DNA of 63,788 nucleotides, counting the filler, from Candidatus Rokuibacteriota bacterium (GTDB taxonomy: Bacteria; JAUVQV01; DATDCY01), in the NCBI GenBank assembly GCA_031406795.1. It is 5 parts of 5 records of this genome, joined end to end, with 100 filler letters (N's around TTAATTAATTAA, not from the genome) between each part and the next. Parts side by side here need not be neighbours in the genome. Positions count along the whole stretch, not along the records: positions 35,698 to 63,788 come from JANOHV010000091.1; 4 more parts are not named here. One strand, written 5' to 3'. Of the stretch, positions 1 to 63,788 are shown one piece after another (within the stretch, counting starts at the first letter, position 1; the number at the start of each line of letters is the position of its first letter). A program made the translations under genes and the position numbers. The notes beneath the pieces were generated by a model. The model saw nothing but the letters and a program-made list of their open reading frames with translations. It made no database searches and was not told the DNA's origin.

Positions 1-204
1 GAAGGTGTCGACGAAGCCCTTCACCTCGAAGTGGAAGCTCGCCGGGCCGGTCGTGCCGAGGTTGACCTCCATCCGGTCCCCCTCCTTCTTGACGGTGAAC
101 GTTTCCTCGCTGCTGCTGCAGCCGGAAAAGACCGCCAGGCCTCCCGCAAGAACCAGAGCGCTCAGCGAGATGCCGGCAAAAACACCACTATTCGATCGTG
201 CCAT
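1..204 (-). CDS. Lipoprotein, N-terminal part (runs off window start); probable member of the paralogous lipoprotein family
   Basis: Own translation: MARSNSGVFAGISLSALVLAGGLAVFSGCSSSEETFTVKKEGDRMEVNLGTTGPASFHFEVKGFVD. GAGGGG RBS, signal peptide with FSGC lipobox. Not in the ORF track. Confidence 0.75.
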   Translation of the reverse strand, partial: MARSNSGVFAGISLSALVLAGGLAVFSGCSSSEETFTVKKEGDRMEVNLGTTGPASFHFEVKGFVDTF

Positions 205-272
205 TCATTTCCCCCTCATGTTCGTTGTGCCGTCAATGGTGAAAGCCTTTTTCGGCGTCCGACAACCGACCC

Positions 273-806
273 CTATGGCCAGTTGATGTTCGTGTAGGCT
301 GCGCCGTCCCAACCGTTGCGGGCGGTGGGGGGGTAACCGACCCCGATCGTGAAGTTGCTCGGGATGGCGCCGTTCTTCACCGCGACCGCCCCGCCGACCC
401 TGGCGGTGATGGAGGAGGCGGTCCATTCGATGGTGACAGCAACGCTGTCGCCGGCGTTCCACTCGTAGCCATACCTCTCGAACTCGTCACCCATCAGGTC
501 CCCATTCACGTCGAAGACCTTCAGCTTGTAGTTGCGCAGATCGCCCTGGAAGCCGCCGGTGGTGCGGCCGCCGCCGAAACCCCTGCTGTCGTAGAAATAG
601 ACGATCGGCTGGCTGTCCTTGTCAGGGTCCATGTCGATGCCTTTGACGGTGAAGGACAACTTCCCCGGCTTGGTGACTTCAACCCGCAGATTGGCTCCCG
701 GGGACACCGTGAGGGAGTTGCTGGCGTCCGAACCGGTGCTGTCGCTGCACGCCGCAAGGAAAAGCAGCGCGCTGCCGAGGAACAGATGAGCGGCCTGTCT
801 CATCAT
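273..806 (-). CDS. Uncharacterised lipoprotein, beta-rich (possibly lectin/ConA-like); paralogue of 6274-6942
   Basis: LAAC lipobox; aligns by eye with 6274-6942 (PGKLSFTVKGI, FYDS.G, GGFQGDLRNYKLK, GVGYPP...GWD.A.YTNI.WP). Confidence 0.8.
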   Translation of the reverse strand: MMRQAAHLFLGSALLFLAACSDSTGSDASNSLTVSPGANLRVEVTKPGKLSFTVKGIDMDPDKDSQPIVYFYDSRGFGGGRTTGGFQGDLRNYKLKVFDVNGDLMGDEFERYGYEWNAGDSVAVTIEWTASSITARVGGAVAVKNGAIPSNFTIGVGYPPTARNGWDGAAYTNINWP

Positions 807-894
807 CTTGTCACCGGGCATTCTTCCTGCAATCGTGAATCCGCATTCTCAAAGTGCTTCCTCCTCTGGGTTGTAAACTGGGGGAATGGTTCGA

Positions 895-1410
895 CTAGCA
901 GGTAGTTTCTTTCGTCTTCTCGGCGTGCTGGTCGAGATTTCGTGTGTCGAAGAAGATGATTTCGGCTTTGGAGATGCGCTGCTCGCGACGGAGGGATCTG
1001 AGCCTGCAACGCAGTTCATCAAGCAACGGACGCTCCTCGTGGTGGAGAGAGGGGGAGTTTTCCAGCAAGTCCAGAATCGCGATCTCGAGCGAGTCGACAG
1101 CCGTGCCTGAAGGAATGATCAACAGGTTGCGTCCCGGCGCCGTTTCCACCAAACGGAGCCATTCGATTCGGCGCAGGCTCGCGCACGGGCCGACGATGAT
1201 GACGGCGACTCCCGGCGAAACCTCCACCAGGTCCACCTGCTTCGGACCGGCCGGATTGCGACCCACGACGGCCTCCGTCACCTTGACGATGGCCTGAGCC
1301 CTGTCGTCGCCCATGGCGTCCAATTGCCGCAGGATGCGATCCGGCAGGGTGACGGTGATCGGTCGCCGCGGTTCATTGAACTTCGGTGGACGGCCGCTTG
1401 TATGACTCAT
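895..1410 (-). CDS. Hypothetical protein with N-terminal ribbon-helix-helix-like DNA-binding segment
   Basis: N-terminus GRPPKFNEPRRPITVTLPDRILRQLD resembles RHH/CopG strand-helix; GAGGTG RBS before ATG at 1410; AT-rich upstream region. Confidence 0.6.
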   Translation of the reverse strand: MSHTSGRPPKFNEPRRPITVTLPDRILRQLDAMGDDRAQAIVKVTEAVVGRNPAGPKQVDLVEVSPGVAVIIVGPCASLRRIEWLRLVETAPGRNLLIIPSGTAVDSLEIAILDLLENSPSLHHEERPLLDELRCRLRSLRREQRISKAEIIFFDTRNLDQHAEKTKETTC

Positions 1411-1552
1411 TTTCACCTCTGTACGTATTGGTATCAACGTTATTATTGGCGATGATACTATATTTAACGTAGAAATGCCAGAAGAATCACTCGTCGGCAT
1501 GAAATAGCGACAGTTACCCCGACACCCCGGAAAGTAGGAAGAGAAAACACCC

Positions 1553-3853
1553 CTACAAGCGGAAGCCGGCCGTTTCCAGGAGTTCCCGCGAGAACGGCGT
1601 CCAGGCGACGCCCGGGTTCAGCAGGCTGCCGCGATCCGCTTCGAAGCGCACGGCAACGACGACCCGCCCGCGCCCGCGGCAGAGGAACGTGGTGGTGACG
1701 TCGAAGGCGCCATCCGGACCCGCCACCAGCGGTGCTTCGAAGAGCGTGTCCGTGCCCTCGCGCACGGCCCAATGAGCCCTCGCGCCGCCCGCCAGGCGAC
1801 CTTTCAGACGACAGGCGCGCCAGCCGGCGCCGGCGTCGAACGGCGGCATCAGGGTCGCCCAGCGATAGCCCCGGCCCGCCCAATCGTTGCTTTCGGCCGG
1901 CGCCGCGCTCTGGTCGATGGCGGCGGGCAATTTGTCCCGGTTGAAGCGGTTGCTCACCTGGAAAAGGTCCAGTCCTGACGAGTCGCCCAAGGTCCGAATC
2001 CGGGCCTGTTCGAGTCGCGAGCCGAGTTCGGCGAGCCGGCGAGCGTTGATTTCTACCTGAAACTTCAGAAATCTCCCGCTGTAGGCGACATCGCTCGTGG
2101 TCACGGCATACAGGATCATCGCCGCCGTCACCCCGAGCATCAGCTTCCGCCGGCCGGCGTCGAGGAAGGGCAACAGCCCGGTGCCGCCGAGCAGTACGAC
2201 AGCGAAGGGCTGCAGCGCGCTGTAGTCGCCCGGGGCGAGATATTCCATCAAACCGTTTTGATGATCGAATATCAGGCTCAGGTCGCCCAGTTCCGGCAGC
2301 CCGAGGAGCACCAGCGCGAACTGAAAACAGGGGATCAAGCCAAGAAAGATCACCCACCACCGTGCGACGGGTTGCGCCGTCCCGAGAACACGCGCCAGGC
2401 AGGGGACAAATAACGGCGCGACCACCACCAGATAGCGTCCGGGATAACTCGCCCCGCCAAACCAGAACGGTGTGGCGGAAGACGTGGCGATCGCGACGCC
2501 GGTCAGCAGCAGGATCGTGACCGCGCCCCGACGGTTGGGGGGATCGCGGAACAGGATCCAGACCGCCGCTCCGAGCATTCCCGCGAAGAGCGGCAGAACC
2601 GACAGCAACCCGAGACGGTGCGCCAGGGCGTACCACCAGCCGAGCGGATACGCGACGAGGAGGCCGGCGGGCAGGGGCAACCCGCCGACGAACATGCTTA
2701 CCTGCACGGCGACGAAGACGGCCATCGCCGCGCCGTAGGCAACCGTCACGACACCGAGCCGGAACAGGGCGGGCCGCCAGGGGTCCCGCTGCAGCAGACC
2801 GAACAGAACAAACAGGCCGACGAGCGCCATGCTGACCGGGATGAATCGTGTGTGCAACCACGGCAGATAGGCGCAGCAGGCCACACAGATCCAGCTTGAC
2901 CCCCCGGGAAGGCTTCTCTGCCGCAGAATCGCGACCAGCCCCCAGGTCGTCAGCGCCGCGCCGCCGACTTCGGGCAGGGTGAGCGACGAGTAATACCCCC
3001 AATACCGGCTCAAGGCGAACAGGAGCAGCGCCGTCAAGGACCAGTGCGTCTTCGCGCCGAAAAGTCGGCACAGCACCCAGAGTCCGGCGCAGCACAATCC
3101 GGCAAACATTCCGAGGATGAGATGCCGCGCCGGAGCGCCGCCCGGGACGAATGGCGCCAGCAGCAGCGGCAATCCGGATGAATGCCAGGAATACAGGTGG
3201 CCATCTTGCGAAAATTGACTGATGTGCCAGAACTTGGGCCTCTTTTCGGCCCTGACCCCGAAGTTGTTGCGAAGATCGAGGTCGTGATCCCGGTAGAGGC
3301 TCTCCGCCTGCGCAATATAGTGTCCCGTGTCTCCCGGGGGTTTGACCATGGAGATCGTGAAATACCAGCCGATCAATGCATAGAACAGCCAGAAGCCGAG
3401 CCCGATCGCCCAGACGCCTCGCGCAGGAGACGCAGCACCGCTCCCGCTCGAATCGACCTTCTGCACCCACCGGAAAAGCGAGATGGACGTCAGCAGGACC
3501 GGCAGGAAGAAGAGCAGGTTTGCGGCAGCCGCCTGAGGAATCAACGGTCTCAGCAGAAAACCGGCGAGCGAGAGCGGCAGCAACGTGAGCGGCGCCAGCA
3601 GCGCATCGGCAGTCCCGGGACGGGCGCGGTTTCTCAGGCTGCGCCAGGCGAACCAGCCGGACAGTGCCCAGAGGAGAGATCCGGCAACGGCGAGCACCTG
3701 CGACCGCGCCGTCCAGAGGACGACGTCGCGGCCGACGGGGAGCAGCAGGCTGATCCCCAACAGGTCAGGGATGAACCAGGCCGCGATCATCAGCCCCAGG
3801 GCGACCAGGACGCTGGCGGCGAGCGCCGGGGAGCAGCCCAGCCGCGCGTTCAG
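1553..3853 (-). CDS. Multi-pass membrane glycosyltransferase, GT-C (ArnT/PMT-like) superfamily
   Basis: Many TM helices; first-loop motif PPGDTGHYIAQAESLYRDHDLDLRNN. Start either ATG 3790 or in-frame CTG 3853 overlapping the upstream TGA. Confidence 0.7.
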   Translation of the reverse strand: MNARLGCSPALAASVLVALGLMIAAWFIPDLLGISLLLPVGRDVVLWTARSQVLAVAGSLLWALSGWFAWRSLRNRARPGTADALLAPLTLLPLSLAGFLLRPLIPQAAAANLLFFLPVLLTSISLFRWVQKVDSSGSGAASPARGVWAIGLGFWLFYALIGWYFTISMVKPPGDTGHYIAQAESLYRDHDLDLRNNFGVRAEKRPKFWHISQFSQDGHLYSWHSSGLPLLLAPFVPGGAPARHLILGMFAGLCCAGLWVLCRLFGAKTHWSLTALLLFALSRYWGYYSSLTLPEVGGAALTTWGLVAILRQRSLPGGSSWICVACCAYLPWLHTRFIPVSMALVGLFVLFGLLQRDPWRPALFRLGVVTVAYGAAMAVFVAVQVSMFVGGLPLPAGLLVAYPLGWWYALAHRLGLLSVLPLFAGMLGAAVWILFRDPPNRRGAVTILLLTGVAIATSSATPFWFGGASYPGRYLVVVAPLFVPCLARVLGTAQPVARWWVIFLGLIPCFQFALVLLGLPELGDLSLIFDHQNGLMEYLAPGDYSALQPFAVVLLGGTGLLPFLDAGRRKLMLGVTAAMILYAVTTSDVAYSGRFLKFQVEINARRLAELGSRLEQARIRTLGDSSGLDLFQVSNRFNRDKLPAAIDQSAAPAESNDWAGRGYRWATLMPPFDAGAGWRACRLKGRLAGGARAHWAVREGTDTLFEAPLVAGPDGAFDVTTTFLCRGRGRVVVAVRFEADRGSLLNPGVAWTPFSRELLETAGFRL

Positions 3854-4539
3854 AGGCCCCGGCCTTCCTTCCTGGCCGCGATGAAGAAGTTGGTTCGCAT
3901 TGGCAGCGGCAGGGCGTCGGGATTGATCACCCGGATGAGCAGCAAGCCGATCTTTCCGAGATACGCCTCGACCTTGAAGCGGAAGAAATCATTGACGAGG
4001 GGTATGTCGTAGAACTGCACACTGAAACCGTGCTTCTCGCACCGCCTTCGCAGCTCCCAGAAGTTGTGCAGCGAGCAGTGCTGGACCTTCCAGGCGGTGA
4101 AACTCTTCCAGCGGAAGGTCTCGAAGACCGCGTTGGTCCATTTGTTCGGGGTCTGCATGAGGTACACCCCCCCGGGCTTCAGGACCCTGTGTACTTCGCG
4201 CAGATGCCCGTCGGTGTCGGGAAGATGCTCGAACACGTCGAAGCTCATGACGACATCCAGCGACTCGTCCTCGGCCGGCAGTCTCTCGGAGTCGACCGCG
4301 CTCACGGGCAGCTCGCCGAAGAGTTCCCGGCTGGCGGCGATGTAATCCCGATTGAGTTCGACGCCGCGGATGTCGCAGCCCTGCCGGAAGAAATGGTTCA
4401 GGAGCCGTCCCTTGCCGCAGCCGATCTCGAGGATTTTCGCCCGGCGTGAAAGTACGCCGGTCTTCTCGACGAACTGGACGTTGGAGTCGAACGGGCCGAA
4501 ATCATCCCGTTGGCGGAATTCCTCGATTTTCGCGCTCAA
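3850..4539 (-). CDS. Class I SAM-dependent methyltransferase
   Basis: ILEIGCGKG motif I, DVVMSFDVFEHL, RVLKPGG. Confidence 0.9.
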   Translation of the reverse strand: MSAKIEEFRQRDDFGPFDSNVQFVEKTGVLSRRAKILEIGCGKGRLLNHFFRQGCDIRGVELNRDYIAASRELFGELPVSAVDSERLPAEDESLDVVMSFDVFEHLPDTDGHLREVHRVLKPGGVYLMQTPNKWTNAVFETFRWKSFTAWKVQHCSLHNFWELRRRCEKHGFSVQFYDIPLVNDFFRFKVEAYLGKIGLLLIRVINPDALPLPMRTNFFIAARKEGRGL

Positions 4540-4589
4540 ATGCGGCGATTCTTGTCGTTTTCAGGCACGATGTCAAACAGAATGACGCG

Positions 4590-4622
4590 CGAACGCCGAA
4601 CCGGATTCCGGTTCGGCGTTCG
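4590..4622. terminator. Perfect 15-bp hairpin (terminator or mRNA stabiliser)
   Basis: CGAACGCCGAACCGG-ATT-CCGGTTCGGCGTTCG, 23 nt past the stop of the 4646 CDS; no clear U-tract on the minus strand. Confidence 0.5.
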
Positions 4623-4645
4623 GCGAGAAAGAAAACCGTTAATAC

Positions 4646-5020
4646 CTACAGCTTCTTGAAGCTCCAGTTGCGGAACTCCATGCCGATGACGCCATCGTGC
4701 TCAGCCGGCGGCCAACCGAGGCCGGCGACGAGGTTCCTGCGGGCGGGGTCGAGCTGTCCGGAGTGCCTGACCACGCCGTCGACACTCAGGGTGATGGTCG
4801 AACCGTCCCACTGGACATCGAACGTGTACCACTTCGTGGAGCTCCAGGGCGCGTCCTGGCTCATGTAGCACGCCTCGAGAGGCCAGCCGCCGGGATTGTC
4901 GCTGCGGCCCTTCACCTTGCCGAAATTGCAGTAGTAGTTGTTGTAGGCGTACTGGTAGGGGATGTAGAGGAAGCCTTCGCCCGCTTCCTTGTAATAGAAG
5001 TTGTCGCCGTTGTAGATCCA
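4646..5020 (-). CDS. C-terminal part of a secreted beta-sandwich protein, distant member of the lipoprotein family (truncated by contig end)
   Basis: Frame open to the gap; ...WYTFDVQWDGSTITLSVDG...LVAGLGWPPAEHDGVIGMEFRNWSF parallels the C-termini of 273-806 and 6274-6942. Confidence 0.65.
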   Translation of the reverse strand, partial: WIYNGDNFYYKEAGEGFLYIPYQYAYNNYYCNFGKVKGRSDNPGGWPLEACYMSQDAPWSSTKWYTFDVQWDGSTITLSVDGVVRHSGQLDPARRNLVAGLGWPPAEHDGVIGMEFRNWSFKKL

Positions 5021-5021
5021 G

Positions 5022-5121
5022 NNNNNNNNNNNNNNNNNNNNNNNNNNNNNNNNNNNNNNNNNNNNTTAATTAATTAANNNNNNNNNNNNNNNNNNNNNNN
5101 NNNNNNNNNNNNNNNNNNNNN
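5022..5121. other. Artificial contig linker
   Basis: N-run + TTAATTAATTAA (stops in six frames) + N-run, 100 bp. Confidence 0.98.
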
Positions 5122-5438
5122 CGCTGTCGCGGCGCGCGCCAGGAGCGCGCGATCAACTCGTCCAGACGCTCGAGCGCGTCGCGCCGATTGCCCTCCTGCG
5201 TGCGGTGCCGCTGCGCCTCGATGACGAGCACCCCCTCGGTGGTCAGCCGGCTGCCGGCGAGAACGACGAGGCGGCTCTTGACGCCCTCGGGGAGCAGGCG
5301 CGAACCCCGCAGGTTGAAACGCAGACGCACGGCCGTCGAGACCTTGTTGACGTTCTGTCCGCCGGGCCCGGAGGAGCGGAAGAAATCGAAGGAGAGTTCG
5401 CCCGCCCGCAGCAGATCGTCGTGTTCGGGGATGCCCAT
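5122..5438 (-). CDS. arfB: Alternative ribosome-rescue peptidyl-tRNA hydrolase ArfB (C-terminus cut by gap)
   Basis: RSSGPGGQNVNKVSTAVRLRF (GGQ motif), AQRHRTQEGNRRDALERL. Confidence 0.93.
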
Positions 5439-5511
5439 CCGCTGGTTGCCGCTGCTTGCCGGGTGGTCGCCGCGTTGCTGTCGAAGAATCGGGCTCGGGC
5501 CGCGCGCGCGA

Positions 5512-6216
5512 TCAGTACTGGCTCATCAACGGCCGGCGCCAGGTCGAGGCCATCAGCGCATACCCCGCGGCGTTCGGGTGCAGGCCGTCCGCGTCGAGCA
5601 GGGTGTAAGGCGAGTCGATGTATCCGGGGTCGTTGACGAAGGCCTTGTAGTGGTCGGCGCACTCGATCCCCTCCTCGTCGCAGAGGGCGAGGATCCGGGC
5701 GTTCAGCGCCACGATGAACGGTTCCCACCCGGCGTGGTCGCCGACGGCCGGAACGAGGGTGCCGAGGATCGGGATGGTCTTGTTTGCGCGGGCGACGGAG
5801 ATCATGGCCCGCAGGTTGAGGATGGTCTCACTCGGCCCGGCGACGATGTCGTTCGGGCTGTAGTCGATGAGGATCACGCTTGGCCGCCAGCGCAGCAGCA
5901 CGCTGGAAATCTTCGCCAGGCCGCCGCTCGATTGTTCGCCGCATTCGCCCTCGTTGATCACGATCTTGCCGGTGAGCGCCGCCAGACGCGGGCAGAACCC
6001 CACGACCGTCCGAAGTTCATGCTCGCAGGACTCGATGCCCATGTCGTGCTTGCCGAAGGTGATGCTGTCGCCGATCGCGACGACGAGCGACGGGTCGTTG
6101 TCGCCGAAGTCGGTACCCGAGTCACCCTTCGAGCAGCCGGTTCCGAAGGCGAACAGCACGGTGAGCACCAGCCCGCTGGTGCTGGCGAGAAGCCCACGGC
6201 GTCTTTTCGGGAACAT
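5512..6216 (-). CDS. SGNH/GDSL hydrolase lipoprotein
   Basis: GTGC lipobox, AIGDSIT block I, DGLHPNAAGY block V. Confidence 0.9.
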   Translation of the reverse strand: MFPKRRRGLLASTSGLVLTVLFAFGTGCSKGDSGTDFGDNDPSLVVAIGDSITFGKHDMGIESCEHELRTVVGFCPRLAALTGKIVINEGECGEQSSGGLAKISSVLLRWRPSVILIDYSPNDIVAGPSETILNLRAMISVARANKTIPILGTLVPAVGDHAGWEPFIVALNARILALCDEEGIECADHYKAFVNDPGYIDSPYTLLDADGLHPNAAGYALMASTWRRPLMSQY

Positions 6217-6273
6217 GGGGCCGCACTATAATTTAAGCGCGACCCGCTTGACAAGCCCCCCCGTACCGCATGC

Positions 6274-6942
6274 CTACTTGATTCTGGTCGAACCCGCCGG
6301 CCAGACGATGTTGGTATAGACGGCCTTGTCCCAGCCCGCCCGGATGGCCGGGGGGTACCCGATGCCGACGATGAACGTGCCGGACACCGATCCGGCCTTG
6401 CGGAAGGGAATCCCGTCGATCGTGCTCATGACGAAATCGGGACCCCACTCGAGGCTCACGTTGCGGGCGATGGCAGGGTCCCAGCGGGGGGTGTTCCCCT
6501 TCGGCTCGACGTAGTAGCTCTCGGAGGCGATCACGCCCTTCGAGTCGTAGAACTTGAGCTTGAAATTCCGCAGGTCGCCGTTGAAGCCGCCGCTGCCGCC
6601 CTTGCCGCCGGTGTAGCCGTTGCTGTCATAGAAGAAGATGATCGGCCAGGCGTCCTGGTCCAGAGCCATGTTGATGCCGACGACGGTGAAGGAGATCTTC
6701 CCCGGGCCAGTGACTTCAGCCGCCTGATAGGCTCCGGGGGTGACGGTGAAGGAATTCGCCGTCCCCTGGGTGGGGGGTTGACCTTCGGGTGGGGGGGGGG
6801 CTTGCGGGGCCTTGTCGCCGCCGGTGGTCAGGGGTGTAGTGGTGATCTCTCCGCAAGCCGCGAAGGAACCCAGCAAGACGGCGGCCACGATCGACACTGC
6901 AAGCTTCGCAAAGGATCTCCGTGCCGGTGTCCTCAGGTTCAC
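6274..6942 (-). CDS. Uncharacterised lipoprotein with Pro-rich linker; paralogue of 273-806
   Basis: AGGAGG RBS, FAAC lipobox, PQAPPPPEGQPP linker, domain similar to 273-806. Confidence 0.8.
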   Translation of the reverse strand: MNLRTPARRSFAKLAVSIVAAVLLGSFAACGEITTTPLTTGGDKAPQAPPPPEGQPPTQGTANSFTVTPGAYQAAEVTGPGKISFTVVGINMALDQDAWPIIFFYDSNGYTGGKGGSGGFNGDLRNFKLKFYDSKGVIASESYYVEPKGNTPRWDPAIARNVSLEWGPDFVMSTIDGIPFRKAGSVSGTFIVGIGYPPAIRAGWDKAVYTNIVWPAGSTRIK

Positions 6943-7049
6943 CTCAGCCCTCCTTGTGAGAATTTTTCAATCACCATAGCTGGTTTGCCACAATCTATCA
7001 AGTAAACTAGTAAGGCAGGCTGTTCAGTGACCTAGATCACAAAGAGAAT

Positions 7050-7904
7050 TCAATGATCGGTCTGCTGCAGCTTCTCCGTTTTCCTGGCCAGGAGCACCAC
7101 GACGTAGCCGTGCGTGAAGAAGAGCAGGGTGTCGAGACGGGACGCGAGCCAGAAGAACGGGTAGATCAGGTTGTAGAGCCGCAGTTTGCGTTCGAGCGAG
7201 CGGACCTCCTCGGCCGATCCCGGCGTGATGGCGCCGTCGCGGGTGGCGTCCCGGCCGCGGGACTTCGTCCGGACGTAGAAAACGTTGAGCAGCAATTCGA
7301 GGAACTCGGTGAAAAAGCGCGAGTAGGTGGCGCGCAGCGTCACGCGACACCCCCGGCGCTCGAGCCGCCCGGCCAAATCCTCGAGCGTGTAGCCCTCGCG
7401 GACGTGCCCGTAGTCCTCCATGGTCATGCCGGCGAGGCGCCGCAGCCGGTTGGCGAGGAATAACCGGCCCGTGGCGGGGGCGGAGAGCAGAAAGGTGCCC
7501 CCGGGTTTCAAGGTCCGGCTCAACTCATCGAGGCACCGCTCGTCCTCGGTGACGTGTTCGAGGAAATCGAGGACGCTCACGAAGTCGAAGCTGCCGTCGG
7601 CGAAGGGCAACATGCGGTAGTCGACCCGGACCACGCTCGATCCGACGAGATCCCGGGTTGCGAGCAGGTTCGCGTCGTCCAGATCGGCGCTCACCCAGGC
7701 TCCGCCGCGCGTTCTGAGCAGCCAGCTGAAGGTCCCCTTGGCGCAGCCGAGGTCGAGGCAGCGCGCGGACGGCGGCAGCGCCGGGGGCAGGATCCGCTCG
7801 AGGAGCCGCCACTTGAGCTTCTTCTTCAGGGATCTGTTGAAGATCCTGATCTGCCAGGGGACTTCGTCCCCCTGGTCGGGACGGCCGGGCTCAGCTGCCG
7901 CCAT
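7050..7904 (-). CDS. Class I SAM-dependent methyltransferase
   Basis: CLDLGCAKG, LPFADGSFD, LEHV, TLKPGG; ATG at 7904 overlaps the upstream gene end. Confidence 0.88.
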   Translation of the reverse strand: MAAAEPGRPDQGDEVPWQIRIFNRSLKKKLKWRLLERILPPALPPSARCLDLGCAKGTFSWLLRTRGGAWVSADLDDANLLATRDLVGSSVVRVDYRMLPFADGSFDFVSVLDFLEHVTEDERCLDELSRTLKPGGTFLLSAPATGRLFLANRLRRLAGMTMEDYGHVREGYTLEDLAGRLERRGCRVTLRATYSRFFTEFLELLLNVFYVRTKSRGRDATRDGAITPGSAEEVRSLERKLRLYNLIYPFFWLASRLDTLLFFTHGYVVVLLARKTEKLQQTDH

Positions 7905-8709
7905 CGCGCGGGCCCCCCACCGGCGGCGCGGGTGGGGAAGGGGGCGTCTTGCCGCGGAAGCGGATGACCTTTGCCGGGATGCCGACGGCGATGGCATTGT
8001 CGGGCAGCGGATCGCGGACCACCGCCCCGGCGCCGACCACCGCCCCCCTGCCGATCGACACCCCGTCGAGGACCGTCACCTTCGCCGCGAGCCAGGAGCC
8101 CTCGCCGATGCTCACGCCGCCCTTGTGGTAGGAGGGTTGTTCGAGCACGGGCAGGTCGATCCGGTCGAACTCGTGGTTGCCGCCGGCCAGCAGGTAGCAG
8201 TAGGCCGCGATCGTGACGTCCGGGGAGATTTCGACGCGGCTCTCGGAGTGCACGAGACAGTTGATGCCGATCTTGCTGCCGCGCCCGAGGACGATGTCGC
8301 CCCCCTTGCAGGAGAGAATGCTGTTGCGGCTGATCATCGAGCCGTCGCCGAGCGTGATCCCGGCGTTTCCGTCGCCCTTGGCGTCGAGTACGACGTTGTC
8401 GTCGATGATGACGTTGTCGCCGATGAAAATCTTGTGCGGGTGGCGCAGCACGACGTTGCGCCCGAAGACGGTGCCGCGGCCGAGGGCCCCGAGCAGCGGC
8501 CGGAAGCACAGCGTGCGCAGCGCGAAGCCGGCGGCGCCGGGCATGCCGCTCGCGAGCAGCAGCGTGTCGTACAGAAAGAGGCGCCAGAGGCTGCGCGAGC
8601 CGACGAACAGGTCCTGGTACTTGGCCAGGGGCGACGCGCCGCTCGCCTGGAGGCTGCGCTGCAACTCGGCGGTGCTGACCGGCCGGTCGTCGTGCCCGGG
8701 ACCCGGCAT
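7891..8709 (-). CDS. Hexapeptide-repeat (LbH) acyltransferase
   Basis: IFIGDNVIIDDNVVLD, IGEGSWLAAKVTVLDGVSIGRGAVVGAGAVV, AVGIPAKVI; TGATG overlap with the radical SAM gene. Confidence 0.9.
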   Translation of the reverse strand: MPGPGHDDRPVSTAELQRSLQASGASPLAKYQDLFVGSRSLWRLFLYDTLLLASGMPGAAGFALRTLCFRPLLGALGRGTVFGRNVVLRHPHKIFIGDNVIIDDNVVLDAKGDGNAGITLGDGSMISRNSILSCKGGDIVLGRGSKIGINCLVHSESRVEISPDVTIAAYCYLLAGGNHEFDRIDLPVLEQPSYHKGGVSIGEGSWLAAKVTVLDGVSIGRGAVVGAGAVVRDPLPDNAIAVGIPAKVIRFRGKTPPSPPAPPVGGPRDGGS

Positions 8710-9734
8710 CAGCGCTTCTCCACGACCAGACCGCGCGCCTTGCGCGCGTAGCCGACGATGGTTTCGCCGAGGAAGCGCTTGAGGTTCGGGGTCGGGACGC
8801 CGAGGAGCGTGGGGCGGTGGACGGAATCGCAGCCGGCGCAGGCCGTATATCCCGAGATGTTCCGGGCGAGCATGTCGGCGCGCAGCCGCTGCAGCGGCTC
8901 GCCGTTCCAGATCTCGCGCAGGCCGGCGGTCCGGACATCCCCCACCGGGTAGGCGCCGTAGAAGTCCTGGGGGCAGGTGACCACGGTTCCGTCCCAGAGC
9001 ACCACGAGGGCGAACCAGGGGAACGTGCAGGGCACGAAATGGCGCGGGTCGGCGCCCGCGCCCTCCGAAACGGTCCCGGCCCAGTTGTGCGGCTGCTTGA
9101 TCCGCACCTCGTCCAGAGGCAGCCCGGCGAAGCGCCGCACGAAGCGCTCCTGCGCGCCGCGGTCGACATCGGCCCGGCCCGCGAAGTCGATGACCTCGAT
9201 CACGGTGTAGGGCGTGCGGCTGCCGCGAGCCTGCTTCTCCCGCAGAAAGCCCTCGATGTTGGCGACGGTCTGCTCGAAGGAGGCGCGGACCCTGATCTTT
9301 TCGTAGGTCTCCTTCTCGAACCCGTCGAATGAGAACGAGAGATAGTCGAGGCCCGACGCGAGGATCTCCCGCGCCTTCTCGGCGTCCAGCAGCGTGGCGT
9401 TGGTGTGCAGCATCGTGCGGATGCCCCGCTCGCGGGCGTAGCTGATCATCCGCGGGAGCTCCGGGTGCAGGATGGCCTCGCCGCGGTGGTGGAGATTGGC
9501 GTCGTAGGCGAAGGCCGCGGCTTCGTCGACGATCTTCGTGTAGAGCGAAAAATCCATGAAACCGCGCTTGGGCGCCTCCGGCAGGCTCGTCGGGCACATC
9601 ACGCAACGCAGGTTGCAGGCGTTGGTGGACTCGATCCAGAGGCGCAGCGGCGGGTGGGGCAGACAGGTGCGCCGCGTGACGCGGTAGTTCCAGAAGATCC
9701 TGCCGAGATGCAGGAAACGGCTGCTTTTACCCAC
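8709..9734 (-). CDS. Radical SAM/SPASM-domain protein
   Basis: CNLRCVMC motif; C-terminal CTFPW...DGTVVTC..D...CAGC. Confidence 0.92.
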   Translation of the reverse strand: MGKSSRFLHLGRIFWNYRVTRRTCLPHPPLRLWIESTNACNLRCVMCPTSLPEAPKRGFMDFSLYTKIVDEAAAFAYDANLHHRGEAILHPELPRMISYARERGIRTMLHTNATLLDAEKAREILASGLDYLSFSFDGFEKETYEKIRVRASFEQTVANIEGFLREKQARGSRTPYTVIEVIDFAGRADVDRGAQERFVRRFAGLPLDEVRIKQPHNWAGTVSEGAGADPRHFVPCTFPWFALVVLWDGTVVTCPQDFYGAYPVGDVRTAGLREIWNGEPLQRLRADMLARNISGYTACAGCDSVHRPTLLGVPTPNLKRFLGETIVGYARKARGLVVEKR

Positions 9735-9821
9735 GGTTGCGCTCTCCGGCGAGGTCCCTCACGGGATGCACTCTAGCGGCAAACGACAGGTGAGTCAAAA
9801 ATGGCGGGCGTCAGGTCGGGT

Positions 9822-10499
9822 TCATCTGCCGATGACGCAATACTGCGCTCCCAGCGGGACGCGCGAGAGCCAGGGCTCGGAGAAGCGCAGGAAAGCCAGC
9901 GGCCGGGGGAGGAAGAAGAGAAAGCGGGTCGGCAGCAGCGTGCGGAACCCTGCCGCCCGCAGCAGGCGGCGCGTGCGTGCGGCGGTCACCATCCGGGCGT
10001 CGCGGTCGAACGGGATGCGCTTCATCACGAGCCGGGCCCCGGGATTCAACGGGTTGTTGTCGAACACGGCTAGATAGCCGGCGCCGGCGAGTCGGTCGCG
10101 GATGCCGCTGATGACGGCGAGTTGATCGGCCGGCGGGACATGGTGCAGCACGCCGTTGAGATAGCACAGATCGAAGGGCGCCACGCCGGCGAGCCCGGAA
10201 ACGGGAACGAAAGAGATCGGCCCGGTCTGGTGAGCCGCTGCCCAGGCGAGCGCGTCGGCCGAGGTGTCCGCTCCGACCACCTGCGCACCGGGAAAGGCCG
10301 CTGCCAGCTGGCGGCAGGTATCGCCGGTGCCGCATCCGAAATCCAGGATGCGCCGCGGCCGGAAACCGCCGGGCAGGCGGCGGACGACTTCCGCGACCCG
10401 GCCCTCGGCGAAATAATCCCGGTTCTCCCCGGAGAGACTGATGCCCTGATTGAGCATCTGCTCGTAGTGCTGCGGGCTGTCAAAGGATTCTTCTGACAC
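9822..10499 (-). CDS. Class I SAM-dependent methyltransferase
   Basis: ILDFGCGTG, FDLCYLNGVLHHV. Confidence 0.9.
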   Translation of the reverse strand: MSEESFDSPQHYEQMLNQGISLSGENRDYFAEGRVAEVVRRLPGGFRPRRILDFGCGTGDTCRQLAAAFPGAQVVGADTSADALAWAAAHQTGPISFVPVSGLAGVAPFDLCYLNGVLHHVPPADQLAVISGIRDRLAGAGYLAVFDNNPLNPGARLVMKRIPFDRDARMVTAARTRRLLRAAGFRTLLPTRFLFFLPRPLAFLRFSEPWLSRVPLGAQYCVIGR

Positions 10500-10523
10500 G
10501 GCTGCTCCAGAGCGACCGGATCA

Positions 10524-11714
10524 TCAGGACTGTCCCCGCAGGTACTCCAGCTTCTCGCCCATCAGGTCGATCACGAAGCCGGTGACCTTCGTGACCCCGA
10601 GAACGATGGCGAGGGACAGGAAGAACGACATCGCGATGAAGCGTGACCAGTGTTCGTAGGTTGCGCCGGTCGTCACCAGTTCCAGGAGGCTCGGCAGGAC
10701 CAGGATGCCCCCGCCGACCGCAAGCGCGGCCGGCGCCGCCCAGAACAGCGACGACGCGAAGAAGCCGTCGAGCAGGCGGTACAGCGACTGCCGGGGCGGC
10801 GGCACCGACAGCGAGAACTTGACGAGGCGGGTGCAGAGATACCCGGCGCACAAGAAGAGACAGCCGCTGATGCCCAGCAGATGGCTGACGATGAAGCGGT
10901 AGATCATCCACTCCAGTACCTCGTCATGCCGCAGGTAGTAGACCAGCGGGCTGACCATGACCGTCCCGGCGACCGCCAGGCAGCCGAGCCCGAGCAGGCC
11001 GAACGGGCGGGACGGGCGGTACAGGAACGCCGTGTTCAGGATGACCCGAAGAAAGCGCAGGCCGTCCTTGGCGACGTGGAGCTTGGATTCGCCTTCGCGC
11101 TCGTGGTAGGGCATGTCCATCTCGATGATCCGGATGTCCTCGCTCAGCATCGCCCGGGCACTCATGGCCGGCGTGAAGTGCAGTCCGTTGGGGAGCGGCA
11201 TCAGCCGGGGCAGGCACGAACGCCGGACCACCCGCATGCCGCTGGCGGTATCCCGGACCCGTCGCGAGGAGAACACCGTCAGCAGCGTCGCGAAGAGGAA
11301 ATTTCCGAGTTGCCGGATGGCCGGCATCTTGCTGCCGGCGTGCAGGCGGCAGCCCAGCACGACATCCGCCTTCTCCCGCTCGAGGGCGAGGCAGAGATCG
11401 GCGAAGAAATTCGGGTCGCAGGTCCCGTCCGCGTCGAGAAAGGACAGCAGATCGGCGTCCGACTGCCGCCAAGCCTCCTTGATGGCGGCGCCGTAGCCGC
11501 GGTTTTCTGCGAAGACGATCAGGCTGATCCGAGGCTCGTACCGCCGCGCCAGCTCGACGGTCCGGTCGGTGGACCCGTCGCTGACCACGGTGATCGCCAC
11601 CTCGGTGACCGGGGATCGGGCGACGATCGCCTCACGCGCCGCCAGCGTGCGTTCGATGATGCTTTCGATGCTCGCCTCTTCGTTGAGCGCGGGAATCGCA
11701 ATCAGGAGCTTCAT
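10524..11714 (-). CDS. GT2 glycosyltransferase (DPM1-like) with C-terminal TM helices
   Basis: IAIPALNEE, VSDGSTDRT, NRGYGAA, FLDADGT, DTASGMR; true start ATG 11714. Confidence 0.92.
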   Translation of the reverse strand: MKLLIAIPALNEEASIESIIERTLAAREAIVARSPVTEVAITVVSDGSTDRTVELARRYEPRISLIVFAENRGYGAAIKEAWRQSDADLLSFLDADGTCDPNFFADLCLALEREKADVVLGCRLHAGSKMPAIRQLGNFLFATLLTVFSSRRVRDTASGMRVVRRSCLPRLMPLPNGLHFTPAMSARAMLSEDIRIIEMDMPYHEREGESKLHVAKDGLRFLRVILNTAFLYRPSRPFGLLGLGCLAVAGTVMVSPLVYYLRHDEVLEWMIYRFIVSHLLGISGCLFLCAGYLCTRLVKFSLSVPPPRQSLYRLLDGFFASSLFWAAPAALAVGGGILVLPSLLELVTTGATYEHWSRFIAMSFFLSLAIVLGVTKVTGFVIDLMGEKLEYLRGQS

Positions 11715-11724
11715 CGGCTCTCTT

Positions 11725-12042
11725 TCATAGTGTGTTCGACCATTCTGCACATACTTGATCAGGATATTTGAATGTGATGACGAGACGACCCACCAGTTTT
11801 GGTCGGATGTAGTCACTTGCCCAGATTTCGAATGTTTTCCCGTCTGAGTCAATGCTCCACAGGTCGTGTCCCATAGAACGCAGCATTTCGATTGATTGCT
11901 TGGTTCGACGAAAGAACTGTTGTGATGACGCACTATGACCAATGAAAGTCTTGAGTTCCTGCTCCATAAGGTCCAACCGCGGTCGACGATCCACGTCGGT
12001 AAGTGATTCAAACGCTAAATTTGAGAATAGTTTCTTTTCCAT
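11725..12042 (-). CDS. Hypothetical protein, low GC, probable integron cassette gene
   Basis: AT-rich 105-aa ORF starting 5 nt after an attC right half and ending over a GTCGAAC R''-like box. Confidence 0.65.
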   Translation of the reverse strand: MEKKLFSNLAFESLTDVDRRPRLDLMEQELKTFIGHSASSQQFFRRTKQSIEMLRSMGHDLWSIDSDGKTFEIWASDYIRPKLVGRLVITFKYPDQVCAEWSNTL

Positions 12043-12047
12043 TTGGT

Positions 12048-12100
12048 GGCTGAGGTAGCGTTTAGCTGCCGGCGCGCTTGCGGGTGCCTCGGAACTTGCC
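12048..12100 (-). repeat. attC right half (L'-R' end), degenerate
   Basis: Minus strand GGCAAGTTCCGAGGCACCCGCAAGCGCGCCGGCAGCTAAACGCTAC matches 17813-17858 at 43/46 nt and resembles the 3' end of the full attC at 16915-17036. Confidence 0.7.
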
Positions 12101-12586
12101 TCAACTGCGGCGCGCCGCCTCGATTGCAGCGATGTCGATCTTTTTCATCCGCATCATCGCGTCGAACGCGCGCTTGGCGGCGGCGGGATCGGGATCGAAG
12201 ATCGCCTCCGTCAGGGCGATCGGCGTAATCTGCCAGGATAATCCCCACTTGTCCTTGCACCAGCCGCACTCGCTCTCTTTGCCGCCGTTGCCGACGATCG
12301 CGTTCCAGTAGCGATCCGTTTCGGCTTGGTCGGCGGTTGCGACCTGAAACGAGAACGCTTCGTTGTGCTTGAACTCAGGTCCGCCGTTGAGCCCGAGGCA
12401 CGGAATGCCCATCACGGTAAACTCGACGGTCAACACGTCCCCTTTCTTCCCCGACGGATAATCGCCCGGTGCGCGGAGCACCGCGCCGACGGAAGTATCG
12501 GGAAAGATCTTGGCGTAAAACCGCGCCGCGTCCTCGGCGTCGCCATCGTACCAGAGGCAAATCGTGTTCTTTGCTGGCTTCACCAT
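12101..12586 (-). CDS. VOC/PhnB-like (3-demethylubiquinone-9 3-methyltransferase family) protein
   Basis: NTICLWYDGDAEDAARFY, LNGGPEF, CGWCKDKWGLSWQITP. Confidence 0.92.
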   Translation of the reverse strand: MVKPAKNTICLWYDGDAEDAARFYAKIFPDTSVGAVLRAPGDYPSGKKGDVLTVEFTVMGIPCLGLNGGPEFKHNEAFSFQVATADQAETDRYWNAIVGNGGKESECGWCKDKWGLSWQITPIALTEAIFDPDPAAAKRAFDAMMRMKKIDIAAIEAARRS

Positions 12587-12669
12587 GTCACCTCTCCAAT
12601 GTGATGAGCCGCCCGAAACCGGAGCAGACGATGCACTCGCAGTCAACGGGCCTTGGCTCGGCCGACATT

Positions 12670-12894
12670 CTATGCATGTTTCTGCAGACGCTCAGAGATC
12701 CAGACCTTGATGATTGATTGGCGAGTCACACCGAGTCTTCTTGCTTCCTTATCCAGTGATTCGATCATCCAGACAGGAAAATCAACATTCACCCTACGCT
12801 GTTGACTCCCCGGTCGGGCAGCCTTCGACAAATCAAGCTGCCTCAGGACGCTTTCGCCGTTGTCGAATTTCTCGTCGAATGTTCTAGCTTTCAT
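12670..12894 (-). CDS. brnA: BrnA/CopG-type antitoxin
   Basis: MKARTFDEKFDNGE...RRVNVDFPVWMIESLDKEARRLGVTRQSIIKVW; overlaps brnT. Confidence 0.85.
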   Translation of the reverse strand: MKARTFDEKFDNGESVLRQLDLSKAARPGSQQRRVNVDFPVWMIESLDKEARRLGVTRQSIIKVWISERLQKHA

Positions 12895-13144
12895 AAATGT
12901 GGATCTCCTCACGTCTTGAGCGACGGACCGAGATGATCCGTGTTTTCCCGTTTCTGTAGGTGATAACGGCGGACCAATGTTTAGCGCCGACCTGGCCAAT
13001 GACGACAAATCGTTCTTCATCGTCGGTTTTCGCGGGGATTTCAACCCGTTCGCTGTCTTCCCAGAGAAGTTGCCCTTCAATGAAGTCTATGCCGTGCTTT
13101 TCCATGTTCGATTCTGATTTCGCTTCATCATACTCGAATTCCAT
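12884..13144 (-). CDS. brnT: BrnT ribonuclease toxin
   Basis: MEFEYDEAKSESNMEKHGIDF...RIISVRRSR. Confidence 0.92.
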   Translation of the reverse strand: MEFEYDEAKSESNMEKHGIDFIEGQLLWEDSERVEIPAKTDDEERFVVIGQVGAKHWSAVITYRNGKTRIISVRRSRREEIHIYES

Positions 13145-13146
13145 AT

Positions 13147-13182
13147 AGGTATAATAAATATACCTTTCTGATGATCTGTCAA
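13147..13182 (-). promoter_or_regulatory. Sigma70-type promoter with overlapping palindromic operator for brnTA
   Basis: Minus-strand TTGACA (13182-13177) followed by an AT-rich -10 region; inverted repeat AGGTATA-N5-TATACCT at 13147-13165. Confidence 0.7.
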
Positions 13183-13299
13183 GCCCGAATGCTTTTCTTC
13201 ACTTAAGGTCGAACAGTGTATTGAGAGGCCCACCCATAGTCGAATCGTTAATGGAAACGACTGTTGTTTGTTGAGAGGGGACACCCGAAGCCATCTGCG

Positions 13300-14295
13300 T
13301 CAACGCAACAACCATCCGTGTTCCCGGTACCAGGCGATCGTGCGCGGCAGGCCCTCGTCGAGGGGCACCCGGGGAACGAAGCCGAGGAGCCGCCTGGCTT
13401 TCGCGGTGTCGTAGGCGCGATGCTTGAGGAAGAAGTCCACCTTGGCGCGGGTCAGCGGCGCCTCCCGCCCGACGGCCTTGAAGGCGCCCTCCAGCAACCC
13501 GGCGAGCGTGCGCAGCGGCTCGCGCGGAACGTGCAGCCGGGTCAGCGGCACGCCGATTGTCCGTGCGATCCGGCCGCAGAGGTCCTCGATGGTGACGATT
13601 TCGTCCCCGGCGATCGTGATGACTTCCCCGGGCGCGAGCTCGGCGGTGCGGCAGCGCGCGAGCCCCTCCGTGAGATCGTCGATGAAGACCGGATGCGTGC
13701 GGGTCGCGCCGTCCCCGACGAAGAAGAAGCGTTGTTTCGCGATGGCGCGCATCAGCTTGAAGGTCCGCCGGTCCCCCGGCCCGTAGGCCCAGCCCGGCCG
13801 CGCGATGACCACCGGCAACCCGGCGGCAGCCTGTTCGCGGGCGATCACCTCGCCGCGCGCCTTCGAGCGTTCGTAGTCGTCCTCGGGATGCAGCGGGGCA
13901 TCCTCCGCGGCTGGCGGCCCCTGGATGCCGCCGAGCACGCCGACGCTGCTGCAGTGGACGACTCGTCGCGTTCCGGCAGTGCGGGCCGCGTCGAGCACGT
14001 TTCTGGTCCCCTCGGCGTTGACGGCGATGAAGCCCTGCGGCCCGAGAGGGGTGGCGCCAAGGGCGCTTGCGAGGTGAAAGACCGTGTCCGCGCTGGCGAG
14101 CGCGGCGGGCAGGGACGCCGGGACGGTGACGTCCCCGGGTGCCGTCTCCACGGCTCCCTCGAGACCTTCCGGGGCGGCAGCCTCCCGGCAGAGCACCCGG
14201 ACGCGGCAACCCTCGGCGAGCAGGCGACGGCAGAGGTGGCGGCCGATGAAGCCCGTGCCCCCGGTGACCAGCACCAGGGGCGCAGCACCCGCCAT
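13300..14295 (-). CDS. NAD-dependent epimerase/dehydratase (extended SDR)
   Basis: VLVTGGTGFIG, YERSK catalytic motif, RPGWAYGPGD. Confidence 0.92.
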   Translation of the reverse strand: MAGAAPLVLVTGGTGFIGRHLCRRLLAEGCRVRVLCREAAAPEGLEGAVETAPGDVTVPASLPAALASADTVFHLASALGATPLGPQGFIAVNAEGTRNVLDAARTAGTRRVVHCSSVGVLGGIQGPPAAEDAPLHPEDDYERSKARGEVIAREQAAAGLPVVIARPGWAYGPGDRRTFKLMRAIAKQRFFFVGDGATRTHPVFIDDLTEGLARCRTAELAPGEVITIAGDEIVTIEDLCGRIARTIGVPLTRLHVPREPLRTLAGLLEGAFKAVGREAPLTRAKVDFFLKHRAYDTAKARRLLGFVPRVPLDEGLPRTIAWYREHGWLLR

Positions 14296-15389
14296 CAGGC
14301 GTATGCCTCCCGGACCTTCTGGAGGTAAACCCGGTAGGAGTAGCGCTCCTCGGCTACGCGTCGCCCGGCCTCGCCGAGGGCGGCGCGGCGCGCGGGATCG
14401 CGCAGCAGCGCCACGACGGCGTCCGCGATGGCTTCGGCCGTGGCGGGAACGAGCAGCGCCGTCGCGTTGTCGAGGACCTGCCGGTGGGTCTCGAGGTCGG
14501 TCGCCACGATGGCCTTGCCCGACCAGAGGTAGGAGTAGATCTTCAGCGGCGTGTTGGTGCCGCTGCTGCGCGGGGAGACGAGGATGTCGGCGAGGCCGAC
14601 GTAGGCCGGCATTTCCTCGGGCGGGCGCTGGCCGGTGAAGAGGACCTGCCGCGCGATGCCGAGCCGTTCGGCGGTGCCGAGAGCCGCTCCGACCTGTGCC
14701 GGCTCGCCGCCGACGATCACCACCCGGGCGTCGGGACACGAGGCGAGGATGCGCGGCACCCCGTCGAGGAGCAGGCCGATCCCCTGGTTCTTCTCGAAGG
14801 TCCCCGTGTAGAGGACCACCGGCCCGGCAATGTCGAGCCGCGCGCGAAGCGCCGCCACCTCCGCCTCGCCGGCCAGGTTCTCCCCCGCGACCGGCTGGTT
14901 CTCGATGAGCAGCACGCGCGCCCGCGGGTCGGCGGCCTTCGCCTGGTCGACGAGGTGCGGGCAGATCGCGATCACCGCGTCGCTGTGGCGCATGACCCAG
15001 CGCTCGAAGGCGCGCGCGAACCCGATCAGTAGTCCCGAAGTCGTGAAGCGATAGTTCTCGAGCTGCTCCGGCAGGCTCGAGTGCATGTCGTAAACGTGCT
15101 TCTTCCCGAAGAGAACGCGCAGCAGCGCCCCGATGCCCCCCGCCTCCTCGTGCGTGTGCACTGCGTCATAGCGGCCCGCGAGATAGCGCCAGAGGCTCAC
15201 CCAGCAGATCAGGAAGTCGAGCGGGAACTTCACCGCCGAGGGCCCGATCGGGATGTGGCGCAGGCCCGGCCAGCGCCAGAGCCGGAAGATGCGCAGGCCG
15301 GGGATGTCGACGTCTTCGCCGAGGGGGTAGGTCACGAGGTCCACCTGGTGGCCGAGATCCGCGAGCGCCTTGATCCGCATGCGGACCGA
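14295..15389 (-). CDS. GT4 (GT-B) glycosyltransferase, N-terminus cut by gap
   Basis: VLYTGTFEKNQG, ADILVSPR, TPLKIYSYL..GKAIVATD. Confidence 0.9.
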   Translation of the reverse strand, partial: SVRMRIKALADLGHQVDLVTYPLGEDVDIPGLRIFRLWRWPGLRHIPIGPSAVKFPLDFLICWVSLWRYLAGRYDAVHTHEEAGGIGALLRVLFGKKHVYDMHSSLPEQLENYRFTTSGLLIGFARAFERWVMRHSDAVIAICPHLVDQAKAADPRARVLLIENQPVAGENLAGEAEVAALRARLDIAGPVVLYTGTFEKNQGIGLLLDGVPRILASCPDARVVIVGGEPAQVGAALGTAERLGIARQVLFTGQRPPEEMPAYVGLADILVSPRSSGTNTPLKIYSYLWSGKAIVATDLETHRQVLDNATALLVPATAEAIADAVVALLRDPARRAALGEAGRRVAEERYSYRVYLQKVREAYA

Positions 15390-15489
15390 NNNNNNNNNNN
15401 NNNNNNNNNNNNNNNNNNNNNNNNNNNNNNNNNTTAATTAATTAANNNNNNNNNNNNNNNNNNNNNNNNNNNNNNNNNNNNNNNNNNNN
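15390..15489. other. Artificial contig linker
   Basis: N-run + TTAATTAATTAA + N-run. Confidence 0.98.
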
Positions 15490-16241
15490 TCCAGCGCGTG
15501 TATGCGACCGCGCACGACATCAGCCCCGAGGTCCACATCCGGATGCAGGCCGCGTTCCAGAAGCACACCGACAACGCGGTGAGCAAGACGGTAAACTTTT
15601 CGCGCGAGGCCACCGAGGCCGAAGTCGACAAGGTCTTCCGGCTCGCCTACGAGCTGGACTGCAAGGGCGTGACTATCTACCGCGACGGTTCGCGCGAGTA
15701 CCAGGTGCTCTCGACGGGAAAAAAGCACGAGGCCCCAGCGGCCGGCTCCGAGACCGCAGCCGCGGCGGCGCTCGAGGCGCCGCGCGCGCCGGTCATCCGC
15801 CAGCGACCAAAAGCTCTGCGCGGCTCAACCTACCAGATGGACACCGGCTGCGGCCCGCTCTACGTGACCATCAACGAGGACGACGACGGCATCTTCGAGC
15901 TCTTCACGACGATGGGCAAGGCCGGCGGCTGCGCCTCCAGCCAGTGCGAAGCCCTCGGCCGCATGGTCTCGCTCGCCTGGCGCAGCGGCGTGGAAGCCGC
16001 CCCGGTCATCAAGCAACTCGTCGGCATCAGCTGCCACCAGCCCGCCGGCTTCGGCGTCGAGAAGGTCCTCTCCTGCTCCGACGCGGTCGCCAAGGCCATC
16101 GAGCGCCACTGCGGCGAGAGCGGCGGCGGCCTGAAAAAGCGCGCCATGGACCGCGGCGCCTGCCCGGACTGCGGCAGCACGGTGGAGCACCTGGAAGGCT
16201 GCGTGGTCTGCCGCGCCTGCGGCTATTCGGAGTGCGCGTAG
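15490..16241 (+). CDS. nrdJ: Class II (B12-dependent) ribonucleotide reductase, C-terminal part with TSCPD domain
   Basis: HIRMQAAFQKHTDNAVSKTVN, CKGVTIYRDGSR, TGCGPLYVTIN, LSCSDA, CPDCG...EGCVVCRACGYSEC. Confidence 0.93.
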
Positions 16242-16326
16242 GGCGTCTGGATGTGCAGGCGCATGTTCGCGCAACAATAGTCTTAAAGCAGGCCAGGGCC
16301 GAAATCGTTCCGAGGACAGCCGACGC

Positions 16327-16390
16327 TTCCGACAAACGGTTGAATGAGCCGGCATTGCGTACGCTCGCTGCCGCATATTAGACGTTCGGT
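16327..16390 (+). repeat. Degenerate attC site ending in R' box GTTCGGT
   Basis: GTTCGGT (16384-16390) is the exact reverse complement of ACCGAAC that opens the next attC, as expected for an integrated cassette. Confidence 0.55.
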
Positions 16391-16419
16391 GATAAAGGAA
16401 AAACCGAAAAGGAGTCGAG

Positions 16420-16668
16420 ATGCCAATCATCGCTCGGTTCTACGGAATCCTCATCAAGATGTACTTCAAAGAGCATGGCGTCCCGCACTTCCATGCGATC
16501 TACGGGGAATTCAACGGTGTCTTCAACGTCACGACGCTCGAGATGATCGAGGGAGACATGCCGGCGCGGGCGGCGAAGATGGTCAAGGATTGGGCCAAGA
16601 AGTACAATAGGGACCTGATGGAAATGTGGAAGACACAGAAATATCGGCAACTGCCGGGGTTGGAGTAA
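16420..16668 (+). CDS. DUF4160 family protein (TA-like pair)
   Basis: MPIIARFYGILIKMYFKEHGVPHFHAIYGE...LPGLE. Confidence 0.9.
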   Translation: MPIIARFYGILIKMYFKEHGVPHFHAIYGEFNGVFNVTTLEMIEGDMPARAAKMVKDWAKKYNRDLMEMWKTQKYRQLPGLE

Positions 16669-16674
16669 TCGTCG

Positions 16675-17022
16675 ATGAAGGCCTATCCAAAGATCGAAAG
16701 CGTCAAGGCTCTCCGATCAAAGACGCTCAAGGTTGTCTTCAAGAGCGGAGATATCCGGTATTACGATTGCCGTCCTCTTCTCAATGAGGAACCATTCACA
16801 GCATTGCAGAACGAGGCTTTATTCCGCGCTGCGAAAGCAGAGGAGCACGGTTATGCGGTTGTCTGGAACGACGAAATAGATTTGTCAGAATCTGAAATAT
16901 GGATTCACGGGCGCACCGAACCCGGCGTTGTAGCTGACCTGTCAAGCTTGCAATCGCCCTATCGTAAAAAGGCCAATTCGATGGTGAGGGCAAAGGCGGG
17001 CGCAAGAGCGCCAGGCAGCTAA
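16675..17022 (+). CDS. DUF2442 family protein; C-terminal ~35 aa read through the attC
   Basis: LKVVFKSGDIRYYD, F..L.NEALF, GYAVVWNDEIDLSESEIW. Confidence 0.85.
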   Translation: MKAYPKIESVKALRSKTLKVVFKSGDIRYYDCRPLLNEEPFTALQNEALFRAAKAEEHGYAVVWNDEIDLSESEIWIHGRTEPGVVADLSSLQSPYRKKANSMVRAKAGARAPGS

Positions 17023-17036
17023 TCGCTACGTTGGAC
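16915..17036 (+). repeat. Complete attC site (122 bp)
   Basis: R'' ACCGAAC, L'' GTTGTAGC-TG-A-CCTG pairing with CAGG-CA-GCTAATC (two unpaired bases), inner stems CTTGC/GCAAG and GCCCT/AGGGC, R' GTTGGAC (GTTRRRY). Confidence 0.8.
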
Positions 17037-17041
17037 AACAA

Positions 17042-17295
17042 ATGAAGCCGAGCAAGAAAAGGCGTATTATCAGCCAGGGGCCAAGGCCATCTGCTGTTCG
17101 AGGGGATGGAAAGATAATCCACCCCGGAGATGGCGTCGTCCCAATCCTCAAGGAAGTTGGACCCCAAAAGCTCATGGTAATTGGAACCGGATTCTATATA
17201 ACGCGATATGGTCTGTTTATGACAGCGCGACATGTGCTGGAGGAATTGGTTAGTGCAGACGGCTCAACCCTGGTGAAGAGCTTTGTCTGCCAGCT
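17042..17295 (+). pseudogene. Trypsin-like serine protease cassette gene, 3'-truncated by fusion to intron sequence
   Basis: VIGTGFYITRYGLFMTARHV (catalytic His motif); no Asp/Ser motifs follow; junction position approximate. Confidence 0.7.
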
Positions 17296-17777
17296 GTTTC
17301 TCTGCTCACCAGAGCCGGAAGACGAGGGGTACCGGCGGAACAAGAGCCCTGGCGTCGGCGGGGTGTTTCCCCTTCGCCTGACGAGCCGAAGACGGAACAC
17401 AAAACGCGGGAAACGAGCGGAGTATCGGGGCACGAGCGACGAGCGAAGTACCCTGAGATGGGCACTGGCAGTCTTAGCGGAGCATAGTACCGAGGGTTGA
17501 GGGGACAGCCCCTTCGACCGAGAAGGTGGGGAACCGAGGCCCAAGGGACCCACTGGAGGGAAGGCGAAGTCGGGCATAACGTTCTGCTGGGAGGAACTAC
17601 GGTGGATACATTGAGATCCGAGTCCGTATCAACGAAATTCCAGTGGAGTGCGCGGGGGCTGCATAGTTATGCGTCAAAGTGATGGTGTTGCTTTGATCAC
17701 CGAGGAACCGGATGAACGAATTGTTCACGTCCGGATCTGTGGGGGGGCCGGTCGGGTGACCGCCGGCTCTACCCGGA
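17296..17777 (+). mobile_element. Group II intron remnant, 5'-truncated, with the RT ORF internally deleted (lineage E-like)
   Basis: GAGCATAGTACCG and GAAGGTGGGGAAC...GGGACCCACTGGAGGGAAGG (DII/DIII); IEP start relic TLRSESVSTK; DV GAACCGGATGAACGAATTGTTCACGTCCGGATCT; DVI GGGGCCGGTCGGGTGACCGCCGGCTCTACCCGG. Confidence 0.85.
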
Positions 17778-17865
17778 TGCAAGAGGGCTACCGTTCAATG
17801 GGAAGAGGCGAAGGCAGGTTCCAAGGCGCCCGCAAGCGCGCCGGCAGCTAAACGCTACGTCGCCC
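17778..17865 (+). repeat. attC right part directly after the intron 3' end
   Basis: ...CGCAAGCGCGCCGGCAGCTAAACGCTAC-GTCGCCC, homologous to 17001-17036 and 12048-12100. Confidence 0.7.
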
Positions 17866-17883
17866 AAAAAGGAAGTACGAACC

Positions 17884-18237
17884 ATGCCAGGATCCTCGGA
17901 ACTCAACACTCTTCGCACCGTCAAGATCGCTCACACGCTCGTCTGGGCCATTTTTGCCGGGTCCATCTTTGCAATACCAGTCTTCTCCTTCATGCAAGAG
18001 CACCGGATTGCCTTTGGCCTCATTGGTATCGTATCTATTGAAGTTCTCATTCTCGCCTTCAATGGCATGAGCTGTCCGCTCACCAGCATCGCTGCACGCT
18101 ACACGGATGACCGTCGCGCCAACTTCGACATCTACCTTCCCGAATGGCTTGCCCGGCACAACAAGGCAGTCTTCGGCTCTCTGTACGTCGCGGGCATCCT
18201 CATGACCATTGTCCGCTGGAGCAAGGGCAACCCATGA
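17884..18237 (+). CDS. Small membrane protein (cassette gene)
   Basis: KIAHTLVWAIF, CPLT.IAARYT, NFDIYLPEWLA; 3 hydrophobic helices; followed by R''-like GCCGAAC at 18257. Confidence 0.8.
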   Translation: MPGSSELNTLRTVKIAHTLVWAIFAGSIFAIPVFSFMQEHRIAFGLIGIVSIEVLILAFNGMSCPLTSIAARYTDDRRANFDIYLPEWLARHNKAVFGSLYVAGILMTIVRWSKGNP

Positions 18238-18301
18238 CAGAAGCAACAGGAAGATGGCCGAACAATACTCCCATGCAATTGGCTCAAGAATCGAGAATGC
18301 A

Positions 18302-18550
18302 ATGACGATCAAGATTGAACCGAAAACAGAAAAGTATCTTGTCGATTCGATCAAGCGCTTCTTCGCCGAGGAACTGGACGACGACATCGGTGACCTCAAA
18401 GCCGCGCGGGTTCTCGATTTCTGCATCAAGGAGATCGGTCCGAGCATCTACAACCAGGCAATCGCGGACGCCCAGGCATATTTTCAAGAGAAGACGTCCG
18501 ATCTTGGCGGCGAGCGCTATGAACCCGAATTTTACTTCTGGAAGAAATAG
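18302..18550 (+). CDS. DUF2164 family protein
   Basis: SIKRFFAEELDDDIGDLKA..VLDF..KEIGPSIYNQAIADAQ. Confidence 0.88.
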   Translation: MTIKIEPKTEKYLVDSIKRFFAEELDDDIGDLKAARVLDFCIKEIGPSIYNQAIADAQAYFQEKTSDLGGERYEPEFYFWKK

Positions 18551-18576
18551 GGGGTCCCCATGCCCATCAAAAAGTC
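18499..18576 (+). repeat. Direct repeat copy 1: DUF2164 3' end + hsdM start
   Basis: Matches 19926-20002. Confidence 0.9.
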
Positions 18577-18616
18577 ACTACCGTGCGAGCGTCTCCCCGA
18601 TCATGTTGAAGTCGGC

Positions 18617-19891
18617 ATGCCGGTGACTGCCCGATACAAGGGCGTTACTGCCGGCCTGCACATTTCAAGCTTGATCGCCGCAGCGGCAACCGTCATCCTC
18701 GGCGTCCTGTCCGGACTCACCGTCCGGGCCTCGGCGCAGTCCATCACGGTGTTCGAGGGCGCCCGGATCATCGTGGGCGATGGAAGCGTGATCGAGAACG
18801 GGACCTTGGTGGTGGAAAGCGTGACGATTGCCCAGGCCGGCAAGGCCGCCGACGTCCGGGTGCCCGACGGCGCGAAGCGCGTGAATCTGGCCGGCAAGAC
18901 CGTGATGCCGATGCTCATCGACGCCCACGTGCATCTCGGCAGCAACCGCGGCGACATGATCCGGGACTTGAAGACGCGCGCCTCATACGGCGTGGGCGCA
19001 GTCCTGAGCCTCGGCACGGATGGATTCGACGTGCTCTCCCTGCGCGACGAGGCGATTCCGGCCGCCGCGCGCTATGTCAGCGCCGGGCGTGGGATCACGA
19101 TGCCCGAACCGGGGCGCTCAACGGTGCCCTATTGGGTCACGTCCGAGGCGGAAGCCCGGGCGGCGGTGGCGGAGCTCGCCGCGCGCAAGGTCGACATCGT
19201 CAAGATCTGGGTCGACACGCGAGAGGGGAAATACAAGAAGATGCCCCCCGAGATCTACGGCGCCGTCATCGACGAGGCGCACCAGCGGGGGCTCCGGGTC
19301 ATCGCGCACATCTTCGAGCTCGTGGACGCCAAGGGGCTCCTTCGCGCCGGGATCGATGCCTTCGCGCACGGCATCCGGGACCGGGACATCGACGATGAAG
19401 CGGTCGCCCTGTTCAAGCAGCATCCGGACGTGGTCCTCACCGCGAACCTTCCCGACCGCGGGGTGAGAGTGAATCTGGGCTGGCTGCGGGGGGTCATTCC
19501 CGCAGCGGAGTTCGCGAAACTCGAAGAGGCGAACACCGACCGGCCGGAGGCCCAGGCCTTCTACGGCATCCAGGCCCGCAATCTGGCGAAGCTCAACGCG
19601 GCCGGCGTGCCGATCATGCTCGGGAGCGACGGGAACAGGATCTGGGGCCCGCACGAGGAGATGCTGGACATGGCGGCCACCGGGATGACGCCGATGCAGG
19701 TCATCGTGGCGGCGACGCGCACGCCGGCAGAGTTCCTGCGGATCGCGGACATGGGCACCCTGCGGGCGGGCAAGAGCGCCGACTTCATCGTGCTCGACGC
19801 AAACCCGCTGGACGACATCACCAACGCGAGGCGCATCTCGGCCGTGTACCAGCGCGGCGCGGCCGTGGACCGCACTTCGCCGGCGCCGTGA
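18617..19891 (+). CDS. Secreted amidohydrolase family protein
   Basis: Signal peptide; GKTVMPMLIDAHVH, IVKIW, AHIF, AHG, GSDG, GKSADFIVLDANPLDDI; also in frame with the MPIKKS start at 18560. Confidence 0.9.
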   Translation: MPVTARYKGVTAGLHISSLIAAAATVILGVLSGLTVRASAQSITVFEGARIIVGDGSVIENGTLVVESVTIAQAGKAADVRVPDGAKRVNLAGKTVMPMLIDAHVHLGSNRGDMIRDLKTRASYGVGAVLSLGTDGFDVLSLRDEAIPAAARYVSAGRGITMPEPGRSTVPYWVTSEAEARAAVAELAARKVDIVKIWVDTREGKYKKMPPEIYGAVIDEAHQRGLRVIAHIFELVDAKGLLRAGIDAFAHGIRDRDIDDEAVALFKQHPDVVLTANLPDRGVRVNLGWLRGVIPAAEFAKLEEANTDRPEAQAFYGIQARNLAKLNAAGVPIMLGSDGNRIWGPHEEMLDMAATGMTPMQVIVAATRTPAEFLRIADMGTLRAGKSADFIVLDANPLDDITNARRISAVYQRGAAVDRTSPAP

Positions 19892-19925
19892 GGGCGCCCC
19901 GTTGAGCGCTGCTTCCCGTCCGACA

Positions 19926-20002
19926 CGATCTGGGTGGCGAACGCTATGAACCCGAGTTCTACTTCTGGAAGAAATAGGGAGCTTCATGCCCATCAAAAAG
20001 TC
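19926..20002 (+). repeat. Direct repeat copy 2: orphan DUF2164 3' end + hsdM start
   Basis: Encodes the same DLGGERYEPEFYFWKK* with five synonymous changes. Confidence 0.9.
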
Positions 20003-22373
20003 TGAACTCTACTCCTCCCTCTGGCGCAGCTGCGACGAGTTGCGCGGGGGAATGGACGCCTCGCAGTACAAGGACTACGTCCTCGTGCTGCTGTTCGTGA
20101 AGTATGTCTCCGACAAGTACGCCGGGCAGAAGAACGCGCTGCTGGAGGTGCCCAAGGGCGGCGGTTTCGCCGACATGGTGGCGCTCAAGGGCGACAAGGA
20201 GATCGGCGATCGGATCAACAAGATCATTGGCAAGCTCGCCGAAGCCAATGACCTCAAGGGTGTAATCGACGTCGCCGACTTCAACGACGCCGACAAGCTC
20301 GGCCGCGGCAAGGAGATGGTGGACCGCCTCTCCAATCTGGTCGCGATCTTCGATTCCCCGGCACTCGACTTCCGTGCCAACCGCGCCGAGGGGGACGACC
20401 TGCTCGGCGACGCCTACGAATACCTGATGCGCCACTTCGCAACCGAGTCCGGCAAGAGCAAGGGACAGTTCTACACGCCGGCCGAGGTCTCGCGGATCAT
20501 CGCCAAGGTGGTCGGCGCCGGTAAGGCGACATCCGCTAACCAGGCGATTTACGACCCGACCGGCGGCTCCGGCTCGCTGGTGATCAAGGCGCACGACGAG
20601 GCGAAAAGCAGCACCGGGCTGGATCTAGCCATCTACATGCAGGAAATGGACAACGCCACGGCCGCCCTTGCCCGGATGAACGCGATCTTGCACGACTGTC
20701 CGACGGCCGAGATCTGGCGGGACAACACCCTCTCGAGCCCGCACTTCAAGCAGGGCGGCACGCTCAAGACCTTCGACTTCGTCGTCGCCAATCCACCCTT
20801 CTCCACCAAGGCCTGGAGCAACGGCTTCAATCCCGCCGAGGACGAATACCAACGCTTCCCCTATGGCCTCCCGCCCGCGAAGAACGGCGATTACGCCTTC
20901 CTGTTGCACGTCCTCGCCTCGCTCAAGAGCACCGGCAAGGGCGCGGTCATCCTGCCGCATGGCGTGCTCTTTCGCGGCGGCGCCGAGGCCGCCATCCGCC
21001 GCGAGATTGTCCGTCGCGGTCTGATCAAGGGCATCATCGGCTTGCCAGCCAACCTCTTCTACGGTGTCGGCATTGCCGCCTGCATTGTCGTGCTGGACAA
21101 GGAGCACGCCGCCGCCCGCAAGGGGATCTTCATGGTGGATGCCTCCAAGGGCTTCATCAAGGACGGCCCGAAGAACCGGCTGCGCGCCCAGGATATCCAC
21201 AAGATCGTCGACATCTTCACCCGCCGGCTCGACCTCCCCCGCTACTCCCGGATGGTGCCGCTCGCCGAGATCGAGGCCAACGACTTCAACCTGAACTTGC
21301 CGCGCTACATCGACAGCACCGAACCCGAGGACATCCAGGACATCGACGGCCATCTGCGCGGCGGCATCCCGGTGCGCGACATCGATGCGCTGGACGCGTA
21401 TTGGGAGGTCTTCCCGGCCGTGCGCGCCGTCCTGTTCAAGAGGGCCGACCGCCCCGGCTACAGCCAGCTGAAAGTGCCCGCGGGGGAGATCAAGAAGACG
21501 ATCTTCGAACATGCCGAATTTTCCGTCTTTACCTCTGGGGTGAATTCCCTTTTCGCGAAGTGGAAGAAGGCCGCGACACACACCCTCAAGGGGGTAGCCA
21601 TTGGCGCCAAGCCCAAGGCGCTGATCGAGGCCCTCTCCGAGGAGATGCTCGAGACCTTCCGCAAGGCGCCGCTTCTCGACGCATACGACATCTACCAGCA
21701 CCTGATGGACTATTGGGCCGAGACGATGCAGGACGACGTTTATATGCTCGTGCACGACGGCTGGAAGGCCGTGATCGACGGGAAGCCGAATGCCGACCTC
21801 CTGCCGCCGACGCTCATCATCGCCCAGTATTTCGGTGCCGAGCAGGCTGGCATCGAGAAGCTCGAAGCCGACCGCGACGCCATCTCCCGCCAGATGGAGG
21901 AGATCGACGAGGAGCAGGGCGGCGAAGAGGGCTTGCTGTCCGACGCCAAGACGGACAAGGGGAAGCTCACCGCAAAGAGCGTCAAGGATCGCCTCAAAGC
22001 CATCAAGGGCGACAAGGTTGCCGCCGAAGAGCGGACGGCGCTGGACGGCTACCTCAGGCTGATTGAACAGGAATCCGAGGCCGGCAGGAAGGTGAAAGTC
22101 GCGCAGAAGGCGCTCGATGTCCTGGTCGCTGCAAAGTACGGAAAACTCACCGAGGCAGAGATCAAGACGCTGGTGGTGGACGACAAATGGCTGACGACGA
22201 TTGCCGCCGCCGTCCAGGGCGAATTGGACCGCGTGTCGCAAACGCTCACCGGCCGCATCCGGCAACTTGCCGAGCGCTATGCGGCCCCACTGCCGCAAAT
22301 CGTCGATGAGGTCGCGACCCTCGCAGCCCGGGTGGACGAGCACCTGACGAAGATGGGGGCAACGTGGCGGTAG
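19986..22373 (+). CDS. hsdM: Type I R-M N6-adenine methyltransferase subunit
   Basis: CDELRGGMDASQYKDY, GQFYTP, IYDPTGGSGSL, VVANPPF, ILPHGVLFRG, FNLNLPRYI. Confidence 0.96.
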   Translation: MPIKKSELYSSLWRSCDELRGGMDASQYKDYVLVLLFVKYVSDKYAGQKNALLEVPKGGGFADMVALKGDKEIGDRINKIIGKLAEANDLKGVIDVADFNDADKLGRGKEMVDRLSNLVAIFDSPALDFRANRAEGDDLLGDAYEYLMRHFATESGKSKGQFYTPAEVSRIIAKVVGAGKATSANQAIYDPTGGSGSLVIKAHDEAKSSTGLDLAIYMQEMDNATAALARMNAILHDCPTAEIWRDNTLSSPHFKQGGTLKTFDFVVANPPFSTKAWSNGFNPAEDEYQRFPYGLPPAKNGDYAFLLHVLASLKSTGKGAVILPHGVLFRGGAEAAIRREIVRRGLIKGIIGLPANLFYGVGIAACIVVLDKEHAAARKGIFMVDASKGFIKDGPKNRLRAQDIHKIVDIFTRRLDLPRYSRMVPLAEIEANDFNLNLPRYIDSTEPEDIQDIDGHLRGGIPVRDIDALDAYWEVFPAVRAVLFKRADRPGYSQLKVPAGEIKKTIFEHAEFSVFTSGVNSLFAKWKKAATHTLKGVAIGAKPKALIEALSEEMLETFRKAPLLDAYDIYQHLMDYWAETMQDDVYMLVHDGWKAVIDGKPNADLLPPTLIIAQYFGAEQAGIEKLEADRDAISRQMEEIDEEQGGEEGLLSDAKTDKGKLTAKSVKDRLKAIKGDKVAAEERTALDGYLRLIEQESEAGRKVKVAQKALDVLVAAKYGKLTEAEIKTLVVDDKWLTTIAAAVQGELDRVSQTLTGRIRQLAERYAAPLPQIVDEVATLAARVDEHLTKMGATWR

Positions 22374-22454
22374 ACGGCCGGCCGGGATTGCTGGAGGCTG
22401 ACATGGCTGTCAGCCGATGGTCCCGTGTACGCCTGCGGGGTCCTGCCGCTGCGC

Positions 22455-22492
22455 ACCCCCACCGCGCTCCCTTCGGTCCGCGCGGCGGGGGT
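22455..22492. repeat. GC-rich hairpin in the 200-bp hsdM-hsdS spacer (REP-like)
   Basis: ACCCCCACCGCGC ... GCGCGGCGGGGGT, one mismatch. Confidence 0.45.
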
Positions 22493-22574
22493 CCCCCGCT
22501 TCGCGTCACCCCTTCCGGCTTGTTACGGTGTGTATGATGGGACGATGCGAATCCGCCTGCAAGGCAATTAGCCG

Positions 22575-23834
22575 ATGACCCACCCACAGAAAAATGAGCC
22601 CCTCAATCCCGGGTACAAGCAGACCGAGGTAGGTGTGATTCCGGAGGATTGGAACGTCCATGAACTCGCTTCCATCTCCGAGCGAATCATGGTTGGCATT
22701 GCGAGCGCTGCAACTCACGCCTATCGGCCGAGAGGCGTACCGCTGCTGAGAAACCAAAACATCAAGCAGGGATACTTGGATGACGCCGACATCTTGCATG
22801 TTGATCCAACCTACGAATCCACCTTTCGGAATAAGCGTCTTCAAGAAGGCGACCTTCTGACGGCCCGGACTGGCTACCCAGGCATGACCTGCGTCGTCCC
22901 CCATCGTTACGATGCGGCACAAAGCTTCACAACGCTAATAACACGCCCGAACCCGGGAGCAATTGATTCCTTCTTTCTTTGCCAGTTTATCAACTCTGAG
23001 GAGGGGCAAAGATTCTTTACTTCAAGTCAGATCGGTGGTGCGCAGCAAAATGTGAATGCTGGCGCTCTGAAGAGTATGCCAGTCCCTGTTCCTCCACTAT
23101 ATGAACAACGTGCCATCGCGGCAGCGCTGGGGGATGTGGATGCGCTGATCGGCGCGCTGGACCGGCTCATCGCCAAGAAGCGCGACCTCAAGCAGGCCGC
23201 CATGCAGCAACTCCTCACCGGCCAGACCCGCCTCCCCGGCTTCCATGGGGAATGGGCGGTGAAGAAGCTCGGAGATTTCGCCGAGGTTGACCCAGACAAT
23301 CTCGGAGCCGGCACTGCCCCGAATTATACGTTCAAGTACATCTCCCTCGAAGATGTCGATTCAGGTGTGCTCAAAGGCCATTCCGAACAACTATTCAGCA
23401 CCGCCCCCTCACGAGCACGACGGAAATTACATCAGGGTGACGTTCTTGTTTCGACGGTGCGTCCCAATCTGAAGTCACACCTTCTCTTCACCAACGAAGA
23501 GCCGCACTGGATTTGTTCAACCGGCTTCACCGTGGTGCGATGCACGGAGGGGGTTGCTCACGCCGGTTATGTTTTCTTCCATCTATTCGGGCATGTCATC
23601 TCACGACAGATCGAAACCTTGCTGACCGGATCCAACTATCCCGCGATCAACGGGAAGGACGTTCGCGCTCTTGAGATCCCGCTCCCATCCCTCCCTGAAC
23701 AAACCGCCATCGCCGCCGTCCTCTCCGACATGGACGCTGAGATCGCGGCCCTCGAAGGCCGCCGCGACAAGACCCGGCTCCTCAAGCAGGGGATGATGCA
23801 GGAGCTGCTGACCGGCAAGACGCGGTTGATCTGA
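22575..23834 (+). CDS. hsdS: Type I R-M specificity subunit
   Basis: PGYKQTEVGVIPEDW, two TRDs, conserved P..EQ.AIAA.L.D.DA.I.AL...K..KQ.MMQ.LLTG.TRL repeats. Confidence 0.95.
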   Translation: MTHPQKNEPLNPGYKQTEVGVIPEDWNVHELASISERIMVGIASAATHAYRPRGVPLLRNQNIKQGYLDDADILHVDPTYESTFRNKRLQEGDLLTARTGYPGMTCVVPHRYDAAQSFTTLITRPNPGAIDSFFLCQFINSEEGQRFFTSSQIGGAQQNVNAGALKSMPVPVPPLYEQRAIAAALGDVDALIGALDRLIAKKRDLKQAAMQQLLTGQTRLPGFHGEWAVKKLGDFAEVDPDNLGAGTAPNYTFKYISLEDVDSGVLKGHSEQLFSTAPSRARRKLHQGDVLVSTVRPNLKSHLLFTNEEPHWICSTGFTVVRCTEGVAHAGYVFFHLFGHVISRQIETLLTGSNYPAINGKDVRALEIPLPSLPEQTAIAAVLSDMDAEIAALEGRRDKTRLLKQGMMQELLTGKTRLI

Positions 23835-23855
23835 GGATGCAGTATTCTGTTGAAC

Positions 23856-23893
23856 ATTCCCAATCTGGGGTTTATCGTTCCCAATATGGGAAC
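23856..23893 (+). promoter_or_regulatory. Tandem palindromic operators of the HTH-MNT gene
   Basis: Perfect GTTCCCA-ATA-TGGGAAC (23877-23893) over the start codon, plus an imperfect upstream copy ATTCCCAATCTGGGG. Confidence 0.6.
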
Positions 23894-24515
23894 GGAGAAG
23901 AAGCCTTCCGCCGGCGACGCCCTCCCCTGCATCGGGCTCGCAGACGCGCTATTTACCAAGGTCCAGCAGCGTGTCCTGGGAGTTCTGTTCGGGAATTCCG
24001 GTCGGACGTTCTATGCCAACGAGATCATCGCGCTTGCGGGCAGCGGCGTTGGCGCCGTCCAGCGGGAGCTGGCGCGGTTGGCCGCCTCCGGGCTGGTAAC
24101 GGTCGCGAGAGTCGGCAAGCAGAAGCACTACCAGGCAAATGCCGATTCCCCCGTCTTTGAAGAACTGCGGGGACTCATTCTCAAGACGTCCGGCCTTGCC
24201 GATGTCCTGAGGACGGCTCTGGCGCCGTTGGCCGCGCAGATCGACGCAGCGTTCGTCTACGGCTCCGTGGCCAAGGGGCAGGATTCCGCCGTCAGCGATA
24301 TTGATCTCATGGTCGTGAGCGAGAACCTGACCCACGCCGATCTGTTCGGGGCAATTGAAGCCGCCGTCTCGAGGCTCGGCCGAGCGGTGAATCCCACGGT
24401 CTATTCGCGGCAGGAACTCGAAAAGAGGATCCGGGAGAAGAACGCATTCATCATGCGGGTACTGGGCCAGCCCAGGCTCTGGCTGATCGGGGGAGAGCAT
24501 GACCTCGCCGCTTGA
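23886..24515 (+). CDS. HTH + minimal nucleotidyltransferase (MNT) antitoxin
   Basis: wHTH (GAVQRELARL..SGLV), AFVYGSVAKG....SDIDLMVV. Confidence 0.9.
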   Translation: MGTEKKPSAGDALPCIGLADALFTKVQQRVLGVLFGNSGRTFYANEIIALAGSGVGAVQRELARLAASGLVTVARVGKQKHYQANADSPVFEELRGLILKTSGLADVLRTALAPLAAQIDAAFVYGSVAKGQDSAVSDIDLMVVSENLTHADLFGAIEAAVSRLGRAVNPTVYSRQELEKRIREKNAFIMRVLGQPRLWLIGGEHDLAA

Positions 24516-24535
24516 AACTTGAGCCGGCCGGGTAC
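24499..24535 (+). pseudogene. Stub of the cognate (HEPN-type) partner gene
   Basis: ATG overlapping the MNT 3' end reads MTSPLET* only; the partner body is absent (identity inferred from the usual MNT-HEPN pairing). Confidence 0.35.
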
Positions 24536-24613
24536 CAGATTAGCTTCAAGCTGCTGCGGGGGTGAGGCGCGCCGTAAACAGTGATTGAGGGGCTGAAAGG
24601 ATCGGCTCGTCCA

Positions 24614-24743
24614 CGCCATCGCCGCCGTCCTCTCCGACGTGGACGCCGGGATCGCGGCCCACGAAGCCCGCCGCGACACGACCCAGCTCCTCAAGCAGGG
24701 GATGATGCAGGAGCTGCTGACCGACAATACCCGTCTGGTTTGA
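24614..24743 (+). pseudogene. hsdS: Second, orphan hsdS 3' end (direct repeat of 23705-23834)
   Basis: 130 bp colinear with the hsdS end, 14 mismatches by my count; AIAAVLSDVDAGIAAHEARRDTTQLLKQGMMQELLTDNTRLV*. Confidence 0.88.
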
Positions 24744-24755
24744 CTGCCATGGCAG

Positions 24756-24783
24756 TTGACGATCGCGCATCGAGCGTTATACT
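24756..24783 (+). promoter_or_regulatory. Sigma70 promoter of the downstream TA pair
   Basis: TTGACG-16 nt-TATACT, then AGGAGG RBS. Confidence 0.6.
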
Positions 24784-24815
24784 CATACACATATAGTTAC
24801 ACCCAAGGAGGCGAT

Positions 24816-25127
24816 ATGAAGCGCACCAACATCATGCTCAGCGACGAGCAGCACCGGCGGCTGAAGGTCAGATCGCGCCGACAGGGACGGACCCTTGGGG
24901 AGCTTGTCAGGCAGGCGGTGGATGCTTCCTACGGCAAGCATGACGCGCTTGAGGTGCGCCGCCGAATCGCTCTTGATTCCTATCAGGCCGGATTTATAAG
25001 TCTCGGCAAACTCTCCGAAGTTCTCGGTCTCGATCCGGTGAGCACGCGGCTGTATCTGCGTGAGGCGAGCATACCCTCGCAGTCGTCATCGATCGAAGAC
25101 GTCCGCCAGGATGCCGTCAACGCCTGA
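24816..25127 (+). CDS. Antitoxin, RHH + UPF0175-like domain
   Basis: MKRTNIMLSDEQHRRLK...TLGELVRQAVD; YQAGFISLGKLSEVLGL. Confidence 0.8.
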   Translation: MKRTNIMLSDEQHRRLKVRSRRQGRTLGELVRQAVDASYGKHDALEVRRRIALDSYQAGFISLGKLSEVLGLDPVSTRLYLREASIPSQSSSIEDVRQDAVNA

Positions 25128-25263
25128 GGTCGTTTTCGATTGCTGCGTCCTGAGCAACCTCGCCCAGGCTGACTCCCTCATTATTATCAAGAAAATGTAC
25201 CCAGGCGTTGCGTGCGTGACCGCATCCGTCTCCGCTGAGAATCTCCGGGGAATCCAGGGAGGG
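25111..25263 (+). CDS. PIN-domain toxin (DUF3368-like), cut by gap
   Basis: VVFDCCVLSNLA PIN-type first strand; overlaps the antitoxin. Confidence 0.7.
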
Positions 25264-25363
25264 NNNNNNNNNNNNNNNNNNNNNNNNNNNNNNNNNNNNN
25301 NNNNNNNTTAATTAATTAANNNNNNNNNNNNNNNNNNNNNNNNNNNNNNNNNNNNNNNNNNNN
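25264..25363. other. Artificial contig linker
   Basis: N-run + TTAATTAATTAA + N-run. Confidence 0.98.
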
Positions 25364-25506
25364 CCCAGCGCGCTGCCCGCCGGACCCGGCACGAGCATGC
25401 GATCGTAGACGTTGCCGTGCAGGATGAACTGGCAGGCCGCGCCGCTCTCGTAGTTGTCGACGAGTTCGCGCGCCCAGGGCGGCAGCGCCGGCGAAACTCC
25501 GGTCAC
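25364..25506 (-). CDS. AAA-family ATPase, N-terminal fragment (cut by gap)
   Basis: LPPWARELVDNYESGAACQFILHGNVYD resembles the degenerate first domain of tandem AAA ATPases; Walker motifs not in window. Confidence 0.6.
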
Positions 25507-25508
25507 CG

Positions 25509-26336
25509 TCAGTCCCTCACGCGCGGGCGGCGCGTCGCCGTATGGCGCGAGTCCGCGACGACCGGCGCCTCCCGCTCCCGCGGCAGCGCGGAGAGCGCGG
25601 CGTCGAAGCGCGCCAGATCGATCGCGAGATCCGAGGAGATCGCCTGCGGCGTGCTGCTCATCGCGGCGTTCTCGAGCGCCAGGTCGAACTGCGCCTCGAT
25701 CCGGTTGAGCTCACTTTCGATCTCCTCGCCCATCCGGGCGCGCCGCTTCTGGTTCTCGATGCGCGCCTGCACGATTTCGAGCGTGCGCGTCTTGGAATTG
25801 CGCAACTCTTCGCTGATGCCGGTCTGCCCGAGCTGCGCCTCCAGAGTCGCGGCCTGCTCGCGCAGTTCGCCGTCGTCGTCGTTCGTCCATTGCAGTGCCA
25901 GGTTCTCGCGCGCCTGCAGCAGCCGCGCGTAGTGCCCGAGCAGGGCGAGGAGCGACTCGCGGTTCTGGCCCGAGGTGAGGTCGTCGACGTGAAAACGGTC
26001 GTAGAGCGCGAGGACGCGCTGCAGCTTGGCCTTGAGCGCAAGCAGCCGCGATCGCTCCGGCCCGCCGAGTTCGGCCACCAGCTGTTCCCACCCCGCGGAC
26101 GGCTGCCGCGACGGCGGCGCGATCGCGGTGCGGGCGTCGACGACCGCGCGGAACCGCGCGTTCGAGGCCAGCCCGAACAGGTAGGCCGCCTCGAACCCGA
26201 GTCCGAGAAACCAGAAGGCCGAACTGGCGAAACCGACGATCGCGAATCCGGCGAGCGCCAGCAGGTTGAACGGGATCGCCCCGAGTCCGGGAACGCGCGG
26301 CCGCGCGGTGAAGGCCGCGCCCAGGTAGCGGAACAT
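25509..26336 (-). CDS. Membrane-anchored coiled-coil protein (PspA-associated)
   Basis: Two N-terminal TM helices, then a long helical/coiled-coil domain. Confidence 0.75.
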   Translation of the reverse strand: MFRYLGAAFTARPRVPGLGAIPFNLLALAGFAIVGFASSAFWFLGLGFEAAYLFGLASNARFRAVVDARTAIAPPSRQPSAGWEQLVAELGGPERSRLLALKAKLQRVLALYDRFHVDDLTSGQNRESLLALLGHYARLLQARENLALQWTNDDDGELREQAATLEAQLGQTGISEELRNSKTRTLEIVQARIENQKRRARMGEEIESELNRIEAQFDLALENAAMSSTPQAISSDLAIDLARFDAALSALPREREAPVVADSRHTATRRPRVRD

Positions 26337-26354
26337 GCTCTCGGCGCCCGCCCG

Positions 26355-27089
26355 CTACTGCTTTTCGGCGACCGGACCCATGCTCTTGGCCCCGGGCGCG
26401 GACGGACCGCCCAGGGCGATGCCCTCTTTCGCCGCGAAGTCGGCGAGTGCCTGGTCGGCCAGCGCCTTTTGTTCGGACTCCTGGAGATCGACGCCCGAGA
26501 AATCGAGCTTCTCGGTGGCGACCCGGGCGCGGCCGGCCGCCTTGTCGCGCTCCTCGGTGACCATCGATGTCAGCCGGTCCATGGTGTCGCCCGAGCCGCC
26601 GATGCTGCCGATCATCGAGTTCGACATCTCGGTCAGTTCCGCGAGCGCCTGCTTCATCTTCATGTCGTTGATGGTCGACTTGAGGGTCTCGAGCTTGGCT
26701 TTGGCCGACTGCACCGCGACGTTGCGGGCCTTGACGAGGTTCTTGTACGTGGTCTCCGCCTGCTCGAGTTGCTTGCGATCCTCCTCGAGCTCGCGCTGCA
26801 CGATCTGCAGGCGCAGCGCGTACTGGGCCGCCGCGTCGCGGTTGCCCGCCCGCAGGTTGGCGCCGGCCTTGGCCCGCAGGTCGCGCTCTTCATTCTCGAG
26901 TTGCCGCGTCTGGGACATCAGCCGCTCACAAAGCGCCGCGTGCGACGCCAGCCCGTCGTTGTACTTGGAGATCTGCTCGCGCAGATTTTCCTTCTCCACC
27001 TCAAGCAGGGCCTCGGGGTTCGTCCGCTCCATCCCGCTGATGAAGAGGCCGAGAAAGCCGCGAAAGATATTGATGAGCCGCTGAAGCAT
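26355..27089 (-). CDS. pspA: PspA/IM30 (ESCRT-III superfamily) protein
   Basis: N-terminal amphipathic helix MLQRLINIFRGFLG, NPEALLE, long coiled coil, ALADFAAKEG tail. Confidence 0.85.
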   Translation of the reverse strand: MLQRLINIFRGFLGLFISGMERTNPEALLEVEKENLREQISKYNDGLASHAALCERLMSQTRQLENEERDLRAKAGANLRAGNRDAAAQYALRLQIVQRELEEDRKQLEQAETTYKNLVKARNVAVQSAKAKLETLKSTINDMKMKQALAELTEMSNSMIGSIGGSGDTMDRLTSMVTEERDKAAGRARVATEKLDFSGVDLQESEQKALADQALADFAAKEGIALGGPSAPGAKSMGPVAEKQ

Positions 27090-27103
27090 GTGTCGCTACC
27101 TCC

Positions 27104-28210
27104 TTAGGGCATGATCAACACGTAGTCGGGGTAGATCAGGTGCGGGTTCGCGATGCGCTCCCGGTTGATCTGCCAGATCTCCTCCCAACGGTCGGACGAA
27201 CCGAGTCGGTCGCGCGCGATCGTGCTGAGCGTCTCGCCCGGCCGCACCGTGTAGGTCTTGCGCCCGGCGACCGGCTTGACGACGTCTTCGGACTTGTACT
27301 CGAGGTACCGCCGCACCAGCTCGCCATAGCCGGCGGCGGCCTTGATCCGGGCAATCGCGCCGTTGACCGCGTCGAGCAGGTCGTCGTTGCCGGCGGGCAC
27401 GCCCACCGCGTAGCGGGACTGGTTGAGGTTGAATTGCACGATCTTGGTGCGCGGGTGCAGCTTGATCTCCTCGGCGGCGAACGGGTAGTCGTAGACCAGC
27501 GCGTCCGCCTCGCGGCGCTCGAGCGACTCGAACCAGCCGGAGTCGCCGGAGTAGGCCTTGACCCGGGCGCCCGGGACGTTCTGCTTGACCCAGCGCTCGG
27601 CTGCGGGGTCGTCGTAGATCGCGATCGTCTTCCCGGAGAGCTGCGAGATCTCGGTGACCGCCGAGCTGCGCAGCACGATCAGGCAAAGGCCGAAATCGAG
27701 GTAGCCGTCCGACCACTCGATCCCTTCGAGGGAGGGGTCGGGCACATAGCCGGCCATGATCAGGTCGATCTGCCCGCGCCGCAGCATCTCGGGCAGGTCT
27801 TGATAGGCCCCCTGCACGAAGAGCGGACCCGCAGCGGGCAATCTCAGCTCGGAGGCGAGTTGCCGCGCCAGTTGGTACTCGAAGCCGTCGTCGCCCGACT
27901 GGCTGTTCTTGAAGTACATCGGCGGGGCGTCTTCTTCGAAGCCGATACGCACCGCACCCCGGCTGCGGGCCTCCTGCAGGACGCCGCGACGCAGCGACGG
28001 CCCCCCGGCGGCGCCCGGTGCGGTCGCCGCCGACCCGCCGGCACCACGGCTCGCCGTCTTCGTCGCTACGGACTCAGGCCGGGAGCCGCGCGCGAGCAGC
28101 CCGGCGAGCGGGTTGCCCGGCCAGAGTTTGAGGGCGAGCCCGACACAGCCCGCGATGAAGGCGAAGATCACCAGCTTGCCAAGGAGAGTCAGACGCTTCT
28201 CATCCGCCAT
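27104..28210 (-). CDS. Amino-acid-type substrate-binding domain (SBP_bac_3) fused to C-terminal LysM
   Basis: VRIGFEEDAPPMYF, GFEYQLARQLA, GQIDLIMAG; YTVRPGETLSTIA...WEEIWQIN...NPHLIYP. Confidence 0.88.
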   Translation of the reverse strand: MADEKRLTLLGKLVIFAFIAGCVGLALKLWPGNPLAGLLARGSRPESVATKTASRGAGGSAATAPGAAGGPSLRRGVLQEARSRGAVRIGFEEDAPPMYFKNSQSGDDGFEYQLARQLASELRLPAAGPLFVQGAYQDLPEMLRRGQIDLIMAGYVPDPSLEGIEWSDGYLDFGLCLIVLRSSAVTEISQLSGKTIAIYDDPAAERWVKQNVPGARVKAYSGDSGWFESLERREADALVYDYPFAAEEIKLHPRTKIVQFNLNQSRYAVGVPAGNDDLLDAVNGAIARIKAAAGYGELVRRYLEYKSEDVVKPVAGRKTYTVRPGETLSTIARDRLGSSDRWEEIWQINRERIANPHLIYPDYVLIMP

Positions 28211-28414
28211 GTGCCGCTCCTTATCCGGTTAGCAGAACCAACATCACCGTGCCGGGCACGGTTTTCAGCAGCTTCCGTTCCTCGTTGCGTATGATAACTC
28301 AACCGGAGCATACGGCAAAGTCCGGCGCGCCCTTTCACCCGGCGCCGCCGCCGTGAACGGGCCGGCCGAGAAGTTTCGGTTCCCGCGAAGCGCGCCCGAC
28401 GCTACAATGCGCAG

Positions 28415-28912
28415 ATGAGAAAAGTCGGACAAAGTGGAGCCAGTCTGGCGGCAGCGCTTCTCGCGGCGGCCCTTTGCGCGTTCCCCGTACCGGGTGCCGC
28501 CGCAGCAGAACCGAATGGCCAGCCCCTCGCCGAACGCCGGCCGGTTTGCATCCGCGGCGTCTGTTTCGACGCCGAGATCGCCGTGACCGCCGCGGAGCGC
28601 AGCCGGGGTCTGATGTATCGCGACACGCTGGCGAAGGACCAGGGCATGCTCTTCGTCTTTCCCGAGGAGGGTCGCCACAGCTTCTGGATGAAGAACACCC
28701 GGATCGAACTGGACATCATCTTCATCGCGGCCGACCGCCGGGTGGTCGGGATCTCCCGCCGTGCGCAGCCCTGCCGCAAGGATCCGTGCGAACAGTACAG
28801 CCCCGAAGCGGACTGTGTATACGTGCTGGAGATTGCCGGCGGGCTCGCGGCCGTATATGGCTTCGCCACGGACGATCTCGCGGAATTCCGGGAGGCCGCC
28901 CGGAGTCGGTGA
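28415..28912 (+). CDS. DUF192 family exported protein
   Basis: AEIAVTAAERSRGLMYR, GMLFVF, FWMKNTRIELDIIF, YVLEIAGG. Confidence 0.92.
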   Translation: MRKVGQSGASLAAALLAAALCAFPVPGAAAAEPNGQPLAERRPVCIRGVCFDAEIAVTAAERSRGLMYRDTLAKDQGMLFVFPEEGRHSFWMKNTRIELDIIFIAADRRVVGISRRAQPCRKDPCEQYSPEADCVYVLEIAGGLAAVYGFATDDLAEFREAARSR

Positions 28913-28993
28913 TCGCAGCGTCATTCGCGGCGGCGGAATCCCGCGGCGGCGACCAGCATCCAACCCGCACCATTGAAAGCGGAGGTGTTATTC

Positions 28994-29422
28994 ATGCGCA
29001 AGGCCTTGAAGATCGGTGCAGTGGCGGTTCTGCTCGCGCTCGTCGGCGGCGCCGTCGGTTACGTCATGATCGGCCCTTCGTCGGCGACGTCGGCTGCCGC
29101 GGGGAGTTACCGGACAATTACCCCGCTCGAGGCGAAATCGCTCATCGAGACACGAAAGGACCTGCTGCTGGTGGACGTCCGTTCGCCGGAGGAATTCCAG
29201 GGCGGCACACTGCCGGGCGCCACGCTCATCCCCTTCTGGGATTTCGCCAAAGGCCGCTACGATCTTCCCAAGGACAAGCCGATCCTGCTGATCTGCGCCG
29301 TCGGCGGACGCAGCCTGGCGTGCGGCCAGATACTCGCGGCTCAAGGGTACAAGGAGGTCTACAACCTCAAGGGCGGCCTCGACGCCTGGGTCGAGCAGCG
29401 CGTCCCGCTACCCCGGCGCTAG
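28994..29422 (+). CDS. Rhodanese-like domain protein with N-terminal anchor
   Basis: LVDVRSPEEF..G.LPGA, ICAVGGRS, VYNLKGGLDAW. Confidence 0.92.
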   Translation: MRKALKIGAVAVLLALVGGAVGYVMIGPSSATSAAAGSYRTITPLEAKSLIETRKDLLLVDVRSPEEFQGGTLPGATLIPFWDFAKGRYDLPKDKPILLICAVGGRSLACGQILAAQGYKEVYNLKGGLDAWVEQRVPLPRR

Positions 29423-29436
29423 GCGCCGCGCGGCGG

Positions 29437-29775
29437 CTAGGGCGGCGGGAGCATCGTCTTCAGGGCCGGCAGGGTCACGTCGCGGTGCGAGGCGTGCGCG
29501 ACTGCCTTGCCCCCGACGAGGCAGATGACCTGCGGGGACTCATGCGGTACGCCGGTGCGCTCGGCGACTGCAAGCGAGAGCGGGCGGTTTTCGCGCACGA
29601 GCACCTCGACGCAGCGCGCCTCGCTATTCCCTTCGGCAAATCGCAGGAACTCGGACCGAGCTCCGGCAGAAATGGGTCAGGTCGTCGAGTGCTTGAGCAG
29701 CAGGACCGGCCGCGCGGCGCTTTCGGTCAGACACTGCTCGAAGTCCTGCAGACACAGAATTCTTTCGATACTCAC
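29437..29775 (-). CDS. ytxJ: YtxJ/BrxC-family thioredoxin-fold protein, predicted selenoprotein (UGA at codon 33)
   Basis: GGAGG RBS + GTG; LLKHSTT-UGA-PIS where the family has KHSTTCPIS; the frame continues through V.ENRPLS..VAERTGVPHESPQVI...HASH to TAG. Confidence 0.88.
29646..29664 (-). promoter_or_regulatory. Bacterial SECIS-like hairpin
   Basis: GGAGCTC-GGTCC-GAGTTCC starting 12 nt after the UGA; GGUC apical sequence as in the E. coli fdhF SECIS. Confidence 0.7.
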
Positions 29776-29813
29776 GCGCCTTCCTCCCGGTGGTGGTGGC
29801 TCGCGCCGATCAG

Positions 29814-32438
29814 CTAGATCAGCTTGAGCAGTTCTTCCAGAGCCGCATCCACTTTCCCGACGTCCTTGCCGCCGGCGGTCGCCATCTCGGGCTTGCCGCC
29901 CCCGGACCCGCCGCACACCGCGGCCACCTTCTTCACGAGGTCCCCGGCCCGGTGCGTGCCGACGAGGTCCCGCGTGACGCCGCAGGCGAACGCCACCTTG
30001 CCCTCGGTGACCGACGCCAGCAGCACGACCCCGCTCTGGAGCTTGTCCTTGAAGTGATCGACGGTGGTGCGCAGCGTGTCCATGTCCAGCCCATCCATGC
30101 GCGCCGCCAGCACTTTCACGCCGTTGATCACCTGGGCTCTCTCGGTGGGGTCGCCCCCGGCCCCGCGGGCGAGCCTGGCCTTGAGATCGGCAACCTCTTT
30201 CTCCAGACCCCGGACCTGTTCGGCCAGCCGGTCGGCGCGCCTGGCCGCCTCGCGCGGGCCGACCTTGAGCGCGGCGGCGACCGCGGCCAGATCGCGCTCG
30301 GCTTCGAGCACCGCGCAATAGGCGCCCTCGGCCGTCGCGGCCTCGATGCGGCGCACCCCGGACGCCACGCTGCCCTCGCTGAGGATCTTGAAGAAGCCGA
30401 TCTCGCCGCTGCGCCCGACATGGATGCCGCCGCAAAGTTCGGAGGAGACGCCCGGGATGGTGATGACGCGCACCCGATCGCCGTATTTTTCACCGAAGAT
30501 CGCCATGGCGCCGGAAGCCACCGCCTGTTCGAGCGACTTCTCCTCCTTGTGCACGGTGTGGTCGGCCCAGACCGCGGCGTTGACCTCCTCCTCGACCGTA
30601 GCCAGTTCGGCGGCGGTGACGCCGGAGAAGTGCGTGAAGTCGAAGCGCAGCCGGTCGGCTTCGACATGCGAGCCGGCCTGCTTGACGTGGTCGCCGAGCG
30701 CCTTGCGCAGCGCGGCCTGGAGCAGATGCGTCGCGGTGTGGTTGCGCGCGATGCGGCGGCGCCGGCCCGCGTCGACGGCGGCGGTCACCAGGTCGCCTTG
30801 GGCGAGCACCCCCTCCACGAGCCGGCCGCGGTGCAGGGTGTAGCCCTTCCAGTGCTTCTTCGTATCGGCGACGAGCAGCAGGCCCTTCTCGCTGCGGATT
30901 TCGCCCCGGTCGCCGGCCTGTCCGCCGCTCTCGGCGTAGAACGGCGTGCGCTCGAGCAGCACCTCGATGTCGTCGCCGGCCGCCGCGGCCGCGACCCGCT
31001 CCTCGCCCCGGAAGATCGCGGCGACCCGCGACTCGCCCTCGGTGTGCGTGTAGCCGGCGAAAGCCGTCTCCGGCAGACCGCCGAGCAGCTTCGGCCACGA
31101 GCCGACCGCCGTTTCGCCCGAGCCGACCCACGAAGCGCGAGCGCGTTCGCGCTGCGTGCGCATCGCGGCCTCGAAAGCCGCGTGGTCGAGGCCCAGTCCC
31201 TGCTCCTCGGCAATCTCGCCCGCCAGATCGAGGGGGAACCCGTAGGTGTCGTAGAGCCGGAAGAGGTCCTCGCCGCCGAGGAGCCCGGCGCCGGCGTTCT
31301 TCGCCTTCGCCATGATCTCCTGGAGCAGCCCGAGGCCCAGCTCGAGCGTGTGCGTGAAGCGCTCCTCCTCGACTTTCGTCACGCGCCGCACGAACTCCAG
31401 GTGCGTCGCCAGTTCCGGGTAGGCCCCCTGCATCGCCTCGACGACGACCTCGACGCCCGTGTGCAGGAACGGCTCCGAGAGTCCGAGCATCTTGCCGTGG
31501 CGGGCGGCGCGCCGCATGATCCGGCGCAGCACGTACCCGCGGCCTTCGTTGGACGGCAGCACGCCATCGCCGATCAGAAACGTAGTTGCCCGCAGGTGAT
31601 CGGCGATGACGCGCATCGAGACGTCGCTCTTCGCGTCCGCGCCGTAACTCTTGCGGCAGGCCACGGCGATGAAGCCGAGCAGCGGCGTGAACAGGTCGGA
31701 GTCGTAGTTGCTCTGCCGCCCCTGGACGACGGCGGCCAGGCGCTCGAGCCCCATGCCCGTGTCGATGCTCGGCTTGGGCAGCGGCGTCAGCGTGCCGGCC
31801 GCGTCGCGGTTGAACTGCATGAAGACCAGGTTCCAGATCTCCAGATAGCGGTCGCAGTCGCAGCCGACGGCGCATTCGGGCCGCCCGCAGCCGACCGCAG
31901 GGCCCTGGTCGATCAGGATCTCGCTGCACGGGCCGCAGGGCCCGGTGTCCCCCATCTGCCAGAAGTTGTCCTTCTCGCCGAGCCGGATGACCCGCGCGGG
32001 CGGCAGCCCCGCGATCTTCGGCCAGAGCGCCGCGGCCTCGTCGTCGTCGCGAAAGACGGTGGCCCAGAGGCGGTCCTTGGGCAGGCCCATGCCCTTCGTC
32101 AGGAACTCCCAGGCAAAGGCGATGGCGTCGGCCTTGAAGTAGTCGCCGAAGGAGAAGTTGCCGAGCATCTCGAAGAACGTGTGGTGGCGCGCGGTGCGCC
32201 CGACGTTCTCCAGGTCGTTGTGCTTGCCGCCGGCGCGGACGCACTTCTGCGAGGTCGTCGCGCGGGTATAGGCGCGCCGATCCTCGCCGAGGAAGACGTC
32301 CTTGAACTGGACCATGCCGGCGTTGGTGAACAGCAGCGTCGGGTCCTTGGCGGGAACAAGCGTCGAGGAGCGGATCACCTCGTGCCCGTTCGCCGCGAAG
32401 AATTCCAGGAATTTCGCTCGGATCTCGTTGCCTCTCAC
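29814..32438 (-). CDS. alaS: Alanine--tRNA ligase
   Basis: DPTLLFTNAGM, RHHTFFEMLGNFSFGDYFK, IDTGMGLER, NHTATHLL, ELCGG.H, GGSGGGK. Confidence 0.98.
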   Translation of the reverse strand: MRGNEIRAKFLEFFAANGHEVIRSSTLVPAKDPTLLFTNAGMVQFKDVFLGEDRRAYTRATTSQKCVRAGGKHNDLENVGRTARHHTFFEMLGNFSFGDYFKADAIAFAWEFLTKGMGLPKDRLWATVFRDDDEAAALWPKIAGLPPARVIRLGEKDNFWQMGDTGPCGPCSEILIDQGPAVGCGRPECAVGCDCDRYLEIWNLVFMQFNRDAAGTLTPLPKPSIDTGMGLERLAAVVQGRQSNYDSDLFTPLLGFIAVACRKSYGADAKSDVSMRVIADHLRATTFLIGDGVLPSNEGRGYVLRRIMRRAARHGKMLGLSEPFLHTGVEVVVEAMQGAYPELATHLEFVRRVTKVEEERFTHTLELGLGLLQEIMAKAKNAGAGLLGGEDLFRLYDTYGFPLDLAGEIAEEQGLGLDHAAFEAAMRTQRERARASWVGSGETAVGSWPKLLGGLPETAFAGYTHTEGESRVAAIFRGEERVAAAAAGDDIEVLLERTPFYAESGGQAGDRGEIRSEKGLLLVADTKKHWKGYTLHRGRLVEGVLAQGDLVTAAVDAGRRRRIARNHTATHLLQAALRKALGDHVKQAGSHVEADRLRFDFTHFSGVTAAELATVEEEVNAAVWADHTVHKEEKSLEQAVASGAMAIFGEKYGDRVRVITIPGVSSELCGGIHVGRSGEIGFFKILSEGSVASGVRRIEAATAEGAYCAVLEAERDLAAVAAALKVGPREAARRADRLAEQVRGLEKEVADLKARLARGAGGDPTERAQVINGVKVLAARMDGLDMDTLRTTVDHFKDKLQSGVVLLASVTEGKVAFACGVTRDLVGTHRAGDLVKKVAAVCGGSGGGKPEMATAGGKDVGKVDAALEELLKLI

Positions 32439-32453
32439 GTTTCCTCCTTCGCG

Positions 32454-33719
32454 TCAGCCGCCCTCGGCGTAGGCGGTCGGGGCGAGCGTTTCGATCAGAT
32501 CGGCCGTCGCCACCTCGCGCTGCGTTTTTTCGCTCATGTCCCGCAGCTGGACCACCCCCGCCGCGAGTTCGTTCTCACCGACGATCACCACCTGGCGCGC
32601 CCGCAGCCGGTCCGCGCGCCGCAGCTGGCTCTTGAGACTGCGCCCCTCGTAGTCCCACTCGGCGGCCACCCCGCGCCCGCGCAGCTCGGCGAGCCAGGGC
32701 CAGACCGCGCGCCGCGCCGCGGCCCCGAGCGCCGCCAGAAAGACCGGCCGCGGCGCTTCGTCCACGGCATCGGGCGGCAGCAGCAGCAGCAGCCGCTCGA
32801 CGCCGAGCGCAAAACCCAGCCCGGGGGTCGCCGCGCCACCGAACTCCTCGACGAGCCGGTCGTAGCGCCCGCCCGCGGCCACGGTGTCCTGTGCGCCGAG
32901 GCCGCTCGAGGTCAGCTCGAAGGTCGTCCGGGTGTAATAGTCCAATCCGCGGACCATCGCGGGGTTCACGATGTACGGAACCGCCGCCGCATCGAGCAGG
33001 CCGCAGACCGCGGCGAAGTGCTCCCGGCAGGGCGCGCAGAGGAACTCCCGCCCATCCGGCGCCCCGGCCCGCAGCAACCGGCAGCCCTCGGCCTTGCAGT
33101 CGAGGATGCGCAGCGGGTTGGTCTCCAGGCGGCGGCGGCAGTTCTCGCAGAGCTGGGGGGCGAGGGGGCGGAAGTACTCGATCAGGGCCTGTCGGAAGTC
33201 CGGCCGGCACGCGCCGTCCCCGAGGCTGTTGATCTGCAGCGAGAGCCCCGGAACGCCCAGCGCGCTGATCGTCGCGTGGACCATCTGCAGCAGCTCGGCG
33301 TCCGCCTCGGGACCGCCAACGCCGAAGAGCTCGGCGCCGATCTGGTGGAACTGGCGGAAACGGCCCTTCTGCGGCCGCTCGTAACGGAACATCGGCCCGG
33401 TGTACCAGAGCTTGACCGCCCCGCCCTCGCCGCCGAGATTCTCCTCGAGATAGGCGCGTACGACACCGGCGGTCCCCTCCGGGCGCAGCGTCAGGGAGTT
33501 GCCGCCCTTGTCGGGGAACGTGTACATCTCCTTCTCGACGATGTCGGTTGTGTCCCCCAGACCGCGCGCGAACAGCGCGGTCTCCTCGAAGATCGGCAGG
33601 CGGATCTCGCTGTAGCCGTAGCGGGCGAACGCCTCGCGAAACAGCCGCTCGAGACGCTGCCAGCGCTGCGTCTCGCCGGGGAGGATGTCGCGCGTCCCTT
33701 TGATCGCTTTGTATTTCAC
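32454..33719 (-). CDS. hisS: Histidine--tRNA ligase
   Basis: KGTRDILP, LRPEGTA, FRYERPQKGRFRQFHQ, VRGLDYYTRT, AGGRYD, GFALGVER. Confidence 0.98.
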   Translation of the reverse strand: MKYKAIKGTRDILPGETQRWQRLERLFREAFARYGYSEIRLPIFEETALFARGLGDTTDIVEKEMYTFPDKGGNSLTLRPEGTAGVVRAYLEENLGGEGGAVKLWYTGPMFRYERPQKGRFRQFHQIGAELFGVGGPEADAELLQMVHATISALGVPGLSLQINSLGDGACRPDFRQALIEYFRPLAPQLCENCRRRLETNPLRILDCKAEGCRLLRAGAPDGREFLCAPCREHFAAVCGLLDAAAVPYIVNPAMVRGLDYYTRTTFELTSSGLGAQDTVAAGGRYDRLVEEFGGAATPGLGFALGVERLLLLLPPDAVDEAPRPVFLAALGAAARRAVWPWLAELRGRGVAAEWDYEGRSLKSQLRRADRLRARQVVIVGENELAAGVVQLRDMSEKTQREVATADLIETLAPTAYAEGG

Positions 33720-33748
33720 GGTGCCAACCTCACCTGAAACGGACGCTA

Positions 33749-33847
33749 TTTTTCGTTCTGGCAAGGCGCGCGACGCTGCCGCGACTGAGGCGTACGACTG
33801 TACGCCGCAGGGAGCGGCTAGGAGCGTAACGCCGCCAGAGCGAAAAA
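33749..33847. repeat. Palindromic MITE/REP-like element
   Basis: Ends TTTTTCGTTCTGGC / GCCAGAGCGAAAAA; core TGAGGCGTACGACTGTACGCCGCAG shared with 35505-35597. Confidence 0.7.
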
Positions 33848-33857
33848 GAGCCCCGTT

Positions 33858-34826
33858 TCACAATCCGAGCGTCTCGCGGACGGTGTAGGTCGGGCGTTTC
33901 TGCGACTCGTGGTAGATGCGCGTCTGCAGTTCGGCGAGCAACCCCATCGTCACGAACTGCACGCCGACGATGACCAGAAGCACCGCCAGGAAGAGGATCG
34001 GGCGGTTGGAGAGCGGCACGCCCTGGAACAGCCGCTGGAAGGAGAGCCAGCCGCCGATGACGACGCCGGCCCCCGCGCTCGCCAGGCCGATCAGCCCGAA
34101 GATGTGGATCGGCCGCGTGGAGTACGAGAGGAGGAATTTCACGGTTATGAGGTCGAGCAGCACTTTGACGGTACGGAAGAGACCGTACTTGGACTGCCCC
34201 GTCGTTCGCGGGTGGTGGTTGACGGGGATCTCCGCGACCTCGACGCCCATCCCCGAGGCGATCGCGGGGATGAAGCGGTGCAGCTCGCCGTAGAGGCTGA
34301 CGCTCTTGGCGACCTCGTGACGAAATGCCTTCAGGGTGCAGCCGTAGTCGTGCAGCTTGACCCCGGTGATGAAGGAGATCAGCGAGTTGGCGAGCATCGA
34401 GGGCAGGCGTCGGGTGAGGAAGGTGTCCTGCCGCTTGACCCGCCAGCCGTTGACCAGGTCGTACCCTTCGCCGATTTTCGCGACCAATCGCGGGATGTCC
34501 GCCGGGTCGTTCTGCAGGTCGCCGTCCATGGTGACGACGATCTCGCCGGCGGCGAAATCGAAGCCCGCGGCGAGCGCCGCCGTCTGGCCGAAGTTGCGCC
34601 GAAACCGCACGAGCTTGACGCGCGGTTCCCGCCGGTTGGCCTCGCGCAGGATCTCGACCGTGCGGTCGCGCGACCCGTCGTCGACGAAGATCACCTCCCA
34701 GGTGAGGCTCATCTTCTCGAGGACGGCGACGAGCCGGTTCGCCAGCTCGCCGACCGAGCCTTCCTCGTTGAAGACCGGGATCACCACGGAAATACCGAGA
34801 GACCAGGGCTTGGCGGCGGTTTCCAT
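33858..34826 (-). CDS. GT2 polyprenyl-phosphate glycosyltransferase (ArnC/GtrB-like)
   Basis: SVVIPVFNEE, VDDGSRD, RNFGQTAAL.AG, MDGDLQNDP.DIP, HDYGCTLKA, LYGELHRFIP; two C-terminal TMs. Confidence 0.93.
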   Translation of the reverse strand: METAAKPWSLGISVVIPVFNEEGSVGELANRLVAVLEKMSLTWEVIFVDDGSRDRTVEILREANRREPRVKLVRFRRNFGQTAALAAGFDFAAGEIVVTMDGDLQNDPADIPRLVAKIGEGYDLVNGWRVKRQDTFLTRRLPSMLANSLISFITGVKLHDYGCTLKAFRHEVAKSVSLYGELHRFIPAIASGMGVEVAEIPVNHHPRTTGQSKYGLFRTVKVLLDLITVKFLLSYSTRPIHIFGLIGLASAGAGVVIGGWLSFQRLFQGVPLSNRPILFLAVLLVIVGVQFVTMGLLAELQTRIYHESQKRPTYTVRETLGL

Positions 34827-34858
34827 GGGGCGCATGGTACCCGCAGCAGCCGCGCCGT

Positions 34859-35440
34859 TCAAGTCGGCCGCCTCGCCGGCGTCCGGCGCCCGCGCGGCCG
34901 GGGACCGCCCGCCACGATGGCGCGCGCCGCCGAAAGGAGCGATCCGGCGCTCGGGACGCCGGGCGGTAGCGGTGCGCCGCGCGGCGCGACGAGGACGCCG
35001 CGGATACCGACAGACCTGCCGGCCTCGAGGTCGGTGAGCGAGTCGCCGACGACCCAGGAACGCGCCACGTCGATGGCAAACCGCTCGAGCGCCTGCGACA
35101 GCATCCCCGGCTGCGGCTTGCGGCAGCCGCAGCCCGCGCCCGCGTCGTGGGGACAGTGGAGGATCGCGTCCACACCGGCGCCGGCGCGAACCAATTCGAC
35201 CTGCATCCGCCGGTGGACCTCGGCCAGGTCCGCCTCGGACATCAGCCCCCGGGCGATGCCGCGCTGGTTCGTGATCACCACCAGCAGGTAGCCGGCCTCG
35301 CGCAGCGCGCGCAATCCGGCGCGCGCGCCGGGCAGGAACCGGAACTGATCCCACGAGCGCACGTAGTCCCCGGGCAGACGCCGGTTGATCACCCCATCGC
35401 GGTCAACGAACACCGCCGGTCGTCCAGCAGGCCTCTTCAT
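34859..35440 (-). CDS. gmhB: D-glycero-D-manno-heptose-1,7-bisphosphate phosphatase (HAD IIIA)
   Basis: FVDRDGVIN, ITNQRGIARG, CPH...CGCRKPQPGM, VGDSLTD. Confidence 0.88.
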   Translation of the reverse strand: MKRPAGRPAVFVDRDGVINRRLPGDYVRSWDQFRFLPGARAGLRALREAGYLLVVITNQRGIARGLMSEADLAEVHRRMQVELVRAGAGVDAILHCPHDAGAGCGCRKPQPGMLSQALERFAIDVARSWVVGDSLTDLEAGRSVGIRGVLVAPRGAPLPPGVPSAGSLLSAARAIVAGGPRPRGRRTPARRPT

Positions 35441-35504
35441 GAATTGCCTGTCGGTCCCGGGATGCAACCCGCGCGCCGCAGATCTGCCCGGGTCCAGCGC
35501 CTGC

Positions 35505-35597
35505 GGAGCAGGCCGCTCAAAAGGGTCCAGGTGCAAGGCGGGCGAGTCCTGAGGAATGAGGCGTACGAACAGTACGCCGCAGTGACGAAGGGCGAAG
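35505..35597. repeat. Second MITE/REP-like copy, broken by contig end
   Basis: GCAAGGCG...TGAGGCGTACGAACAGTACGCCGCAG core like 33749-33847; the assembly breaks inside it. Confidence 0.65.
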
Positions 35598-35697
35598 NNN
35601 NNNNNNNNNNNNNNNNNNNNNNNNNNNNNNNNNNNNNNNNNTTAATTAATTAANNNNNNNNNNNNNNNNNNNNNNNNNNNNNNNNNNNNNNNNNNNN
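35598..35697. other. Artificial contig linker
   Basis: N-run + TTAATTAATTAA + N-run. Confidence 0.98.
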
Positions 35698-36510
35698 GAC
35701 GAACTCCGTGCGCAGCTCCTCCAGTTCCTCCAGATTGCTCGCCATGCGGTTGAACTGCACGACGAGCTCATTGATCTCCTGGTCGCCGCTGTGCGGGATT
35801 GGTTGGCTGAAGTCGCCGATCCCCACGCGGCGCATCGCTCCACCGAGGCGCCGGATCAGCGAGCGCGCGGAAGTTGCCAGCGAGACCGTGAAGCAGAGGC
35901 TGATGACGAACGTCGTTCCCGCCAGTGCCAGCAATACGGCCCCGGCGCGGTTCTTCTCCCGCTGGATGTCAGCCATCACGAGACCGATGTTCCGGTCCCA
36001 ATTCTGTTCCATCTCCAGGAAGCCCCCGTTGATCCGTTCCTCGAAGTCACGTACAAGCCGGCGCGCAGCCGCGCGATCCGCCCCCGGGGTGAGAGCGACC
36101 ATCGTCTGCGTGTGCGCGAGGCGCTGTTCGTATCCTTGCAGCTCCTGCTTGAAACGTGTGAAATGGTCGAGCCGGCTCTTTGGGAAGGACGAAAGCCGAC
36201 TAAGATCCCGAGCCAGGCTCTGGTCGATCTGGAGGATCTCGGCCATCAGCGCCGACGTCTTGAGAGCCTGAGTTCGCGCCCGGTCCGTCAAAGCTGGATC
36301 GGGGCGCTCCAGGCTATCTTTCACCGCCTGAAGCTCGAGGATCATTGAAGTGTGGAGGGCTTGCTCGCGGCCACGGAGGTCATTAAGCAGGAACACGAGG
36401 TGATTGCTGCGCCCATACTGGCGGAAAGTGGCGAAAAACAATACGGTCATCACCAGCGAAAGCGCTGCGACTAAACCGAAACCGAACGTGAGTTTGTGAG
36501 TAAATCTCAT
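35698..36510 (-). CDS. HAMP-domain sensor histidine kinase, N-terminal part (cut by gap)
   Basis: TM-periplasmic helical bundle-TM-HAMP (GDFSQPI...DQEINELVVQFNRMA), then LRTEFV leading into HisKA. Confidence 0.85.
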
Positions 36511-36621
36511 ATGCCGTACCTCTCTTGCCTACATTCAGACGCTGGGCCTGTCAAAAAGTTCCACGTCGTTCGACCTGAACAAGGTCCCGGAGCAGCGGCC
36601 CCGCGGCGTAAGTTGCCGATC

Positions 36622-36650
36622 TTGACGTCGCAGGTGACTCCTGATACGGT
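36622..36650 (+). promoter_or_regulatory. Sigma70 promoter of the riboswitch/UPF0182 transcript
   Basis: TTGACG-17 nt-TACGGT with TGn extension, ending 6 nt before the aptamer. Confidence 0.6.
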
Positions 36651-36656
36651 GCCGGA

Positions 36657-36756
36657 CAGCATTGGGGAGTAGCTGAGCCGGCCACCATCGTCAGCACGGC
36701 CCGTAAGGGCCCGGTGGCGCCGGATTCGGGAGACCGAACAGGCGAGACCTTTGTTG
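36657..36756 (+). ncRNA. yybP-ykoY (Mn2+-sensing) riboswitch aptamer
   Basis: Hallmark segments GGGGAGTAGC ... CGTCAGCACGG ... CCGG ... GGCGAGACCT. Confidence 0.85.
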
Positions 36757-36791
36757 CGGCGCACAGTGTGCCGCGGCAAAGGTCTTTTTTT
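36746..36791 (+). terminator. Intrinsic terminator overlapping the aptamer 3' strand (expression platform)
   Basis: GACCTTTGTTGCGGCGCAC / GTGTGCCGCGGCAAAGGTC followed by T7. Confidence 0.85.
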
Positions 36792-36852
36792 GTTGGTGGG
36801 GGAGGCGAGATGATGGCCGCCGGCCAATGAACCGCAACCGGAAAGGAACCTC

Positions 36853-39582
36853 ATGACACGCACGAAAGGCCCGCTCGCCCGACCGCTCCTGGTGGTCCTG
36901 GGTGTTCTGGCATTCACCTTCGGGCCGAAGCTGGTGTCGTTCTACGTCGACTGGCTCTGGTTCGGGAGCGTCGATCTCGCGCAGGTCTTCGCCACGAGTT
37001 TCAAGGCGCAGGTCTTCTGGACGCTGGTGGGCGGTCTGCTCGGCGGTCTCGTGGTCTACGCCAGCCACCTGGCGCTGGTGCGGGCCACCCGGGGTCGCGT
37101 CCTCAGTGTTTCCATCGAGAACAGCGCCGCCTTGCAGCTGGATACGCCGGGGCGCCTCGACCGGATCGCCCTCGCGGCGCCGGTGCTGGCGGCGTTCCTC
37201 TCCGGCTCCCTGTTCGCGGGCAACTGGCGCACGTTCCTCTTCCAGGCCAACGCCACGGCATTCGGGTCCGCGGATCCGGTCTTCGGCCGGGACATCGCGT
37301 TCTACGTCTTCACCCTGCCGGCGCTCGAAATAGTCGGCTCGGCCCTGCTGCTGTCCTTCGGGATTGCGCTGCTCGCCGCGACGGCCATGTATTTCCTCAA
37401 GGGGGCGGTGCACCTCACCAGCCACGGCGTTGCCGCGGAGCGGGCGGCCTCGGTGCATCTCTCCGTGCTCGGTTCTCTGCTCTTTCTCGCACTGGCGCTC
37501 AACACCTTCGTCGGCATGCACGCCGTTCTCTACTCGACGCAGGGCCTCGTCGCCGGCGCGACCTACACCGACGTCAACGCGCGCCTGCCCCTGATGAACC
37601 CGCAGATCGCCCTCGCCGTCGTTGCCGCGGCGCTGATCCTGGCCAACATCTTCGTGCGGCGCAAACTGCTCGTCATCGCGGGGATCGGCGCCTACGTCGT
37701 CGTCGCCGTGGTCGGCGGCACCGTCTACCCGGCGCTGCTGCACAAGTTCGTGGTGGCGCCCAACGAACTGGTCAAGGAGACGCCCTACATCCTGCGGAAC
37801 ATCGCCGCGACCCGCAAGGGCTTCGGCCTGGACGCCATCGAGGAGCGCAACATCTCGGGACAGACCGGCCTGAGCCGGGAGGACGTGGCAAAAAACGGCG
37901 CGACCATCAGCAACATCCGTCTCTGGGACCACCGGCCGCTGCTCGACACCTTCAGCCAGGTGCAGGAGATCCGCACCTACTATGACTTCACCACGGTGAG
38001 CAACGACCGCTATCTGATCAACGGCGAGTACCGGCAGACGATGCTCTCGCCGCGCGAGCTCTCCAGCGACAGCATCCCGACGAAGAACTGGATCAACGAG
38101 ACGCTGACCTTCACCCACGGCTACGGGTTGACGCTCGGGCCGGTCACCCAGGTGACGCCGGAGGGGCTGCCGGTGCTGCTCGTGAAGGACATCCCGCCGG
38201 TCTCCACCGCCGCGGAGATCAAGATCACCCGGCCCGAGATCTACTACGGGAAGCTCTCGAGCAGCCACGTCATCGTCAACACGAAATCGAAGGAGTTCGA
38301 CTACCCGGCGGGCGAGGACAACGTCTTCACGGAATACGCCGGCGCCGGTGGCGTGAAGATCGACTCGCTGCTGAAGAAGCTGGCGTTCACGGTGCACTTC
38401 GGCTCGATGAAACTGTTGCTCTCGAACGACATCACCGCTTCGAGCCGGGTGCTCTATCACCGGAACATCGCCGGGCGGATCGGGAAGGTCTTCCCGTTCC
38501 TGCGTCTCGACAGCGACCCGCACATGGTGGTCGCGGACGACGGGCGCCTGGTCTGGATGTACGACGCCTACACGGTGAGCAAGCGCTATCCGTACTCGCA
38601 GCCGGTCGCCGGCGGGGTCAACTACATCCGCAACTCGGTGAAGATCACCATCGACGCCTATGACGGCAGCCTGAGGTTCTACATCGCCGACGCCGCCGAC
38701 CCGATCGCGCAGACGATCGCCAGGGCGTTCCCCGGCGTGCTTCGCCCCCTCGCGGAAATGCCCGAGGACCTGCGGCGACACCTGCGCTACCCGCTGGACA
38801 TCTTCGGGGTGCAGACGGCCGTCTACTCGACCTACCACATGGAGGACCCGCAGAGCTTCTACAACCGCGAGGACCAGTGGGAGATCCCGGTCATGGGCGC
38901 CGAGGGCCGGCGCGAGCAGATGGAGCCCTACTACACGATCATGAAGCTGCCGGGGGAGAAGAAGGAGGAGTTCATCCTGATGACCCCCTTCAACCCGAAG
39001 AAGAAGGACAACCTCTCGGCCTGGATGGCGGCGCGCAGCGACGGGGAGCACTACGGCAAGATGATCGTTTACCGCTTCCCGAAGGACCGGCTGGTCTACG
39101 GACCCAAGCAGATCGTCGCGCGGATCAACCAGGACACCGAGATCTCGCGGCAGGTTTCGCTCTGGGACCAGCGCGGCTCACAGGTCATGCAGGGGACGCT
39201 GCTCGTGATCCCGGTCGAGAACTCGCTGCTCTACATCCAGCCGCTGTACCTGCGCGCCGAGACCGGCAAGATCCCGGAGCTCAAGCGGGTGATCGTGGCC
39301 TACGAGAACAAGATCGCCATGGAGGAGACGCTGGAGCGGGCGCTCGCGCGGATCTTCGGCGAGGGCGCCGGCGCCGAACGGACTGCGGTGGAGGCGGGAT
39401 TCGCCGCTACGGGCAGCGCGGCCCCGGGCGCCGCGGTCCGGCTGCCGGCCGCGGCGGGCGATCTTGCGGCCCGCGCGCAGGAGCACTACGAGCGGGCGAT
39501 CAAGGCCCAGCGCGACGGCAACTGGGCGCTCTACGGCGAGGAGATCGAGCGGCTTGGGGAGATCATCGGGAAGATGCGCTGA
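36853..39582 (+). CDS. UPF0182 (COG1615) family membrane protein
   Basis: YVDWLWF, DPVFGRDIAFYVF.LP, GATYTDVNARLP, NIRLWD.RPL, FTHGYG, PEIYYG, NYIRNSVK..IDAYDG, IPELKRVIV. Confidence 0.95.
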   Translation: MTRTKGPLARPLLVVLGVLAFTFGPKLVSFYVDWLWFGSVDLAQVFATSFKAQVFWTLVGGLLGGLVVYASHLALVRATRGRVLSVSIENSAALQLDTPGRLDRIALAAPVLAAFLSGSLFAGNWRTFLFQANATAFGSADPVFGRDIAFYVFTLPALEIVGSALLLSFGIALLAATAMYFLKGAVHLTSHGVAAERAASVHLSVLGSLLFLALALNTFVGMHAVLYSTQGLVAGATYTDVNARLPLMNPQIALAVVAAALILANIFVRRKLLVIAGIGAYVVVAVVGGTVYPALLHKFVVAPNELVKETPYILRNIAATRKGFGLDAIEERNISGQTGLSREDVAKNGATISNIRLWDHRPLLDTFSQVQEIRTYYDFTTVSNDRYLINGEYRQTMLSPRELSSDSIPTKNWINETLTFTHGYGLTLGPVTQVTPEGLPVLLVKDIPPVSTAAEIKITRPEIYYGKLSSSHVIVNTKSKEFDYPAGEDNVFTEYAGAGGVKIDSLLKKLAFTVHFGSMKLLLSNDITASSRVLYHRNIAGRIGKVFPFLRLDSDPHMVVADDGRLVWMYDAYTVSKRYPYSQPVAGGVNYIRNSVKITIDAYDGSLRFYIADAADPIAQTIARAFPGVLRPLAEMPEDLRRHLRYPLDIFGVQTAVYSTYHMEDPQSFYNREDQWEIPVMGAEGRREQMEPYYTIMKLPGEKKEEFILMTPFNPKKKDNLSAWMAARSDGEHYGKMIVYRFPKDRLVYGPKQIVARINQDTEISRQVSLWDQRGSQVMQGTLLVIPVENSLLYIQPLYLRAETGKIPELKRVIVAYENKIAMEETLERALARIFGEGAGAERTAVEAGFAATGSAAPGAAVRLPAAAGDLAARAQEHYERAIKAQRDGNWALYGEEIERLGEIIGKMR

Positions 39583-39639
39583 GGCCCGTTCGCCGCCGCT
39601 TCTTCAGCCGCCGGGCAGCAGGAGGAACGCCGGGCCTGC

Positions 39640-39826
39640 GCGGCTGATTTGTTCTTGGCTGCTTCGGCGATGGCCACCACCGCGGGATGCTTGAGCTTTT
39701 TTTCCGCGGAGATGGCATAAAACCGTTCCCGCAGTGAATCGATAATCTGCCGACCCAGGAGAAAAATCTCTTCCGCGTACCGGTACACGACGTGGCCGGC
39801 ATCGGTCAAGACGAGCTCCTGTCCAT
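39640..39826 (-). pseudogene. nhaR: nhaR relic with two large internal deletions
   Basis: Three spliced segments matching 52210-53109: start, LVLTDAGHVVYRYAEEIFLLGR.I.DSLR, and ERFYAIS.EKKL.HPAVVAIAEAAKN. Confidence 0.88.
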
Positions 39827-39963
39827 CTCGTCATCGTTCACTTTATTCAAACAGTCAAATGCAGATTAGGAAATGGACCGAAAGGTGTGCATCCGCTATG
39901 TTCCTCGCGGATGGATACGACACGTCGGCGATCGACACCGCGCGGGTTTGAGGTAATCACGGC

Positions 39964-40296
39964 ATGAGGATACTCGTTCGGCATCCCGCCGGTGATGCAG
40001 ACGGCAGACTGGCGTCACATGCCGAAAAGCTTCTGCGACGGGTGCTCGATCGTTACTGCCTGTCGATCTCTCTTGTCCAGGTGAAGCTGAACACCTCGGC
40101 GGACGCCGAAGGGGCGCTCAATTCGCGGTGCCGGCTGGCGGTCAAGCTGCTTTCCGGCGATGCGGTCCGGGCTGAAGCATCCGACCGCGAAGCTGTGCTG
40201 GCTCTGTACCGCGCCACGGACAGGGTGGCATTTCTTCTGTGGCAACGCCTCAAGTCCTCGAATAGCCGGTGCAGCAGCGAACGCGTAGCGGACTGA
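39964..40296 (+). CDS. HPF/RaiA-like ribosome-associated family protein
   Basis: LASHAEKLLRRVLDRY...I..VQVKL...RCRLAVKL...VRAEA.D....ALYRATDRV; typical neighbour divergent from nhaR. Confidence 0.7.
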   Translation: MRILVRHPAGDADGRLASHAEKLLRRVLDRYCLSISLVQVKLNTSADAEGALNSRCRLAVKLLSGDAVRAEASDREAVLALYRATDRVAFLLWQRLKSSNSRCSSERVAD

Positions 40297-40314
40297 GAAG
40301 GAGGCGGTGCGGTT

Positions 40315-41775
40315 ATGATGATTCCCCGGGTCATGTCCACGCAACACCCGGACAATGTTCAGTCTCCGTTCTTCGCGGGGAGCCATGACATGTCGGGGGA
40401 CGATGAAATCCAGGAGGCGTACTATGCCTTCTCGCACCTGGGCTGCGACGAGCAGCTGTGGGACTGCGAAGGCAAGGAAGTCGACGATTTCGTCGTGAGG
40501 AAACTCCTGACGAAATACGAGCATTTCTTCAAGACCACGCGGCTGGGCAAGGACGTGCGGCTCACCCTGCGGCTGCCGAACCCCGATGTGGAAAAGAACG
40601 AGGCCAAGGTCTTCGTCGAGACACTCGAGAGCATCCCCCGGTCCTGCGACGCGGCCAGCCTGTTCTACGAGTGCGTATCACCGCCGATCCATGAAGTCAT
40701 CCTGCCCATGACCATGTCCGTCGAAAGCCTGAACAGGGTCTACTACTATTACAAAAATTTCGTCGTCGGAAAGCAGAACCAGCCGTTCTACCCGGGCGAC
40801 ATCACCATTGCCGAATGGATCGGCGAGTTCAAACCCGGGTCGATCAGCGTGATCCCGCTTTTCGAAGACAAGGAGCACATGCTTGAGGCCCACACGATCA
40901 TGCGGGCCTACCTCGACGGCAAGCAGATCGAACACCAGAGGGTATTCCTCGCACGCTCCGATCCGGCAATGAACTACGGCATGGTGAGCGCCATCCTGTG
41001 CAACAAGATCGCGCTCCAACGGCTCAGACTCCTTTCCGAGGAAACAGGGGTTCAGATCTATCCCATTCTCGGCGCCGGCTCCGCGCCCTTTCGCGGGCAT
41101 CTGGCTCCGGACACCGTGGACAAGGTCATGGAGGAATATCCGGATGTCCAGACTTTTACCGTCCAGTCGGCATTCAAGTACGACCATCCAGTCGCGTCCG
41201 TAATCGCTGCCATCAACAAAATCAAGACCACCGGGATGATGCGGGGCTACGACATCGACGAGGGAAGGTGCCTGGAGGTCATTGACAAGGTGTCGGTGGA
41301 GTACCGGAGAATCATTGAACATCTGGCGCCGCTCATCAATCATGTCGCCGCGTTCGTTCCCCGCCGGCGGATGCGCAAACTTCACGTCGGTCTCTTCGGC
41401 TACGCGCGGTGTATCGGGAAAACCGCGCTTCCGCGGGTGATCAGCTTTTGTGCCGCGTGCTATTCCCTGGGCCTGCCCCCCGAGGTCCTGGGGTTGAACG
41501 CGCTGTCGCAGGACGATCTGCGGTGCATGAGGGACATGCACGTGAACTTCCCGTTCGACATGCAGACGGCAATGTCGTACTTCAACGAGGACGTGCTCAC
41601 GATTCTGCCAAGCGAGGTGAAGGCGTCGTTGGCGCTGGACTGGGGTCCTTGTGAGATCAACCAGGCACACAAGGCCATCACTTCGAGGATCATCGATGCC
41701 GTCAAGAACAAGGACAGTGCGAATATGCAGAACATGCTCGTCGAGGCCGCACATATCCGGAAATTCCTTGGATAA
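40315..41775 (+). CDS. ppcA: Archaeal-type phosphoenolpyruvate carboxylase
   Basis: IPRVMSTQHPDN, WDCEGK, EVILPMT, VIPLFE, RVFLARSDPAMNYG, GAGSAPFRG, TVQSAFKYD, RKLHVGLFGYAR, LPRVISF. Confidence 0.95.
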   Translation: MMIPRVMSTQHPDNVQSPFFAGSHDMSGDDEIQEAYYAFSHLGCDEQLWDCEGKEVDDFVVRKLLTKYEHFFKTTRLGKDVRLTLRLPNPDVEKNEAKVFVETLESIPRSCDAASLFYECVSPPIHEVILPMTMSVESLNRVYYYYKNFVVGKQNQPFYPGDITIAEWIGEFKPGSISVIPLFEDKEHMLEAHTIMRAYLDGKQIEHQRVFLARSDPAMNYGMVSAILCNKIALQRLRLLSEETGVQIYPILGAGSAPFRGHLAPDTVDKVMEEYPDVQTFTVQSAFKYDHPVASVIAAINKIKTTGMMRGYDIDEGRCLEVIDKVSVEYRRIIEHLAPLINHVAAFVPRRRMRKLHVGLFGYARCIGKTALPRVISFCAACYSLGLPPEVLGLNALSQDDLRCMRDMHVNFPFDMQTAMSYFNEDVLTILPSEVKASLALDWGPCEINQAHKAITSRIIDAVKNKDSANMQNMLVEAAHIRKFLG

Positions 41776-41793
41776 CGACTGGAGGATGCGTTC

Positions 41794-42294
41794 ATGAATC
41801 AGCCGTTGGTGGGTATTTTGATGGGAAGCGACAGCGACCTGTCGGTGATGGAAAAGGCCGCTGAAGTGTTGAAGCAGATGGGGGTGCCTTTTGAAATGGA
41901 CATCAGTTCGGCCCACCGGCTGCCGGACAAGACCGCTGAATATGCCAAAGCAGCGCGGCAGTCCGGCATCGAAGTGCTGATCTGCGGCGCGGGTATGGCT
42001 GCACACCTGGCGGGTGTCGTCGCGGCCAACACGACGCTGCCGGTGATCGGCGTCCCTCTGAAGTCCGGCGCGCTCAACGGTGTCGACGCGCTGTATTCCA
42101 CGGTCATGATGCCCCCGGGAATCCCCGTAGCCACGGTCGCCGTGGACGGCGCGAAAAACGCCGCCTACCTCGCGTGCTCCATCCTGTCCATCAAGCACCT
42201 CGAACTCGCCGAAAAGCTGGAGGAGTTTCGGGAAAAAACACGGCAGGTGCTTCTGGAGAAATCCCGCGAGATGAAAGCGAGGACCGGCCGATGA
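41794..42294 (+). CDS. purE: N5-CAIR mutase / AIR carboxylase
   Basis: VGILMGSDSD, SAHRLP, GAGMAAHLAGVVA, PVIGVP, MPPGIPVATV. Confidence 0.96.
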   Translation: MNQPLVGILMGSDSDLSVMEKAAEVLKQMGVPFEMDISSAHRLPDKTAEYAKAARQSGIEVLICGAGMAAHLAGVVAANTTLPVIGVPLKSGALNGVDALYSTVMMPPGIPVATVAVDGAKNAAYLACSILSIKHLELAEKLEEFREKTRQVLLEKSREMKARTGR

Positions 42295-42333
42295 ACCGTC
42301 TGCGGGGCAGCAAGCTGAGGGGGCGGTAATCTC

Positions 42334-42957
42334 GTGGAACGGCTGTACAAAGGCATTCACAAGTTCCAATCGGCGCACTTCAAGCGCCAGGAGGGATTCT
42401 TCCGGAGTCTGTCGACGCATCAGACGCCCGAGGTATTGTTCATTACCTGCGCGGACTCTCGGGTGGACCCCAATCTGGTGACCCAGAGCAGACCGGGGGA
42501 CCTGTTCATCGTGCGGAACGTCGGGAACATCGTGCCGCCCCACAACGCCATCCGTGACAAGAACAGCGTGGCCGCGGCGCTGGAGTTCGCGGTGCTGGAG
42601 CTGAAAGTGGCGGACATCATCGTCTGCGGCCACTCGAACTGCGGCGCCATGCGGCTGCTCCGCCGGGACGCCGCCGCGTTTCTGGGCATGCCGCATCTTC
42701 AAGAGTGGGTGCAGCTCGCCGAGCCCGTCAGGCTCATTGTCGAACGGTACTACGACGGGGCGACGGAAGGGCAGAAAGAGCGGATCACGGAGAAGGAAAA
42801 CGTACTCGAGCAGCTCAGAAACCTCGAAACTTATCCTTTTGTCGAGAAGGCACTGACAGCCGGAACCCTGCGGCTGCATGGTTGGTACTACGACATCGGC
42901 ACCGGAATAATATTTTCGTACAACCCCGGGAACGATGAATTCGAGGCGATCTCGTGA
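42334..42957 (+). CDS. can: Beta-class carbonic anhydrase
   Basis: ITCADSRV, GDLFIVRNVGN, VCGHSNCGAM, LHGWYYDI.TG. Confidence 0.95.
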   Translation: MERLYKGIHKFQSAHFKRQEGFFRSLSTHQTPEVLFITCADSRVDPNLVTQSRPGDLFIVRNVGNIVPPHNAIRDKNSVAAALEFAVLELKVADIIVCGHSNCGAMRLLRRDAAAFLGMPHLQEWVQLAEPVRLIVERYYDGATEGQKERITEKENVLEQLRNLETYPFVEKALTAGTLRLHGWYYDIGTGIIFSYNPGNDEFEAIS

Positions 42958-42987
42958 GAGCTGCCCGACAAGGGTCTTTTTTCTATC

Positions 42988-43947
42988 ATGAAGCTTGACG
43001 CGCATCGTTCGGCAGCGGCGGGCTCGACTCTGCTCTCCTTGGTCACCGTTGTCACGCTGGTTGTCTATAGTGGGGAGTATTCCCGGGCGATGGCCGCCGA
43101 CGTCTCCGGTTCGCCGGCACCTGATCGCGAGATAGCGATCGCCCTGCTTCCCGAACGTAATGTCTTCGAACAAAAGAAACGCTATCAACCTCTGGAGAGA
43201 TACCTCACCGTCGCAATTGGGAGCCAGGTAACCTTCAAACTCCTCGACAGCTACCAAGCGATCTTCGCAGAAATCCTCGACCACCGCGTCGATGGGGCAT
43301 TCTTCGGCAGCATGAACGGCGCTATTGCCCAGACTAAGGTCGGTGTCGAGATTCTGGCGCGACCGGTGGAACTTAGCGGAGTGTCAACCTATACCGGGTA
43401 CATCTTCACCAGGATCAACAGCGGCATCACCAAGGACCCCGCGACCTGGAAGGGCAAAAGCGTGGCTTTCGTGAACAAGGTCACTACGGCAGGATACCTT
43501 TACCCGCTGGCCTTGCTGCGTCTCGCGGGGTACGCCGGCGAGCCGGAGAAGTACTTCAAGAAGATCACCTTCTCCGGGAGCCACGATGCAGCGATCCTCG
43601 CGGTTTTCAACGGGGAAGCGGACCTCGGGGCCTGCAAGAACACCATCTACGACGAGTACATCAAACACCACCCCGAGGTTCAACGTAACATCGCGGTTCT
43701 CGCGGTATCCGCCGAGGTCCCCTCCAACGTGCTCGGCGTGCACCCCGACCTCGACCCAGAGGTGAAGCGACGCCTGCGAGAGGCGATGCTGGCCATGAAT
43801 TCCAACGAAGCCGGGCAACGAGTGCTGCGCCAGTTTCAGGCCCAGCGTTTCGTAGCGACCACACTGAAGGACTACGACCCGGTCTTCACGATGGCCCGGC
43901 AGGCCGGAATCGACCTCGCGACGTGGCCGTTGCGGGACACCCCCTGA
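42988..43947 (+). CDS. Phosphate/phosphite/phosphonate-type (PhnD-like) substrate-binding protein, orphan
   Basis: YQPLERYL, KGKSVAFV...TTAGYLYP, FSGSHDAAILAVFNGEADLGA; no ABC or kinase partner adjacent. Confidence 0.85.
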   Translation: MKLDAHRSAAAGSTLLSLVTVVTLVVYSGEYSRAMAADVSGSPAPDREIAIALLPERNVFEQKKRYQPLERYLTVAIGSQVTFKLLDSYQAIFAEILDHRVDGAFFGSMNGAIAQTKVGVEILARPVELSGVSTYTGYIFTRINSGITKDPATWKGKSVAFVNKVTTAGYLYPLALLRLAGYAGEPEKYFKKITFSGSHDAAILAVFNGEADLGACKNTIYDEYIKHHPEVQRNIAVLAVSAEVPSNVLGVHPDLDPEVKRRLREAMLAMNSNEAGQRVLRQFQAQRFVATTLKDYDPVFTMARQAGIDLATWPLRDTP

Positions 43948-43994
43948 TGGCCCAGACGAAAGGGACAACCGCCAACAAGTACCCCGCCGATTGT

Positions 43995-44049
43995 GTCAGT
44001 CGCCAAATCGGATTATTCGCGGCAATAATCCGATTGCTCTGCGACTGAC
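43995..44049. repeat. Long imperfect hairpin
   Basis: GTCAGTCGC/GCGACTGAC outer stem and AATCGGATTATT/AATAATCCGATT inner stem. Confidence 0.6.
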
Positions 44050-44274
44050 GCCGGCTCGCAAGTCGTGGTGATGCCCCCGCGATTTGTGCTCCCGACCGTT
44101 CTGAGGAACGTGGTCATTTTTAGCCCCGTAATCGAAATGTCGTTACCGTACTCGGATGGCCGCATTGAAGACGGGATGGGGGGCGGGGTCAAAGCGGCAG
44201 CGGTTGTGGCCTCAGATGCGCACTAGAGCGGTCTGGCGAACTTCTATGTCCCGGGTACATGTGGTCGGGCACTT

Positions 44275-44447
44275 TGAATGCCGTGGGTGAAGGTTGTCGG
44301 TAAGCCGTATGAGGGAAACCTCAGGTACGGTTTGAAGCGGCGGGGGCTGGAGACGGGCCAACGGCGATGGCTACACGGGCACGAAGCTGGAAACGGCGGA
44401 CACAGCCAAGCCGAAGCCTACGGGGTACCGCGCCACCTCGACCCTAC
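44275..44447 (+). mobile_element. Group II intron 3' fragment (domains V-VI)
   Basis: DV AAGCCGTATGAGGGAAACCTCAGGTACGGTTT (AGC triad, GAAA loop), long DVI GGGGCTGG...CGCCACCTCGACCCTAC; no RT. Confidence 0.8.
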
Positions 44448-44559
44448 CAAACTTTCCCCGGGCCTCTGTTCCCTACGCCCTCGCCAACTACGGCGGCCCT
44501 CCGCACTCCCGTCCGGCCCCCAGGGGCCTCCCTGTCAGTGTAGAGGCGCTCCGGCATCT

Positions 44560-44979
44560 CTAAGGCACTGGCGCTGAAGGAGTCCCACGTTGTTTCGTCA
44601 AGAGATAATATCCGATTGAGAGGGCGACAATGATGGCCCCTATTCCTATTAAGGTGAGGCTTGAAACCTCCTTGATGTCCAGAATGATGACCTTCCTGGC
44701 TATAGCAATCATGGCGACCGTGAACACCACTTCAACATGCACCGTCTTGTTGGAGAGATACATTTTCACGGTCTCCAGTAACTCTACCCCTATCAACACC
44801 AACAAGAACATGCCAAATATGTCCAACAACTCATTGATGTCGAGCAGAAACACAGGAGGAGTGATAATGTCTTTAATGATAATCCATCCCAATTCCACCG
44901 TTGAAAGAATTACAACCGACACCATCATGACCAGGAGCGACAAGACCAGCAGTCTTTCAATCTTTTCAAGATATTTCAT
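44560..44979 (-). CDS. PsiE-family membrane protein
   Basis: LLDIFGMFLLVLIGVELLETVKMY, VHVEVVF.VAMIAIARKVIILD. Confidence 0.85.
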   Translation of the reverse strand: MKYLEKIERLLVLSLLVMMVSVVILSTVELGWIIIKDIITPPVFLLDINELLDIFGMFLLVLIGVELLETVKMYLSNKTVHVEVVFTVAMIAIARKVIILDIKEVSSLTLIGIGAIIVALSIGYYLLTKQRGTPSAPVP

Positions 44980-45298
44980 CCTTGCTCCTTTGTGTCCGGA
45001 CGCGAACTTTCAAAAAGATCATGGACCCTGAAGCTGCCACCCAAATGGCAGCGATGCCCAGCATTATGTGATAGATAGCTCCACCCTCGCCCGGTCCATA
45101 CTGGATATCCACCAAAATCATATCCCAGAGCCTCAACAAGGGGGAAAAGGTCTCTTTGATCGCCTCACCGGCGCGCCGGTGAATCCCCAACAACCAATCA
45201 ACGCTGAGGAAGATACCGCTGAGCACCTGAAGGATCAGCAACGGCGCTATGACAACACCTGCTATCCGGTGCAGTTTCCTGAGATCCGGTTCTTTCAT
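44966..45298 (-). CDS. Small PepSY-associated-TM-like membrane protein
   Basis: LRKLHRIAGVVIAPLLILQVLSGI N-terminal motif; two TMs. Confidence 0.7.
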   Translation of the reverse strand: MKEPDLRKLHRIAGVVIAPLLILQVLSGIFLSVDWLLGIHRRAGEAIKETFSPLLRLWDMILVDIQYGPGEGGAIYHIMLGIAAIWVAASGSMIFLKVRVRTQRSKDEIS

Positions 45299-45338
45299 AG
45301 GGCACTTCAAGAAAATCTATACAGAGATTAACACCCGT

Positions 45339-46175
45339 TTACTGACACAAAAACAATGGGCGGTCGGCATTTCTAATGATGTGCAATGCTGTCTCCCCGA
45401 GGGCCCGTTTCACCAGCAGATTGCGAGCGCTGTTGCCCAACACGATCATGTCCGCCTGCCAGTACGTCGCTATCGGCAACAAGAAGTCCTTGGGAGACCC
45501 CGGATTCGACTCAATCTCAACAGAGAATCCATGAGCCCGGCAATACTCGGACGCATCAAACAAAAGCTGGCGGGCCTTGTCCTCCGAGCTATGGAACGTC
45601 ACGATTTTCAACTTCACGTCTGGCCACAAGCGCAACTGCACGAACCGCTTCATCGCCTTGGCCGACTCCATCGATCCGCTATAAGCGATCAGGACTTTCC
45701 GGATCGGTCGGAACACACTCGATACGGCGATGATCGGCCTCACGCCCGCGGCGATCAGCCGCGCCAGCGTATCTTTTGGCTCCTCAATCGCCATGTCGGC
45801 GATTGAAATATTATATTCGAAAATGCCGCGCAGCCCGAATATCATGAGGTCGTGGTAGCGGGCAAGGGTGATCATCAGCGCGAAAGAGACTTCTTTCTCC
45901 TCCCGCCTGACCCGGTGTTTGATCCCCTCGGCAGCGCAGGCGGACTCGAATGCACTGATTGCCTCCTCGAACCGGTCTTTGACCAGGGCGACCCGATGCA
46001 TGGCGTCAGGTATCGTTTTTCCCAGTGCAAGGCCGTCCTTTGTCAGGCGTTCCAGGTCAAGTACGGTCACTCCCGTAAGCTCGGCATCAAACCGCTTGGC
46101 AAGTTCTACGGCCCGCTTGATCGCAACTGTCGTGTACGGTGTGCCTCCTAAGCCGAGGAGTATCTTCTTGATCAT
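45339..46175 (-). CDS. Universal stress protein (tandem USP)
   Basis: MIKKILLGL, KVLIAYSGSMES.KA, ADMIVLG...LGETALHII. Confidence 0.9.
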   Translation of the reverse strand: MIKKILLGLGGTPYTTVAIKRAVELAKRFDAELTGVTVLDLERLTKDGLALGKTIPDAMHRVALVKDRFEEAISAFESACAAEGIKHRVRREEKEVSFALMITLARYHDLMIFGLRGIFEYNISIADMAIEEPKDTLARLIAAGVRPIIAVSSVFRPIRKVLIAYSGSMESAKAMKRFVQLRLWPDVKLKIVTFHSSEDKARQLLFDASEYCRAHGFSVEIESNPGSPKDFLLPIATYWQADMIVLGNSARNLLVKRALGETALHIIRNADRPLFLCQ

Positions 46176-46197
46176 TCTTCTGTCCTCCCTGATTTCT

Positions 46198-48918
46198 CTA
46201 GCTTGACGGGATTTGAACCGGACGCCGCTTCACGCCCCTCGCGCGAAGCCATTTCTCGATGCCGACCACGAATGAAGAGAGCACGGACACCACCAGTATC
46301 CGGCCCCAGGCCTCGATGCTGATGGGCGCGCTGTGAAACATGATGTTCATCGTCGGCAGATACGTGAACATCATTTGCAGGATCACCATGATCGCAACGC
46401 CGCCAAACAGCAAGGGGTTCGAGAAAAATCCCAAACGGAAAGCTGACTGCGTTAAAGAGCGACAGTTGAACAGGTAGAACAGTTCTACAAGAACAAAGAC
46501 GTTCACCGCCACCGTACGAGCCTCCGCAACAGTGGCACCCGTCATCAACTCCCACTCGAAAAGGCCGAATGCCCCTGCAAGCAGCAGCATCCCGACAATG
46601 AACAGCCGCCAACCAAGCACCCCGGTGAGTATGGGCGCCCTGGGGTCCCGCGGCGGCCGCGACATGATGCCGGGCTCTTTGGGCTCGAAAGCGAGCATCA
46701 GCCCCAGCAGCACGGCGGTAGTCATGTTGATCCACAGGATCTGCACGGGGAGGATCGGCAGCGGGACCCCCGCGAATATCGCCGCCAAGATCACCAGCCC
46801 CTCGCCGAGGTTGGTGGGCAGCGTCCAGACAATGAACTTGGTGAGATTGTCGAAGATGCCTCGCCCTTCCTCTACGGCGGCCTCTATGGAGGCGAAGTTG
46901 TCATCCATCAACACCATGTCGGCGGCCTCTTTGGCCACGTCGGTTCCGGTGATGCCCATGGCCACGCCGATGTCTGCCCTCTTCAACGCCGGCGCATCAT
47001 TGACCCCGTCTCCGGTCATTGCCACGACGTTCCCCTTGGCCTGAAGTGCTTCAACCAGACGAAGTTTTTGCTCTGGCGTCACCCTGGCGAAAACGGAAGT
47101 CCGTTCGGCAACATCGATCAATTCCAGGTCGGAGATTCCCGTCAATGCTTTCCCGGTGACGACATCGGATGGGTTGTGCAGACCCACCTGTCGCGCAATC
47201 GAGGAGGCCGTCAGGGCGTGGTCGCCGGTTATCATCTTGACGCGAATGCCCGCTGTGTGACACTTCTGAACTGCGAGGATCGCCTCCTGCCGGGGCGGGT
47301 CGATCATTCCCTGGAGACCGAGGAAGATCAATCCGGAAGCCAGATCAGGGTGATTCAGACCGGTTGTCCCTCGCTTGATTTCTCCTCGTGCAAAGGCGAG
47401 CACCCGCAGGCCCCTGGCTGCCATTTCTCCCACCGCGCCGTGTATCCGTTCGGCATCCAGTACGGCAGGCCGCCCTGCGCTATCAAGGGACAGAGCGCAT
47501 CTCTCCAGGATGGTTTCCACCGAACCCTTGACGTACATGATGCCGGGGTTGTCGGCTCCTCCGGAATGCAGGGTCGCCATGTACTGGTGCTGCGATTCGA
47601 AAGGGATGGCATCGATGCGCGGCAATTCCTTCCCCAGGATGCCCAAGTCTAGCCCCGCCTTGACCGCGGAGACCAGCAACGCTCCTTCGGTGGGATCACC
47701 CTGTACCGCCCAGCGGCCCTCCACCTGCACGAGCAAGCTGTCGTTGCACAACAAGCCTGCTTTCAGGCACTCCATCAGTGCCGGTGACCCGGGGGTGTCC
47801 ACCGCAACCCCTTGCCTGAGTATTCCGCCTGTTGGCGCGTAGCCTGCACCGGAGACTTCAAAGCGCTCGCCGCCGGCCACAATCTCCTGCACGGTCATCT
47901 GGTTCTCGGTCAGTGTGCCGGTCTTGTCGGAGCAGATGACCGTCGTGCTGCCGAGGGTCTCCACTGCCGTGAGCTTGCGGATTACAGCGCGTCTCCGCGC
48001 CATCCGCGAAACGCCGATGGCCAGAGTGATAGTCATGGCCGCCGGCAGCCCCTCGGGGATGGCCCCAACTGCCAGGGCCACGGCCGCCATGAACATGTCG
48101 AAGACGGATTGCCCACGCATCAGGCCTGCGACAAAGGTGACCGCTGCGAGAGCCAGAATCGCATAGAGCAAGATATGGCTAAAGCGGGCGATCTTTCGGG
48201 TCAGCGGGGTCGCCAATGCCTCTGTTGACGAGATGAGTTCGGAAATGCGGCCCACTTCTGTCTGGTCGCCAATGGCGACGACAATGCCGACCCCCTGACC
48301 GTAGGTAACCAGCGCCGATGCGTACGCCATGTTTCGCCGGTCGGCCAATCCCGTGTCGTGATCGAGGACATCCGGTTTCTTGCCCACGGGGACAGACTCC
48401 CCGGTCAGAGCGGACTCATCAACCTGAAGGTCCCGTGCTTGAAACAGGCGCATATCCGCGGGCACTTTGTCGCCGGACTGCAGAAAGATGATGTCGCCCG
48501 GGACCACTTTCGTCGAGGAGATGCGTCGTTTCTCGCGTGCGCGCAGTATCGTTGCCTCAGTGGTCATCGTCCTGGCCAAAGCTTCTATGGCTTTGACCGC
48601 TTTCGCCTCCTGCACAAATCCTATGAACGCATTGACCAGCACAACCCCGAAAATAACCCCGGAATCGACCCATTCCTGAAGCAAGGCCGTAACGGTGCCG
48701 GCCGCCAGCAGAATGTAGATCAGGGGCTGATGGAATTGGAGCAACAATCGCAGCAAAGGCCCTCTTCCCTTTTTCCCGGTGATCGCATTGGGCCCGAAGT
48801 GTTTCTGACGAGTCTCGACCTCGAACAGGTCGAGCCCTTTCTCCTTGTCACCGTCCAGGAGGCCGATTACCTCATCCGCCGGCAGGTGATGCCAGTGTTT
48901 GCCGATCAAGGAGTTCAC
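46198..48918 (-). CDS. P-type IIA cation-transporting ATPase (CtpF/PacL-like)
   Basis: LTGES, AIPEGLP, CSDKTGTLT, MITGDH, TGDGVND; M6 QILWINMTTA. Confidence 0.95.
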   Translation of the reverse strand: MNSLIGKHWHHLPADEVIGLLDGDKEKGLDLFEVETRQKHFGPNAITGKKGRGPLLRLLLQFHQPLIYILLAAGTVTALLQEWVDSGVIFGVVLVNAFIGFVQEAKAVKAIEALARTMTTEATILRAREKRRISSTKVVPGDIIFLQSGDKVPADMRLFQARDLQVDESALTGESVPVGKKPDVLDHDTGLADRRNMAYASALVTYGQGVGIVVAIGDQTEVGRISELISSTEALATPLTRKIARFSHILLYAILALAAVTFVAGLMRGQSVFDMFMAAVALAVGAIPEGLPAAMTITLAIGVSRMARRRAVIRKLTAVETLGSTTVICSDKTGTLTENQMTVQEIVAGGERFEVSGAGYAPTGGILRQGVAVDTPGSPALMECLKAGLLCNDSLLVQVEGRWAVQGDPTEGALLVSAVKAGLDLGILGKELPRIDAIPFESQHQYMATLHSGGADNPGIMYVKGSVETILERCALSLDSAGRPAVLDAERIHGAVGEMAARGLRVLAFARGEIKRGTTGLNHPDLASGLIFLGLQGMIDPPRQEAILAVQKCHTAGIRVKMITGDHALTASSIARQVGLHNPSDVVTGKALTGISDLELIDVAERTSVFARVTPEQKLRLVEALQAKGNVVAMTGDGVNDAPALKRADIGVAMGITGTDVAKEAADMVLMDDNFASIEAAVEEGRGIFDNLTKFIVWTLPTNLGEGLVILAAIFAGVPLPILPVQILWINMTTAVLLGLMLAFEPKEPGIMSRPPRDPRAPILTGVLGWRLFIVGMLLLAGAFGLFEWELMTGATVAEARTVAVNVFVLVELFYLFNCRSLTQSAFRLGFFSNPLLFGGVAIMVILQMMFTYLPTMNIMFHSAPISIEAWGRILVVSVLSSFVVGIEKWLRARGVKRRPVQIPSS

Positions 48919-49300
48919 GATCTCGCCCCCGCAACCATTTCAGCCGTTTTCATTCCGCCCCCAAAGGACCCATGGGCCCTGCGGCACTTCTCCTACCCTA
49001 TATCTGCAATGCCCCGGTGTCTGCACAAGTCGAGATTTCCTCAAGTTCATCACTTCCGCGGGAAGTTGCCGGAGTAGCGATTAGTTTCACAATAATCAAA
49101 TTTATGAAAGAGTACACTCAAAATCCATGGTGAGGGATCATGAGTGCGGATGTCTTGGCGGCTTTGGGCTTGCCCAACTGGCTCCGGAGAAGCCCCTTCA
49201 GAGAGTCGGGTATCGGAGGTGCGAAATGAGTGCAAGGGATATCTTCTTTGAAAAAGAATAGAAATTTTAATCACGTTGTGCGACTCGTAGAGCTTTCTTC

Positions 49301-49455
49301 GTGATGATGGTCAACTTGCTCGCACGGCAGTCCCGGTTGGTTATCACCGCGTTGGCAGTGGCGCTCTGCGTCATGGTGGGGGTGCTCGACGGATTGAGCG
49401 GTCCCGACTACTCGCTTGCACCTTTCTACCTTGTTCCTGTTGTACTGGCCTCGTC
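49301..49455 (+). pseudogene. Fragment of a membrane sensor domain (DUF4118-like)
   Basis: VMVGVLDGLSGPDYSLAPFYLVPVVLA, then the sequence loses protein-like character. Confidence 0.45.
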
Positions 49456-49710
49456 GGGAACTTCATCCGGCTGCAGGAGTCAAAAAGAGCAGGCGGAGGC
49501 TTATGCGCCACCGTGAATCTGGTGATGAGCGAGCGGCGGGCATGTGAAAGGACCATAATGAACTACCACATCCATGTTTGGACGTGGATGGCCTTGTTGT
49601 CGAGTATTAGCCCTTCCATTCATGCCCCCAGAATCGGCATTTACAGAATTGGCGCACCCGGCGGGGAACGCCAAACAAAACGGGTCACGGCAGGTTATTG
49701 CAACGTAATC

Positions 49711-51402
49711 TCAGAAATAGGCTTTCAGCACGTACTCGTGCATCATTCTCTGGGTATTGAAGAATGAGCCGTTCAGGGCGATGGAGAAGCGCATCACGTC
49801 GACGAAGCGGTCCCGGTCACGATAAAACAGGGGAAGAATGACGTTCTCCAGTTTGTCATAGAGAGCTGCGGCGTCTTTCGGCCGGTCGCCCTCTGCGCCT
49901 GCCCGCGCACCGTTCCCGCCGATGGACCAGCCGGTCAGCCCTTCGATATGCCCCTCGATCCACCAGCCGTCGAGAACGCTCAGGCTCGGGACGCCGTTCA
50001 CCGCCGCCTTCATCCCGCTCGTTCCCGACGCTTCCTGGGGCGGCTCAGGAGTGTTCAGCCACAGGTCGACCCCTGCGGTCACCAGCTTCCCGAGATCCAT
50101 GTCGTAATTCTCGAGATAGGCGATCTTGATTTCCCGCGCAAGGGCTTCCTTTGCCTGGAAGATCCGCTTGATGAGCTCTTTGCCGCCCTGGTCCCGCGGA
50201 TGGGCCTTGCCCGCATAGACGACCTGAAGGCCGCCCTGTTCCGCTGCGATCCGCCTCAGCCTCTCGATGTCCTGGAAAAGCAGGTCTGCCCGCTTGTAGG
50301 TCGAGGCGCGCCGCGCAAAACCGACGGTCAAAACCTCCGGTTCCATTCCGATGCCGGTCGCGGCGTTCACCTGGTCGATCAATTGCCGCTTAGCCCGTGC
50401 ATGGGCCTGCCAGAGCTCCTGTTTGGGAATGCCCAGGGCATACCGGAGGCTGAAACTGTCCTCCCGCCACCCCGGGATGAAGCGGTCGAACAGCTCCTGA
50501 AAGGGGTCCGAAGCCCAGGTGGCCGGGTGAATGCCGTTGGTGATGGCGTCGATGGTGTATCCCGCGAACATGAGACGCGACACTTCGCCGTGCTTTTTGG
50601 CGACGCCGTTGATGTAGCGGCTCAGGTTGAGGGCGAGATAGGTCATGTTCAGAACGGTCCCGTCCGCGGAAACTTCCTTGAGACTGAAAAAGTCTTCGCG
50701 GGGGCCGACAACCCTGCGTGCCAGGTCCAGGGGGAACTGATCGTGTCCGGCGGGGACAGGGGTATGGGTTGTGAATACGCACTTTTCCCTGACCGGTTCG
50801 ACATCGTCCGCAGTGATCGTCGCCCTGCCGGCCTTCTTCGCCTCCTCGTCCAGGAGCTCCAGGGTCAGGAGGCTTGCGTGCCCTTCATTCATATGGAAGC
50901 GCCCGATGTTGTTGTAGCCGAGTTCACGGAGCATCCTGACGCCGCCGATCCCGAGAATCACTTCCTGACACAGACGGTAGTGCGCGTCCCCTCCGTAAAG
51001 AGCGTGGGTCAGCGACCTGGCCCAATCGGCATTTTCCGCAAGATCGGCATCCAGAAAATAGACGGGAACGGTAAACCCACCGGCGCCCTTTACCTCGTAT
51101 TTCCAGGAACGAAGCTGTACCGTCTGTCCCTCTATGGTGACGGATATTCGCTGCGGCATCTCGGTGAGAAAATCCCCGGGGACCCATTCCACGGGCTCCT
51201 CTTGCTGCCATCCGTCCGCCTCGAGTCGTTGACGAAAGTACCCTTTCCGGTAAAGGAGGGTGACGGCAACCAGCGGCACCCTCAAGTCCGCCGCAGCGCG
51301 GATCGTATCCCCTGCAAGGACGCCGAGTCCGCCGCTGTAGGTCGGCATCCGGGCCTCAAGACCAATCTCCATTGAGAAATATGCGACTCTTTGTTCGGCC
51401 AT
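49711..51402 (-). CDS. glgP: Alpha-glucan (glycogen) phosphorylase, short type
   Basis: [59 protein letters not shown]. Confidence 0.95.
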
Positions 51403-51549
51403 TGGCTTTCTCCTCGTCTGAAATTGATGTCCTCGGCAGCAACCCCGCTCGTCCTCGGCGGCAAAACATTTTTTTTCGCGCACGACCACTATTCTAAATC
51501 ACTTCTTCGGGAGAAGCCCCCCCGCGCGGCGGCGATGTGCCGGGCACTC

Positions 51550-52118
51550 TCAAACGCCCGTCAGCGGCCGGATCTCGACACGCGCGGCAGCGAGGCGGCG
51601 GTACAGGTCGCGCCGCCGCGCCAGGGGCAGCCAGTCGTAGAGAAAAATCTCGGCGGGCCGCCAGTTTGCCACCCACCCGAAGATCAGCAGGCCTTCCTGG
51701 ATGAGGTGCCCGGCGAGAAGGTAGGTGGTGATCAGGTGCCCGGCGAGCAGGCAGAACGAGAGGACCGAGAGCCCGACGACGAGAGCGCGGCGGCCGAGCC
51801 GGAAGAGTTCCTTGATGTCTCTGCCCAAGACGGCGCCCCGGTAGGCGAAATAGTTCCGGATCGCCTCCTCGAGGCTCAGGGCGCTCTCCTTGCGGGCCTC
51901 CTCCTCGGGAAGGTGGATGACGATCATAAAGCCTGCGTCCCGCGGCAGCTCCAGGGCCCAGCCGACGATGTACTCCTCGGCGTCGTCGTCGAGGTCTTTG
52001 GCACGGAAAGGCGAAGGGTCAAGATAGTTGAAGAGCTGGCGGGGGTCCTTGACGCGCAGTTCGATCGACAGCTCGTTGCCTGCCCCGGCCCCGTCAAGGG
52101 GTGTTCACCAGAGATCAT
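51550..52118 (-). pseudogene. Conserved hypothetical membrane protein with apparent frameshift near the start
   Basis: Frame open 52104-51550 (IELRV...QLFNYLDPSPFRAKDLDDDAEEYIVGWA...IFGWVANWRP.EIFLYDW) but has no ATG/GTG/TTG upstream of 51927; ATG 52118 is off-frame across a C4 run. Confidence 0.6.
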
Positions 52119-52209
52119 GGAAAGCCTCGTGATGCCGGTTTATCCCGCCGAACCCGCTTGTAGAGTTCCATCGCGACGAAGACCACTCTTTGCATCGAAA
52201 GCCTAGTGG

Positions 52210-53109
52210 CTACCCGAAGAACTGGTTCTTGGCTGCTTCGGCGATGGCCACCACCGCGGGATGCCTGAGCTTTTTTTCCACCGAGATGGCGTAGAACCGT
52301 TCCTTCTGACCATCGACAAGCCCGATTTCCCTGACGCCATATTGTTTTGCTATTTCGCTCCGGATGATCGCCGGGGCGGCGAATACGCCGAGACCCTGCT
52401 GGCCGAACACTTTCAACAACGCACTGTCATCGAATTCGCCGACGATGCGCGGACGGATGTCATGAGCATCAAACCAGTTGGTCAGCAGTCCCCTCAGCGC
52501 CGTACCAGCGGTCGGCAGCAGGAACGGCGCGGTTTGCAGCGAGGCGGGAAAGTCCCGGCGGTATTTCTTTGCAAGCGAATCTACAGCGAACAGAATGATA
52601 TCGCTTTCCCTGAGAAGATGGTTGTAGGCCCGCACTTTAACCGAGGATCCGACGGGTGTGTCGGTCAACACGACATCGAGATTGTGGATGCTCAGTTCGG
52701 CGAGGAGTCGGTCGGGCCGGTTCTCGTGGCAGATGAGTTGAACGTCATCGGACAGACCCAAGACAGGCATCAGAAACTTCTTGGCCAGAAGCTTCGGAAA
52801 CACCTCGGCAATCCCGACATGGACCTTGAGCGGTCTTTTCGCCGGCTGATCCCGCAGTGAATCGAAAATCTCCCGTCCCAAAAGAAAGATCTCCTCCGCG
52901 TACCGGTAGACGACGTGGCCGGCATCGGTCAAGACGAGCTTCCGGCCCTGACGTTCAAAGAGCTTGTGCCCGAGCGCTTCTTCCAGGCGTCCGATCTGCG
53001 TGCTGATCGTGGAGGGAGACAAGCGCAGATTGTCCGCAGCTTTTGTCAGTCCTCCCTGTTTAGCAACCATCCAGAAGTACTGCAGGTGATGATAGTTCAA
53101 CCAGTCCAT
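52210..53109 (-). CDS. nhaR: LysR-family transcriptional activator NhaR
   Basis: WLNYHHLQYFWMVAKQG, YRYAEEIF.LG.E, VGEFDDSALLKVFG, ERFYAISVEKKLRHPAV.AI. Confidence 0.93.
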   Translation of the reverse strand: MDWLNYHHLQYFWMVAKQGGLTKAADNLRLSPSTISTQIGRLEEALGHKLFERQGRKLVLTDAGHVVYRYAEEIFLLGREIFDSLRDQPAKRPLKVHVGIAEVFPKLLAKKFLMPVLGLSDDVQLICHENRPDRLLAELSIHNLDVVLTDTPVGSSVKVRAYNHLLRESDIILFAVDSLAKKYRRDFPASLQTAPFLLPTAGTALRGLLTNWFDAHDIRPRIVGEFDDSALLKVFGQQGLGVFAAPAIIRSEIAKQYGVREIGLVDGQKERFYAISVEKKLRHPAVVAIAEAAKNQFFG

Positions 53110-53250
53110 GCCGCTGATCATTATTCGCTTTTATCAAACAGTCAAGTCCAAATTAGGAAATGGACCGAAACGTGCGGACCCGCTATGTTCGTCGCTGATG
53201 GATACGGCAGGTCGGCGTCCGTTACCGCGCGGGTTTGAGGTTTTCATGGC

Positions 53251-53423
53251 ATGAGGATACTCGTTCGGCATCCCGCCGGTGATGCAGACGCCAGACTGGC
53301 GTCACATGCCGAAAAGCTTCTGCGACGGGTGCTCGATCGTTACTGCCTGTCGGTCGACCGTGTCCAGGTGAGGCTGAACACGTCGGCGAACGCCGAAGGG
53401 GCGCTCAATTCGCGGTGCCGGCT
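53251..53423 (+). pseudogene. Truncated second copy of the HPF/RaiA-like gene
   Basis: Near-identical to 39964-40136, then breaks off. Confidence 0.88.
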
Positions 53424-53429
53424 CCGAAA

Positions 53430-53521
53430 CTGCATGGTTGGTACTACGACATCGGCACCGGAAAAATATTTTCGTATAACCCCGGGAACGATGAATTCGA
53501 GGCGATCTCGTGAGAGCTGCC
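53430..53521 (+). pseudogene. can: Orphan 3' end of carbonic anhydrase (repeat of 42874-42965)
   Basis: 92-bp near-identical copy encoding LHGWYYDIGTGKIFSYNPGNDEFEAIS*. Confidence 0.9.
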
Positions 53522-53558
53522 GGCATCAGCGGGTTGCGGCAACCCAAGGAGGCATGAA

Positions 53559-54407
53559 ATGAACGGAGTGCGAACGACGGTTCTCATGGTCGCCCTGACC
53601 CTGATGTTGGTGTTCGTCGGCGGGCTGATCGGCGGGAGATCGGGCATGACCATCGCCCTGGTCATGGCCTTCGGCATGAACTTCGTCAGCTACTGGTTCA
53701 GCGACAAGATCATTCTCAAGATGTATCGTGCGCGGGAGGTCGGCGCGGCTGAAGCCCCGGAGCTTTACGCAACGGTCGGCAGGCTCGCCCGCAAGGCGGA
53801 AATTCCCCTGCCGAAGGTGTACGTCATGGACGAGGACCAGCCGAACGCTTTCGCGACGGGGAGAAATCCCGAGCATGGCGTCGTTGCCGTCACGACCGGC
53901 CTCATGAGGATCCTCTCGCGGGAAGAGCTCGAAGGGGTTCTCGCGCACGAGCTGGCCCACATCAAGAACCGGGATATTCTCGTGGCGACGGTCGCCGCCG
54001 CGATCGCGGGCGCGATCAGTTACCTCGCGCAGATGGCGCAGTGGGCCGCGCTCTTCGGCGGACGCCGGGATGACGATGGCGAAGGAAGCAATCCCGTCGC
54101 GGCTCTGGTCATGATGATCGTGGGCCCGCTTGCCGCCATGGTGATCCAGATGGCCATCTCCCGCTCACGCGAGTACGGCGCGGACGCGGGCGGGGCGGAG
54201 ATTTCCGGCACCCCGCGCCAGCTTGCGAACGCCCTGCGGAAATTGCACGCCGCCTCCCGCAGCATCCCGATGCACGCCAACCCGGCAACGGCCCACATGT
54301 TCATCGTGAGCCCCCTTTCCGGTGGCGGCATGTTCAAGCTCTTCAGCACCCATCCGCCCATGGAAGAGCGGATCGCCAGGCTGGAATCAATGCGACCAGG
54401 TGCATAA
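53559..54407 (+). CDS. htpX: Zinc metalloprotease HtpX
   Basis: [43 protein letters not shown]. Confidence 0.96.
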
Positions 54408-54475
54408 CCAGGAAGCGTCATCAAGATGGTGGCGGTCTTCCAGCGATTGGCAGCAGGACGAGGGGGGCGGTGCAG

Positions 54476-54775
54476 ATGAAACCAAGCAGAAGCGAAGAGG
54501 AGTACATTGCGCGACAGCAGTTCGAGCTGCTGAAGAAGTCTGAAGCGGAGAAGCGGAGGCAGTTGACGGAGGCCGAGCAGAAGGCGGCACAGGAACTGCA
54601 TTGGATGAAATGCCCCAAGTGCGGCATGAGCCTGGTGGAGGTCGAATACAGGAAGATCAAGGTGGACAAGTGTTCTTACTGCGGCGGCATCTGGCTCGAC
54701 GCCGGCGAGATGGAGCACGTCGCCAAGATCGACAAGACTAGCCTGGACAAGCTCTTCAGCGTCTTCAAGAGGTGA
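54476..54775 (+). CDS. zf-TFIIB-type zinc-ribbon protein
   Basis: EEEYIARQQFE, MKCPKCGM.L, VDKCSYCGGIWLDAGE. Confidence 0.88.
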   Translation: MKPSRSEEEYIARQQFELLKKSEAEKRRQLTEAEQKAAQELHWMKCPKCGMSLVEVEYRKIKVDKCSYCGGIWLDAGEMEHVAKIDKTSLDKLFSVFKR

Positions 54776-54890
54776 TCTTCAAGCCCGGCGCCGGCGCGGT
54801 CGCTTCGCGGGAACTTCAACCGGGCGCGGGTGTCAAAAAGACAGATGAGTATTCTTAACAGGGCCCTGCCGACCGCAGGCATTTGCCACA

Positions 54891-55331
54891 ATGTCCGCTA
54901 AAGTGTTTTGGAAGTCACCGGTGGGGGTGCGCCTGCTGGTTGTCGCGTTGGCGGTCTTGTCTCTGGGGTCCCCCTGGCTCGCCGGCAGGGGCGATTGCCG
55001 GGAGCCCGGATGCATCACGGAGAGCGCGCCCTTCCTTGTCCCCGAGGTATTTGCGCCCCCCGGAGCGCTTCCCTCTTGCTGCCCCCCCTCCTGCGAAACT
55101 GAACCGAGCGGGGGATGCGCGCAGACGTGCGATCTTGTCCCGGAATCGATCTCCGGACGGCAGCCCCAGAGCATCCGCCAGGGAGCGGTTGAACCGCGGT
55201 CCCTGGCTTTCGCCGCCGCTGTCGGCCCCGATGCCGTGCTTGCCGCAGGTTCACTGCGCACGCCCGCCGACGGACCGCCCGCTCCCTCATCCGCCCCCCT
55301 GTTCATCAGGCACAAGTCCCTCATCCGCTAA
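54891..55331 (+). CDS. Exported Cys-rich protein, candidate metal-sensing leader peptide
   Basis: Signal peptide, SCCPPSC...C...C, Pro-rich C-terminus ending PLFIRHKSLIR; precedes the ABC operon. Confidence 0.55.
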   Translation: MSAKVFWKSPVGVRLLVVALAVLSLGSPWLAGRGDCREPGCITESAPFLVPEVFAPPGALPSCCPPSCETEPSGGCAQTCDLVPESISGRQPQSIRQGAVEPRSLAFAAAVGPDAVLAAGSLRTPADGPPAPSSAPLFIRHKSLIR

Positions 55332-55496
55332 TTGTCCCGGGCGCCGTGCCGCCGCCGCGTCGAGCGGTGCCGGCGGGCGGCGCCCCTCTCGCCAGGCGAT
55401 CTGTTTTTCAGTGATGCCGATGATCCGCGCGCGAACAGGAATGCGCATGGCTTTCGCGGGCGGGTACCACCAATCCGAACCGGAGGAAGGACGTAC

Positions 55497-56654
55497 ATGA
55501 CGCTTACTGACATAACGTTGCTCAACCTGCGCCGGAGGAAGGCCCGGGCCGCCTTCGTGCTCGCCGCTCTCGCCATCGGGGTCGCCGCGGTTGTGGCCCT
55601 GGTATCCCTCTTCCGCTCGATGAGCCAGGGGATTCAGCACGGGATGGAGAAGTACGGTGCCAACATCATGGTGGTGCCCAGAACCGACACCCTGCCGCTG
55701 ACCTATGCCGGGATGGACCTCGGCGGGGTCTCCTTCCGGGTGGAAGAGATTCGTCAGGAGGATGTCGATCGCATCCGCACGATACCCAGCGCGAAGGACC
55801 TGGCCGTGGTCGGTCCCCTGCTTCTGGGGTCGGTTGATGCGGGAGGAACCCCGGCCGTTCTTGCCGGGTTCGACCTGACCACGGCAGAGGTGCTCAAACC
55901 GTGGTGGCGGGTCGAGGGGCGGCTGCCGGGCTCCACCGAGGTGATGCTGGGAGCTGTTGCCGCGCGGTTGTTGAATGTCGCTCCGGGGGACCGGTTGCGG
56001 ATAGGCGACTCATCCTACCCCGTGACCGGGACCCTGGCGGAGACCGGTTCCCAGGACGACAACCTGGTCATCTCTTCATTAGAGACAGCGCGAGCGATTC
56101 TCGGCCGCCCGGGGGCGGTCTCGATGGTCGAGGTCGCCGCCCACTGCGCCGCCTGCCCGATCGAGGCGATCATGGCGGAGATCGAGCGGGTGCTGCCGAC
56201 GGCCCGCGTGACCGCGATCAAGCAGGTCGTTGCCAGCCGCATGGCGGCACTGGAGCAGTTCGAGGGCTTCCTGATGGGAGTCTCGGGGATCCTGCTTTTC
56301 GTCGGCAGCCTGATCGTTTTCGTCACCGTGACCGCAAGCGTCAGGGAGCGCACGGCCGAGATCGGGGTCTTTCGCGCCATCGGCTTCCGGCGCTCGGCCA
56401 TCATGGGCGTCATCCTCGGGGAGGCGGCGATCATCTCTGCTCTGGCCGGTGTCGCCGGCTACGCGGTCGGCCTGGGTGGAGCGCGACTGCTGGCGCCGCT
56501 GTTCCAGGGCGGGGCGCAGGCAGCCTGGGAGTTCGACCCGGTGCTGCCTCTTGCGGCGGTGACGCTCTCGGTCGCCCTCGGCCTCCTGGCGAGCCTTGTC
56601 CCCGCCATCCAGGCCTCCCGGCTCGACCCCACCATGGCTTTACGAACCCTGTGA
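55497..56654 (+). CDS. MacB/FtsX-like ABC transporter permease with CxxC
   Basis: YGANIMVVP, TGSQDD, HCAACP, SVRERTAEIGVFRAIGF, ASRLDP..AL. Confidence 0.92.
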   Translation: MTLTDITLLNLRRRKARAAFVLAALAIGVAAVVALVSLFRSMSQGIQHGMEKYGANIMVVPRTDTLPLTYAGMDLGGVSFRVEEIRQEDVDRIRTIPSAKDLAVVGPLLLGSVDAGGTPAVLAGFDLTTAEVLKPWWRVEGRLPGSTEVMLGAVAARLLNVAPGDRLRIGDSSYPVTGTLAETGSQDDNLVISSLETARAILGRPGAVSMVEVAAHCAACPIEAIMAEIERVLPTARVTAIKQVVASRMAALEQFEGFLMGVSGILLFVGSLIVFVTVTASVRERTAEIGVFRAIGFRRSAIMGVILGEAAIISALAGVAGYAVGLGGARLLAPLFQGGAQAAWEFDPVLPLAAVTLSVALGLLASLVPAIQASRLDPTMALRTL

Positions 56655-56671
56655 GAAGCGGAGGAATGCAC

Positions 56672-57406
56672 ATGAATTTTCTAACTGCCTGCAACCTGGG
56701 CAAGCGCTACGGTGAGGGCCCCTCTGCAGTGGAAGCGGTTCGCGGCGTCGATCTCTCGGTCGGCCGCGGCGAGTTCGTGGCGGTGATGGGCCCCTCCGGC
56801 TCCGGCAAGTCCACGCTGCTCGCGATGCTCGGGGCGCTCTCCACTCCCAGCGGGGGGAGCTACACGGTCGACGGCGCCGACATCGGCGCGCTCGATTCCG
56901 AGCAGCGGGCCGATTTCCGGCGGGACACCCTGGGCTTCGTCTTCCAGAGCTTCCACCTCCTGCCGGCTCTGACCTTGTTGGAGAACGTGATGCTGCCGCT
57001 GTCGGTGGTTTCCGGAAACCGGGCGGACAAGACCGCCCGGGCCCGGGCGGCTCTGGAACGGGTCGGACTCGCCGACAAAGGCGGCCGGTTGCCGGGGGAA
57101 GTTTCCGGCGGCGAGGCGGAGCGCGCCGCGGTGGCGCGGGCGATCGTCAACCGACCGCCTCTGCTCCTGGCGGACGAGCCCACCGGCAACCTCGACAGCA
57201 GCACGGGGCGCCACGTCATGGAACTGCTGGCGGGACTTTCCCGCGACGGGGTGACGGTAGTCATGGTGACTCACAGCAGCGAGTGCGCCCGCTATGCGCA
57301 CCGCATCCTGCACATGTGCGACGGTCTGATCGCCCGGGAGGAGCAGGTGCAGCCCCGGTTCGATGCCATTCCCGCGCCCGAAACAGTTCTGGCCGCCGCA
57401 TGCTGA
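56672..57406 (+). CDS. LolD/MacB-type ABC ATP-binding protein
   Basis: GPSGSGKST, GFVFQSFHL, VSGGE, LLADEPTGNLD, VTH. Confidence 0.95.
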   Translation: MNFLTACNLGKRYGEGPSAVEAVRGVDLSVGRGEFVAVMGPSGSGKSTLLAMLGALSTPSGGSYTVDGADIGALDSEQRADFRRDTLGFVFQSFHLLPALTLLENVMLPLSVVSGNRADKTARARAALERVGLADKGGRLPGEVSGGEAERAAVARAIVNRPPLLLADEPTGNLDSSTGRHVMELLAGLSRDGVTVVMVTHSSECARYAHRILHMCDGLIAREEQVQPRFDAIPAPETVLAAAC

Positions 57407-57444
57407 TGGCGGCCGCCAAGGCTACGACAACAAGGAGGAATCCG

Positions 57445-57846
57445 ATGAAGAAGATGCTGATCATTGCGGCGGCGGTCCTGGTCGGGGCCGCTGGGCTGGC
57501 CTGGAGCTTCTCCTCGCCCGAAGGGGTCGGTGTCTCCAAGATCAAGGCCAATCCCGAACGGTACGTCGGCAAGCTGAAGATCCTCGGGCTGACCGGACGG
57601 ACGGATGCGAATCAGGGCCTGCTGGAGATCGCCGACGAGAAGGCCTGCTGCACCCTGGTGCTTGACGTGCCGCTCACCACCGAACAGCAGGCGCTGCACA
57701 AGTCGGAGTTCCTCTATGCGGGAACGTTGCCCGAAAAAGGGACGCCACTGGAAATCCTCGGCACTCTGCGTCAGGTGGGGGCGGGGTACGCCTTCAAGGT
57801 CACCCGCGTCAGCAGCGGGGGGAAGGTCATCATCAAACGGATTTAG
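57445..57846 (+). CDS. Exported OB-fold-like protein with CC motif
   Basis: AGGAGG RBS, signal anchor, VSKIKANPERYVGKLKI.G, DEKACC. Confidence 0.75.
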   Translation: MKKMLIIAAAVLVGAAGLAWSFSSPEGVGVSKIKANPERYVGKLKILGLTGRTDANQGLLEIADEKACCTLVLDVPLTTEQQALHKSEFLYAGTLPEKGTPLEILGTLRQVGAGYAFKVTRVSSGGKVIIKRI

Positions 57847-57870
57847 AGGATGGTGCGCGCAAGTTGCCCG

Positions 57871-58606
57871 ATGAGCGAGCCGACGCCGCGCTTCTGGAGC
57901 GTGTTCTTCGAGGTCTACGAGGCGCTGCCCCGCCAAGGCCCGGGCAAACGCGCCTGCGCCGCAAAGGCTCTCGGGCTTTGCCGGGATCTGCCGGCGGCGC
58001 CGGCCGTGCTGGACCTTGGCTGCGGCGTCGGCGGACAGACACTCCACCTCGCTGGGCTCACCTCCGGGTCCATCGTCGCCCGGGACAGCCATGCCCCAAG
58101 CATCGAGAAGCTCCGGGCGACGGTCGCGGAGCGCGGGCTTTCGGCCCGCATCCGCCCGGTGGTCGGCGACATGGCGCACCTGGACTTCCCCCCCGGGGAA
58201 CTTCGACCTTGTCTGGTCCGAGGGGGCGCTCTACAACGTCGGGATCGAAAGGGCCCTGCGGACGTGCAGCCCCCTGCTCGAGCCCGGCGGCTACGTCGCT
58301 TTCACCGATGCCGTCTGGAGAAAGGTACATCCCCCGCCGGAGGTGAAGGCGAGCTTCGATCTGGACTACCCGACCATGGGCCGGGTCCCAGACGTTCTGA
58401 CAGCCATCGCGAGATGCGGGTTCTCGCTCGTCGGGCACTTCACCTTGCCGGACGAGGCTTGGTGGGATGACTTCTACTCCCCGATGCAGCGGCGGATCGC
58501 GGAGTTGCGCGGCACGTACGCGGCTGACAGCGAGGCGCTGGCTGTGCTCGATCAGTTCGCGCAAGAGCCGGAGATGTACCGTTTGCACTCGGAGTACTAC
58601 GCCTAC
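57871..58606 (+). pseudogene. Class I methyltransferase, frameshifted at a C7G4 run and 3'-truncated
   Basis: LPRQGPG, VLDLGCGVG in one frame; FDLVWSEGALY...YYAY in another; the end is fused to the XRE relic. Confidence 0.8.
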
Positions 58607-58988
58607 CTTCCGGCCTCTTCTTCCTCCTCTCCCACTTCGCCAACCTCCCTGGATCAACCTTGAGGCGCCGGGCCCTGGCCTCCTGACTTAGCCCGCGGTA
58701 CCTCCGAATCCAGGTCAGCCGTTCCCCAGGCGTCCAGTCCGGGTCTTAAGGGGAGTAACCGAGGAATCCGATGATCTTCGGCCAGCAGTGGAAGGTCGGA
58801 GTGGCCTTCCCGCGCTCCCAGAGGTAAACGCAACACTCCGTCGTTCCGATTCGTTGCCCCACCTCCTGCTGGAGCAGTCCCAGCTCAAACCGTCTTTTCC
58901 TGAGGTGGTAGGCGATTGACCATAAGGGAGCATGTTGTTGATATGGTTCGGATTTCATTGCTTTGAGAGTAAAACAGCAGAAAGGCAA
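58606..58988 (-). pseudogene. Double-HTH XRE gene, copy 1 (in-frame TAA, end lost)
   Basis: LPFCCFTLKA...YHLRKRRFELGLLQQEVGQRIG...FLGYSP*DPDWTPGERLTWIRRY.GLSQE; homologous to 61565-61993. Confidence 0.85.
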
Positions 58989-58996
58989 CGTAACGG

Positions 58997-59473
58997 TGCA
59001 AGTGCGGCTTCCGGGGGGATCGCCTGCATGCCTGTCGCTGCACTCCGCACGATGTGGACGAGTACCGTTCGCGTATTTCCGGGCCGCTGCTGGATCGCAT
59101 CGACCTGCACGTCGAGGTACCGGCGTTGACATATGACGAAATCGCGTCGGCGCCGCAGGGGGAGGGGACTGCTGCAGTGAGAGCGCGGGTTGAGCGCGCG
59201 CGGGCGGCGCAACGCGAGCGCCTCAAGGGAGCGGCGATCTACTGCAACGCGCAGATGGGGGCGCGCGAGGTCCGGGAACATTGCCGCCACGACGAAGGCG
59301 GCGCCCGCCTGCTGGAAGGGGAGATGCGCGCGCTCGGACTCTCGGCGCGCGGCTATGCGCGGGTGTTGAAAGTTGCGCGGACGATCGCGGATCTGGCGGG
59401 TGAGCCGAAGATCGGCGCAACTCACGTCGCCGAAGCGATCCAGTATCGGGAGCAGCCGCGTCACATGGTTTGA
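58997..59473 (+). pseudogene. comM: comM/yifB (Mg-chelatase-like ATPase) 3' portion, copy 1
   Basis: CKCGFRGD..HACRCTP...YRSRISGPLLDRIDLHVEVP...LSARGYARVLKVARTIADL...HVAEAIQYR; begins at the CxCG motif, no 5' part. Confidence 0.92.
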
Positions 59474-59482
59474 TTCAGATGG

Positions 59483-59782
59483 TCACCCGTGGATCTTCAC
59501 GCCTACGCGATCAATGTGCTCTCGGAGCGCTTGGGATTGGATGGCAACCATCGCCTTGACATCGAAGCGATACGGCAACGGCAGGTCTTCCAACTCGGCG
59601 GCGATCGCTTCGGCAGCCAACTCGTCTTCGATACCTTCGAGCGCCAAGTCGATATCTGAAGCCGGTGAGGCTGTGCCCTTGGCGCGTGAACCGAACATGA
59701 CGGCGCCGGTGATCTCTCCGTGACGTTTGAGTACCCCACGGATGAGATCCATCTCCCGATCCGACAGACCGAATCTCGCCAT
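59483..59782 (-). CDS. Minimal nucleotidyltransferase (MNT) antitoxin
   Basis: MFGSRAKG....SDIDLAL, LPLPYRFDV. Confidence 0.92.
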   Translation of the reverse strand: MARFGLSDREMDLIRGVLKRHGEITGAVMFGSRAKGTASPASDIDLALEGIEDELAAEAIAAELEDLPLPYRFDVKAMVAIQSQALREHIDRVGVKIHG

Positions 59783-60195
59783 CAATCCGTCCTGTGTGCC
59801 ATGAACCAGCCATGCAGTGCGTCGATTGCTACGGAGTAGCGCTTGTCGATGGCCTGAACGGCCTTCTCGAAAGTCGCCGCATCGTAGGTGTGGGACAGCA
59901 CGTTCCGGTGGTCGAGCATGTCGATCCAGACTTGACCGTCGCCGAGAATCTTCGCGGCAAACGCCTCTTTTATAACCGTGCGCGGCGTGACCGGTTCGAT
60001 TACCGTGCCCTCGTTTTCAAGGTAGTCCTTGAGCGTCTTCCAGGCGAGTTCCAGGGCGAACTCAAATCGCTGGACGGTTCCCTCCTTCTCCAGGGCGGAC
60101 AAGGTGTCGATGCCGCGTTTCAGCGGTTCGCGCAAGAGAACAACAGCGCGGTCGAAATTCTGGAAGCGTTGTTTCCAGCGGATGTCACGGGTCAT
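59782..60195 (-). CDS. HEPN (HI0074-type nucleotidyltransferase substrate-binding) toxin
   Basis: DIRWKQRFQNF, VQRFEFALELAWKTLKDYL, RNVLSHTYD (RxxxxH). Confidence 0.92.
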   Translation of the reverse strand: MTRDIRWKQRFQNFDRAVVLLREPLKRGIDTLSALEKEGTVQRFEFALELAWKTLKDYLENEGTVIEPVTPRTVIKEAFAAKILGDGQVWIDMLDHRNVLSHTYDAATFEKAVQAIDKRYSVAIDALHGWFMAHRTD

Positions 60196-60322
60196 GCTCA
60201 ATCTCCTTCGCTTCCACTGTGGCGAAAACATACTACCCGATTATCTTGAATAATACGCACATCGAACACGCCAAGGAAATACACACCTCGTCCTCTGCCC
60301 GAGGTAGAAACGGAGCACGCTT

Positions 60323-61333
60323 TCAGTTGAACTGGCTCCGGTCCTTGATTCGTGCGGCTTCCTCCTGCCCCTGCATTTCCTCCCACGTCCGGCCCTTGCG
60401 CAAATCCTCCCAGCAGAAACGGACCCCCTGGTTGTCGTTCGGGTTGAGCGAGAGAATGCGCTCGAACACCATCAGTGCCTCGGAAGTGCGCCCGAGACGC
60501 CAGAGGCACAGGCCGTAGCCGTGGAGGCACCGGAGGAACGGCCGGTTGTAGATGCGGCCCCACAACAGCACGCCGTCGTAGAAGGGTGGCAACGAGAGTT
60601 CGCCGATGCGGATCCCGATCTCGTAGTGGACGAGTGCGCGTTTCGGCGATCGGTCGAATTCGAGGTTGCCGAGGTGCGCGTGCGCATCGATGCAGCGAAG
60701 ATCCCGGAGCAGCATGTCCATCAGCAGGTCACGGGCGCCATCGACATCGCCCACCTCCGCGAGTTCAGCCGCGACGCAGGTCGGATTCTCATCGAAATCA
60801 TCATCGTCGGGGAACGCGCCCCAGGCGATGGGGTCCATGCCGTAGCTTGCCCGCGGCTTTGCGGTGAGCTTTCTCCAGAGCGGGGCGTACGGTTCGGGAT
60901 TGCGATACGGCTCGGAGTTGGACCGCAGATTGCGGAGGTCATAGTCATGAAGCGGCAGGGGTGTGAGGCCGAGCTTCGCCACGTCGATGCGCGGATCCTC
61001 CATCTTGCCGCTGGCGTACGCGTCGCCGCGCCAGGTCCAGCGCTTGTCCACGACGAGTGTCACCAGGTGCCCCGGCGCGACCTCCGTGGCGTCGCCGGAG
61101 CGGAATGTGACCTGAACGTCTTCGGAGGGGATCCTGACCCGTGCCGAATTCCGATTGACCTTGAGGACGATCGCTTCGACGCGTTGCTTCTGATCGCCCA
61201 TTGTCGAAGTTTCGGGCAGGCCAAGAATCTCGGCCCGGGCGCGCATGACATGGAGGCGTGCAGCGGTGTAGGACTCTCCCGTCTTGCACTGGCGTTCGCG
61301 GATGATTGTCTTGAGATCTTTGTGCGCGGTCAT
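60323..61333 (-). CDS. TPR-containing protein with N-terminal 'IRER..KTGESYTAAR' domain and central beta domain
   Basis: GAGGAG RBS; C-terminal DAHAHLGNLEF...NRPFLRCLHGYGLCLWRLG...LNPNDNQGVRF. Confidence 0.85.
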   Translation of the reverse strand: MTAHKDLKTIIRERQCKTGESYTAARLHVMRARAEILGLPETSTMGDQKQRVEAIVLKVNRNSARVRIPSEDVQVTFRSGDATEVAPGHLVTLVVDKRWTWRGDAYASGKMEDPRIDVAKLGLTPLPLHDYDLRNLRSNSEPYRNPEPYAPLWRKLTAKPRASYGMDPIAWGAFPDDDDFDENPTCVAAELAEVGDVDGARDLLMDMLLRDLRCIDAHAHLGNLEFDRSPKRALVHYEIGIRIGELSLPPFYDGVLLWGRIYNRPFLRCLHGYGLCLWRLGRTSEALMVFERILSLNPNDNQGVRFCWEDLRKGRTWEEMQGQEEAARIKDRSQFN

Positions 61334-61377
61334 CGACGTCTCCTCGCTCTGCGCCGCCGTGGCCCCCGCCCAGAGGC

Positions 61378-61492
61378 TGCGCAACACGAAGATACGCACC
61401 CGCCCCGGCCGGAGGAGTGAACTCCCCTTTGCCCCGTTCGAGGGATCCTGCGGGGGAGGACCCACCGGGGTTGGGCGTCGGTGCCGCCGTAC
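61378..61492 (-). ncRNA. Candidate structured 5' leader RNA
   Basis: Nested stems GCGGCAC(C)GA/UCGUGUUGC and CCCCGG/CCGGGG enclosing hairpins GGGUCCU/AGGAUCC and GGGAG-UUCA-CUCCU; TTGACA at 61527-61522 upstream. Confidence 0.5.
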
Positions 61493-61564
61493 GCATGAAT
61501 TTGCCGCAACAAAGGTGGCGCTGTCAATCCCAATATTCTTTCTCCGCAATAGTTCCCACTGCCT

Positions 61565-61993
61565 TCAAGAGCCGATGTTGATGAACTCTATTAGTTGGGT
61601 CATGAATCTGCCTTTTGGCTCTCTCACTCCACTCTCCCACCTCGCCAGCGTCCCCGGATCAACCCGGAGGCGCCGGGCCATGGACTCCTGGCTCAGCCCG
61701 AGGTACCTCCGGATCCAACTCAGTCGTTCCCCGGGCATCCAACCCGGGTCAAAGGGGCAGTAGCCGAGGAATTCGATGATCTTCGGCCAGTAGGGGAAGG
61801 TCGGAGTGGCCTTTTCGCACTCCCAAAGGGCCACGCAACACTCTGACACACCGATTCGTTGCCCCACCTCCTGCTGGCGGAGTCCCAGCTCAAACCGCCT
61901 TTTCCTGATGTGGTACGCGGTCGACCATAGGCGAGCATGTTGTTGATAGGGAAGGGGTTTCTTTGCTTTCAGGCTGAAACAGCAGAAAGTCAA
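61565..61993 (-). CDS. Double-HTH XRE-family regulator, copy 2 (intact)
   Basis: IRKRRFELGLRQQEVGQRIGVSECCVALWE and IRRYLGLSQESMARRLRVDPGTLARWESG; TTG start abuts the comM junction. Confidence 0.85.
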   Translation of the reverse strand: MTFCCFSLKAKKPLPYQQHARLWSTAYHIRKRRFELGLRQQEVGQRIGVSECCVALWECEKATPTFPYWPKIIEFLGYCPFDPGWMPGERLSWIRRYLGLSQESMARRLRVDPGTLARWESGVREPKGRFMTQLIEFINIGS

Positions 61994-62001
61994 CGCAACG
62001 G

Positions 62002-62478
62002 TGCAAGTGTGGCTTCCGGGGTGACCGCCTGCGCGCCTGCCGCTGCAATCCGCACGATGTGGACGCGTACCGTTCGCGGATCTCCGGGCCGCTGCTCGAT
62101 CGCATCGACCTGCACGTCGAGGTCCCGGCGCTGGCTAATGAAGAAATCGCCTCGGCGCCGACGGGGGAAGGAACTGCTGCGGTGAGGGCGCGGGTTGAGA
62201 GCGCGCGGACGATGCAGCGCGAGCGCCTAAAGGGAGCTGCGATCTACTGCGATGCCCAGATGGGGGCGCGCGAGGTCCGGGAGCATTGCCGCCACGACGA
62301 AGGCGGCGCCCGCCTGCTGGAAGGGGCGATGCGCGCGCTCGGTCTCTCCGCGCGCGGCTATGCGCGAGTGCTGAAAGTTGCGCGCACGATCGCGGATCTG
62401 GCGGGTGAACGGACCATTGGGCTCATCCACATAGCCGAGTCGATCCAGTATCGGGAACAGCCGCGGCATCTAGGCTGA
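62002..62478 (+). pseudogene. comM: comM/yifB 3' portion, copy 2
   Basis: Same breakpoint and length as copy 1, diverged but open: CKCGFRGDRLRACRCNP...HIAESIQYREQPRHLG. Confidence 0.92.
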
Positions 62479-62681
62479 CGGCAGCAGACGGGTCTCTTGC
62501 GCGGCCTGCCAGTTTTCGACATTCGGCGCCTGGGAAGAAAAAGAAAACCTATGGTCTTGCATTCAGCAGGCAGGTCCGAAATGATAGACTGTGAATACAT
62601 GGGAACGTTGGCCGGTCGCAAACCTCGACGTTGGGCGAGACACCAGGTCTGTAGTGAAATAGTAAACAGGGCGGAGGGACT

Positions 62682-62930
62682 ATGAGCACGGCGGAAAAGA
62701 TCTACGAACACGTCAAGGCACTCCCCGAGACTGTAGCGCTGGAGATACTTGATTATGTGGAATTCGTGGAATCGAGGTCGCGGCGCACGGGAGCGGGTGT
62801 GTCAGCCGTCGGGTCTGATCGCCTGCGCAGAATGCGCGCCGCGTGCGGTGTTTGGCGTGATCGCGACGATCTTCCTGATCTTCGAGCCCTTCGTGGAGAG
62901 TGGGAGCGTGCGCGGAGCCAAAAATCGTGA
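62682..62930 (+). CDS. DUF2281-like VapB antitoxin
   Basis: EKIYEHVKALPE....EILDYVEFVE; CGVWRDRDDLPD.RALR.EW. Confidence 0.8.
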   Translation: MSTAEKIYEHVKALPETVALEILDYVEFVESRSRRTGAGVSAVGSDRLRRMRAACGVWRDRDDLPDLRALRGEWERARSQKS

Positions 62931-63316
62931 CGCCTGAGAATACCATCCTTGTCGACACCGATATTCTCATCGATTATCTTCGTGGTATGCCGCCGGCAAT
63001 CCAATATCTGGAGGCCTCGGGCGCTGATCTCTGTCTCTCCGTAGTCAATGTCGCGGAACTCCACGCGGGGGTACGTGATCATGAGCGCGAAGCGGTCAAT
63101 ACCCTCCTGGGATGCTTCACGATAGTCCCGCTGAACAAAGAGATTGCTGTTCGCGGCGGGTTGTTGCGCCGTGACTTCGGCAAAAGCCATGGCGTCGAGT
63201 TGGCCGACGCCCTCATCGCGGCGACGGTGGAGAGTTTAAGGTGCACCTTGGCCACTCTGAACCGAAAGCACTATCCGATGCTCTCTTCGGTGATGGTTCC
63301 CTACACGAAGGAATAG
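62927..63316 (+). CDS. vapC: VapC PIN-domain toxin
   Basis: ILVDTDILIDYLRG, SVVNVAEL.AG, LADALIAAT, LATLNRKHYP; GTGA overlap. Confidence 0.93.
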   Translation: MTPENTILVDTDILIDYLRGMPPAIQYLEASGADLCLSVVNVAELHAGVRDHEREAVNTLLGCFTIVPLNKEIAVRGGLLRRDFGKSHGVELADALIAATVESLRCTLATLNRKHYPMLSSVMVPYTKE

Positions 63317-63375
63317 ACATCCTATTCCAGACCGACCTGGTTCCTGAAGCGGAGATGAAAGAGCACCCCGCCACT

Positions 63376-63660
63376 TCAGATATCGCTAGGGAGAAGCTTC
63401 TGCAATCGGATCAGGAATCCACCCATCGGCTCCTTCTTCCCCGTCTCCCACTTCGCCAACGTCCCTGGATCGACCTTGAGCCGCGGGGCCATTGCCTCCT
63501 GGCTCAGCCCGAAGTACCTCCGGATCCAGGTCAGACGTTCCCCTGGCGTCCAGCCCGGGTCGAAGGGACAATAGCCCAGGAATTCGATGATCCTAGCCCG
63601 GAAGGGGAGGGTTGGGGAGGTCCGATTCGTCTCCCAGAGGCACACCGAGCATTCGGTGGA
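63376..63660 (-). pseudogene. Double-HTH XRE gene, copy 3 (5'-truncated)
   Basis: TECSVCLWE...IIEFLGYCPFDPGWTPGERLTWIRRYFGLSQEAMA.RLKVDPGTLAKWE; N-terminus and junction missing. Confidence 0.85.
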
Positions 63661-63788
63661 CCGTAACAGCAACGTAAGTCCTCGCCCTACCCCGACTGCA
63701 CATTTTCCTCGTCGGCAGGCGTCTTCGTGATGGCCGCCGGGTCACGGTCGAGCGCCGGTCCGGCCGGGCGGTCTACTGCAGGGTGTTC

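Follow-up and report, generated by a model that had tools for sequence, protein, structure and literature searches.

The window, a 63,788-nucleotide stretch of DNA from a Candidatus Rokuibacteriota bacterium in which five contigs are chained by N spacers, carries a gene that we designated brxC/ytxJ on its 10,234-bp contig (window positions 25364-35597; Table 1). When TGA is translated as selenocysteine (Sec, U), codon 33 stands within K-H-S-T-T-TGA-P-I-S, and the frame continues for 79 sense codons beyond the TGA. The gene starts 38 nt from the TAG stop of alaS (29816-29814), and the two genes are probably on one transcript. The end of a rhodanese-like open reading frame (ORF) is 14 nt from the brxC stop. 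Among the loci of the clade to which the window sequence belongs, 12 of 15 had the C-terminus of alaS upstream of ytxJ, versus none of 18 in other lineages. In 5 of the clade loci a rhodanese-like homologue occupied the same convergent place.

The ORF listing (translation table 11) yields only fragments at brxC, for example, a 55-aa ORF at 29604..29437. The next in-frame start past the UGA in the window is 25 codons further. The degenerate pattern KHSxT-TGA-xxS...HxSPQ had one match in the window versus none in 100 shuffles. An earlier, sequence-only reading of this DNA had noted a TGA at the active site of a YtxJ-like frame that continued for 79 codons, a hairpin with a GGUC loop 12 nt past the UGA, a co-oriented alaS 38 nt upstream, and the failure of the ORF track to recover the gene. 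Re-reading of the minus strand confirmed this observation in every detail: the frame was recovered across the TGA, the hairpin was present at 29664-29646, the coordinates of the two genes agreed, and the ORF listing held fragments alone.

Table 1. Features of the brxC/ytxJ locus, in window positions
Feature	Position	Strand	Basis
brxC/ytxJ, full length, 112 codons, predicted Sec at UGA codon 33	29437..29775	-	translation with TGA=U
GTG start of brxC/ytxJ	29775-29773	-	direct reading
TAG stop of brxC/ytxJ	29439-29437	-	direct reading
In-frame UGA at catalytic Cys position, T-U-P-I-S	29677..29679	-	alignment to 3IV4 and Cys homologues
SECIS-like hairpin GGAGCUC-GGUCC-GAGUUCC	29646..29664	-	folding
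Shine-Dalgarno-like GGGAGGAAGG ahead of GTG	29779..29788	-	direct reading
alaS, 874-aa ORF, co-oriented with brxC	29814..32438	-	ORF listing
Rhodanese-like gene, 149-aa ORF, convergent	28973..29422	+	name from reading of the sequence

Family assignment and conservation of the in-frame UGA

Scored with Cys in place of U, the product exceeded the curated cut-offs of two models for the YtxJ/BrxC family, the family to which the sequence-only reading had assigned it. The Pfam BrxC model (PF11009) scored 93.2 bits against a cut-off of 24.2 over residues 9-102, and TIGR04019, described as 'bacillithiol system redox-active protein YtxJ', scored 97 bits against 77.25 over residues 9-106. The dedicated selenoprotein models of NCBIfam did not match the 112-residue product at E ≤ 0.01. 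In an alignment with the only related solved structure, PDB 3IV4 (sequence match E of 5e-14), U33 fell on the Cys of T-C-P-I-S, and this column was an invariant Cys across 43 aligned Cys homologues. The T-U-P-I-S context is retained and the residue at position +3 from U33 is Ser, so there is no resolving Cys at that position. An AlphaFold2 model built on 44 sequences (mean pLDDT 96.7) placed U33 at the start of a helix (34-49) that follows a strand (24-29). The best match of the model in the PDB was 3IV4 (TM 0.87, rmsd 1.3 Å over 106 columns), with thioredoxins next. The protein is a member of the BrxC/YtxJ family as a Sec/Cys variant, with its active-site residue encoded by UGA.

Relatives share the UGA. 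Of the six genomes of the phylum that were examined, four had ytxJ, and all four had TGA at the Cys codon. The two genomes with no ytxJ match were 88% and 77% complete. Metagenome contigs were queried using only the 79 residues past the UGA, and therefore the search could not favor TGA. It returned 21 loci. TGA was found at all 12 loci with 73-83% identity that had the active site on the contig, one more locus was cut before the active site, and the distant loci (37-54% identity) had Cys in all eight cases. The sequence-only reading had allowed that reads might show TGC or TGT at this codon; contigs assembled from two other samples kept TGA.

The coding sequence appears constrained on both sides of the UGA. 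In 14 pairwise comparisons against the window sequence, with L052 excluded for an N-terminus that was off the contig, the median dN/dS was 0.21 over the 30 codons that precede the UGA, 0.12 over the 17 that follow, and 0.10 over a 46-codon core. TGA occupied the identical codon in 16 clade sequences that differed by up to ~55% in protein. The sole RNA run examined (X7) had reads over part of the alaS of a relative, and not over ytxJ.

The SECIS-like hairpin and the selenocysteine machinery

The hairpin, GGAGCUC(G)-GGUCC-(C)GAGUUCC, starts 12 nt past the UGA, so that the apical loop is 19-20 nt from the UGA. In an alternative drawing an eighth G-C pair closes a GUC loop, and thus the stem is 7-8 bp. 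The bacterial SECIS (bSECIS) consensus, as given in section 5 of PMC13188914, has an apical loop of 3-9 nt with a G within its first two positions, a 4-16 bp stem, a distance of 16-37 nt from UGA to loop, and an energy of -7.5 kcal/mol or lower. Sequences were evaluated against these published rules with a simple, home-made checker that admits no bulges and takes the energy of the hairpin alone. The window hairpin conformed to the rules (-10.3 kcal/mol, with either the GUC or the GGUCC loop), as did all 15 distinct clade sequences (-8.4 to -12.8 kcal/mol, spacing of 19-20 nt). With every lineage included, 26 of the 33 distinct Sec forms passed versus 0 of the 19 distinct Cys forms, and the median best hairpin energies were -9.7 and -2.9 kcal/mol, respectively, with several of the Cys controls coming from lower-G+C organisms. 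The 10 Cys forms from a G+C-rich order labeled Symbiobacteriaceae all failed the check, the best of them at -7.0 kcal/mol.

Codon choice within the hairpin was distinctive. The Ala codon in the stem was GCT in 16 of 16 clade sequences, versus 4.6% of Ala codons genome-wide, and the Gly codon in the stem was GGA or GGG in 16 of 16, versus 35% of Gly codons genome-wide for GGA and GGG together. Third positions just beyond the stem were variable. In a second clade, the loop position in column 27 of the alignment held U in 10 of the 11 Sec forms that were aligned (codons CGT in nine, GGT in one, and CGG in one) and in none of the 10 Cys forms from that order (CGG in eight, CAG in one, and AGG in one).

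The stability of the hairpin is not exceptional for a G+C-rich sequence: the 66-nt fold had a z score of -0.95 against shuffles, and 35 of 200 shuffles were at least as stable. Classical covariation support for the hairpin is thin. Across the 15 distinct clade sequences 99% of stem cells were paired, with one compensatory pair, and the covariation score in the window clade was reached by 22 of 500 shuffles. The second clade had no compensatory pairs. An Rfam scan of positions 29300-29900 on both strands returned no match at E ≤ 10; we know of no bacterial SECIS model in Rfam.

The host genome is a metagenome bin of 278 contigs, estimated to be 99.9% complete with 3% contamination. The selA, selB, selC, and selD genes that the sequence-only reading had listed as a check were all present, with selB incomplete at a contig start. 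The selA match was above the cut-off at 541 bits. The selD match scored 351 bits, and this Sec-type gene itself carries one in-frame TGA. A tRNA-Sec with the anticodon UCA scored 69 bits. The SelB piece, a C-terminal portion cut by the contig start, scored 130.5 bits, below the cut-off of 242.25, and contained the SelB-wing_2, SelB-wing_3, and SelB beta-barrel domains. In a genome of the same genus a full-length selB (352.6 bits) and the TGA-containing ytxJ were on one contig, and a binning artifact was rejected as the source of the selB-ytxJ link for that reason. selB was above the cut-off in 4 of 5 other genomes of the phylum, and selA was above the cut-off in all five further carrier genomes that were tested from the pattern scan described below.

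Genome-wide recoding of TGA was also considered and rejected. The stops of 1762 long ORFs in the host genome were TGA in 1030 cases, TAG in 557, and TAA in 175. TGA is the commonest ordinary stop of the genome, and therefore there is no general reassignment.

Distribution and annotation of the putative Sec form

When 185,579 species genomes were scanned with a sequence pattern, at least 11 loci were recovered, a lower bound because only the AAG lysine codon was used in the pattern. Each of the 11 gave a full YtxJ whose only TGA stands at the Cys site. Two of the loci were labeled Candidatus Rokubacteria/Rokuibacteriota, one Candidatus Methylomirabilis, seven Symbiobacteriaceae, Bacillota, or Clostridia, and one a metagenome-assembled genome (MAG) of Mycobacterium leprae, although the sequence of this last locus groups with the Symbiobacteriaceae type.

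The Sec and Cys forms are intermixed within lineages. The YtxJ family was present in 19 of 19 genomes of the Symbiobacteriaceae-labeled order: nine with the TGA form, nine with Cys only, and one with a partial match with TAG. One TGA carrier of this order, the genome with L084/L096, encodes both forms side by side as a tandem pair. In the Methylomirabilota-labeled phylum the family was found in 7 of 251 genomes, with TGA in five and Cys in two. Four of the five Methylomirabilota TGA forms have U-P-[T/L]-C, a dithiol-type UxxC motif, and one Methylomirabilota Cys homologue has C-G-V-C. The hairpin stems differ by lineage: GGAGCUC/GAGUUCC in the window clade, GCCCAC/GUGGGC in the Symbiobacteriaceae-labeled order, and CGGCCUU/GAGGUCG in Methylomirabilota.

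A tree was built by a quick method from 66 sequences (30 Sec and 36 Cys; 115 columns). It omits L038-L040, L042, L045, and L048, whose sequences or hairpins duplicate rows that are present, as well as the cut L061, the partial L095, and the later-fetched L097-L103. The tree requires 11 Sec/Cys changes, at least four of which are forced by starred branches. When all Sec forms were constrained to group together, the best such tree was rejected by the AU test (p of 5.1e-6), and with it a single Sec clade. The AU rejection, the changes on the tree, and the lineage-specific hairpins together indicate repeated Sec/Cys exchange in the family. The accessible part of a 2006 survey (PMC1794560) describes the same pattern of Sec/Cys exchange for other redox selenoproteins.

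Public gene calls overlook the Sec in these proteins. Among 20 homologues of the window protein, 13 were fragments of 61-69 aa that start past the UGA, and one further homologue was a post-UGA fragment with an unrelated tail. These 14 fragment homologues were the closest to the window protein (70-85% identity). The six full-length homologues all had Cys and were 45-64% identical. Two NCBI-sourced records are stumps of 80 and 81 aa named 'monothiol bacilliredoxin BrxC family protein', one of them on the 7,238-bp contig of locus L040. Pipelines thus call stumps of 61-82 aa that lack the active site, and as a result the family is under-counted in selenoproteome surveys.

The sequence-only reading had left open whether Sec forms of this family were already catalogued. 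Table 1 of PMC13188914 (2026), presented there as the most comprehensive selenoprotein inventory, lists 119 families or subfamilies, with no entry for BrxC, YtxJ, PF11009, or TIGR04019. The deep-Sep paper (PMC12013277) mentions none of these four names, and the accessible part of the 2006 survey (PMC1794560) gives 12 Symbiobacterium thermophilum selenoproteins, none of them BrxC/YtxJ. A literature search, in which some candidate papers were judged from their titles and opening abstract lines, returned no report of a Sec-containing YtxJ/BrxC. Sec-BrxC/YtxJ is probably uncatalogued; other selenoprotein lists of 2025-2026 may name the family.

Proposed role and relationship to known redoxins

Bacillithiol is a substitute for glutathione in many bacteria. 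The three bsh genes named for checking in the sequence-only reading were found in the host genome in one cluster, with bshC (380.7 bits), bshB1 (222.8 bits), and bshA (475.6 bits) all above cut-off and adjacent on one contig. Therefore, the organism presumably makes bacillithiol. In the same genome, estimated to be 99.9% complete, the best match to Bdr/YpdA scored 47 bits versus a cut-off of 339.9, and BrxA/B (PF06491) had no match. With neither Bdr/YpdA nor BrxA/B recognized, the seleno-redoxin looks like the sole recognizable bacilliredoxin of the organism, and for the same reason we infer the recycling step and the substrate more weakly than the rest of the proposal.

The machinery, the bsh genes, and the shared UGA support the interpretation offered in the sequence-only reading, that this is a Sec-containing monothiol redoxin. 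We consider it likely that the gene encodes a 112-residue, thioredoxin-fold monothiol redoxin of the BrxC/YtxJ type in which Sec replaces the catalytic Cys and which, by analogy, would serve in de-bacillithiolation. According to the accessible part of PMC8113031, Bacillus subtilis BrxC de-bacillithiolates proteins via a single active-site Cys, Cys31, and itself becomes bacillithiolated, with Bdr (YpdA) as the reductase. We infer both selenium insertion and bacilliredoxin activity for the window protein. From the gene anatomy and the known bacterial mechanism, SelB loaded with Sec-tRNA(Sec) would bind the hairpin past the UGA and deliver Sec to codon 33. By analogy with B. subtilis BrxC, the U33 selenolate might then attack a protein-S-S-bacillithiol mixed disulfide, which would free the protein thiol and yield an Se-S-bacillithiol intermediate of the enzyme. 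This intermediate could be resolved by a second bacillithiol or by some reductase.

Some features of the locus would be expected if the UGA were a true stop, which would leave either a pseudogene or a gene split into a 32-residue peptide and a separate downstream piece. Translation with table 11 yields nothing but fragments here, the public gene calls of relatives are C-terminal pieces of 61-82 aa, and TGA is the usual stop of the genome. However, the retention of TGA at the same codon in 16 clade sequences across protein divergence of up to ~55%, and dN/dS of 0.1-0.2 on either side of it, argue against this reading, and decay would not leave one stop and zero other lesions in all relatives. 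A post-UGA fragment would also lack the active site, with the next in-frame start 25 codons on. We regard a true stop as the least probable of the readings considered. It is also very improbable that the UGA is decoded as one of the standard residues Trp, Cys, Gly, or Arg, whether by near-cognate suppression or in a reassigned code. One JGI-sourced relative (P0022) is recorded with W at the site, as a pipeline can read it, but 1030 of the 1762 long ORFs end in TGA, and Trp, Gly, or Arg in the invariant catalytic Cys column would abolish redox function. The selA matches in all five further carrier genomes tested, and a SECIS-type hairpin that goes with the TGA forms and not with the Cys forms, point to Sec instead.

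An alternative that concerns the substrate is that the gene encodes a real BrxC-fold selenoprotein that does not act on bacillithiol mixed disulfides. Its role might then be that of a general selenol/thiol oxidoreductase, of a reductase for peroxides or sulfenic acids, or of a carrier of selenium or sulfur tied to the rhodanese. The conservation of the convergent rhodanese-like neighbor in five loci would be in keeping with such a role, as would the lack of a match in the genome to the canonical partners Bdr/YpdA and BrxA/B. The Methylomirabilota-labeled phylum has the family in only 7 of 251 genomes, and the U-x-x-C motif in four of its five TGA forms indicates that the chemistry varies inside the family. 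This alternative is unlikely, though it deserves more weight than either of the two above, because the genome has a complete bshC-bshB-bshA cluster, the protein exceeds the cut-off of TIGR04019, whose description names YtxJ of the bacillithiol system, and the sole family member tested, according to the accessible part of PMC8113031, is a bacilliredoxin.

The sequence evidence therefore supports a putative Sec variant of a known redoxin family, made by the ordinary bacterial Sec route. A broader proposal, which we favor by a narrow measure, is that this is the first selenoprotein of the bacillithiol system and the sole bacilliredoxin in Rokubacteria-labeled hosts that lack Bdr and BrxA/B, with Sec having arisen or been exchanged at least four times across three phylum-level groups. 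On this proposal Sec-BrxC would be a 'seleno-bacilliredoxin'. Sec-BrxC is a modest but real addition that recurs in at least three phylum-level groups. In the literature searched, no selenium enzyme had previously been tied to bacillithiol, and Sec-BrxC would join the two systems. If the proposal is correct, the whole recognizable bacilliredoxin function of the organism could rest on its supply of selenium. The prokaryotic selenoprotein catalogue would also gain a family, and truncated annotations, which mislead in databases, could be corrected. The natural Sec/Cys pairs, in the form of the tandem pair and the nine-to-nine split within one order, would offer a test of why Sec replaces Cys in monothiol exchange, and the U-x-x-C forms of Methylomirabilota would extend the series on what Sec buys a monothiol redoxin.

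The closest known system is BrxC (YtxJ) of B. subtilis, which the window protein resembles in family (PF11009/TIGR04019), length, thioredoxin fold, the T-x-P-I-S context with Ser at +3, and co-occurrence with bshA/B/C. PDB 3IV4, a staphylococcal-type homologue, has the same thioredoxin fold. The window gene differs from B. subtilis brxC in its use of UGA (predicted Sec) and in having a SECIS-like hairpin inside the ORF. Furthermore, B. subtilis BrxC works with Bdr/YpdA and BrxA/B, neither of which was found in the window genome, and its gene is in a ytxGH-brxC stress operon, according to the accessible part of PMC8113031, in contrast to the alaS context here.

Other small redoxins are known to use Sec. 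The experimentally verified Sec glutaredoxin (PF00462) and Sec thioredoxin (PF00085), both UxxC proteins (PMC13188914, Table 1), are likewise small thioredoxin-fold redoxins with Sec at the N-terminal active-site Cys, made by the SelB/SECIS route and with widespread Cys homologues. However, these are dithiol-type UxxC proteins of the glutathione and thioredoxin systems, whereas the window protein is a predicted mono-selenol UxxS protein of the bacillithiol system and of another Pfam family. A single Sec with Ser or Thr at +3 is also found in arsenate reductase (TIGR00014, UxxS), a peroxiredoxin-like protein (cd02970, UxxS), and distant Grx-like protein 1 (NF041114, UxxT), all from Table 1 of PMC13188914. 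Ser or Thr at +3 means that an outside thiol must resolve the intermediate in such UxxS and UxxT selenoproteins. These three are unrelated to the window protein or are kin at the level of fold only, and none of them is tied to bacillithiol.

The hairpin is like the SECIS of the Escherichia coli fdhF type in being a stem-loop within the ORF just past the UGA. It matches the bSECIS consensus in section 5 of PMC13188914, with a loop of 3-5 nt that begins G-G/U and an energy of < -7.5 kcal/mol. It differs from the fdhF type in that the sequences are unrelated, and every Sec-BrxC lineage has its own hairpin as the predicted SECIS.

Gene neighborhood of the predicted Sec-containing brxC

The window joins five contigs, or parts of contigs, of the bin with paired runs of N between them and is no single molecule. 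Therefore, arguments from the neighborhood of brxC, the gene predicted to encode a Sec form of BrxC/YtxJ, are limited to the one 10,234-bp contig that bears it. A rhodanese-like gene is convergent with brxC on this contig, and a rhodanese-like gene was found in the same convergent position at five loci of the clade formed by the close relatives of this brxC. It is possible that the rhodanese-like gene, through sulfur or selenium transfer, has a functional tie to the seleno-redoxin.

Coordinates of brxC, its neighbor, and the contig joins in the window
Feature	Position	Strand	Remark
Contig bearing brxC	25364-35597		
brxC/ytxJ	29437-29775	-	In-frame TGA at codon 33
Rhodanese-like gene	28973-29422	+	14 nt from the brxC stop; named from a reading of the sequence
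N-run joins	5022-5121, 15390-15489, 25264-25363, 35598-35697		

The spacer between alaS and brxC contains a short direct repeat whose copy number differs among relatives. In an RNA-library contig of one relative, 18 additional letters behind window position 29807 repeat the local GATCAGCTA motif.

Selenium and bacillithiol genes elsewhere in the genome

The selD gene of the same genome (G000:C234:8400-9320, outside the window) contains a single in-frame TGA, so the selenophosphate synthetase itself looks like a selenoprotein. A genome-wide search found bshC-bshB-bshA; neither a Bdr/YpdA match over the cutoff nor BrxA/B (PF06491) was found in the whole genome. The predicted bacillithiol network of this bacterium is one without the known reductase and without the dithiol bacilliredoxins.

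Predicted Sec-YtxJ forms of relatives in databases

The contig of one relative, locus L040, is titled "Mycobacterium leprae MAG" and bears a Symbiobacteriaceae-type Sec-YtxJ, with its genome in the same order as a Symbiobacteriaceae-labeled genome. The M. leprae label of this bin looks wrong. The corresponding NCBI protein (P0070) is an 81-amino-acid stump that starts directly after the UGA. Another relative (P0022, from JGI) is full length with W recorded at the Sec position, and its contig was apparently read by a pipeline with TGA as Trp.

Paired and dithiol-like forms of YtxJ

On one contig of a Symbiobacteriaceae-type genome, YtxJ is encoded twice in tandem, once with TGA and once with Cys (loci L084 and L096), ca. 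60 nt apart. The two copies represent a natural Sec/Cys paralogue pair inside a single genome. The site of the Cys copy reads T-D-C-Q-I-S, and a check of this copy by the bacterial SECIS rules found no SECIS-type hairpin.

Among the loci from the phylum labeled Methylomirabilota (L100 to L103 and L097), the motif is U-P-[T/L]-C in four TGA forms and C-G-V-C in one homologue with Cys. Judged from these motifs, this branch of the "monothiol" YtxJ family is predicted to have turned dithiol-like, of the UxxC/CxxC type.

Follow-up and report, generated by a model that had tools for sequence, protein, structure and literature searches.

The gene comM is the most enriched target of large serine recombinases (LSRs), drawing 12.4% of predicted site-specific LSRs according to a paper in whose main text we found no mention of recombinase-gene splitting (PMC10083194). 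The family described here shares with such comM-targeting elements the Resolvase and Recombinase domains, short att sites with imperfect inverted arms, and the target itself. It departs from them in placing attP within the recombinase reading frame, in carrying an extra C-terminal double helix-turn-helix (HTH) of the XRE type (here XRE-C), and in having derived units without the catalytic part. A recombinase gene with its att site inside is known from SSV1-type integrases of archaeal viruses and plasmids, whose integration is described as leaving one gene part, N or C, at each end (PMC8371274). The present family resembles these suicidal integrases in that the att site lies inside the recombinase gene, which is partitioned on integration. 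On the other hand, SSV1-type integrases are archaeal tyrosine enzymes that target tRNA genes, while here a serine recombinase of bacterial MAGs uses a protein-coding target.

Integrons, too, stack recombinase-less variable units at one site, with the acceptor regenerated and the newest unit next to the platform. They differ from the present units, which appear to have no IntI, attI or attC and are not promoterless single-ORF cassettes. Each of the present units contains one or more genes, in either orientation, and its own copy of the 3' end of the target. An integron identity was considered and rejected, there being no Phage_integrase match in the window or among 74 ORFs of bounded units, and the units being bounded by comM 3' ends and XRE-C. 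CIMEs are non-autonomous att-flanked units that descend from an integrase-bearing element or parasitise one. As in CIMEs, and as in streptococcal ICE-IME accretion, phage-ICE tandems and the tandem cassettes of SCCmec so far as these are described in outline, the units here are att-flanked and stacked one behind another at the end of a single target gene. They differ, however, in recombinase family, host range and target, and each ends in a recombinase-gene fragment. In the Rhs and CdiA polymorphic toxins, displaced 3' fragments, each beginning with one shared conserved motif, lie behind a full-length gene. Those fragments are alternative toxin tips, exchanged through homologous recombination, whereas here the displaced ends would be equivalent comM ends left by att-site insertion. 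We found no published description in the literature of a split-recombinase comM cassette array.

A 3005-bp repeat with unlike cargo

The window is the whole stretch of DNA analysed, 63,788 nucleotides (filler included) from assembly GCA_031406795.1 of a Candidatus Rokuibacteriota bacterium, and its last part (JANOHV010000091.1) contains the following features.

57850..58663 (+): SAM-dependent methyltransferase forming the left flank, frameshifted, in overlapping frames 57850-58470 and 58016-58663
58611..58988 (-): XRE-C copy a, a remnant of a recombinase C-terminal double HTH, 81.7% nucleotide identity to copy b (tblastn 73%)
58984..59008 (+): attR-type site 1, GGCAACGTA-ACGG-TG-CAAG-TGCGG, central TG at 58997-58998
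58994..59473 (+): comM 3' end copy 1, displaced or cassette-borne, 159 codons, R-CKCG to stop; Mg_chelatase 159-206 and Mg_chelatase_C, E 1.5e-33
59483-59785 (-): unit 1 cargo, MNT gene; Polbeta 8.4e-12, NTP_transf_2 2.2e-08 (Pfam)
59782-60231 (-): unit 1 cargo, HEPN-like NTase_sub_bind gene, E 6.9e-35, overlapping the MNT gene
60323..61549 (-): unit 1 cargo, protein with a C-terminal TPR repeat, TPR_14 5.4e-06, start codon uncertain
61565..61993 (-): XRE-C copy b, intact double HTH of 142 codons from TTG; HTH_3 in two stretches (Pfam)
61989..62013 (+): attR-type site 2, GTCAACGCA-ACGG-TG-CAAG-TGTGG, central TG at 62002-62003
61999..62478 (+): comM 3' end copy 2, 159 codons, R-CKCG start; Mg_chelatase 159-206 and Mg_chelatase_C, E 2.1e-31
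62682-62930 (+): unit 2 cargo, VapB-like antitoxin, DUF2281 1.7e-04 (Pfam)
62900-63316 (+): unit 2 cargo, PIN toxin, 1.8e-13 (Pfam), overlapping the upstream DUF2281 gene
63376..63677 (-): XRE-C copy c, 5'-truncated remnant; HTH_3 1.9e-09 in one stretch (Pfam)

The module of double-HTH XRE gene (-), 5 nt and comM 3' end (+) lies at 58611-59473 and again, offset by exactly 3005 bp, at 61616-62478. The two are ~87% identical without indels, forming a gap-free direct repeat from ~58611/61616 to ~59465/62470 with 82-94 identical positions per 100-column block, and the twofold module reported in the first-pass annotation is therefore real. The third XRE copy reported with it is also present, but only the middle copy is intact. 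Copy a has an in-frame TAA at 58746-58748, and its final ~17 codons are gone where the frameshifted methyltransferase abuts; of the latter's two frames, one matches Methyltransf_25 at positions 1-65 and the second Methyltransf_11 at 57-95 (Pfam), and the gene's final codons extend into the repeat, homology to unit 2 beginning at ~58611. Copy c retains the second HTH and part of the first, and beyond 63677 its 5' part has no homology to copies a and b or to the intact, near-identical counterpart in L001, a Rokubacteria MAG. The junction had been called conserved; its spacing is indeed shared in relatives, but its non-coding part is just 5 nt, because the XRE frame begins at a TTG inside the junction.

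As first described, both comM pieces share the CxCG start (58994/61999), have diverged, and stay open to their stops (59473/62478). The dN/dS comparison that was then suggested gives 0.18 (dS 0.40) at 86.8% identity over 477 nt, with differences distributed 13/11/39 over codon positions 1/2/3: the two copies have diverged under purifying selection. For XRE-C copies a and b, dN/dS is 0.32. The cargo differs between the units, with MNT-HEPN and a TPR protein in the first and VapBC in the second (Pfam). Both the VapBC and the MNT-HEPN pair have adjacent or overlapping toxin and partner domains, a layout that points to type II toxin-antitoxin systems; the TPR protein has no relative across the 77 loci introduced below.

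Among 68 window ORFs, a Pfam scan matches no recombinase, integrase or further Mg_chelatase family, and two recombinase N-parts and a comM 5' part used as tblastn queries against the window give only chance-level matches at E <= 5 (best E 1.2), in agreement with the earlier statement that the window has neither a recombinase nor the comM 5' part. It has two attR-type sites only, and no attL. With recombinase, attL and comM 5' all absent from the window, nothing here ties the array to a comM gene of this genome. What remains is a relic, its left side detached from comM 5' and its right side interrupted at 63677, and the window stops at 63788, short of where a third comM piece could appear.

Recombinase genes probably split at comM

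What had been read as a separate XRE regulator gene is, judged by alignment, the final ~140 codons of a large serine recombinase (~640 aa), in frame in intact genes and cut at an in-frame attP. Residues 1-139 of copy b align with residues 495-634 of P0087, a 646-aa LSR, at 39% identity (BLASTP, E 5e-33). ORFs of 638 and 645 aa in L040 (6322-8238) and L032 (8474-10411), respectively, combine Resolvase (~5e-32) and Recombinase (~4e-20) with two HTH_3 stretches, so that an enzyme with both domains and the ~450-700 aa of an LSR element is found in these two loci and in listed relatives, the window having only the C-terminal fragment. The search for relatives gave 326. Among the 120 matches listed, roughly half are 519-709 aa long with HTH_3, and those from P0136 on are 424-584 aa, mostly ~500, lack the HTH, and cover only the first third of the query region.

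The att palindrome sits inside the reading frame of the intact recombinase genes. In L009, L010, L028, L032 and L040, attP is a perfect inverted repeat, GGCAACGCA-N10-TGCGTTGCC, with centre CA; in intact genes it encodes ...GQRNLIPA|LPFC... within the recombinase frame. The comM site (attB), a consensus from nine full-length comM genes, is ...GCSATGAAYCCN-TG-YCCNTGYGG..., centred on bases 1 and 2 of the initial Cys codon in CxCG. These are short sites with imperfect inverted arms round a central dinucleotide (TG/CA), where we would place the crossover. As attP lies inside the recombinase frame, integration splits the recombinase gene; recombination with comM would split both genes, leaving attR and attL hybrids.

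Both hybrids appear to occur naturally, XRE-C/comM 3' as attR and comM 5'/recombinase-N as attL. For the former, 77 loci were taken from the best 80 of 277 matches to an alignment of stand-alone XRE proteins, a choice that biases the set towards split forms; the evidence is drawn entirely from MAGs. The XRE frame begins exactly 5 nt off, on the opposite strand, in 56 of the 72 comM-3' tblastn matches from these loci and the window, and the junction is found in MAGs labelled with 17 phyla and, outside the window, in 51 of the 77 loci, among them records whose titles name whole chromosomes (L034, L065). The attR consensus is drawn from 60 modules in 52 sources, with the central TG in 58, TTG in 56 and the exact arm GGCAACGCA in 32; an XRE-C frame of 131-205 codons from the TTG is kept in 54. 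At least two modules occur in each of eight sources, and the junction whose recurrence the first-pass annotation asked about is thus recurrent.

For the latter, attL DNA, with recombinase-N facing comM 5', is seen in L028. Nine of ten fetched ~500-aa recombinases end ...QRN[FLH][RT][DG]S... (P0148 and P0160 without the terminal A/T), in five of nine full-length comM loci the comM 5' antisense predicts NL[RMT][GD]S[SW]..A*, and the tail of many ~500-aa recombinases is the antisense translation of comM FMLAAMNP. The premise that comM is a target of large serine recombinases is upheld, and intact genes, in-frame attP and both hybrid sites identify the family responsible. In L011, XRE-C is followed 9.6 kb downstream by a recombinase N-part on the same strand, where the locus ends; both ends of one autonomous element were seen at no single locus among those examined.

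Recombinase-less units beside full-length comM

At nine loci, recombinase-less units (comM 3' end, cargo, XRE-C) adjoin a full-length comM with intact attB, often several in tandem, and a displaced comM 3' end stands behind them. Non-autonomous units with their own comM 3' end, as first proposed, are therefore real and widespread, and the proposed accretion array is largely supported. In L065 (98-99% identical) and L069, duplication of the comM 3' end extends just as far as the stop codon. Pfam finds no match to Resolvase, Recombinase or Phage_integrase among 74 ORFs in ~22 bounded units; one ORF matches rve. Defence and toxin-antitoxin genes do not make up most of the cargo across relatives, which also carry kinases, RHS toxins, glycosidases and secreted proteins. 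Terminal overlap, as a sign of a circular form, was present in 0 of 23 whole contigs, and no excised circle was found.

The VapBC unit recurs in L001, directly after full-length comM. Window positions 62002-63677 correspond to the reverse complement of L001, with the cargo tract at 62579-63477 (~900 nt) ~99% identical in nucleotides and the flanks (comM 3', XRE-C) just 70-97% identical; comM copy 2 has 35-48 identical positions per 50 columns against the 3' part of L001's comM. The unit stands first after comM in L001 and second in the window, which matches the prediction of accretion at the comM end. The identity pattern itself fits homologous exchange via the flanks no less well than it fits site-specific transfer.

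How the array may have arisen

We think it likely that the region is a decayed piece of a comM-site accretion array of large serine recombinases with attP inside their own coding sequence. A unit entering attB would repair comM, regenerate attB and shift older units downstream, and units would pile up with the newest adjoining comM 5'. Their movement would need either an intact recombinase in trans or RecA-type recombination via the ~480-bp comM 3' and 420-bp XRE-C flanks. Two such units, MNT-HEPN plus TPR and VapBC, would survive in the window, the array having later been cut from comM 5' at ~58611 and broken at ~63677, with damage to two of its three XRE-C copies. When the intact element integrates by the canonical attP x attB reaction, no second comM 3' end is produced, and the origin of units that bear one is not explained by it. 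The reaction such units need, attR-type x attB, is to our knowledge not performed by characterised LSRs.

A wider proposal is offered only tentatively: a self-splitting recombinase switch may operate in many phyla, with the orphan double HTH possibly a regulator or directionality factor, and second-tier cassettes with spare comM 3' and recombinase 3' ends may repair either gene and regenerate the acceptor, making up an integron-like capture platform.

It is rather unlikely, in our estimate, that the same architecture exists with a recombinase that never handles cassettes, these arising by rare aberrant excision, as in specialised transducing phages, and then spreading or being swapped only by homologous recombination, for instance after natural transformation, with comM 3' and XRE-C as arms. 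The L001 comparison looks like tract import by crossing over within the flanks, the direct repeats (~480 bp) have sufficient length for RecA, and the want of a known attR-type x attB reaction also speaks for this account. Yet all displaced comM pieces share one TG as their left edge, and in independent lineages the end of the duplicated piece coincides with the stop or lies no more than ~15 nt from it, constant edges that are not expected from random aberrant excision; and the comM protein is just ~40-55% identical between phyla, too low for cross-phylum capture by homologous exchange.

Retention of the XRE-C frame in most modules, together with the low dN/dS of both XRE-C and comM 3' within the window, might instead suggest that XRE-C and the comM C-terminal fragment make up a two-gene module maintained by selection for its own function, e.g. 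as a regulator or as a recombination directionality factor set free on integration. We consider this very improbable: two of the three window copies of XRE-C are broken, the 5 nt between the divergent frames leave no room for a promoter or ribosome-binding site, low dN/dS can date from time spent inside working genes, and orphan and fused XRE-C are intermixed in a tree of weak support (label changes: 23, with a mean of 36.7 after shuffling). Plain local tandem duplication of the XRE-comM 3' segment, or an assembly artefact of the metagenome bin, can be given hardly any credence despite the frameshifted methyltransferase and the array's ragged ends, given the unrelated cargo between copies, their 13% divergence with a coding-type substitution pattern, the junction's presence in so many other loci, whole-chromosome records included, and the recurrence of unit 2 beside full-length comM in L001.

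If the comM-site array of self-splitting recombinases is as we propose, thousands of "XRE-family transcriptional regulator" genes by comM fragments would be broken recombinase tails and many ~500-aa "recombinase family proteins" the matching heads, which bears on annotation and on LSR mining for genome engineering. A self-destroying recombinase gene is known so far only from archaeal tyrosine integrases, and a bacterial serine counterpart would offer a simple and testable case of directionality control built into the system. Units that repair their target and regenerate their acceptor would then constitute a gene-accretion system, integron-like in logic, in phyla of soil, sediment and groundwater where integrons are not the main story, with cargo ranging from toxin-antitoxin pairs to kinases and RHS toxins.

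The repeat array with comM 3' ends

A repeat search of the window yields a family of 300-nt repeats whose starts lie 3005 and 1811 nt apart, and pairwise alignment of the first two copies runs without gaps from ~58611/61616 to ~59465/62470, with 82–94 identities per 100 columns, as the first-pass annotation had described for a repeat with a 3005-bp offset. Each copy comprises a frame on the minus strand that encodes two HTH motifs of XRE type and, 5 nt on, a plus-strand frame that begins R-CKCG and covers Pfam Mg_chelatase positions 159–206 together with the entire Mg_chelatase_C domain, i.e., the 3' end of comM.

Features of the array (cargo assigned by Pfam)
58611–58988, minus strand: XRE copy a, in the module 58611–59473, whose comM 3' end is on the plus strand
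Unit 1 cargo: MNT, a HEPN-like protein, and a TPR protein
61565–61993, minus strand: XRE copy b, in the module 61616–62478, whose comM 3' end is on the plus strand
62682–63316, unit 2 (VapBC) cargo: a DUF2281 antitoxin-like gene and a PIN gene
63376–63677: XRE copy c

The cargo thus differs from unit to unit, as had been claimed, and the two comM pieces, said to start at the same codons and to have diverged, do so: they are 86.8% identical, with 13, 11, and 39 differences at codon positions 1, 2, and 3, a dN/dS of 0.18, and a dS of 0.40 (dN/dS is 0.32 for XRE copies a and b). All three reported XRE copies are present, but copy a has an in-frame TAA at 58746–58748 and lacks ~17 terminal codons at its border with a frameshifted methyltransferase, and copy c is homologous only over 63376–63677, the window ending before the point where a third comM piece could show. 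Neither a recombinase nor a comM 5' part was found anywhere in the window by Pfam ORF scan and tblastn, which upholds the original description.

The 58 kb to the left of the array are ordinary chromosome (alaS, hisS, PEP carboxylase, purE, a P-type ATPase, htpX, and a MacB-type ABC pair). The SAM-dependent methyltransferase at 57850–58663 can be read only by combining overlapping frames, two in number and shifted around 58190–58200, and is either a pseudogene or the product of a sequencing error; its 3' end continues into the truncated copy a and marks the left break of the array. More defence and toxin–antitoxin genes lie amid the otherwise housekeeping DNA, namely a type I restriction-modification pair, HsdM and HsdS, after which come a nucleotidyltransferase-like gene and a gene resembling RHH/UPF0175 antitoxins (19986–25127), and, left of these, a BrnT-family toxin gene (12884–13144). 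An ORF at 15498–16241 has just two matches, to the final ~60 positions of the barrel domain of ribonucleotide reductase and to a TSCPD domain; it could be a fragment, or else a C-terminal protein encoded on its own.

The VapBC unit recurs in L001, a related locus from a Rokubacteria MAG. Window 62002–63677 aligns with the reverse complement of L001 12526–10850, at 35–48 identities per 50 columns in the comM 3' part, 41–49 in XRE copy c, and 47–50 across the VapBC cargo (62579–63477). Homology with L001 is lost beyond 63677, and the final 111 nt of the window (63678–63788) show no homology to XRE copies a and b or to the L001 counterpart; the 5' part of copy c and its expected att site are replaced there by other sequence. 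The unit stands directly after comM in L001 and after unit 1 in the window, and no synteny was found between the window's left flank and L001. Such an order is what accretion at the comM end would predict, and loss of a unit in L001 could also produce it; that the cargo is more alike than its flanks would also fit an exchange by homologous recombination through those flanks.

Recombinase genes with an internal att site

The double-XRE frame, first taken for a gene in its own right, is identified by reading frames in related loci as the tail of a large serine recombinase (LSR) gene, with a predicted attP within the frame. An XRE copy without an adjoining comM 3' piece occurs in 26 loci, five of which (L009, L010, L028, L032, and L040) carry an arm and then its inverted copy, GGCAACGCA-N10-TGCGTTGCC, with CA at the centre. 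The XRE frame stays open upstream for 494 codons in L040 and 519 in L032, and the resulting ORFs of 638 and 645 aa, which provide the serine recombinase that was to be looked for in relatives, match Resolvase, Recombinase, and two HTH_3 domains; the palindrome within them encodes ...GQRNLIPA/LPFC.... Residues 1–139 of window copy b align to residues 495–634 of a 646-aa recombinase, P0087, at 39% identity (E 5e-33).

When the last 218 residues of the L040 protein serve as query, 326 relatives are found. Roughly half of the 120 matches listed of these 326 are proteins of 519–709 aa with HTH_3, and the listed matches from P0136 on are 424–584 aa long, mostly ~500, have Resolvase and Recombinase only, and align with the first third of the query alone at ~63–76% identity. 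The fusion was detected via the loci and then via this search; the window XRE as query among longer proteins gave three hits, none of them a recombinase. Among cultured phages and plasmids the best matches are generic LSRs at 23–30% identity, with none of the same architecture at higher identity. A tree of XRE-C parts, 54 orphan and 55 fused, requires 23 label changes against a shuffled mean of 36.7, and therefore the orphans do not appear to be one separate lineage, the tree being weak and its well-supported branches forcing just three changes.

The ~500-aa proteins appear to supply the other half of the split gene. Nine of the ten fetched end in ...QRN[FLH][RT][DG]S..., and seven of these nine tails run on to a terminal A or T, e.g., ...QRNFRDSSRRQA (P0148 and P0160 end otherwise). 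If the recombinase frame is fused, at its central CA, with antisense comM 5' (codons FMLAAMNP), the predicted tail is NL[RMT][GD]S[SW]..A-stop in five of nine full-length comM loci. The tails match this prediction, and the ~500-aa proteins would therefore be split-gene heads facing comM 5'. As DNA, attL is seen in L028, where a recombinase N-part, now decayed, passes into GGCAACACA-ACCT-CA-GGGA-TTCATGGCC, the last part being antisense comM; in L011, XRE-C is followed 9.6 kb on, on the same strand, by a recombinase N-part at the locus edge. From the recombinase-N tails, the L028 attL, and the fusion, what the first-pass annotation called a conserved junction is thus best read as attR, so that both hybrid sites are represented in these sequences, with the crossover presumably at the TG of the first Cys codon.

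Other targets were sought beside the comM-less XRE copies: a tRNA scan of 19 loci gave one unrelated tRNA-Pro (L059), what is conserved ahead of XRE in L009, L032, and L040 turned out to be recombinase coding region, and Rfam returned no matches at gathering score on the five palindrome-bearing loci. In L010 (~3520–3560) and L028 (~9960–10000), a complete palindromic attP lies ahead of XRE-C with no recombinase N-part alongside, and both could be non-autonomous elements equipped with a proper attP. A distantly related recombinase in L047 (8357–10345; ~25% identity) likewise has an XRE-C part after it, with a second XRE-C copy 1 kb downstream (11371–11661) lacking any comM piece, and may represent a sister family with a different target.

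Modules and units in public genomes

The XRE protein has 73 relatives of like length, most on short metagenome contigs. An alignment of 23 of them, used as query with one genome per species, found 277 relatives, the best 80 of which gave the 77 loci kept; split forms are over-represented in these loci because they derive from the best 80 of 277 matches to a stand-alone-XRE alignment. All related sequences are on MAG contigs. Across the 77 loci and the window, 72 comM-3' hits start at the CxCG codons. The XRE frame begins on the opposite strand exactly 5 nt away in 56 of these (4 nt in one, 2 nt in two); nine of the other 13 are full-length comM genes. The search for the same junction in relatives was thereby rewarded with 60 modules in 52 sources (51 loci and the window), with 17 different phylum names on the MAG records. 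The junction consensus on the comM strand is ...GCAAAAAGGCAACGCA-NNNN-TGYCCNTGCGG..., with the central TG in 58/60 modules, an XRE start at TTG within GGCAACG in 56/60, and the exact arm GGCAACGCA in 32/60. In L022 (3261–4710) and L075 (8855–10333), comM 5' is joined head-to-tail with XRE-C in the polarity opposite to the usual junction, the L075 joint having the central TG and then the recombinase-side half-spacer; these look like products of recombination in the wrong orientation.

Besides the canonical split there is a second form, the one seen in the window, which runs from a comM 3' end (TG to stop) through cargo to XRE-C. Nine loci have a full-length comM frame at one end and, at the far end, XRE-C with a displaced 3' piece behind it, so that the intact comM looked for in relatives does occur beside units; six of the nine are 510–526 aa by Pfam, the frame is interrupted in L001, and in L016 and L073 it lies on the strand opposite to expectation. 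Among 74 ORFs of at least 90 aa in ~22 bounded units from 17 loci (the ORF scans covering non-overlapping frames above a floor of 90–100 aa), none matched Resolvase, Recombinase, or Phage_integrase, and the single rve match (L046) is an IS-type transposase; tblastn with two recombinase N-parts likewise gave no match in the bounded units. These architectures show, at the level of sequence, recombinase-less units that bear a comM 3' end and lie beside an intact attB. The duplicated comM segment extends from the TG to the stop codon; in L065 the duplicates are 98–99% identical and homology ceases at the stop codon, identity being ~90% in L069 and only ~70% in L050.

Eight sources (L001, L008, L024, L042, L044, L055, L076, and the window) have at least two modules each; in L076 entire units are paralogous. 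The expectation of defence-rich cargo fared poorly, since relatives' units are not specifically defensive, carrying RHS toxins, histidine and Ser/Thr kinases, PIN toxins, a Shedu-like protein, GH2 glycosidases, and T9SS-sorted proteins. Clustering of 2479 locus ORFs for a conserved recombinase beside the modules gave no widely common family but XRE/comM and antisense frames; annotated clusters comprise kinases, two-component systems, RHS, TraG/HerA-like ATPases, ABC proteins, and IS1595 transposases. No exact terminal overlap, as of an excised circle, occurs in 23 whole contigs, and the comM pieces at both contig ends of L048 and L066 are 97–98% identical, not 100%.

Several loci merit separate mention. 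In the Dehalococcoidia contig L045 (797–11107), a full-length comM is surrounded by five copies of XRE-C, three of these lacking a comM 3' piece, and the cargo includes a Shedu-like protein (SduA_C). IS1595-family transposase genes lie within 1–1.5 kb downstream of XRE-C in L007 (11064–11840), L011 (11546–12334), and L054 (10699–11355). L016 (9528–15193) is inverted, its full-length comM lying on the strand opposite the displaced 3' piece, and its cargo ORF matches a Piwi domain weakly (E 2.4e-4), under the Pfam cut-off.

Proposed accretion at comM and its precedents

The accretion model proposed at first is largely supported in its architecture, but its dynamics are unproven. Insertion of a unit would repair comM and regenerate attB, so units would pile up, moved by an intact recombinase elsewhere. 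Canonical attP × attB recombination splits comM with no 3' duplication and so does not account for the first unit with a comM 3' end; that unit may stem from an integrated element excised aberrantly, or from a canonical attB × attP deletion where an intact recombinase gene lies downstream of comM. Characterised LSRs are not known to perform the attR-type × attB reaction that capture would require, and Campbell-type homologous recombination via the 480-bp repeat is the alternative to such site-specific capture.

The stacking logic is like that of CIME-type accretion and of integrons, although the defining integron parts are absent here; an integron, Tn7-like comM targeting, and a Xer-dependent element were each set aside upon the serine recombinase fusion. 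That comM (Mg chelatase-like) is the most enriched LSR target is already in print (PMC10083194), the main text of which contains no mention we could find of a split recombinase gene. Among archaeal tyrosine recombinases, integrases whose gene contains the att site are known, and a 2021 review places them exclusively in Archaea (PMC8371274). None of the papers returned by a literature search, with subscription journals and supplements outside its scope, dealt with a bacterial LSR carrying attP within its gene, or with XRE–comM-3' modules. What is chiefly new here is the self-splitting LSR family behind the XRE gene and its junction: judged by sequence, the two together are the apparent scar of that family, one widespread in uncultured bacteria.

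Follow-up and report, generated by a model that had tools for sequence, protein, structure and literature searches.

What does the conserved DNA in front of a gene for a 336-aa protein of Candidatus Rokuibacteriota encode, and what could it do for that gene? The window analysed here is a stretch of 63,788 nucleotides, filler included, joined from five parts of this genome, and the gene lies at positions 60323–61333 on the minus strand, its product beginning with MTAHKDLKTIIRERQCKTGESYTAARLHV. A sequence-only reading had proposed that a TTGACA box is followed by a structured leader of about 160 nt, a ribosome-binding site and a protein with a short, portable and RNA-binding N-terminal domain, the whole being carried as cargo in a defence-type unit. 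The linear elements of this proposal are all in place. The TTGACA −35 box lies at 61527–61522 (−), the leader (5′ UTR) covers about 158 nt (61334–61491, minus strand) down to the ATG at 61333, and a GAGGAG Shine–Dalgarno (SD) sequence, conserved in its columns, is found at 61345–61340 (−). The leader was delimited by conservation and by a covariance model (R1), which matches the window at 61331–61491 (−) with 150.9 bits; leader similarity starts sharply at 61489–61491 (blastn, roughly 30 loci), placing the probable 5′ end at ~61490–61492.

The promoter was read from an alignment of 34 sequences (A3), made with MAFFT and unfitted to any structure. The T, G, A and C of TTGAC are nearly invariant across the 34 aligned loci, and their flanks are unrelated. 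The putative −10 hexamer, CAAATT (61498–61503, minus strand), follows the −35 box after 18 nt, and the A at its position 2 and the T at its position 6 are the nearly invariant columns A27 and T31. A consensus promoter scan called no promoter at the leader because this −10 is weak. At the other end, the SD and the ATG follow at a fixed spacing and lie inside the conserved unit, as expected for an mRNA leader.

Folding the sequence alone does not reveal an RNA. The region 61333–61527 reached −87.8 kcal/mol, compared with −87.97 ± 4.29 kcal/mol for 200 shuffled versions (z 0.04), and 102 of the 200 shuffles folded as well or better; by the single-sequence test, the fold is thus no more than chance in G+C-rich DNA, which leaves the fold drawn by eye without a basis in stability. 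The outer closing stem of the single-sequence fold includes the −35 box, so that part of this stem would not be transcribed. The minimum-free-energy structure of the 161-nt RNA holds 8 of the 32 covariation-supported pairs.

The comparison of loci gave a different picture: instead of two nested closing stems and two hairpins, the leader is, judging from the aligned sequences, an arrangement of five helices plus a loop–loop (kissing) helix, all on the minus strand. The first hairpin, P1 (61473–61489, CGGCG/CGCC, the outermost pair being C.C in the window), is 95.9% paired and so nearly invariant that covariation can neither support nor contradict it. P2 (61432–61470; 61470–61466 with 61436–61432) encloses P3 and a conserved asymmetric internal loop, and is 98.8% paired with both-sided changes in four of its five pairs. 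P3 (61463–61457 with 61449–61443), inside P2, is 96.6% paired with both-sided changes in four of six pairs, and its apical 7-nt loop CCCCCGC (61450–61456) supplies the 5′ strand of the kissing helix, pairing with 61363–61369. P4 (61427–61412), GGGGAG-UUCA-CUCCUC, is the UUCA-loop hairpin that had been picked out by eye; it is 99.5% paired, two of its pairs are changed on both sides, its loop sequence differs among loci and one of its positions is a G.U in 32 of the 34 sequences. There follows a short variable hairpin, P6, whose loop and 3′ strand hold the pyrimidine-rich UCUUCG (61387–61392), a candidate anti-Shine–Dalgarno segment. Last comes P5 (61350–61383; 61383–61375 with 61358–61350), 94.1% paired with both-sided changes in six of eight pairs, with an inner GG/CC closing helix (61371–61370 with 61362–61361; 95.6% paired, both pairs changed on both sides). 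The SD starts 5 nt after P5, and the apical 7-nt loop of P5, GCGGGGG (61363–61369), supplies its 3′ strand to the kissing helix. RNAalifold had placed a small hairpin within the P5 loop, which was replaced by the kissing helix and the GG/CC closing pair.

The kissing helix, though absent from the covariance model, shows zero mismatches in its 7 bp across 41 distinct rows. Its two independent double changes are C>U with G>A in two loci (L033 and L039) and G>A with C>U in a third (L045); a fourth (L012) carries a one-base deletion on both sides, and three G.U changes occur besides. For the structure as a whole, with 40 pairs, 97.3% of 1356 cells in A3 are paired, compared with 45.2–51.3% when the structure is slid along the alignment; compensatory change is seen in 20 of the 40 pairs, and the 500 shuffles all fall short on each of five measures. 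Both controls flatter the structure and the cells overcount events, because the structure was derived from the same sequences on which it is tested, many of them close relatives. An all-against-all column covariation score in its simple form was too noisy for use. The G.U pairs (92 of the 1356 cells, including the one conserved in P4) would read C.A on the opposite strand, indicating that it is the sense strand that folds. Covariation upstream of homologues, which the sequence-only reading had named as a check, is present.

It could still be that no RNA is at work, and that the conservation reflects recent horizontal spread, a site acting at the DNA level or a coding extension missed in annotation. 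An open frame runs to 61549, the start is extended in two annotations (P0001 and P0063), and the copies may be young. We nevertheless regard this explanation as extremely improbable, given the 20 compensatory pairs, the paired deletion in the kissing loops and the strand-specific G.U pairs. The adjoining coding region has diverged to 45–80% protein identity while the leader, at ~70–90% nucleotide identity, has kept its pairs. A coding origin, which had been named beforehand as what would refute the leader, is also at odds with the sequences: the start M of MTAHKDLK is common to 20 of 20 aligned homologues, and in the conserved DNA upstream of it the frame varies by locus and is broken by frameshifting indels. 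An N-terminal extension or an upstream ORF was rejected on these two grounds. As a separate observation, gene callers have translated the leader, yielding products of 380 aa (P0001) and 526 aa (P0063).

The RNA matches no named family, in line with the sequence-only reading, which had recognised none. Rfam 15 (4227 models) gave zero matches at the gathering threshold in the whole window, and the sole match in six diverse relatives was a tRNA elsewhere; ranked by E-value, the best model in the leader was anti-hemB (E 6.4, 10.3 bits; threshold 49.5). Neither a tRNA nor a tmRNA was found. No description of the motif was found in the literature surveyed, which took in the body text of PMC11109978, PMC8632094 and PMC5737381, although their supplementary motif lists could hold it. 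On the comparative sequence evidence, then, the leader is a real folded RNA, previously uncatalogued and conserved with its gene. In kind it resembles Fibro-purF, a rare structured motif confined to the region before a single gene and considered a candidate regulator for an unknown ligand (PMC7668255); relative to that motif, the leader is larger, has a kissing loop, precedes a gene that is not for a metabolic enzyme and occurs in several phyla.

How strictly is the RNA tied to the gene? In the window and 83 further loci, model R1 gave 44 strong matches (56–178 bits), all directly upstream of the same gene family; two further listed matches (46 in all) scored 13 bits with E about 0.8 and were treated as chance. 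The RNA is present in the window and at each of the 43 loci where the 5′ end of the gene is retained, compared with none of 34 loci of a sister subfamily, which has a different N-terminal domain of ~130 aa and sufficient upstream DNA in 28 cases. These loci were sampled by gene, so that other contexts of the RNA could appear only in whole-genome and viral scans. The genome of the window holds a single copy, and the RNA is absent from five other genomes of the same phylum; two of three named genomes contain one copy each, the edge-truncated copy of the third having been missed by the scan, and four further genomes contain none. Viral contigs yielded one pattern match, again upstream of the same gene, and searching plasmid and phage sequences with the leader (blastn) gave zero matches.

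The surroundings, by comparison, are not conserved. The neighbouring genes differ in all 15 loci examined, which suggests that the module brings its own control. In the window, the gene is part of a cassette-like array that also contains HEPN/MNT and PIN pairs, and to this extent the idea of cargo in a defence unit is borne out; elsewhere, the promoter, the leader and this single gene stand by themselves as a self-contained module, and what surrounds them differs greatly. Toxin–antitoxin, defence or mobile genes lie near ~9 of the 15 loci, a count made without a background control. The module is found in several phyla, in metagenomes from soil, sediment and groundwater, and carriers of the family include myxobacterial, Gemmatimonadota, gammaproteobacterial and candidate-phylum genomes. 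The protein family is abundant, with 3145 proteins at E ≤ 0.001, and a metagenome pattern search returned at least 553 relatives among at least 601 matches.

The encoded protein agrees with the layout proposed from the sequence, in which a short helical N-terminal domain is joined to a beta domain and TPRs. Its AlphaFold2 model (pLDDT 88.1) comprises a two-helix N-domain (~3–37), an OB-like beta barrel (~49–123) and a TPR domain (~173–336). The last matches Pfam PF13428 TPR_14 (27.9 bits; cut-off 23.5) and aligns with 1w3b_A, among many TPR chains, with Z 13.4 and an rmsd of 2.2 over 116 residues; sequence and fold searches of the PDB with the whole protein returned TPR matches alone. The barrel resembles RPA, SSB, PriB and uS17 with Z 6.2–7.5, values below Z 8 that may reflect merely a common arrangement, and its Foldseek E of 0.005 is under the level called clear; RNase_II_C_S1 matches one of the homologues below its threshold (20.9 against 26.6 bits). 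No enzyme, transporter, nuclease or other toxic domain was matched in the protein, and PADLOC gave no family for it at E ≤ 0.1.

The N-domain does appear to be portable. At least 150 cluster representatives match its 46 residues (phmmer, E ≤ 0.001), nearly all of them at their own N-terminus, and among 52 scanned proteins it is joined to PRiA4_ORF3, RNAP alpha CTD, BtrH_N, Clp_N, AHSA1 or DUF4932 with Big_5, in one protein each, and to FHA in two. Pfam gave no match to the domain at a threshold as loose as E 10, and Atlas no hit, so that RNA binding by it draws no support from family or fold matches. In four genomes it was found in no gene beyond that of the 336-aa protein. Its supposed pairing with the RNA is one of co-occurrence (43 loci and the window, as against 0 of the 34 sister loci), any interaction being putative; the link rests on two subfamilies and possibly on a single ancestral event.

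The RNA and the gene always travel as one unit, and the leader could therefore be thought of as a working partner of the protein: a stable or processed leader fragment forming a ribonucleoprotein with the OB-TPR protein, or acting as an antitoxin-like neutraliser, in a mobile defence or stress module. The defence-type neighbours listed above, with the HEPN/MNT and PIN pairs of the window, point in the same direction, although their count has no background behind it. Two metatranscriptome runs from two studies also contain short contigs that cover the leader without the coding region (61340–61537 and 61356–61582). These are no more than a hint, as DNA carry-over is possible and neither ends nor abundance can be read from contigs; both reach upstream of the inferred 5′ end, which counts against the explanation that we prefer below. 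Type III toxin–antitoxin systems of the ToxIN kind are marked by tandem RNA repeats, a terminator before the toxin gene and an endoribonuclease toxin. Like them, the locus is a small mobile unit in which one protein gene follows a structured RNA, commonly with defence genes nearby; unlike them, it has no tandem repeats (Tandem Repeats Finder, 0 rows for 61250–61650), no terminator-like site within 60200–62100, no endoribonuclease domain and no PADLOC match. Moreover, the conserved unit extends through the SD and the ATG, which fits an mRNA leader. We thus hold a partner role of the RNA to be decidedly unlikely.

Our best explanation, to which we give about an even chance on the strength of the sequence comparisons, is that the leader is a cis-acting element of translational control whose effector is most likely the product of its own gene. 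Transcription would start just after the conserved TTGAC(N18)nAnnnT promoter, and the RNA would fold into P1, the long P2–P3 hairpin, P4, the variable P6 and P5, the loops of P3 and P5 kissing. The kissing helix would tie the strongly conserved 5′ domain to P5, which ends 5 nt ahead of the SD, and the core locked in this way would decide whether ribosomes gain access to their site. Both UCUUCG in P6 and CUCCUC in P4 could pair with the SD and may sequester it. The protein would bind the leader through its N-domain or its OB-like domain, closing a feedback loop, and a horizontally moving one-gene module could thereby set its own level in any host. Four observations suggest this autogenous reading: the RNA accompanies a single gene family; it occurs with the subfamily that has the N-domain and not with the sister subfamily; the module, whose neighbours differ at all 15 loci examined, brings its own control; and the protein carries an OB-like barrel. 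Autogenous leaders are familiar for nucleic-acid-binding proteins, examples being the ribosomal-protein leaders and the thrS operator. The present leader is like these in being a structured 5′ UTR by the SD of one family of predicted nucleic-acid-binding proteins, and unlike them in that the 336-aa protein is neither a ribosomal protein nor a synthetase and the module is mobile rather than core. We know of no cellular RNA that the leader mimics.

As for the switching itself, three pairings were considered, and no mutually exclusive alternative helix with covariation support was found among them. Complementarity between UCUUCG and the SD is present in every sequence, with 87.8% of the helix paired, and its covariation is not significant (58 of 500 shuffles reach 87.8%, and slid versions reach 51–78%). 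The pairing of CUCCUC in P4 with the SD is 91.7% paired, with no compensatory changes. In partner-swap comparisons of anti-SD and SD, own partners gave −11.2 kcal/mol overall and swapped partners −10.3, and the mean z against shuffled anti-SD segments was a weak −0.87; the six sequences with a variant SD or anti-SD favour their own partner (0–4 of 35 swapped partners equally good). The third candidate, a helix in which the 5′ part of the linker would pair with the start-codon region to close the structure, was rejected, its own pairs scoring −7.0 and swapped pairs −7.55 kcal/mol with a median rank of 0.54.

A leader acting in cis might also do without a dedicated effector, as a thermosensor, an element for mRNA stability or ribosome standby, or a target of a host sRNA or general RNA-binding protein. 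This would suit a structured leader that adjoins the SD and for which no effector has been identified. However, leader identity of ~70–90% together with a tertiary contact exceeds the needs of simple thermometers and stabilisers, and a host-specific trans factor is ill-suited to spread across phyla, so that we consider such a role quite unlikely.

The high conservation of junction nucleotides and the tertiary contact, on the other hand, are equally typical of metabolite-binding aptamers. The leader could then be a riboswitch, in which the P1–P4 domain and its junctions, locked by the kissing helix, bind a small molecule or ion whose occupancy sets the pairing of the SD with a C/U-rich segment. 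Its size, its five helices, its nearly invariant junction nucleotides and its long-range contact would all fit, the domain in the 5′ UTR is conserved, covarying and aptamer-like, and UCUUCG and CUCCUC are candidate anti-SD segments. Riboswitch classes usually precede several genes of one pathway. In loci gathered through the gene itself, the leader precedes one gene family without an enzyme or transporter domain and shows no association with the genes of a ligand pathway; the module also travels from phylum to phylum and from one context to another, and the candidate mutually exclusive helices have no significant covariation. A kissing loop has a precedent here: according to PMC10907184, cobalamin riboswitches occlude the ribosome site by a kissing loop that joins sensing domain and platform, and in the env8 type, as in our leader, a loop–loop helix links a hairpin of the sensing domain to one on the RBS side, with a likely translational output. 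The same source reports that ligand dependence of the cobalamin kissing loop requires a bulge or a non-canonical pair, whereas the kissing helix of the leader consists of seven uninterrupted, G+C-rich Watson–Crick pairs with no bulge, and such helices form without ligand (PMC10907184). The leader further differs from the env8 type, as described there, in matching no Rfam family, in having its SD 5 nt after a hairpin and not in a loop, and in preceding a gene unrelated to cobalamin. On balance, a riboswitch seems unlikely to us, if less so than a leader that has no effector of its own.

Riboswitches, ribozymes and protein-binding operators have all been found among structured bacterial RNAs with tertiary contacts and clear covariation, and the present case shows in addition that gene callers may translate an RNA leader. 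As leader and gene are compact and have their own promoter, a few simple experiments could probe both functions at once. Speculatively, and against the balance of likelihood, the leader may represent a new class of sensory RNA, either a riboswitch for an unknown signal or a kissing-loop lock opened by a phage or stress cue, which would gate the translation of a nucleic-acid-binding OB-TPR effector in a self-contained one-gene module spreading between phyla via defence islands and cassette arrays.

Read along the minus strand, an XRE-type HTH gene stops at 61565, and after it come a TTGACA box (61527-61522), a G+C-rich stretch, a GAGGAG Shine-Dalgarno (SD) sequence (61345-61340) and the ATG (61333) of a 336-aa ORF ending at 60323, here called the OB-TPR gene. 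In A3, where 34 non-identical upstream stretches were aligned with MAFFT without fitting to any structure, the T, G, A and C of the -35 box are almost without variation, an A and a T spaced like -10 hexamer positions 2 and 6 lie 18 nt past the box, and conservation is unbroken from ~7 nt beyond these positions to the ATG. The upstream similarity edge falls at 61489-61491 in roughly 30 loci when the window is compared with all loci by blastn, which, judging from the conserved promoter, should be the transcript start. Flanks of the leader are common only to the window and L005, a 95% relative, and in a first upstream-DNA alignment the upstream ~175 nt were more conserved than the coding sequence.

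The frame of the gene is open upstream to 61549, giving a 408-aa reading, and the sequence-only reading had considered that the region might be coding. This was rejected: with every leader translated in three frames, the frame of the conserved leader 'peptide' relative to the ATG differs among loci, and the 'peptide' is broken by stops and by frameshifting indels (e.g. L012, L004 and L050), which are compensated in the pairing (L012 loop) but not in the reading frame. Aligned with the 408-aa reading, all 20 homologues share the start methionine of MTAHKDLK, and homologue length is mostly 320-345 aa. The extra length of two public gene calls, P0001 (380 aa) and P0063 (526 aa), comes solely from translation of the leader, whose open G+C-rich frame the caller followed, and their N-terminal extensions are false.

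With 3145 proteins at E ≤ 0.001 out of 7439 candidates, the protein family is a large one; the comparison loci comprised three from named genomes and 80 from metagenomes, the latter being the best 80 of at least 553 confirmed relatives among at least 601 pattern matches. Starting helices were taken from RNAalifold. Inspection then extended P1 by its outer pair and P5 by its lower part and closing pairs, and added a kissing helix between the 7-nt loops of P3 (CCCCCGC) and P5 (GCGGGGG). On A3, the 40 pairs are standard in 97.3% of 1356 cells, and sliding the 3′ partners by 1-3 columns lowers this to 45.2-51.3%; 20 of the 40 pairs (57 cells) have changed on both sides, and 0 of 500 shuffles matched any of five measures. 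The structure was read from the sequences on which it was then counted, and several rows are near-kin (L020/22/23/24; window/L005; L033/L039; L021/L031/L046/L049), so that more cells than events are counted and the controls are lenient. Changes on both sides were found in 4/5 pairs of P2, 4/6 of P3, 2/6 of P4 (one G·U of which is kept in 32 of 34), 6/8 of P5, 2/2 of the P5 closing pairs and 2/7 of the kissing helix, which has no unpaired cells; P1 (0/5) is almost invariant and hence uninformative. Summed over the A3 pair table, 92 of the 1356 cells are G·U, which places the fold on the sense strand. R1, a covariance model built on the nested helices (161 positions, 33 pairs, kissing helix left out, E-values rough), gave 44 matches at 56-178 bits over the window and 83 loci, and two further matches at 13 bits were treated as noise. 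In the R1 alignment, the kissing helix has zero mismatches over 41 distinct rows, with double changes of C>U with G>A in L033 and L039 and of G>A with C>U in L045, one base deleted on each side in L012, and three G·U changes. The covarying structure expected by the sequence-only reading is thus present upstream of homologues, and that the leader is a real structured RNA is close to certain.

The fold originally drawn by eye cannot stand alone, because 61333-61527 folded by itself at -87.8 kcal/mol versus -87.97 ± 4.29 for 200 dinucleotide shuffles (z 0.04) and no Rfam match was obtained. Rfam 15 gave no match in the whole window at gathering thresholds, nothing inside the leader at E ≤ 10 over 60900-62100, a top score of 10.3 bits (E 6.4) over 61320-61530, and no leader match in six diverse relatives; the initial impression of an RNA outside the named families therefore held. 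No description of it turned up in full-text literature searches or in term look-ups in the main texts of large motif surveys. Twenty public runs share words with the stretch, and the three RNA libraries among them were compared over 60900-61650. In two of these, from two studies, a single short contig covers the leader alone (61340-61537, 3 differences, in one; 61356-61582, 12 differences, in the other); the third has a contig on part of the coding region. Both leader contigs reach upstream of the inferred 5′ end, perhaps by read-through from the same-strand XRE gene; with possible DNA carry-over, they hint at most at leader transcription. We file the leader as a structured, probably cis-regulatory mRNA leader, absent from Rfam.

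R1 found the RNA in 43 of the loci L002-L050. The six RNA-less loci fall into two groups: contigs starting inside the gene (L027, L029, L036 and L037), and 5′-truncated remnants with unrelated upstream DNA (L030 and L042). The RNA occurs once in the genome of the window and once in each of two named genomes, and the sole viral-contig pattern match lies upstream of the same OB-TPR gene; none was found in plasmid and phage collections or in 5 other genomes of the phylum. A sister subfamily (L051-L084), ~45% identical from residue ~47 onward, keeps the OB-like and TPR core, and most of its loci carry a different domain in place of the short N-terminal one; the RNA was found at E ≤ 1 in 0 of these 34 loci, 28 of which have at least ~200 nt available upstream of the longer ORF. 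The replacing domain (e.g. in L058:1449-2666) is ~130 aa with the motif DAYGDDEQLWAF, and there is no Pfam match beyond TPR. Decayed copies also occur: L030:1-240 and L042:1820-3154 are 5′-truncated and leaderless, L019:340-454 keeps the 5′ domain with P6, P5, the SD and the first codons gone, and L021:524-1048 has an in-frame stop.

The AlphaFold2 model of the 336-aa protein (51 sequences, pLDDT 88.1) starts with helices at 7-18 and 22-36; past a disordered linker come a beta barrel that includes small helices (~50-135) and an all-helical C-terminal domain. The last is TPR: dozens of TPR chains match it, 1w3b_A among them at Z 13.4 (rmsd 2.2 over 116 residues), and Pfam TPR_14 scores 27.9 bits. 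With residues 1-175 modelled separately (pLDDT 79.6), residues 49-123 matched exclusively OB folds, including 8c5y_B (RPA; Z 7.5, rmsd 3.7, 72 aligned), 5v93_q (uS17; Z 7.4), 3e0e_A (Z 7.3, rmsd 2.2, 65 aligned), PriB and SSB, with a Foldseek E of about 0.005; the modelled barrel is tentatively called OB-like, because these scores fall short of what the tool treats as a clear match. NCBIfam, PADLOC and a PDB sequence search of the protein added nothing. The 46-residue N-terminal domain alone matched at least 150 cluster representatives at E ≤ 0.001, at their own N-terminus in nearly all representatives listed. A Pfam domain was found in 11 of 52 such proteins scanned, three being TPR relatives and the others carrying PRiA4_ORF3, FHA (2), RNAP alpha CTD, BtrH_N, Clp_N, AHSA1 or DUF4932+Big_5; attached to such varied domains, it is portable, as the sequence-only reading had proposed. 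The last ~115 TPR residues are ~40% identical to 'tetratricopeptide repeat' proteins of enterobacterial conjugative plasmids (H6-H15, e.g. L087:3818-4840; 30 Escherichia records), one of which is labelled shiA; in the Serratia IncI1 example the gene adjoins a DNA invertase.

Among 15 flanked loci no neighbour is shared; the genes nearby range over an ABC transporter with ribosomal genes (L003), AbiEi/AbiEii (L004), IS200 (L009), DndB-like, Uma2 and Cas4-Cas1 genes (L011), RhuM, PIN, resolvase and Fic (L015), SNF2 helicases with integrase pieces (L023 and L040), and others. In the window, the OB-TPR gene lies between two copies of a ~850-bp unit, in which an XRE-type two-HTH gene (-) is head-to-head with a 139-aa ComM/Mg-chelatase C-terminal fragment (+) that looks intact. 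Copies occur at 58627-59473, 61565-62478 and 63376-63742 and on contigs C85, C69 and C203 of the same genome (~8-10 copies over four contigs, 63-84% identity). The small cargo between copies differs and includes the OB-TPR gene and toxin-antitoxin pairs. Near the OB-TPR gene these are a toxin-antitoxin-like MNT-type nucleotidyltransferase and HI0074/HEPN-type substrate-binding subunit downstream of the OB-TPR gene (59483-60195, -), and, in the next unit, a toxin-antitoxin-like DUF2281-like protein with a PIN-domain protein (62682-63316, +). The arrangement resembles a cassette array, or else small elements that accreted in tandem at comM; integrase and full-length comM were not seen. Of the whole window, only 35698-63788 maps to contig C212, and 1-35697 lies off it; several direct repeats of 92-300 nt (families D2, D4, D5 and D6; 87-98% identity, ~13 kb apart) between 39651-40130 and 52225-53521 hint that a gene or part of an operon was duplicated; and the long overlapping ORFs 57850-58470 and 58016-58663 (57850-58663, +), in different frames, may be one frameshifted gene.

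The RNA very probably acts in cis on expression. Translational control is likelier than attenuation, because no terminator-like site was found at the leader locus. Two C/U-rich segments are complementary to the SD and may sequester it. One candidate anti-SD is UCUUCG, which lies in P6, a variable hairpin, within its loop and 3′ strand, and whose helix with the SD would stack on P5; its paired cells reach 87.8%, equalled by 58 of 500 shuffles, with slid versions at 76-78%. Swapping partners gave a slight advantage to the own one (-11.2 vs -10.3 kcal/mol for foreign), and six sequences with a variant SD or anti-SD clearly favour their own. The other candidate, CUCCUC, is the 3′ strand of P4 (91.7% paired cells with the SD, no compensatory changes). 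An extra helix to the start-codon region was rejected.

As for the effector, the degree of junction conservation and the tertiary contact would suit a riboswitch with a small ligand, which we consider unlikely. According to a 2024 review (PMC10907184), kissing helices of this kind usually form without ligand, and the kissing loop of the cobalamin riboswitch needs a bulge for ligand dependence. The kissing helix of the leader has seven uninterrupted Watson-Crick pairs, and the kissing loop is therefore read as a fixed architectural clamp rather than a switch. Autogenous control, with the gene's own product as effector, has an even chance or somewhat less; it is favoured because the RNA is confined to one gene family and goes with the variant that bears the small N-terminal domain, the protein has an OB-like domain, and the module is self-contained and mobile.
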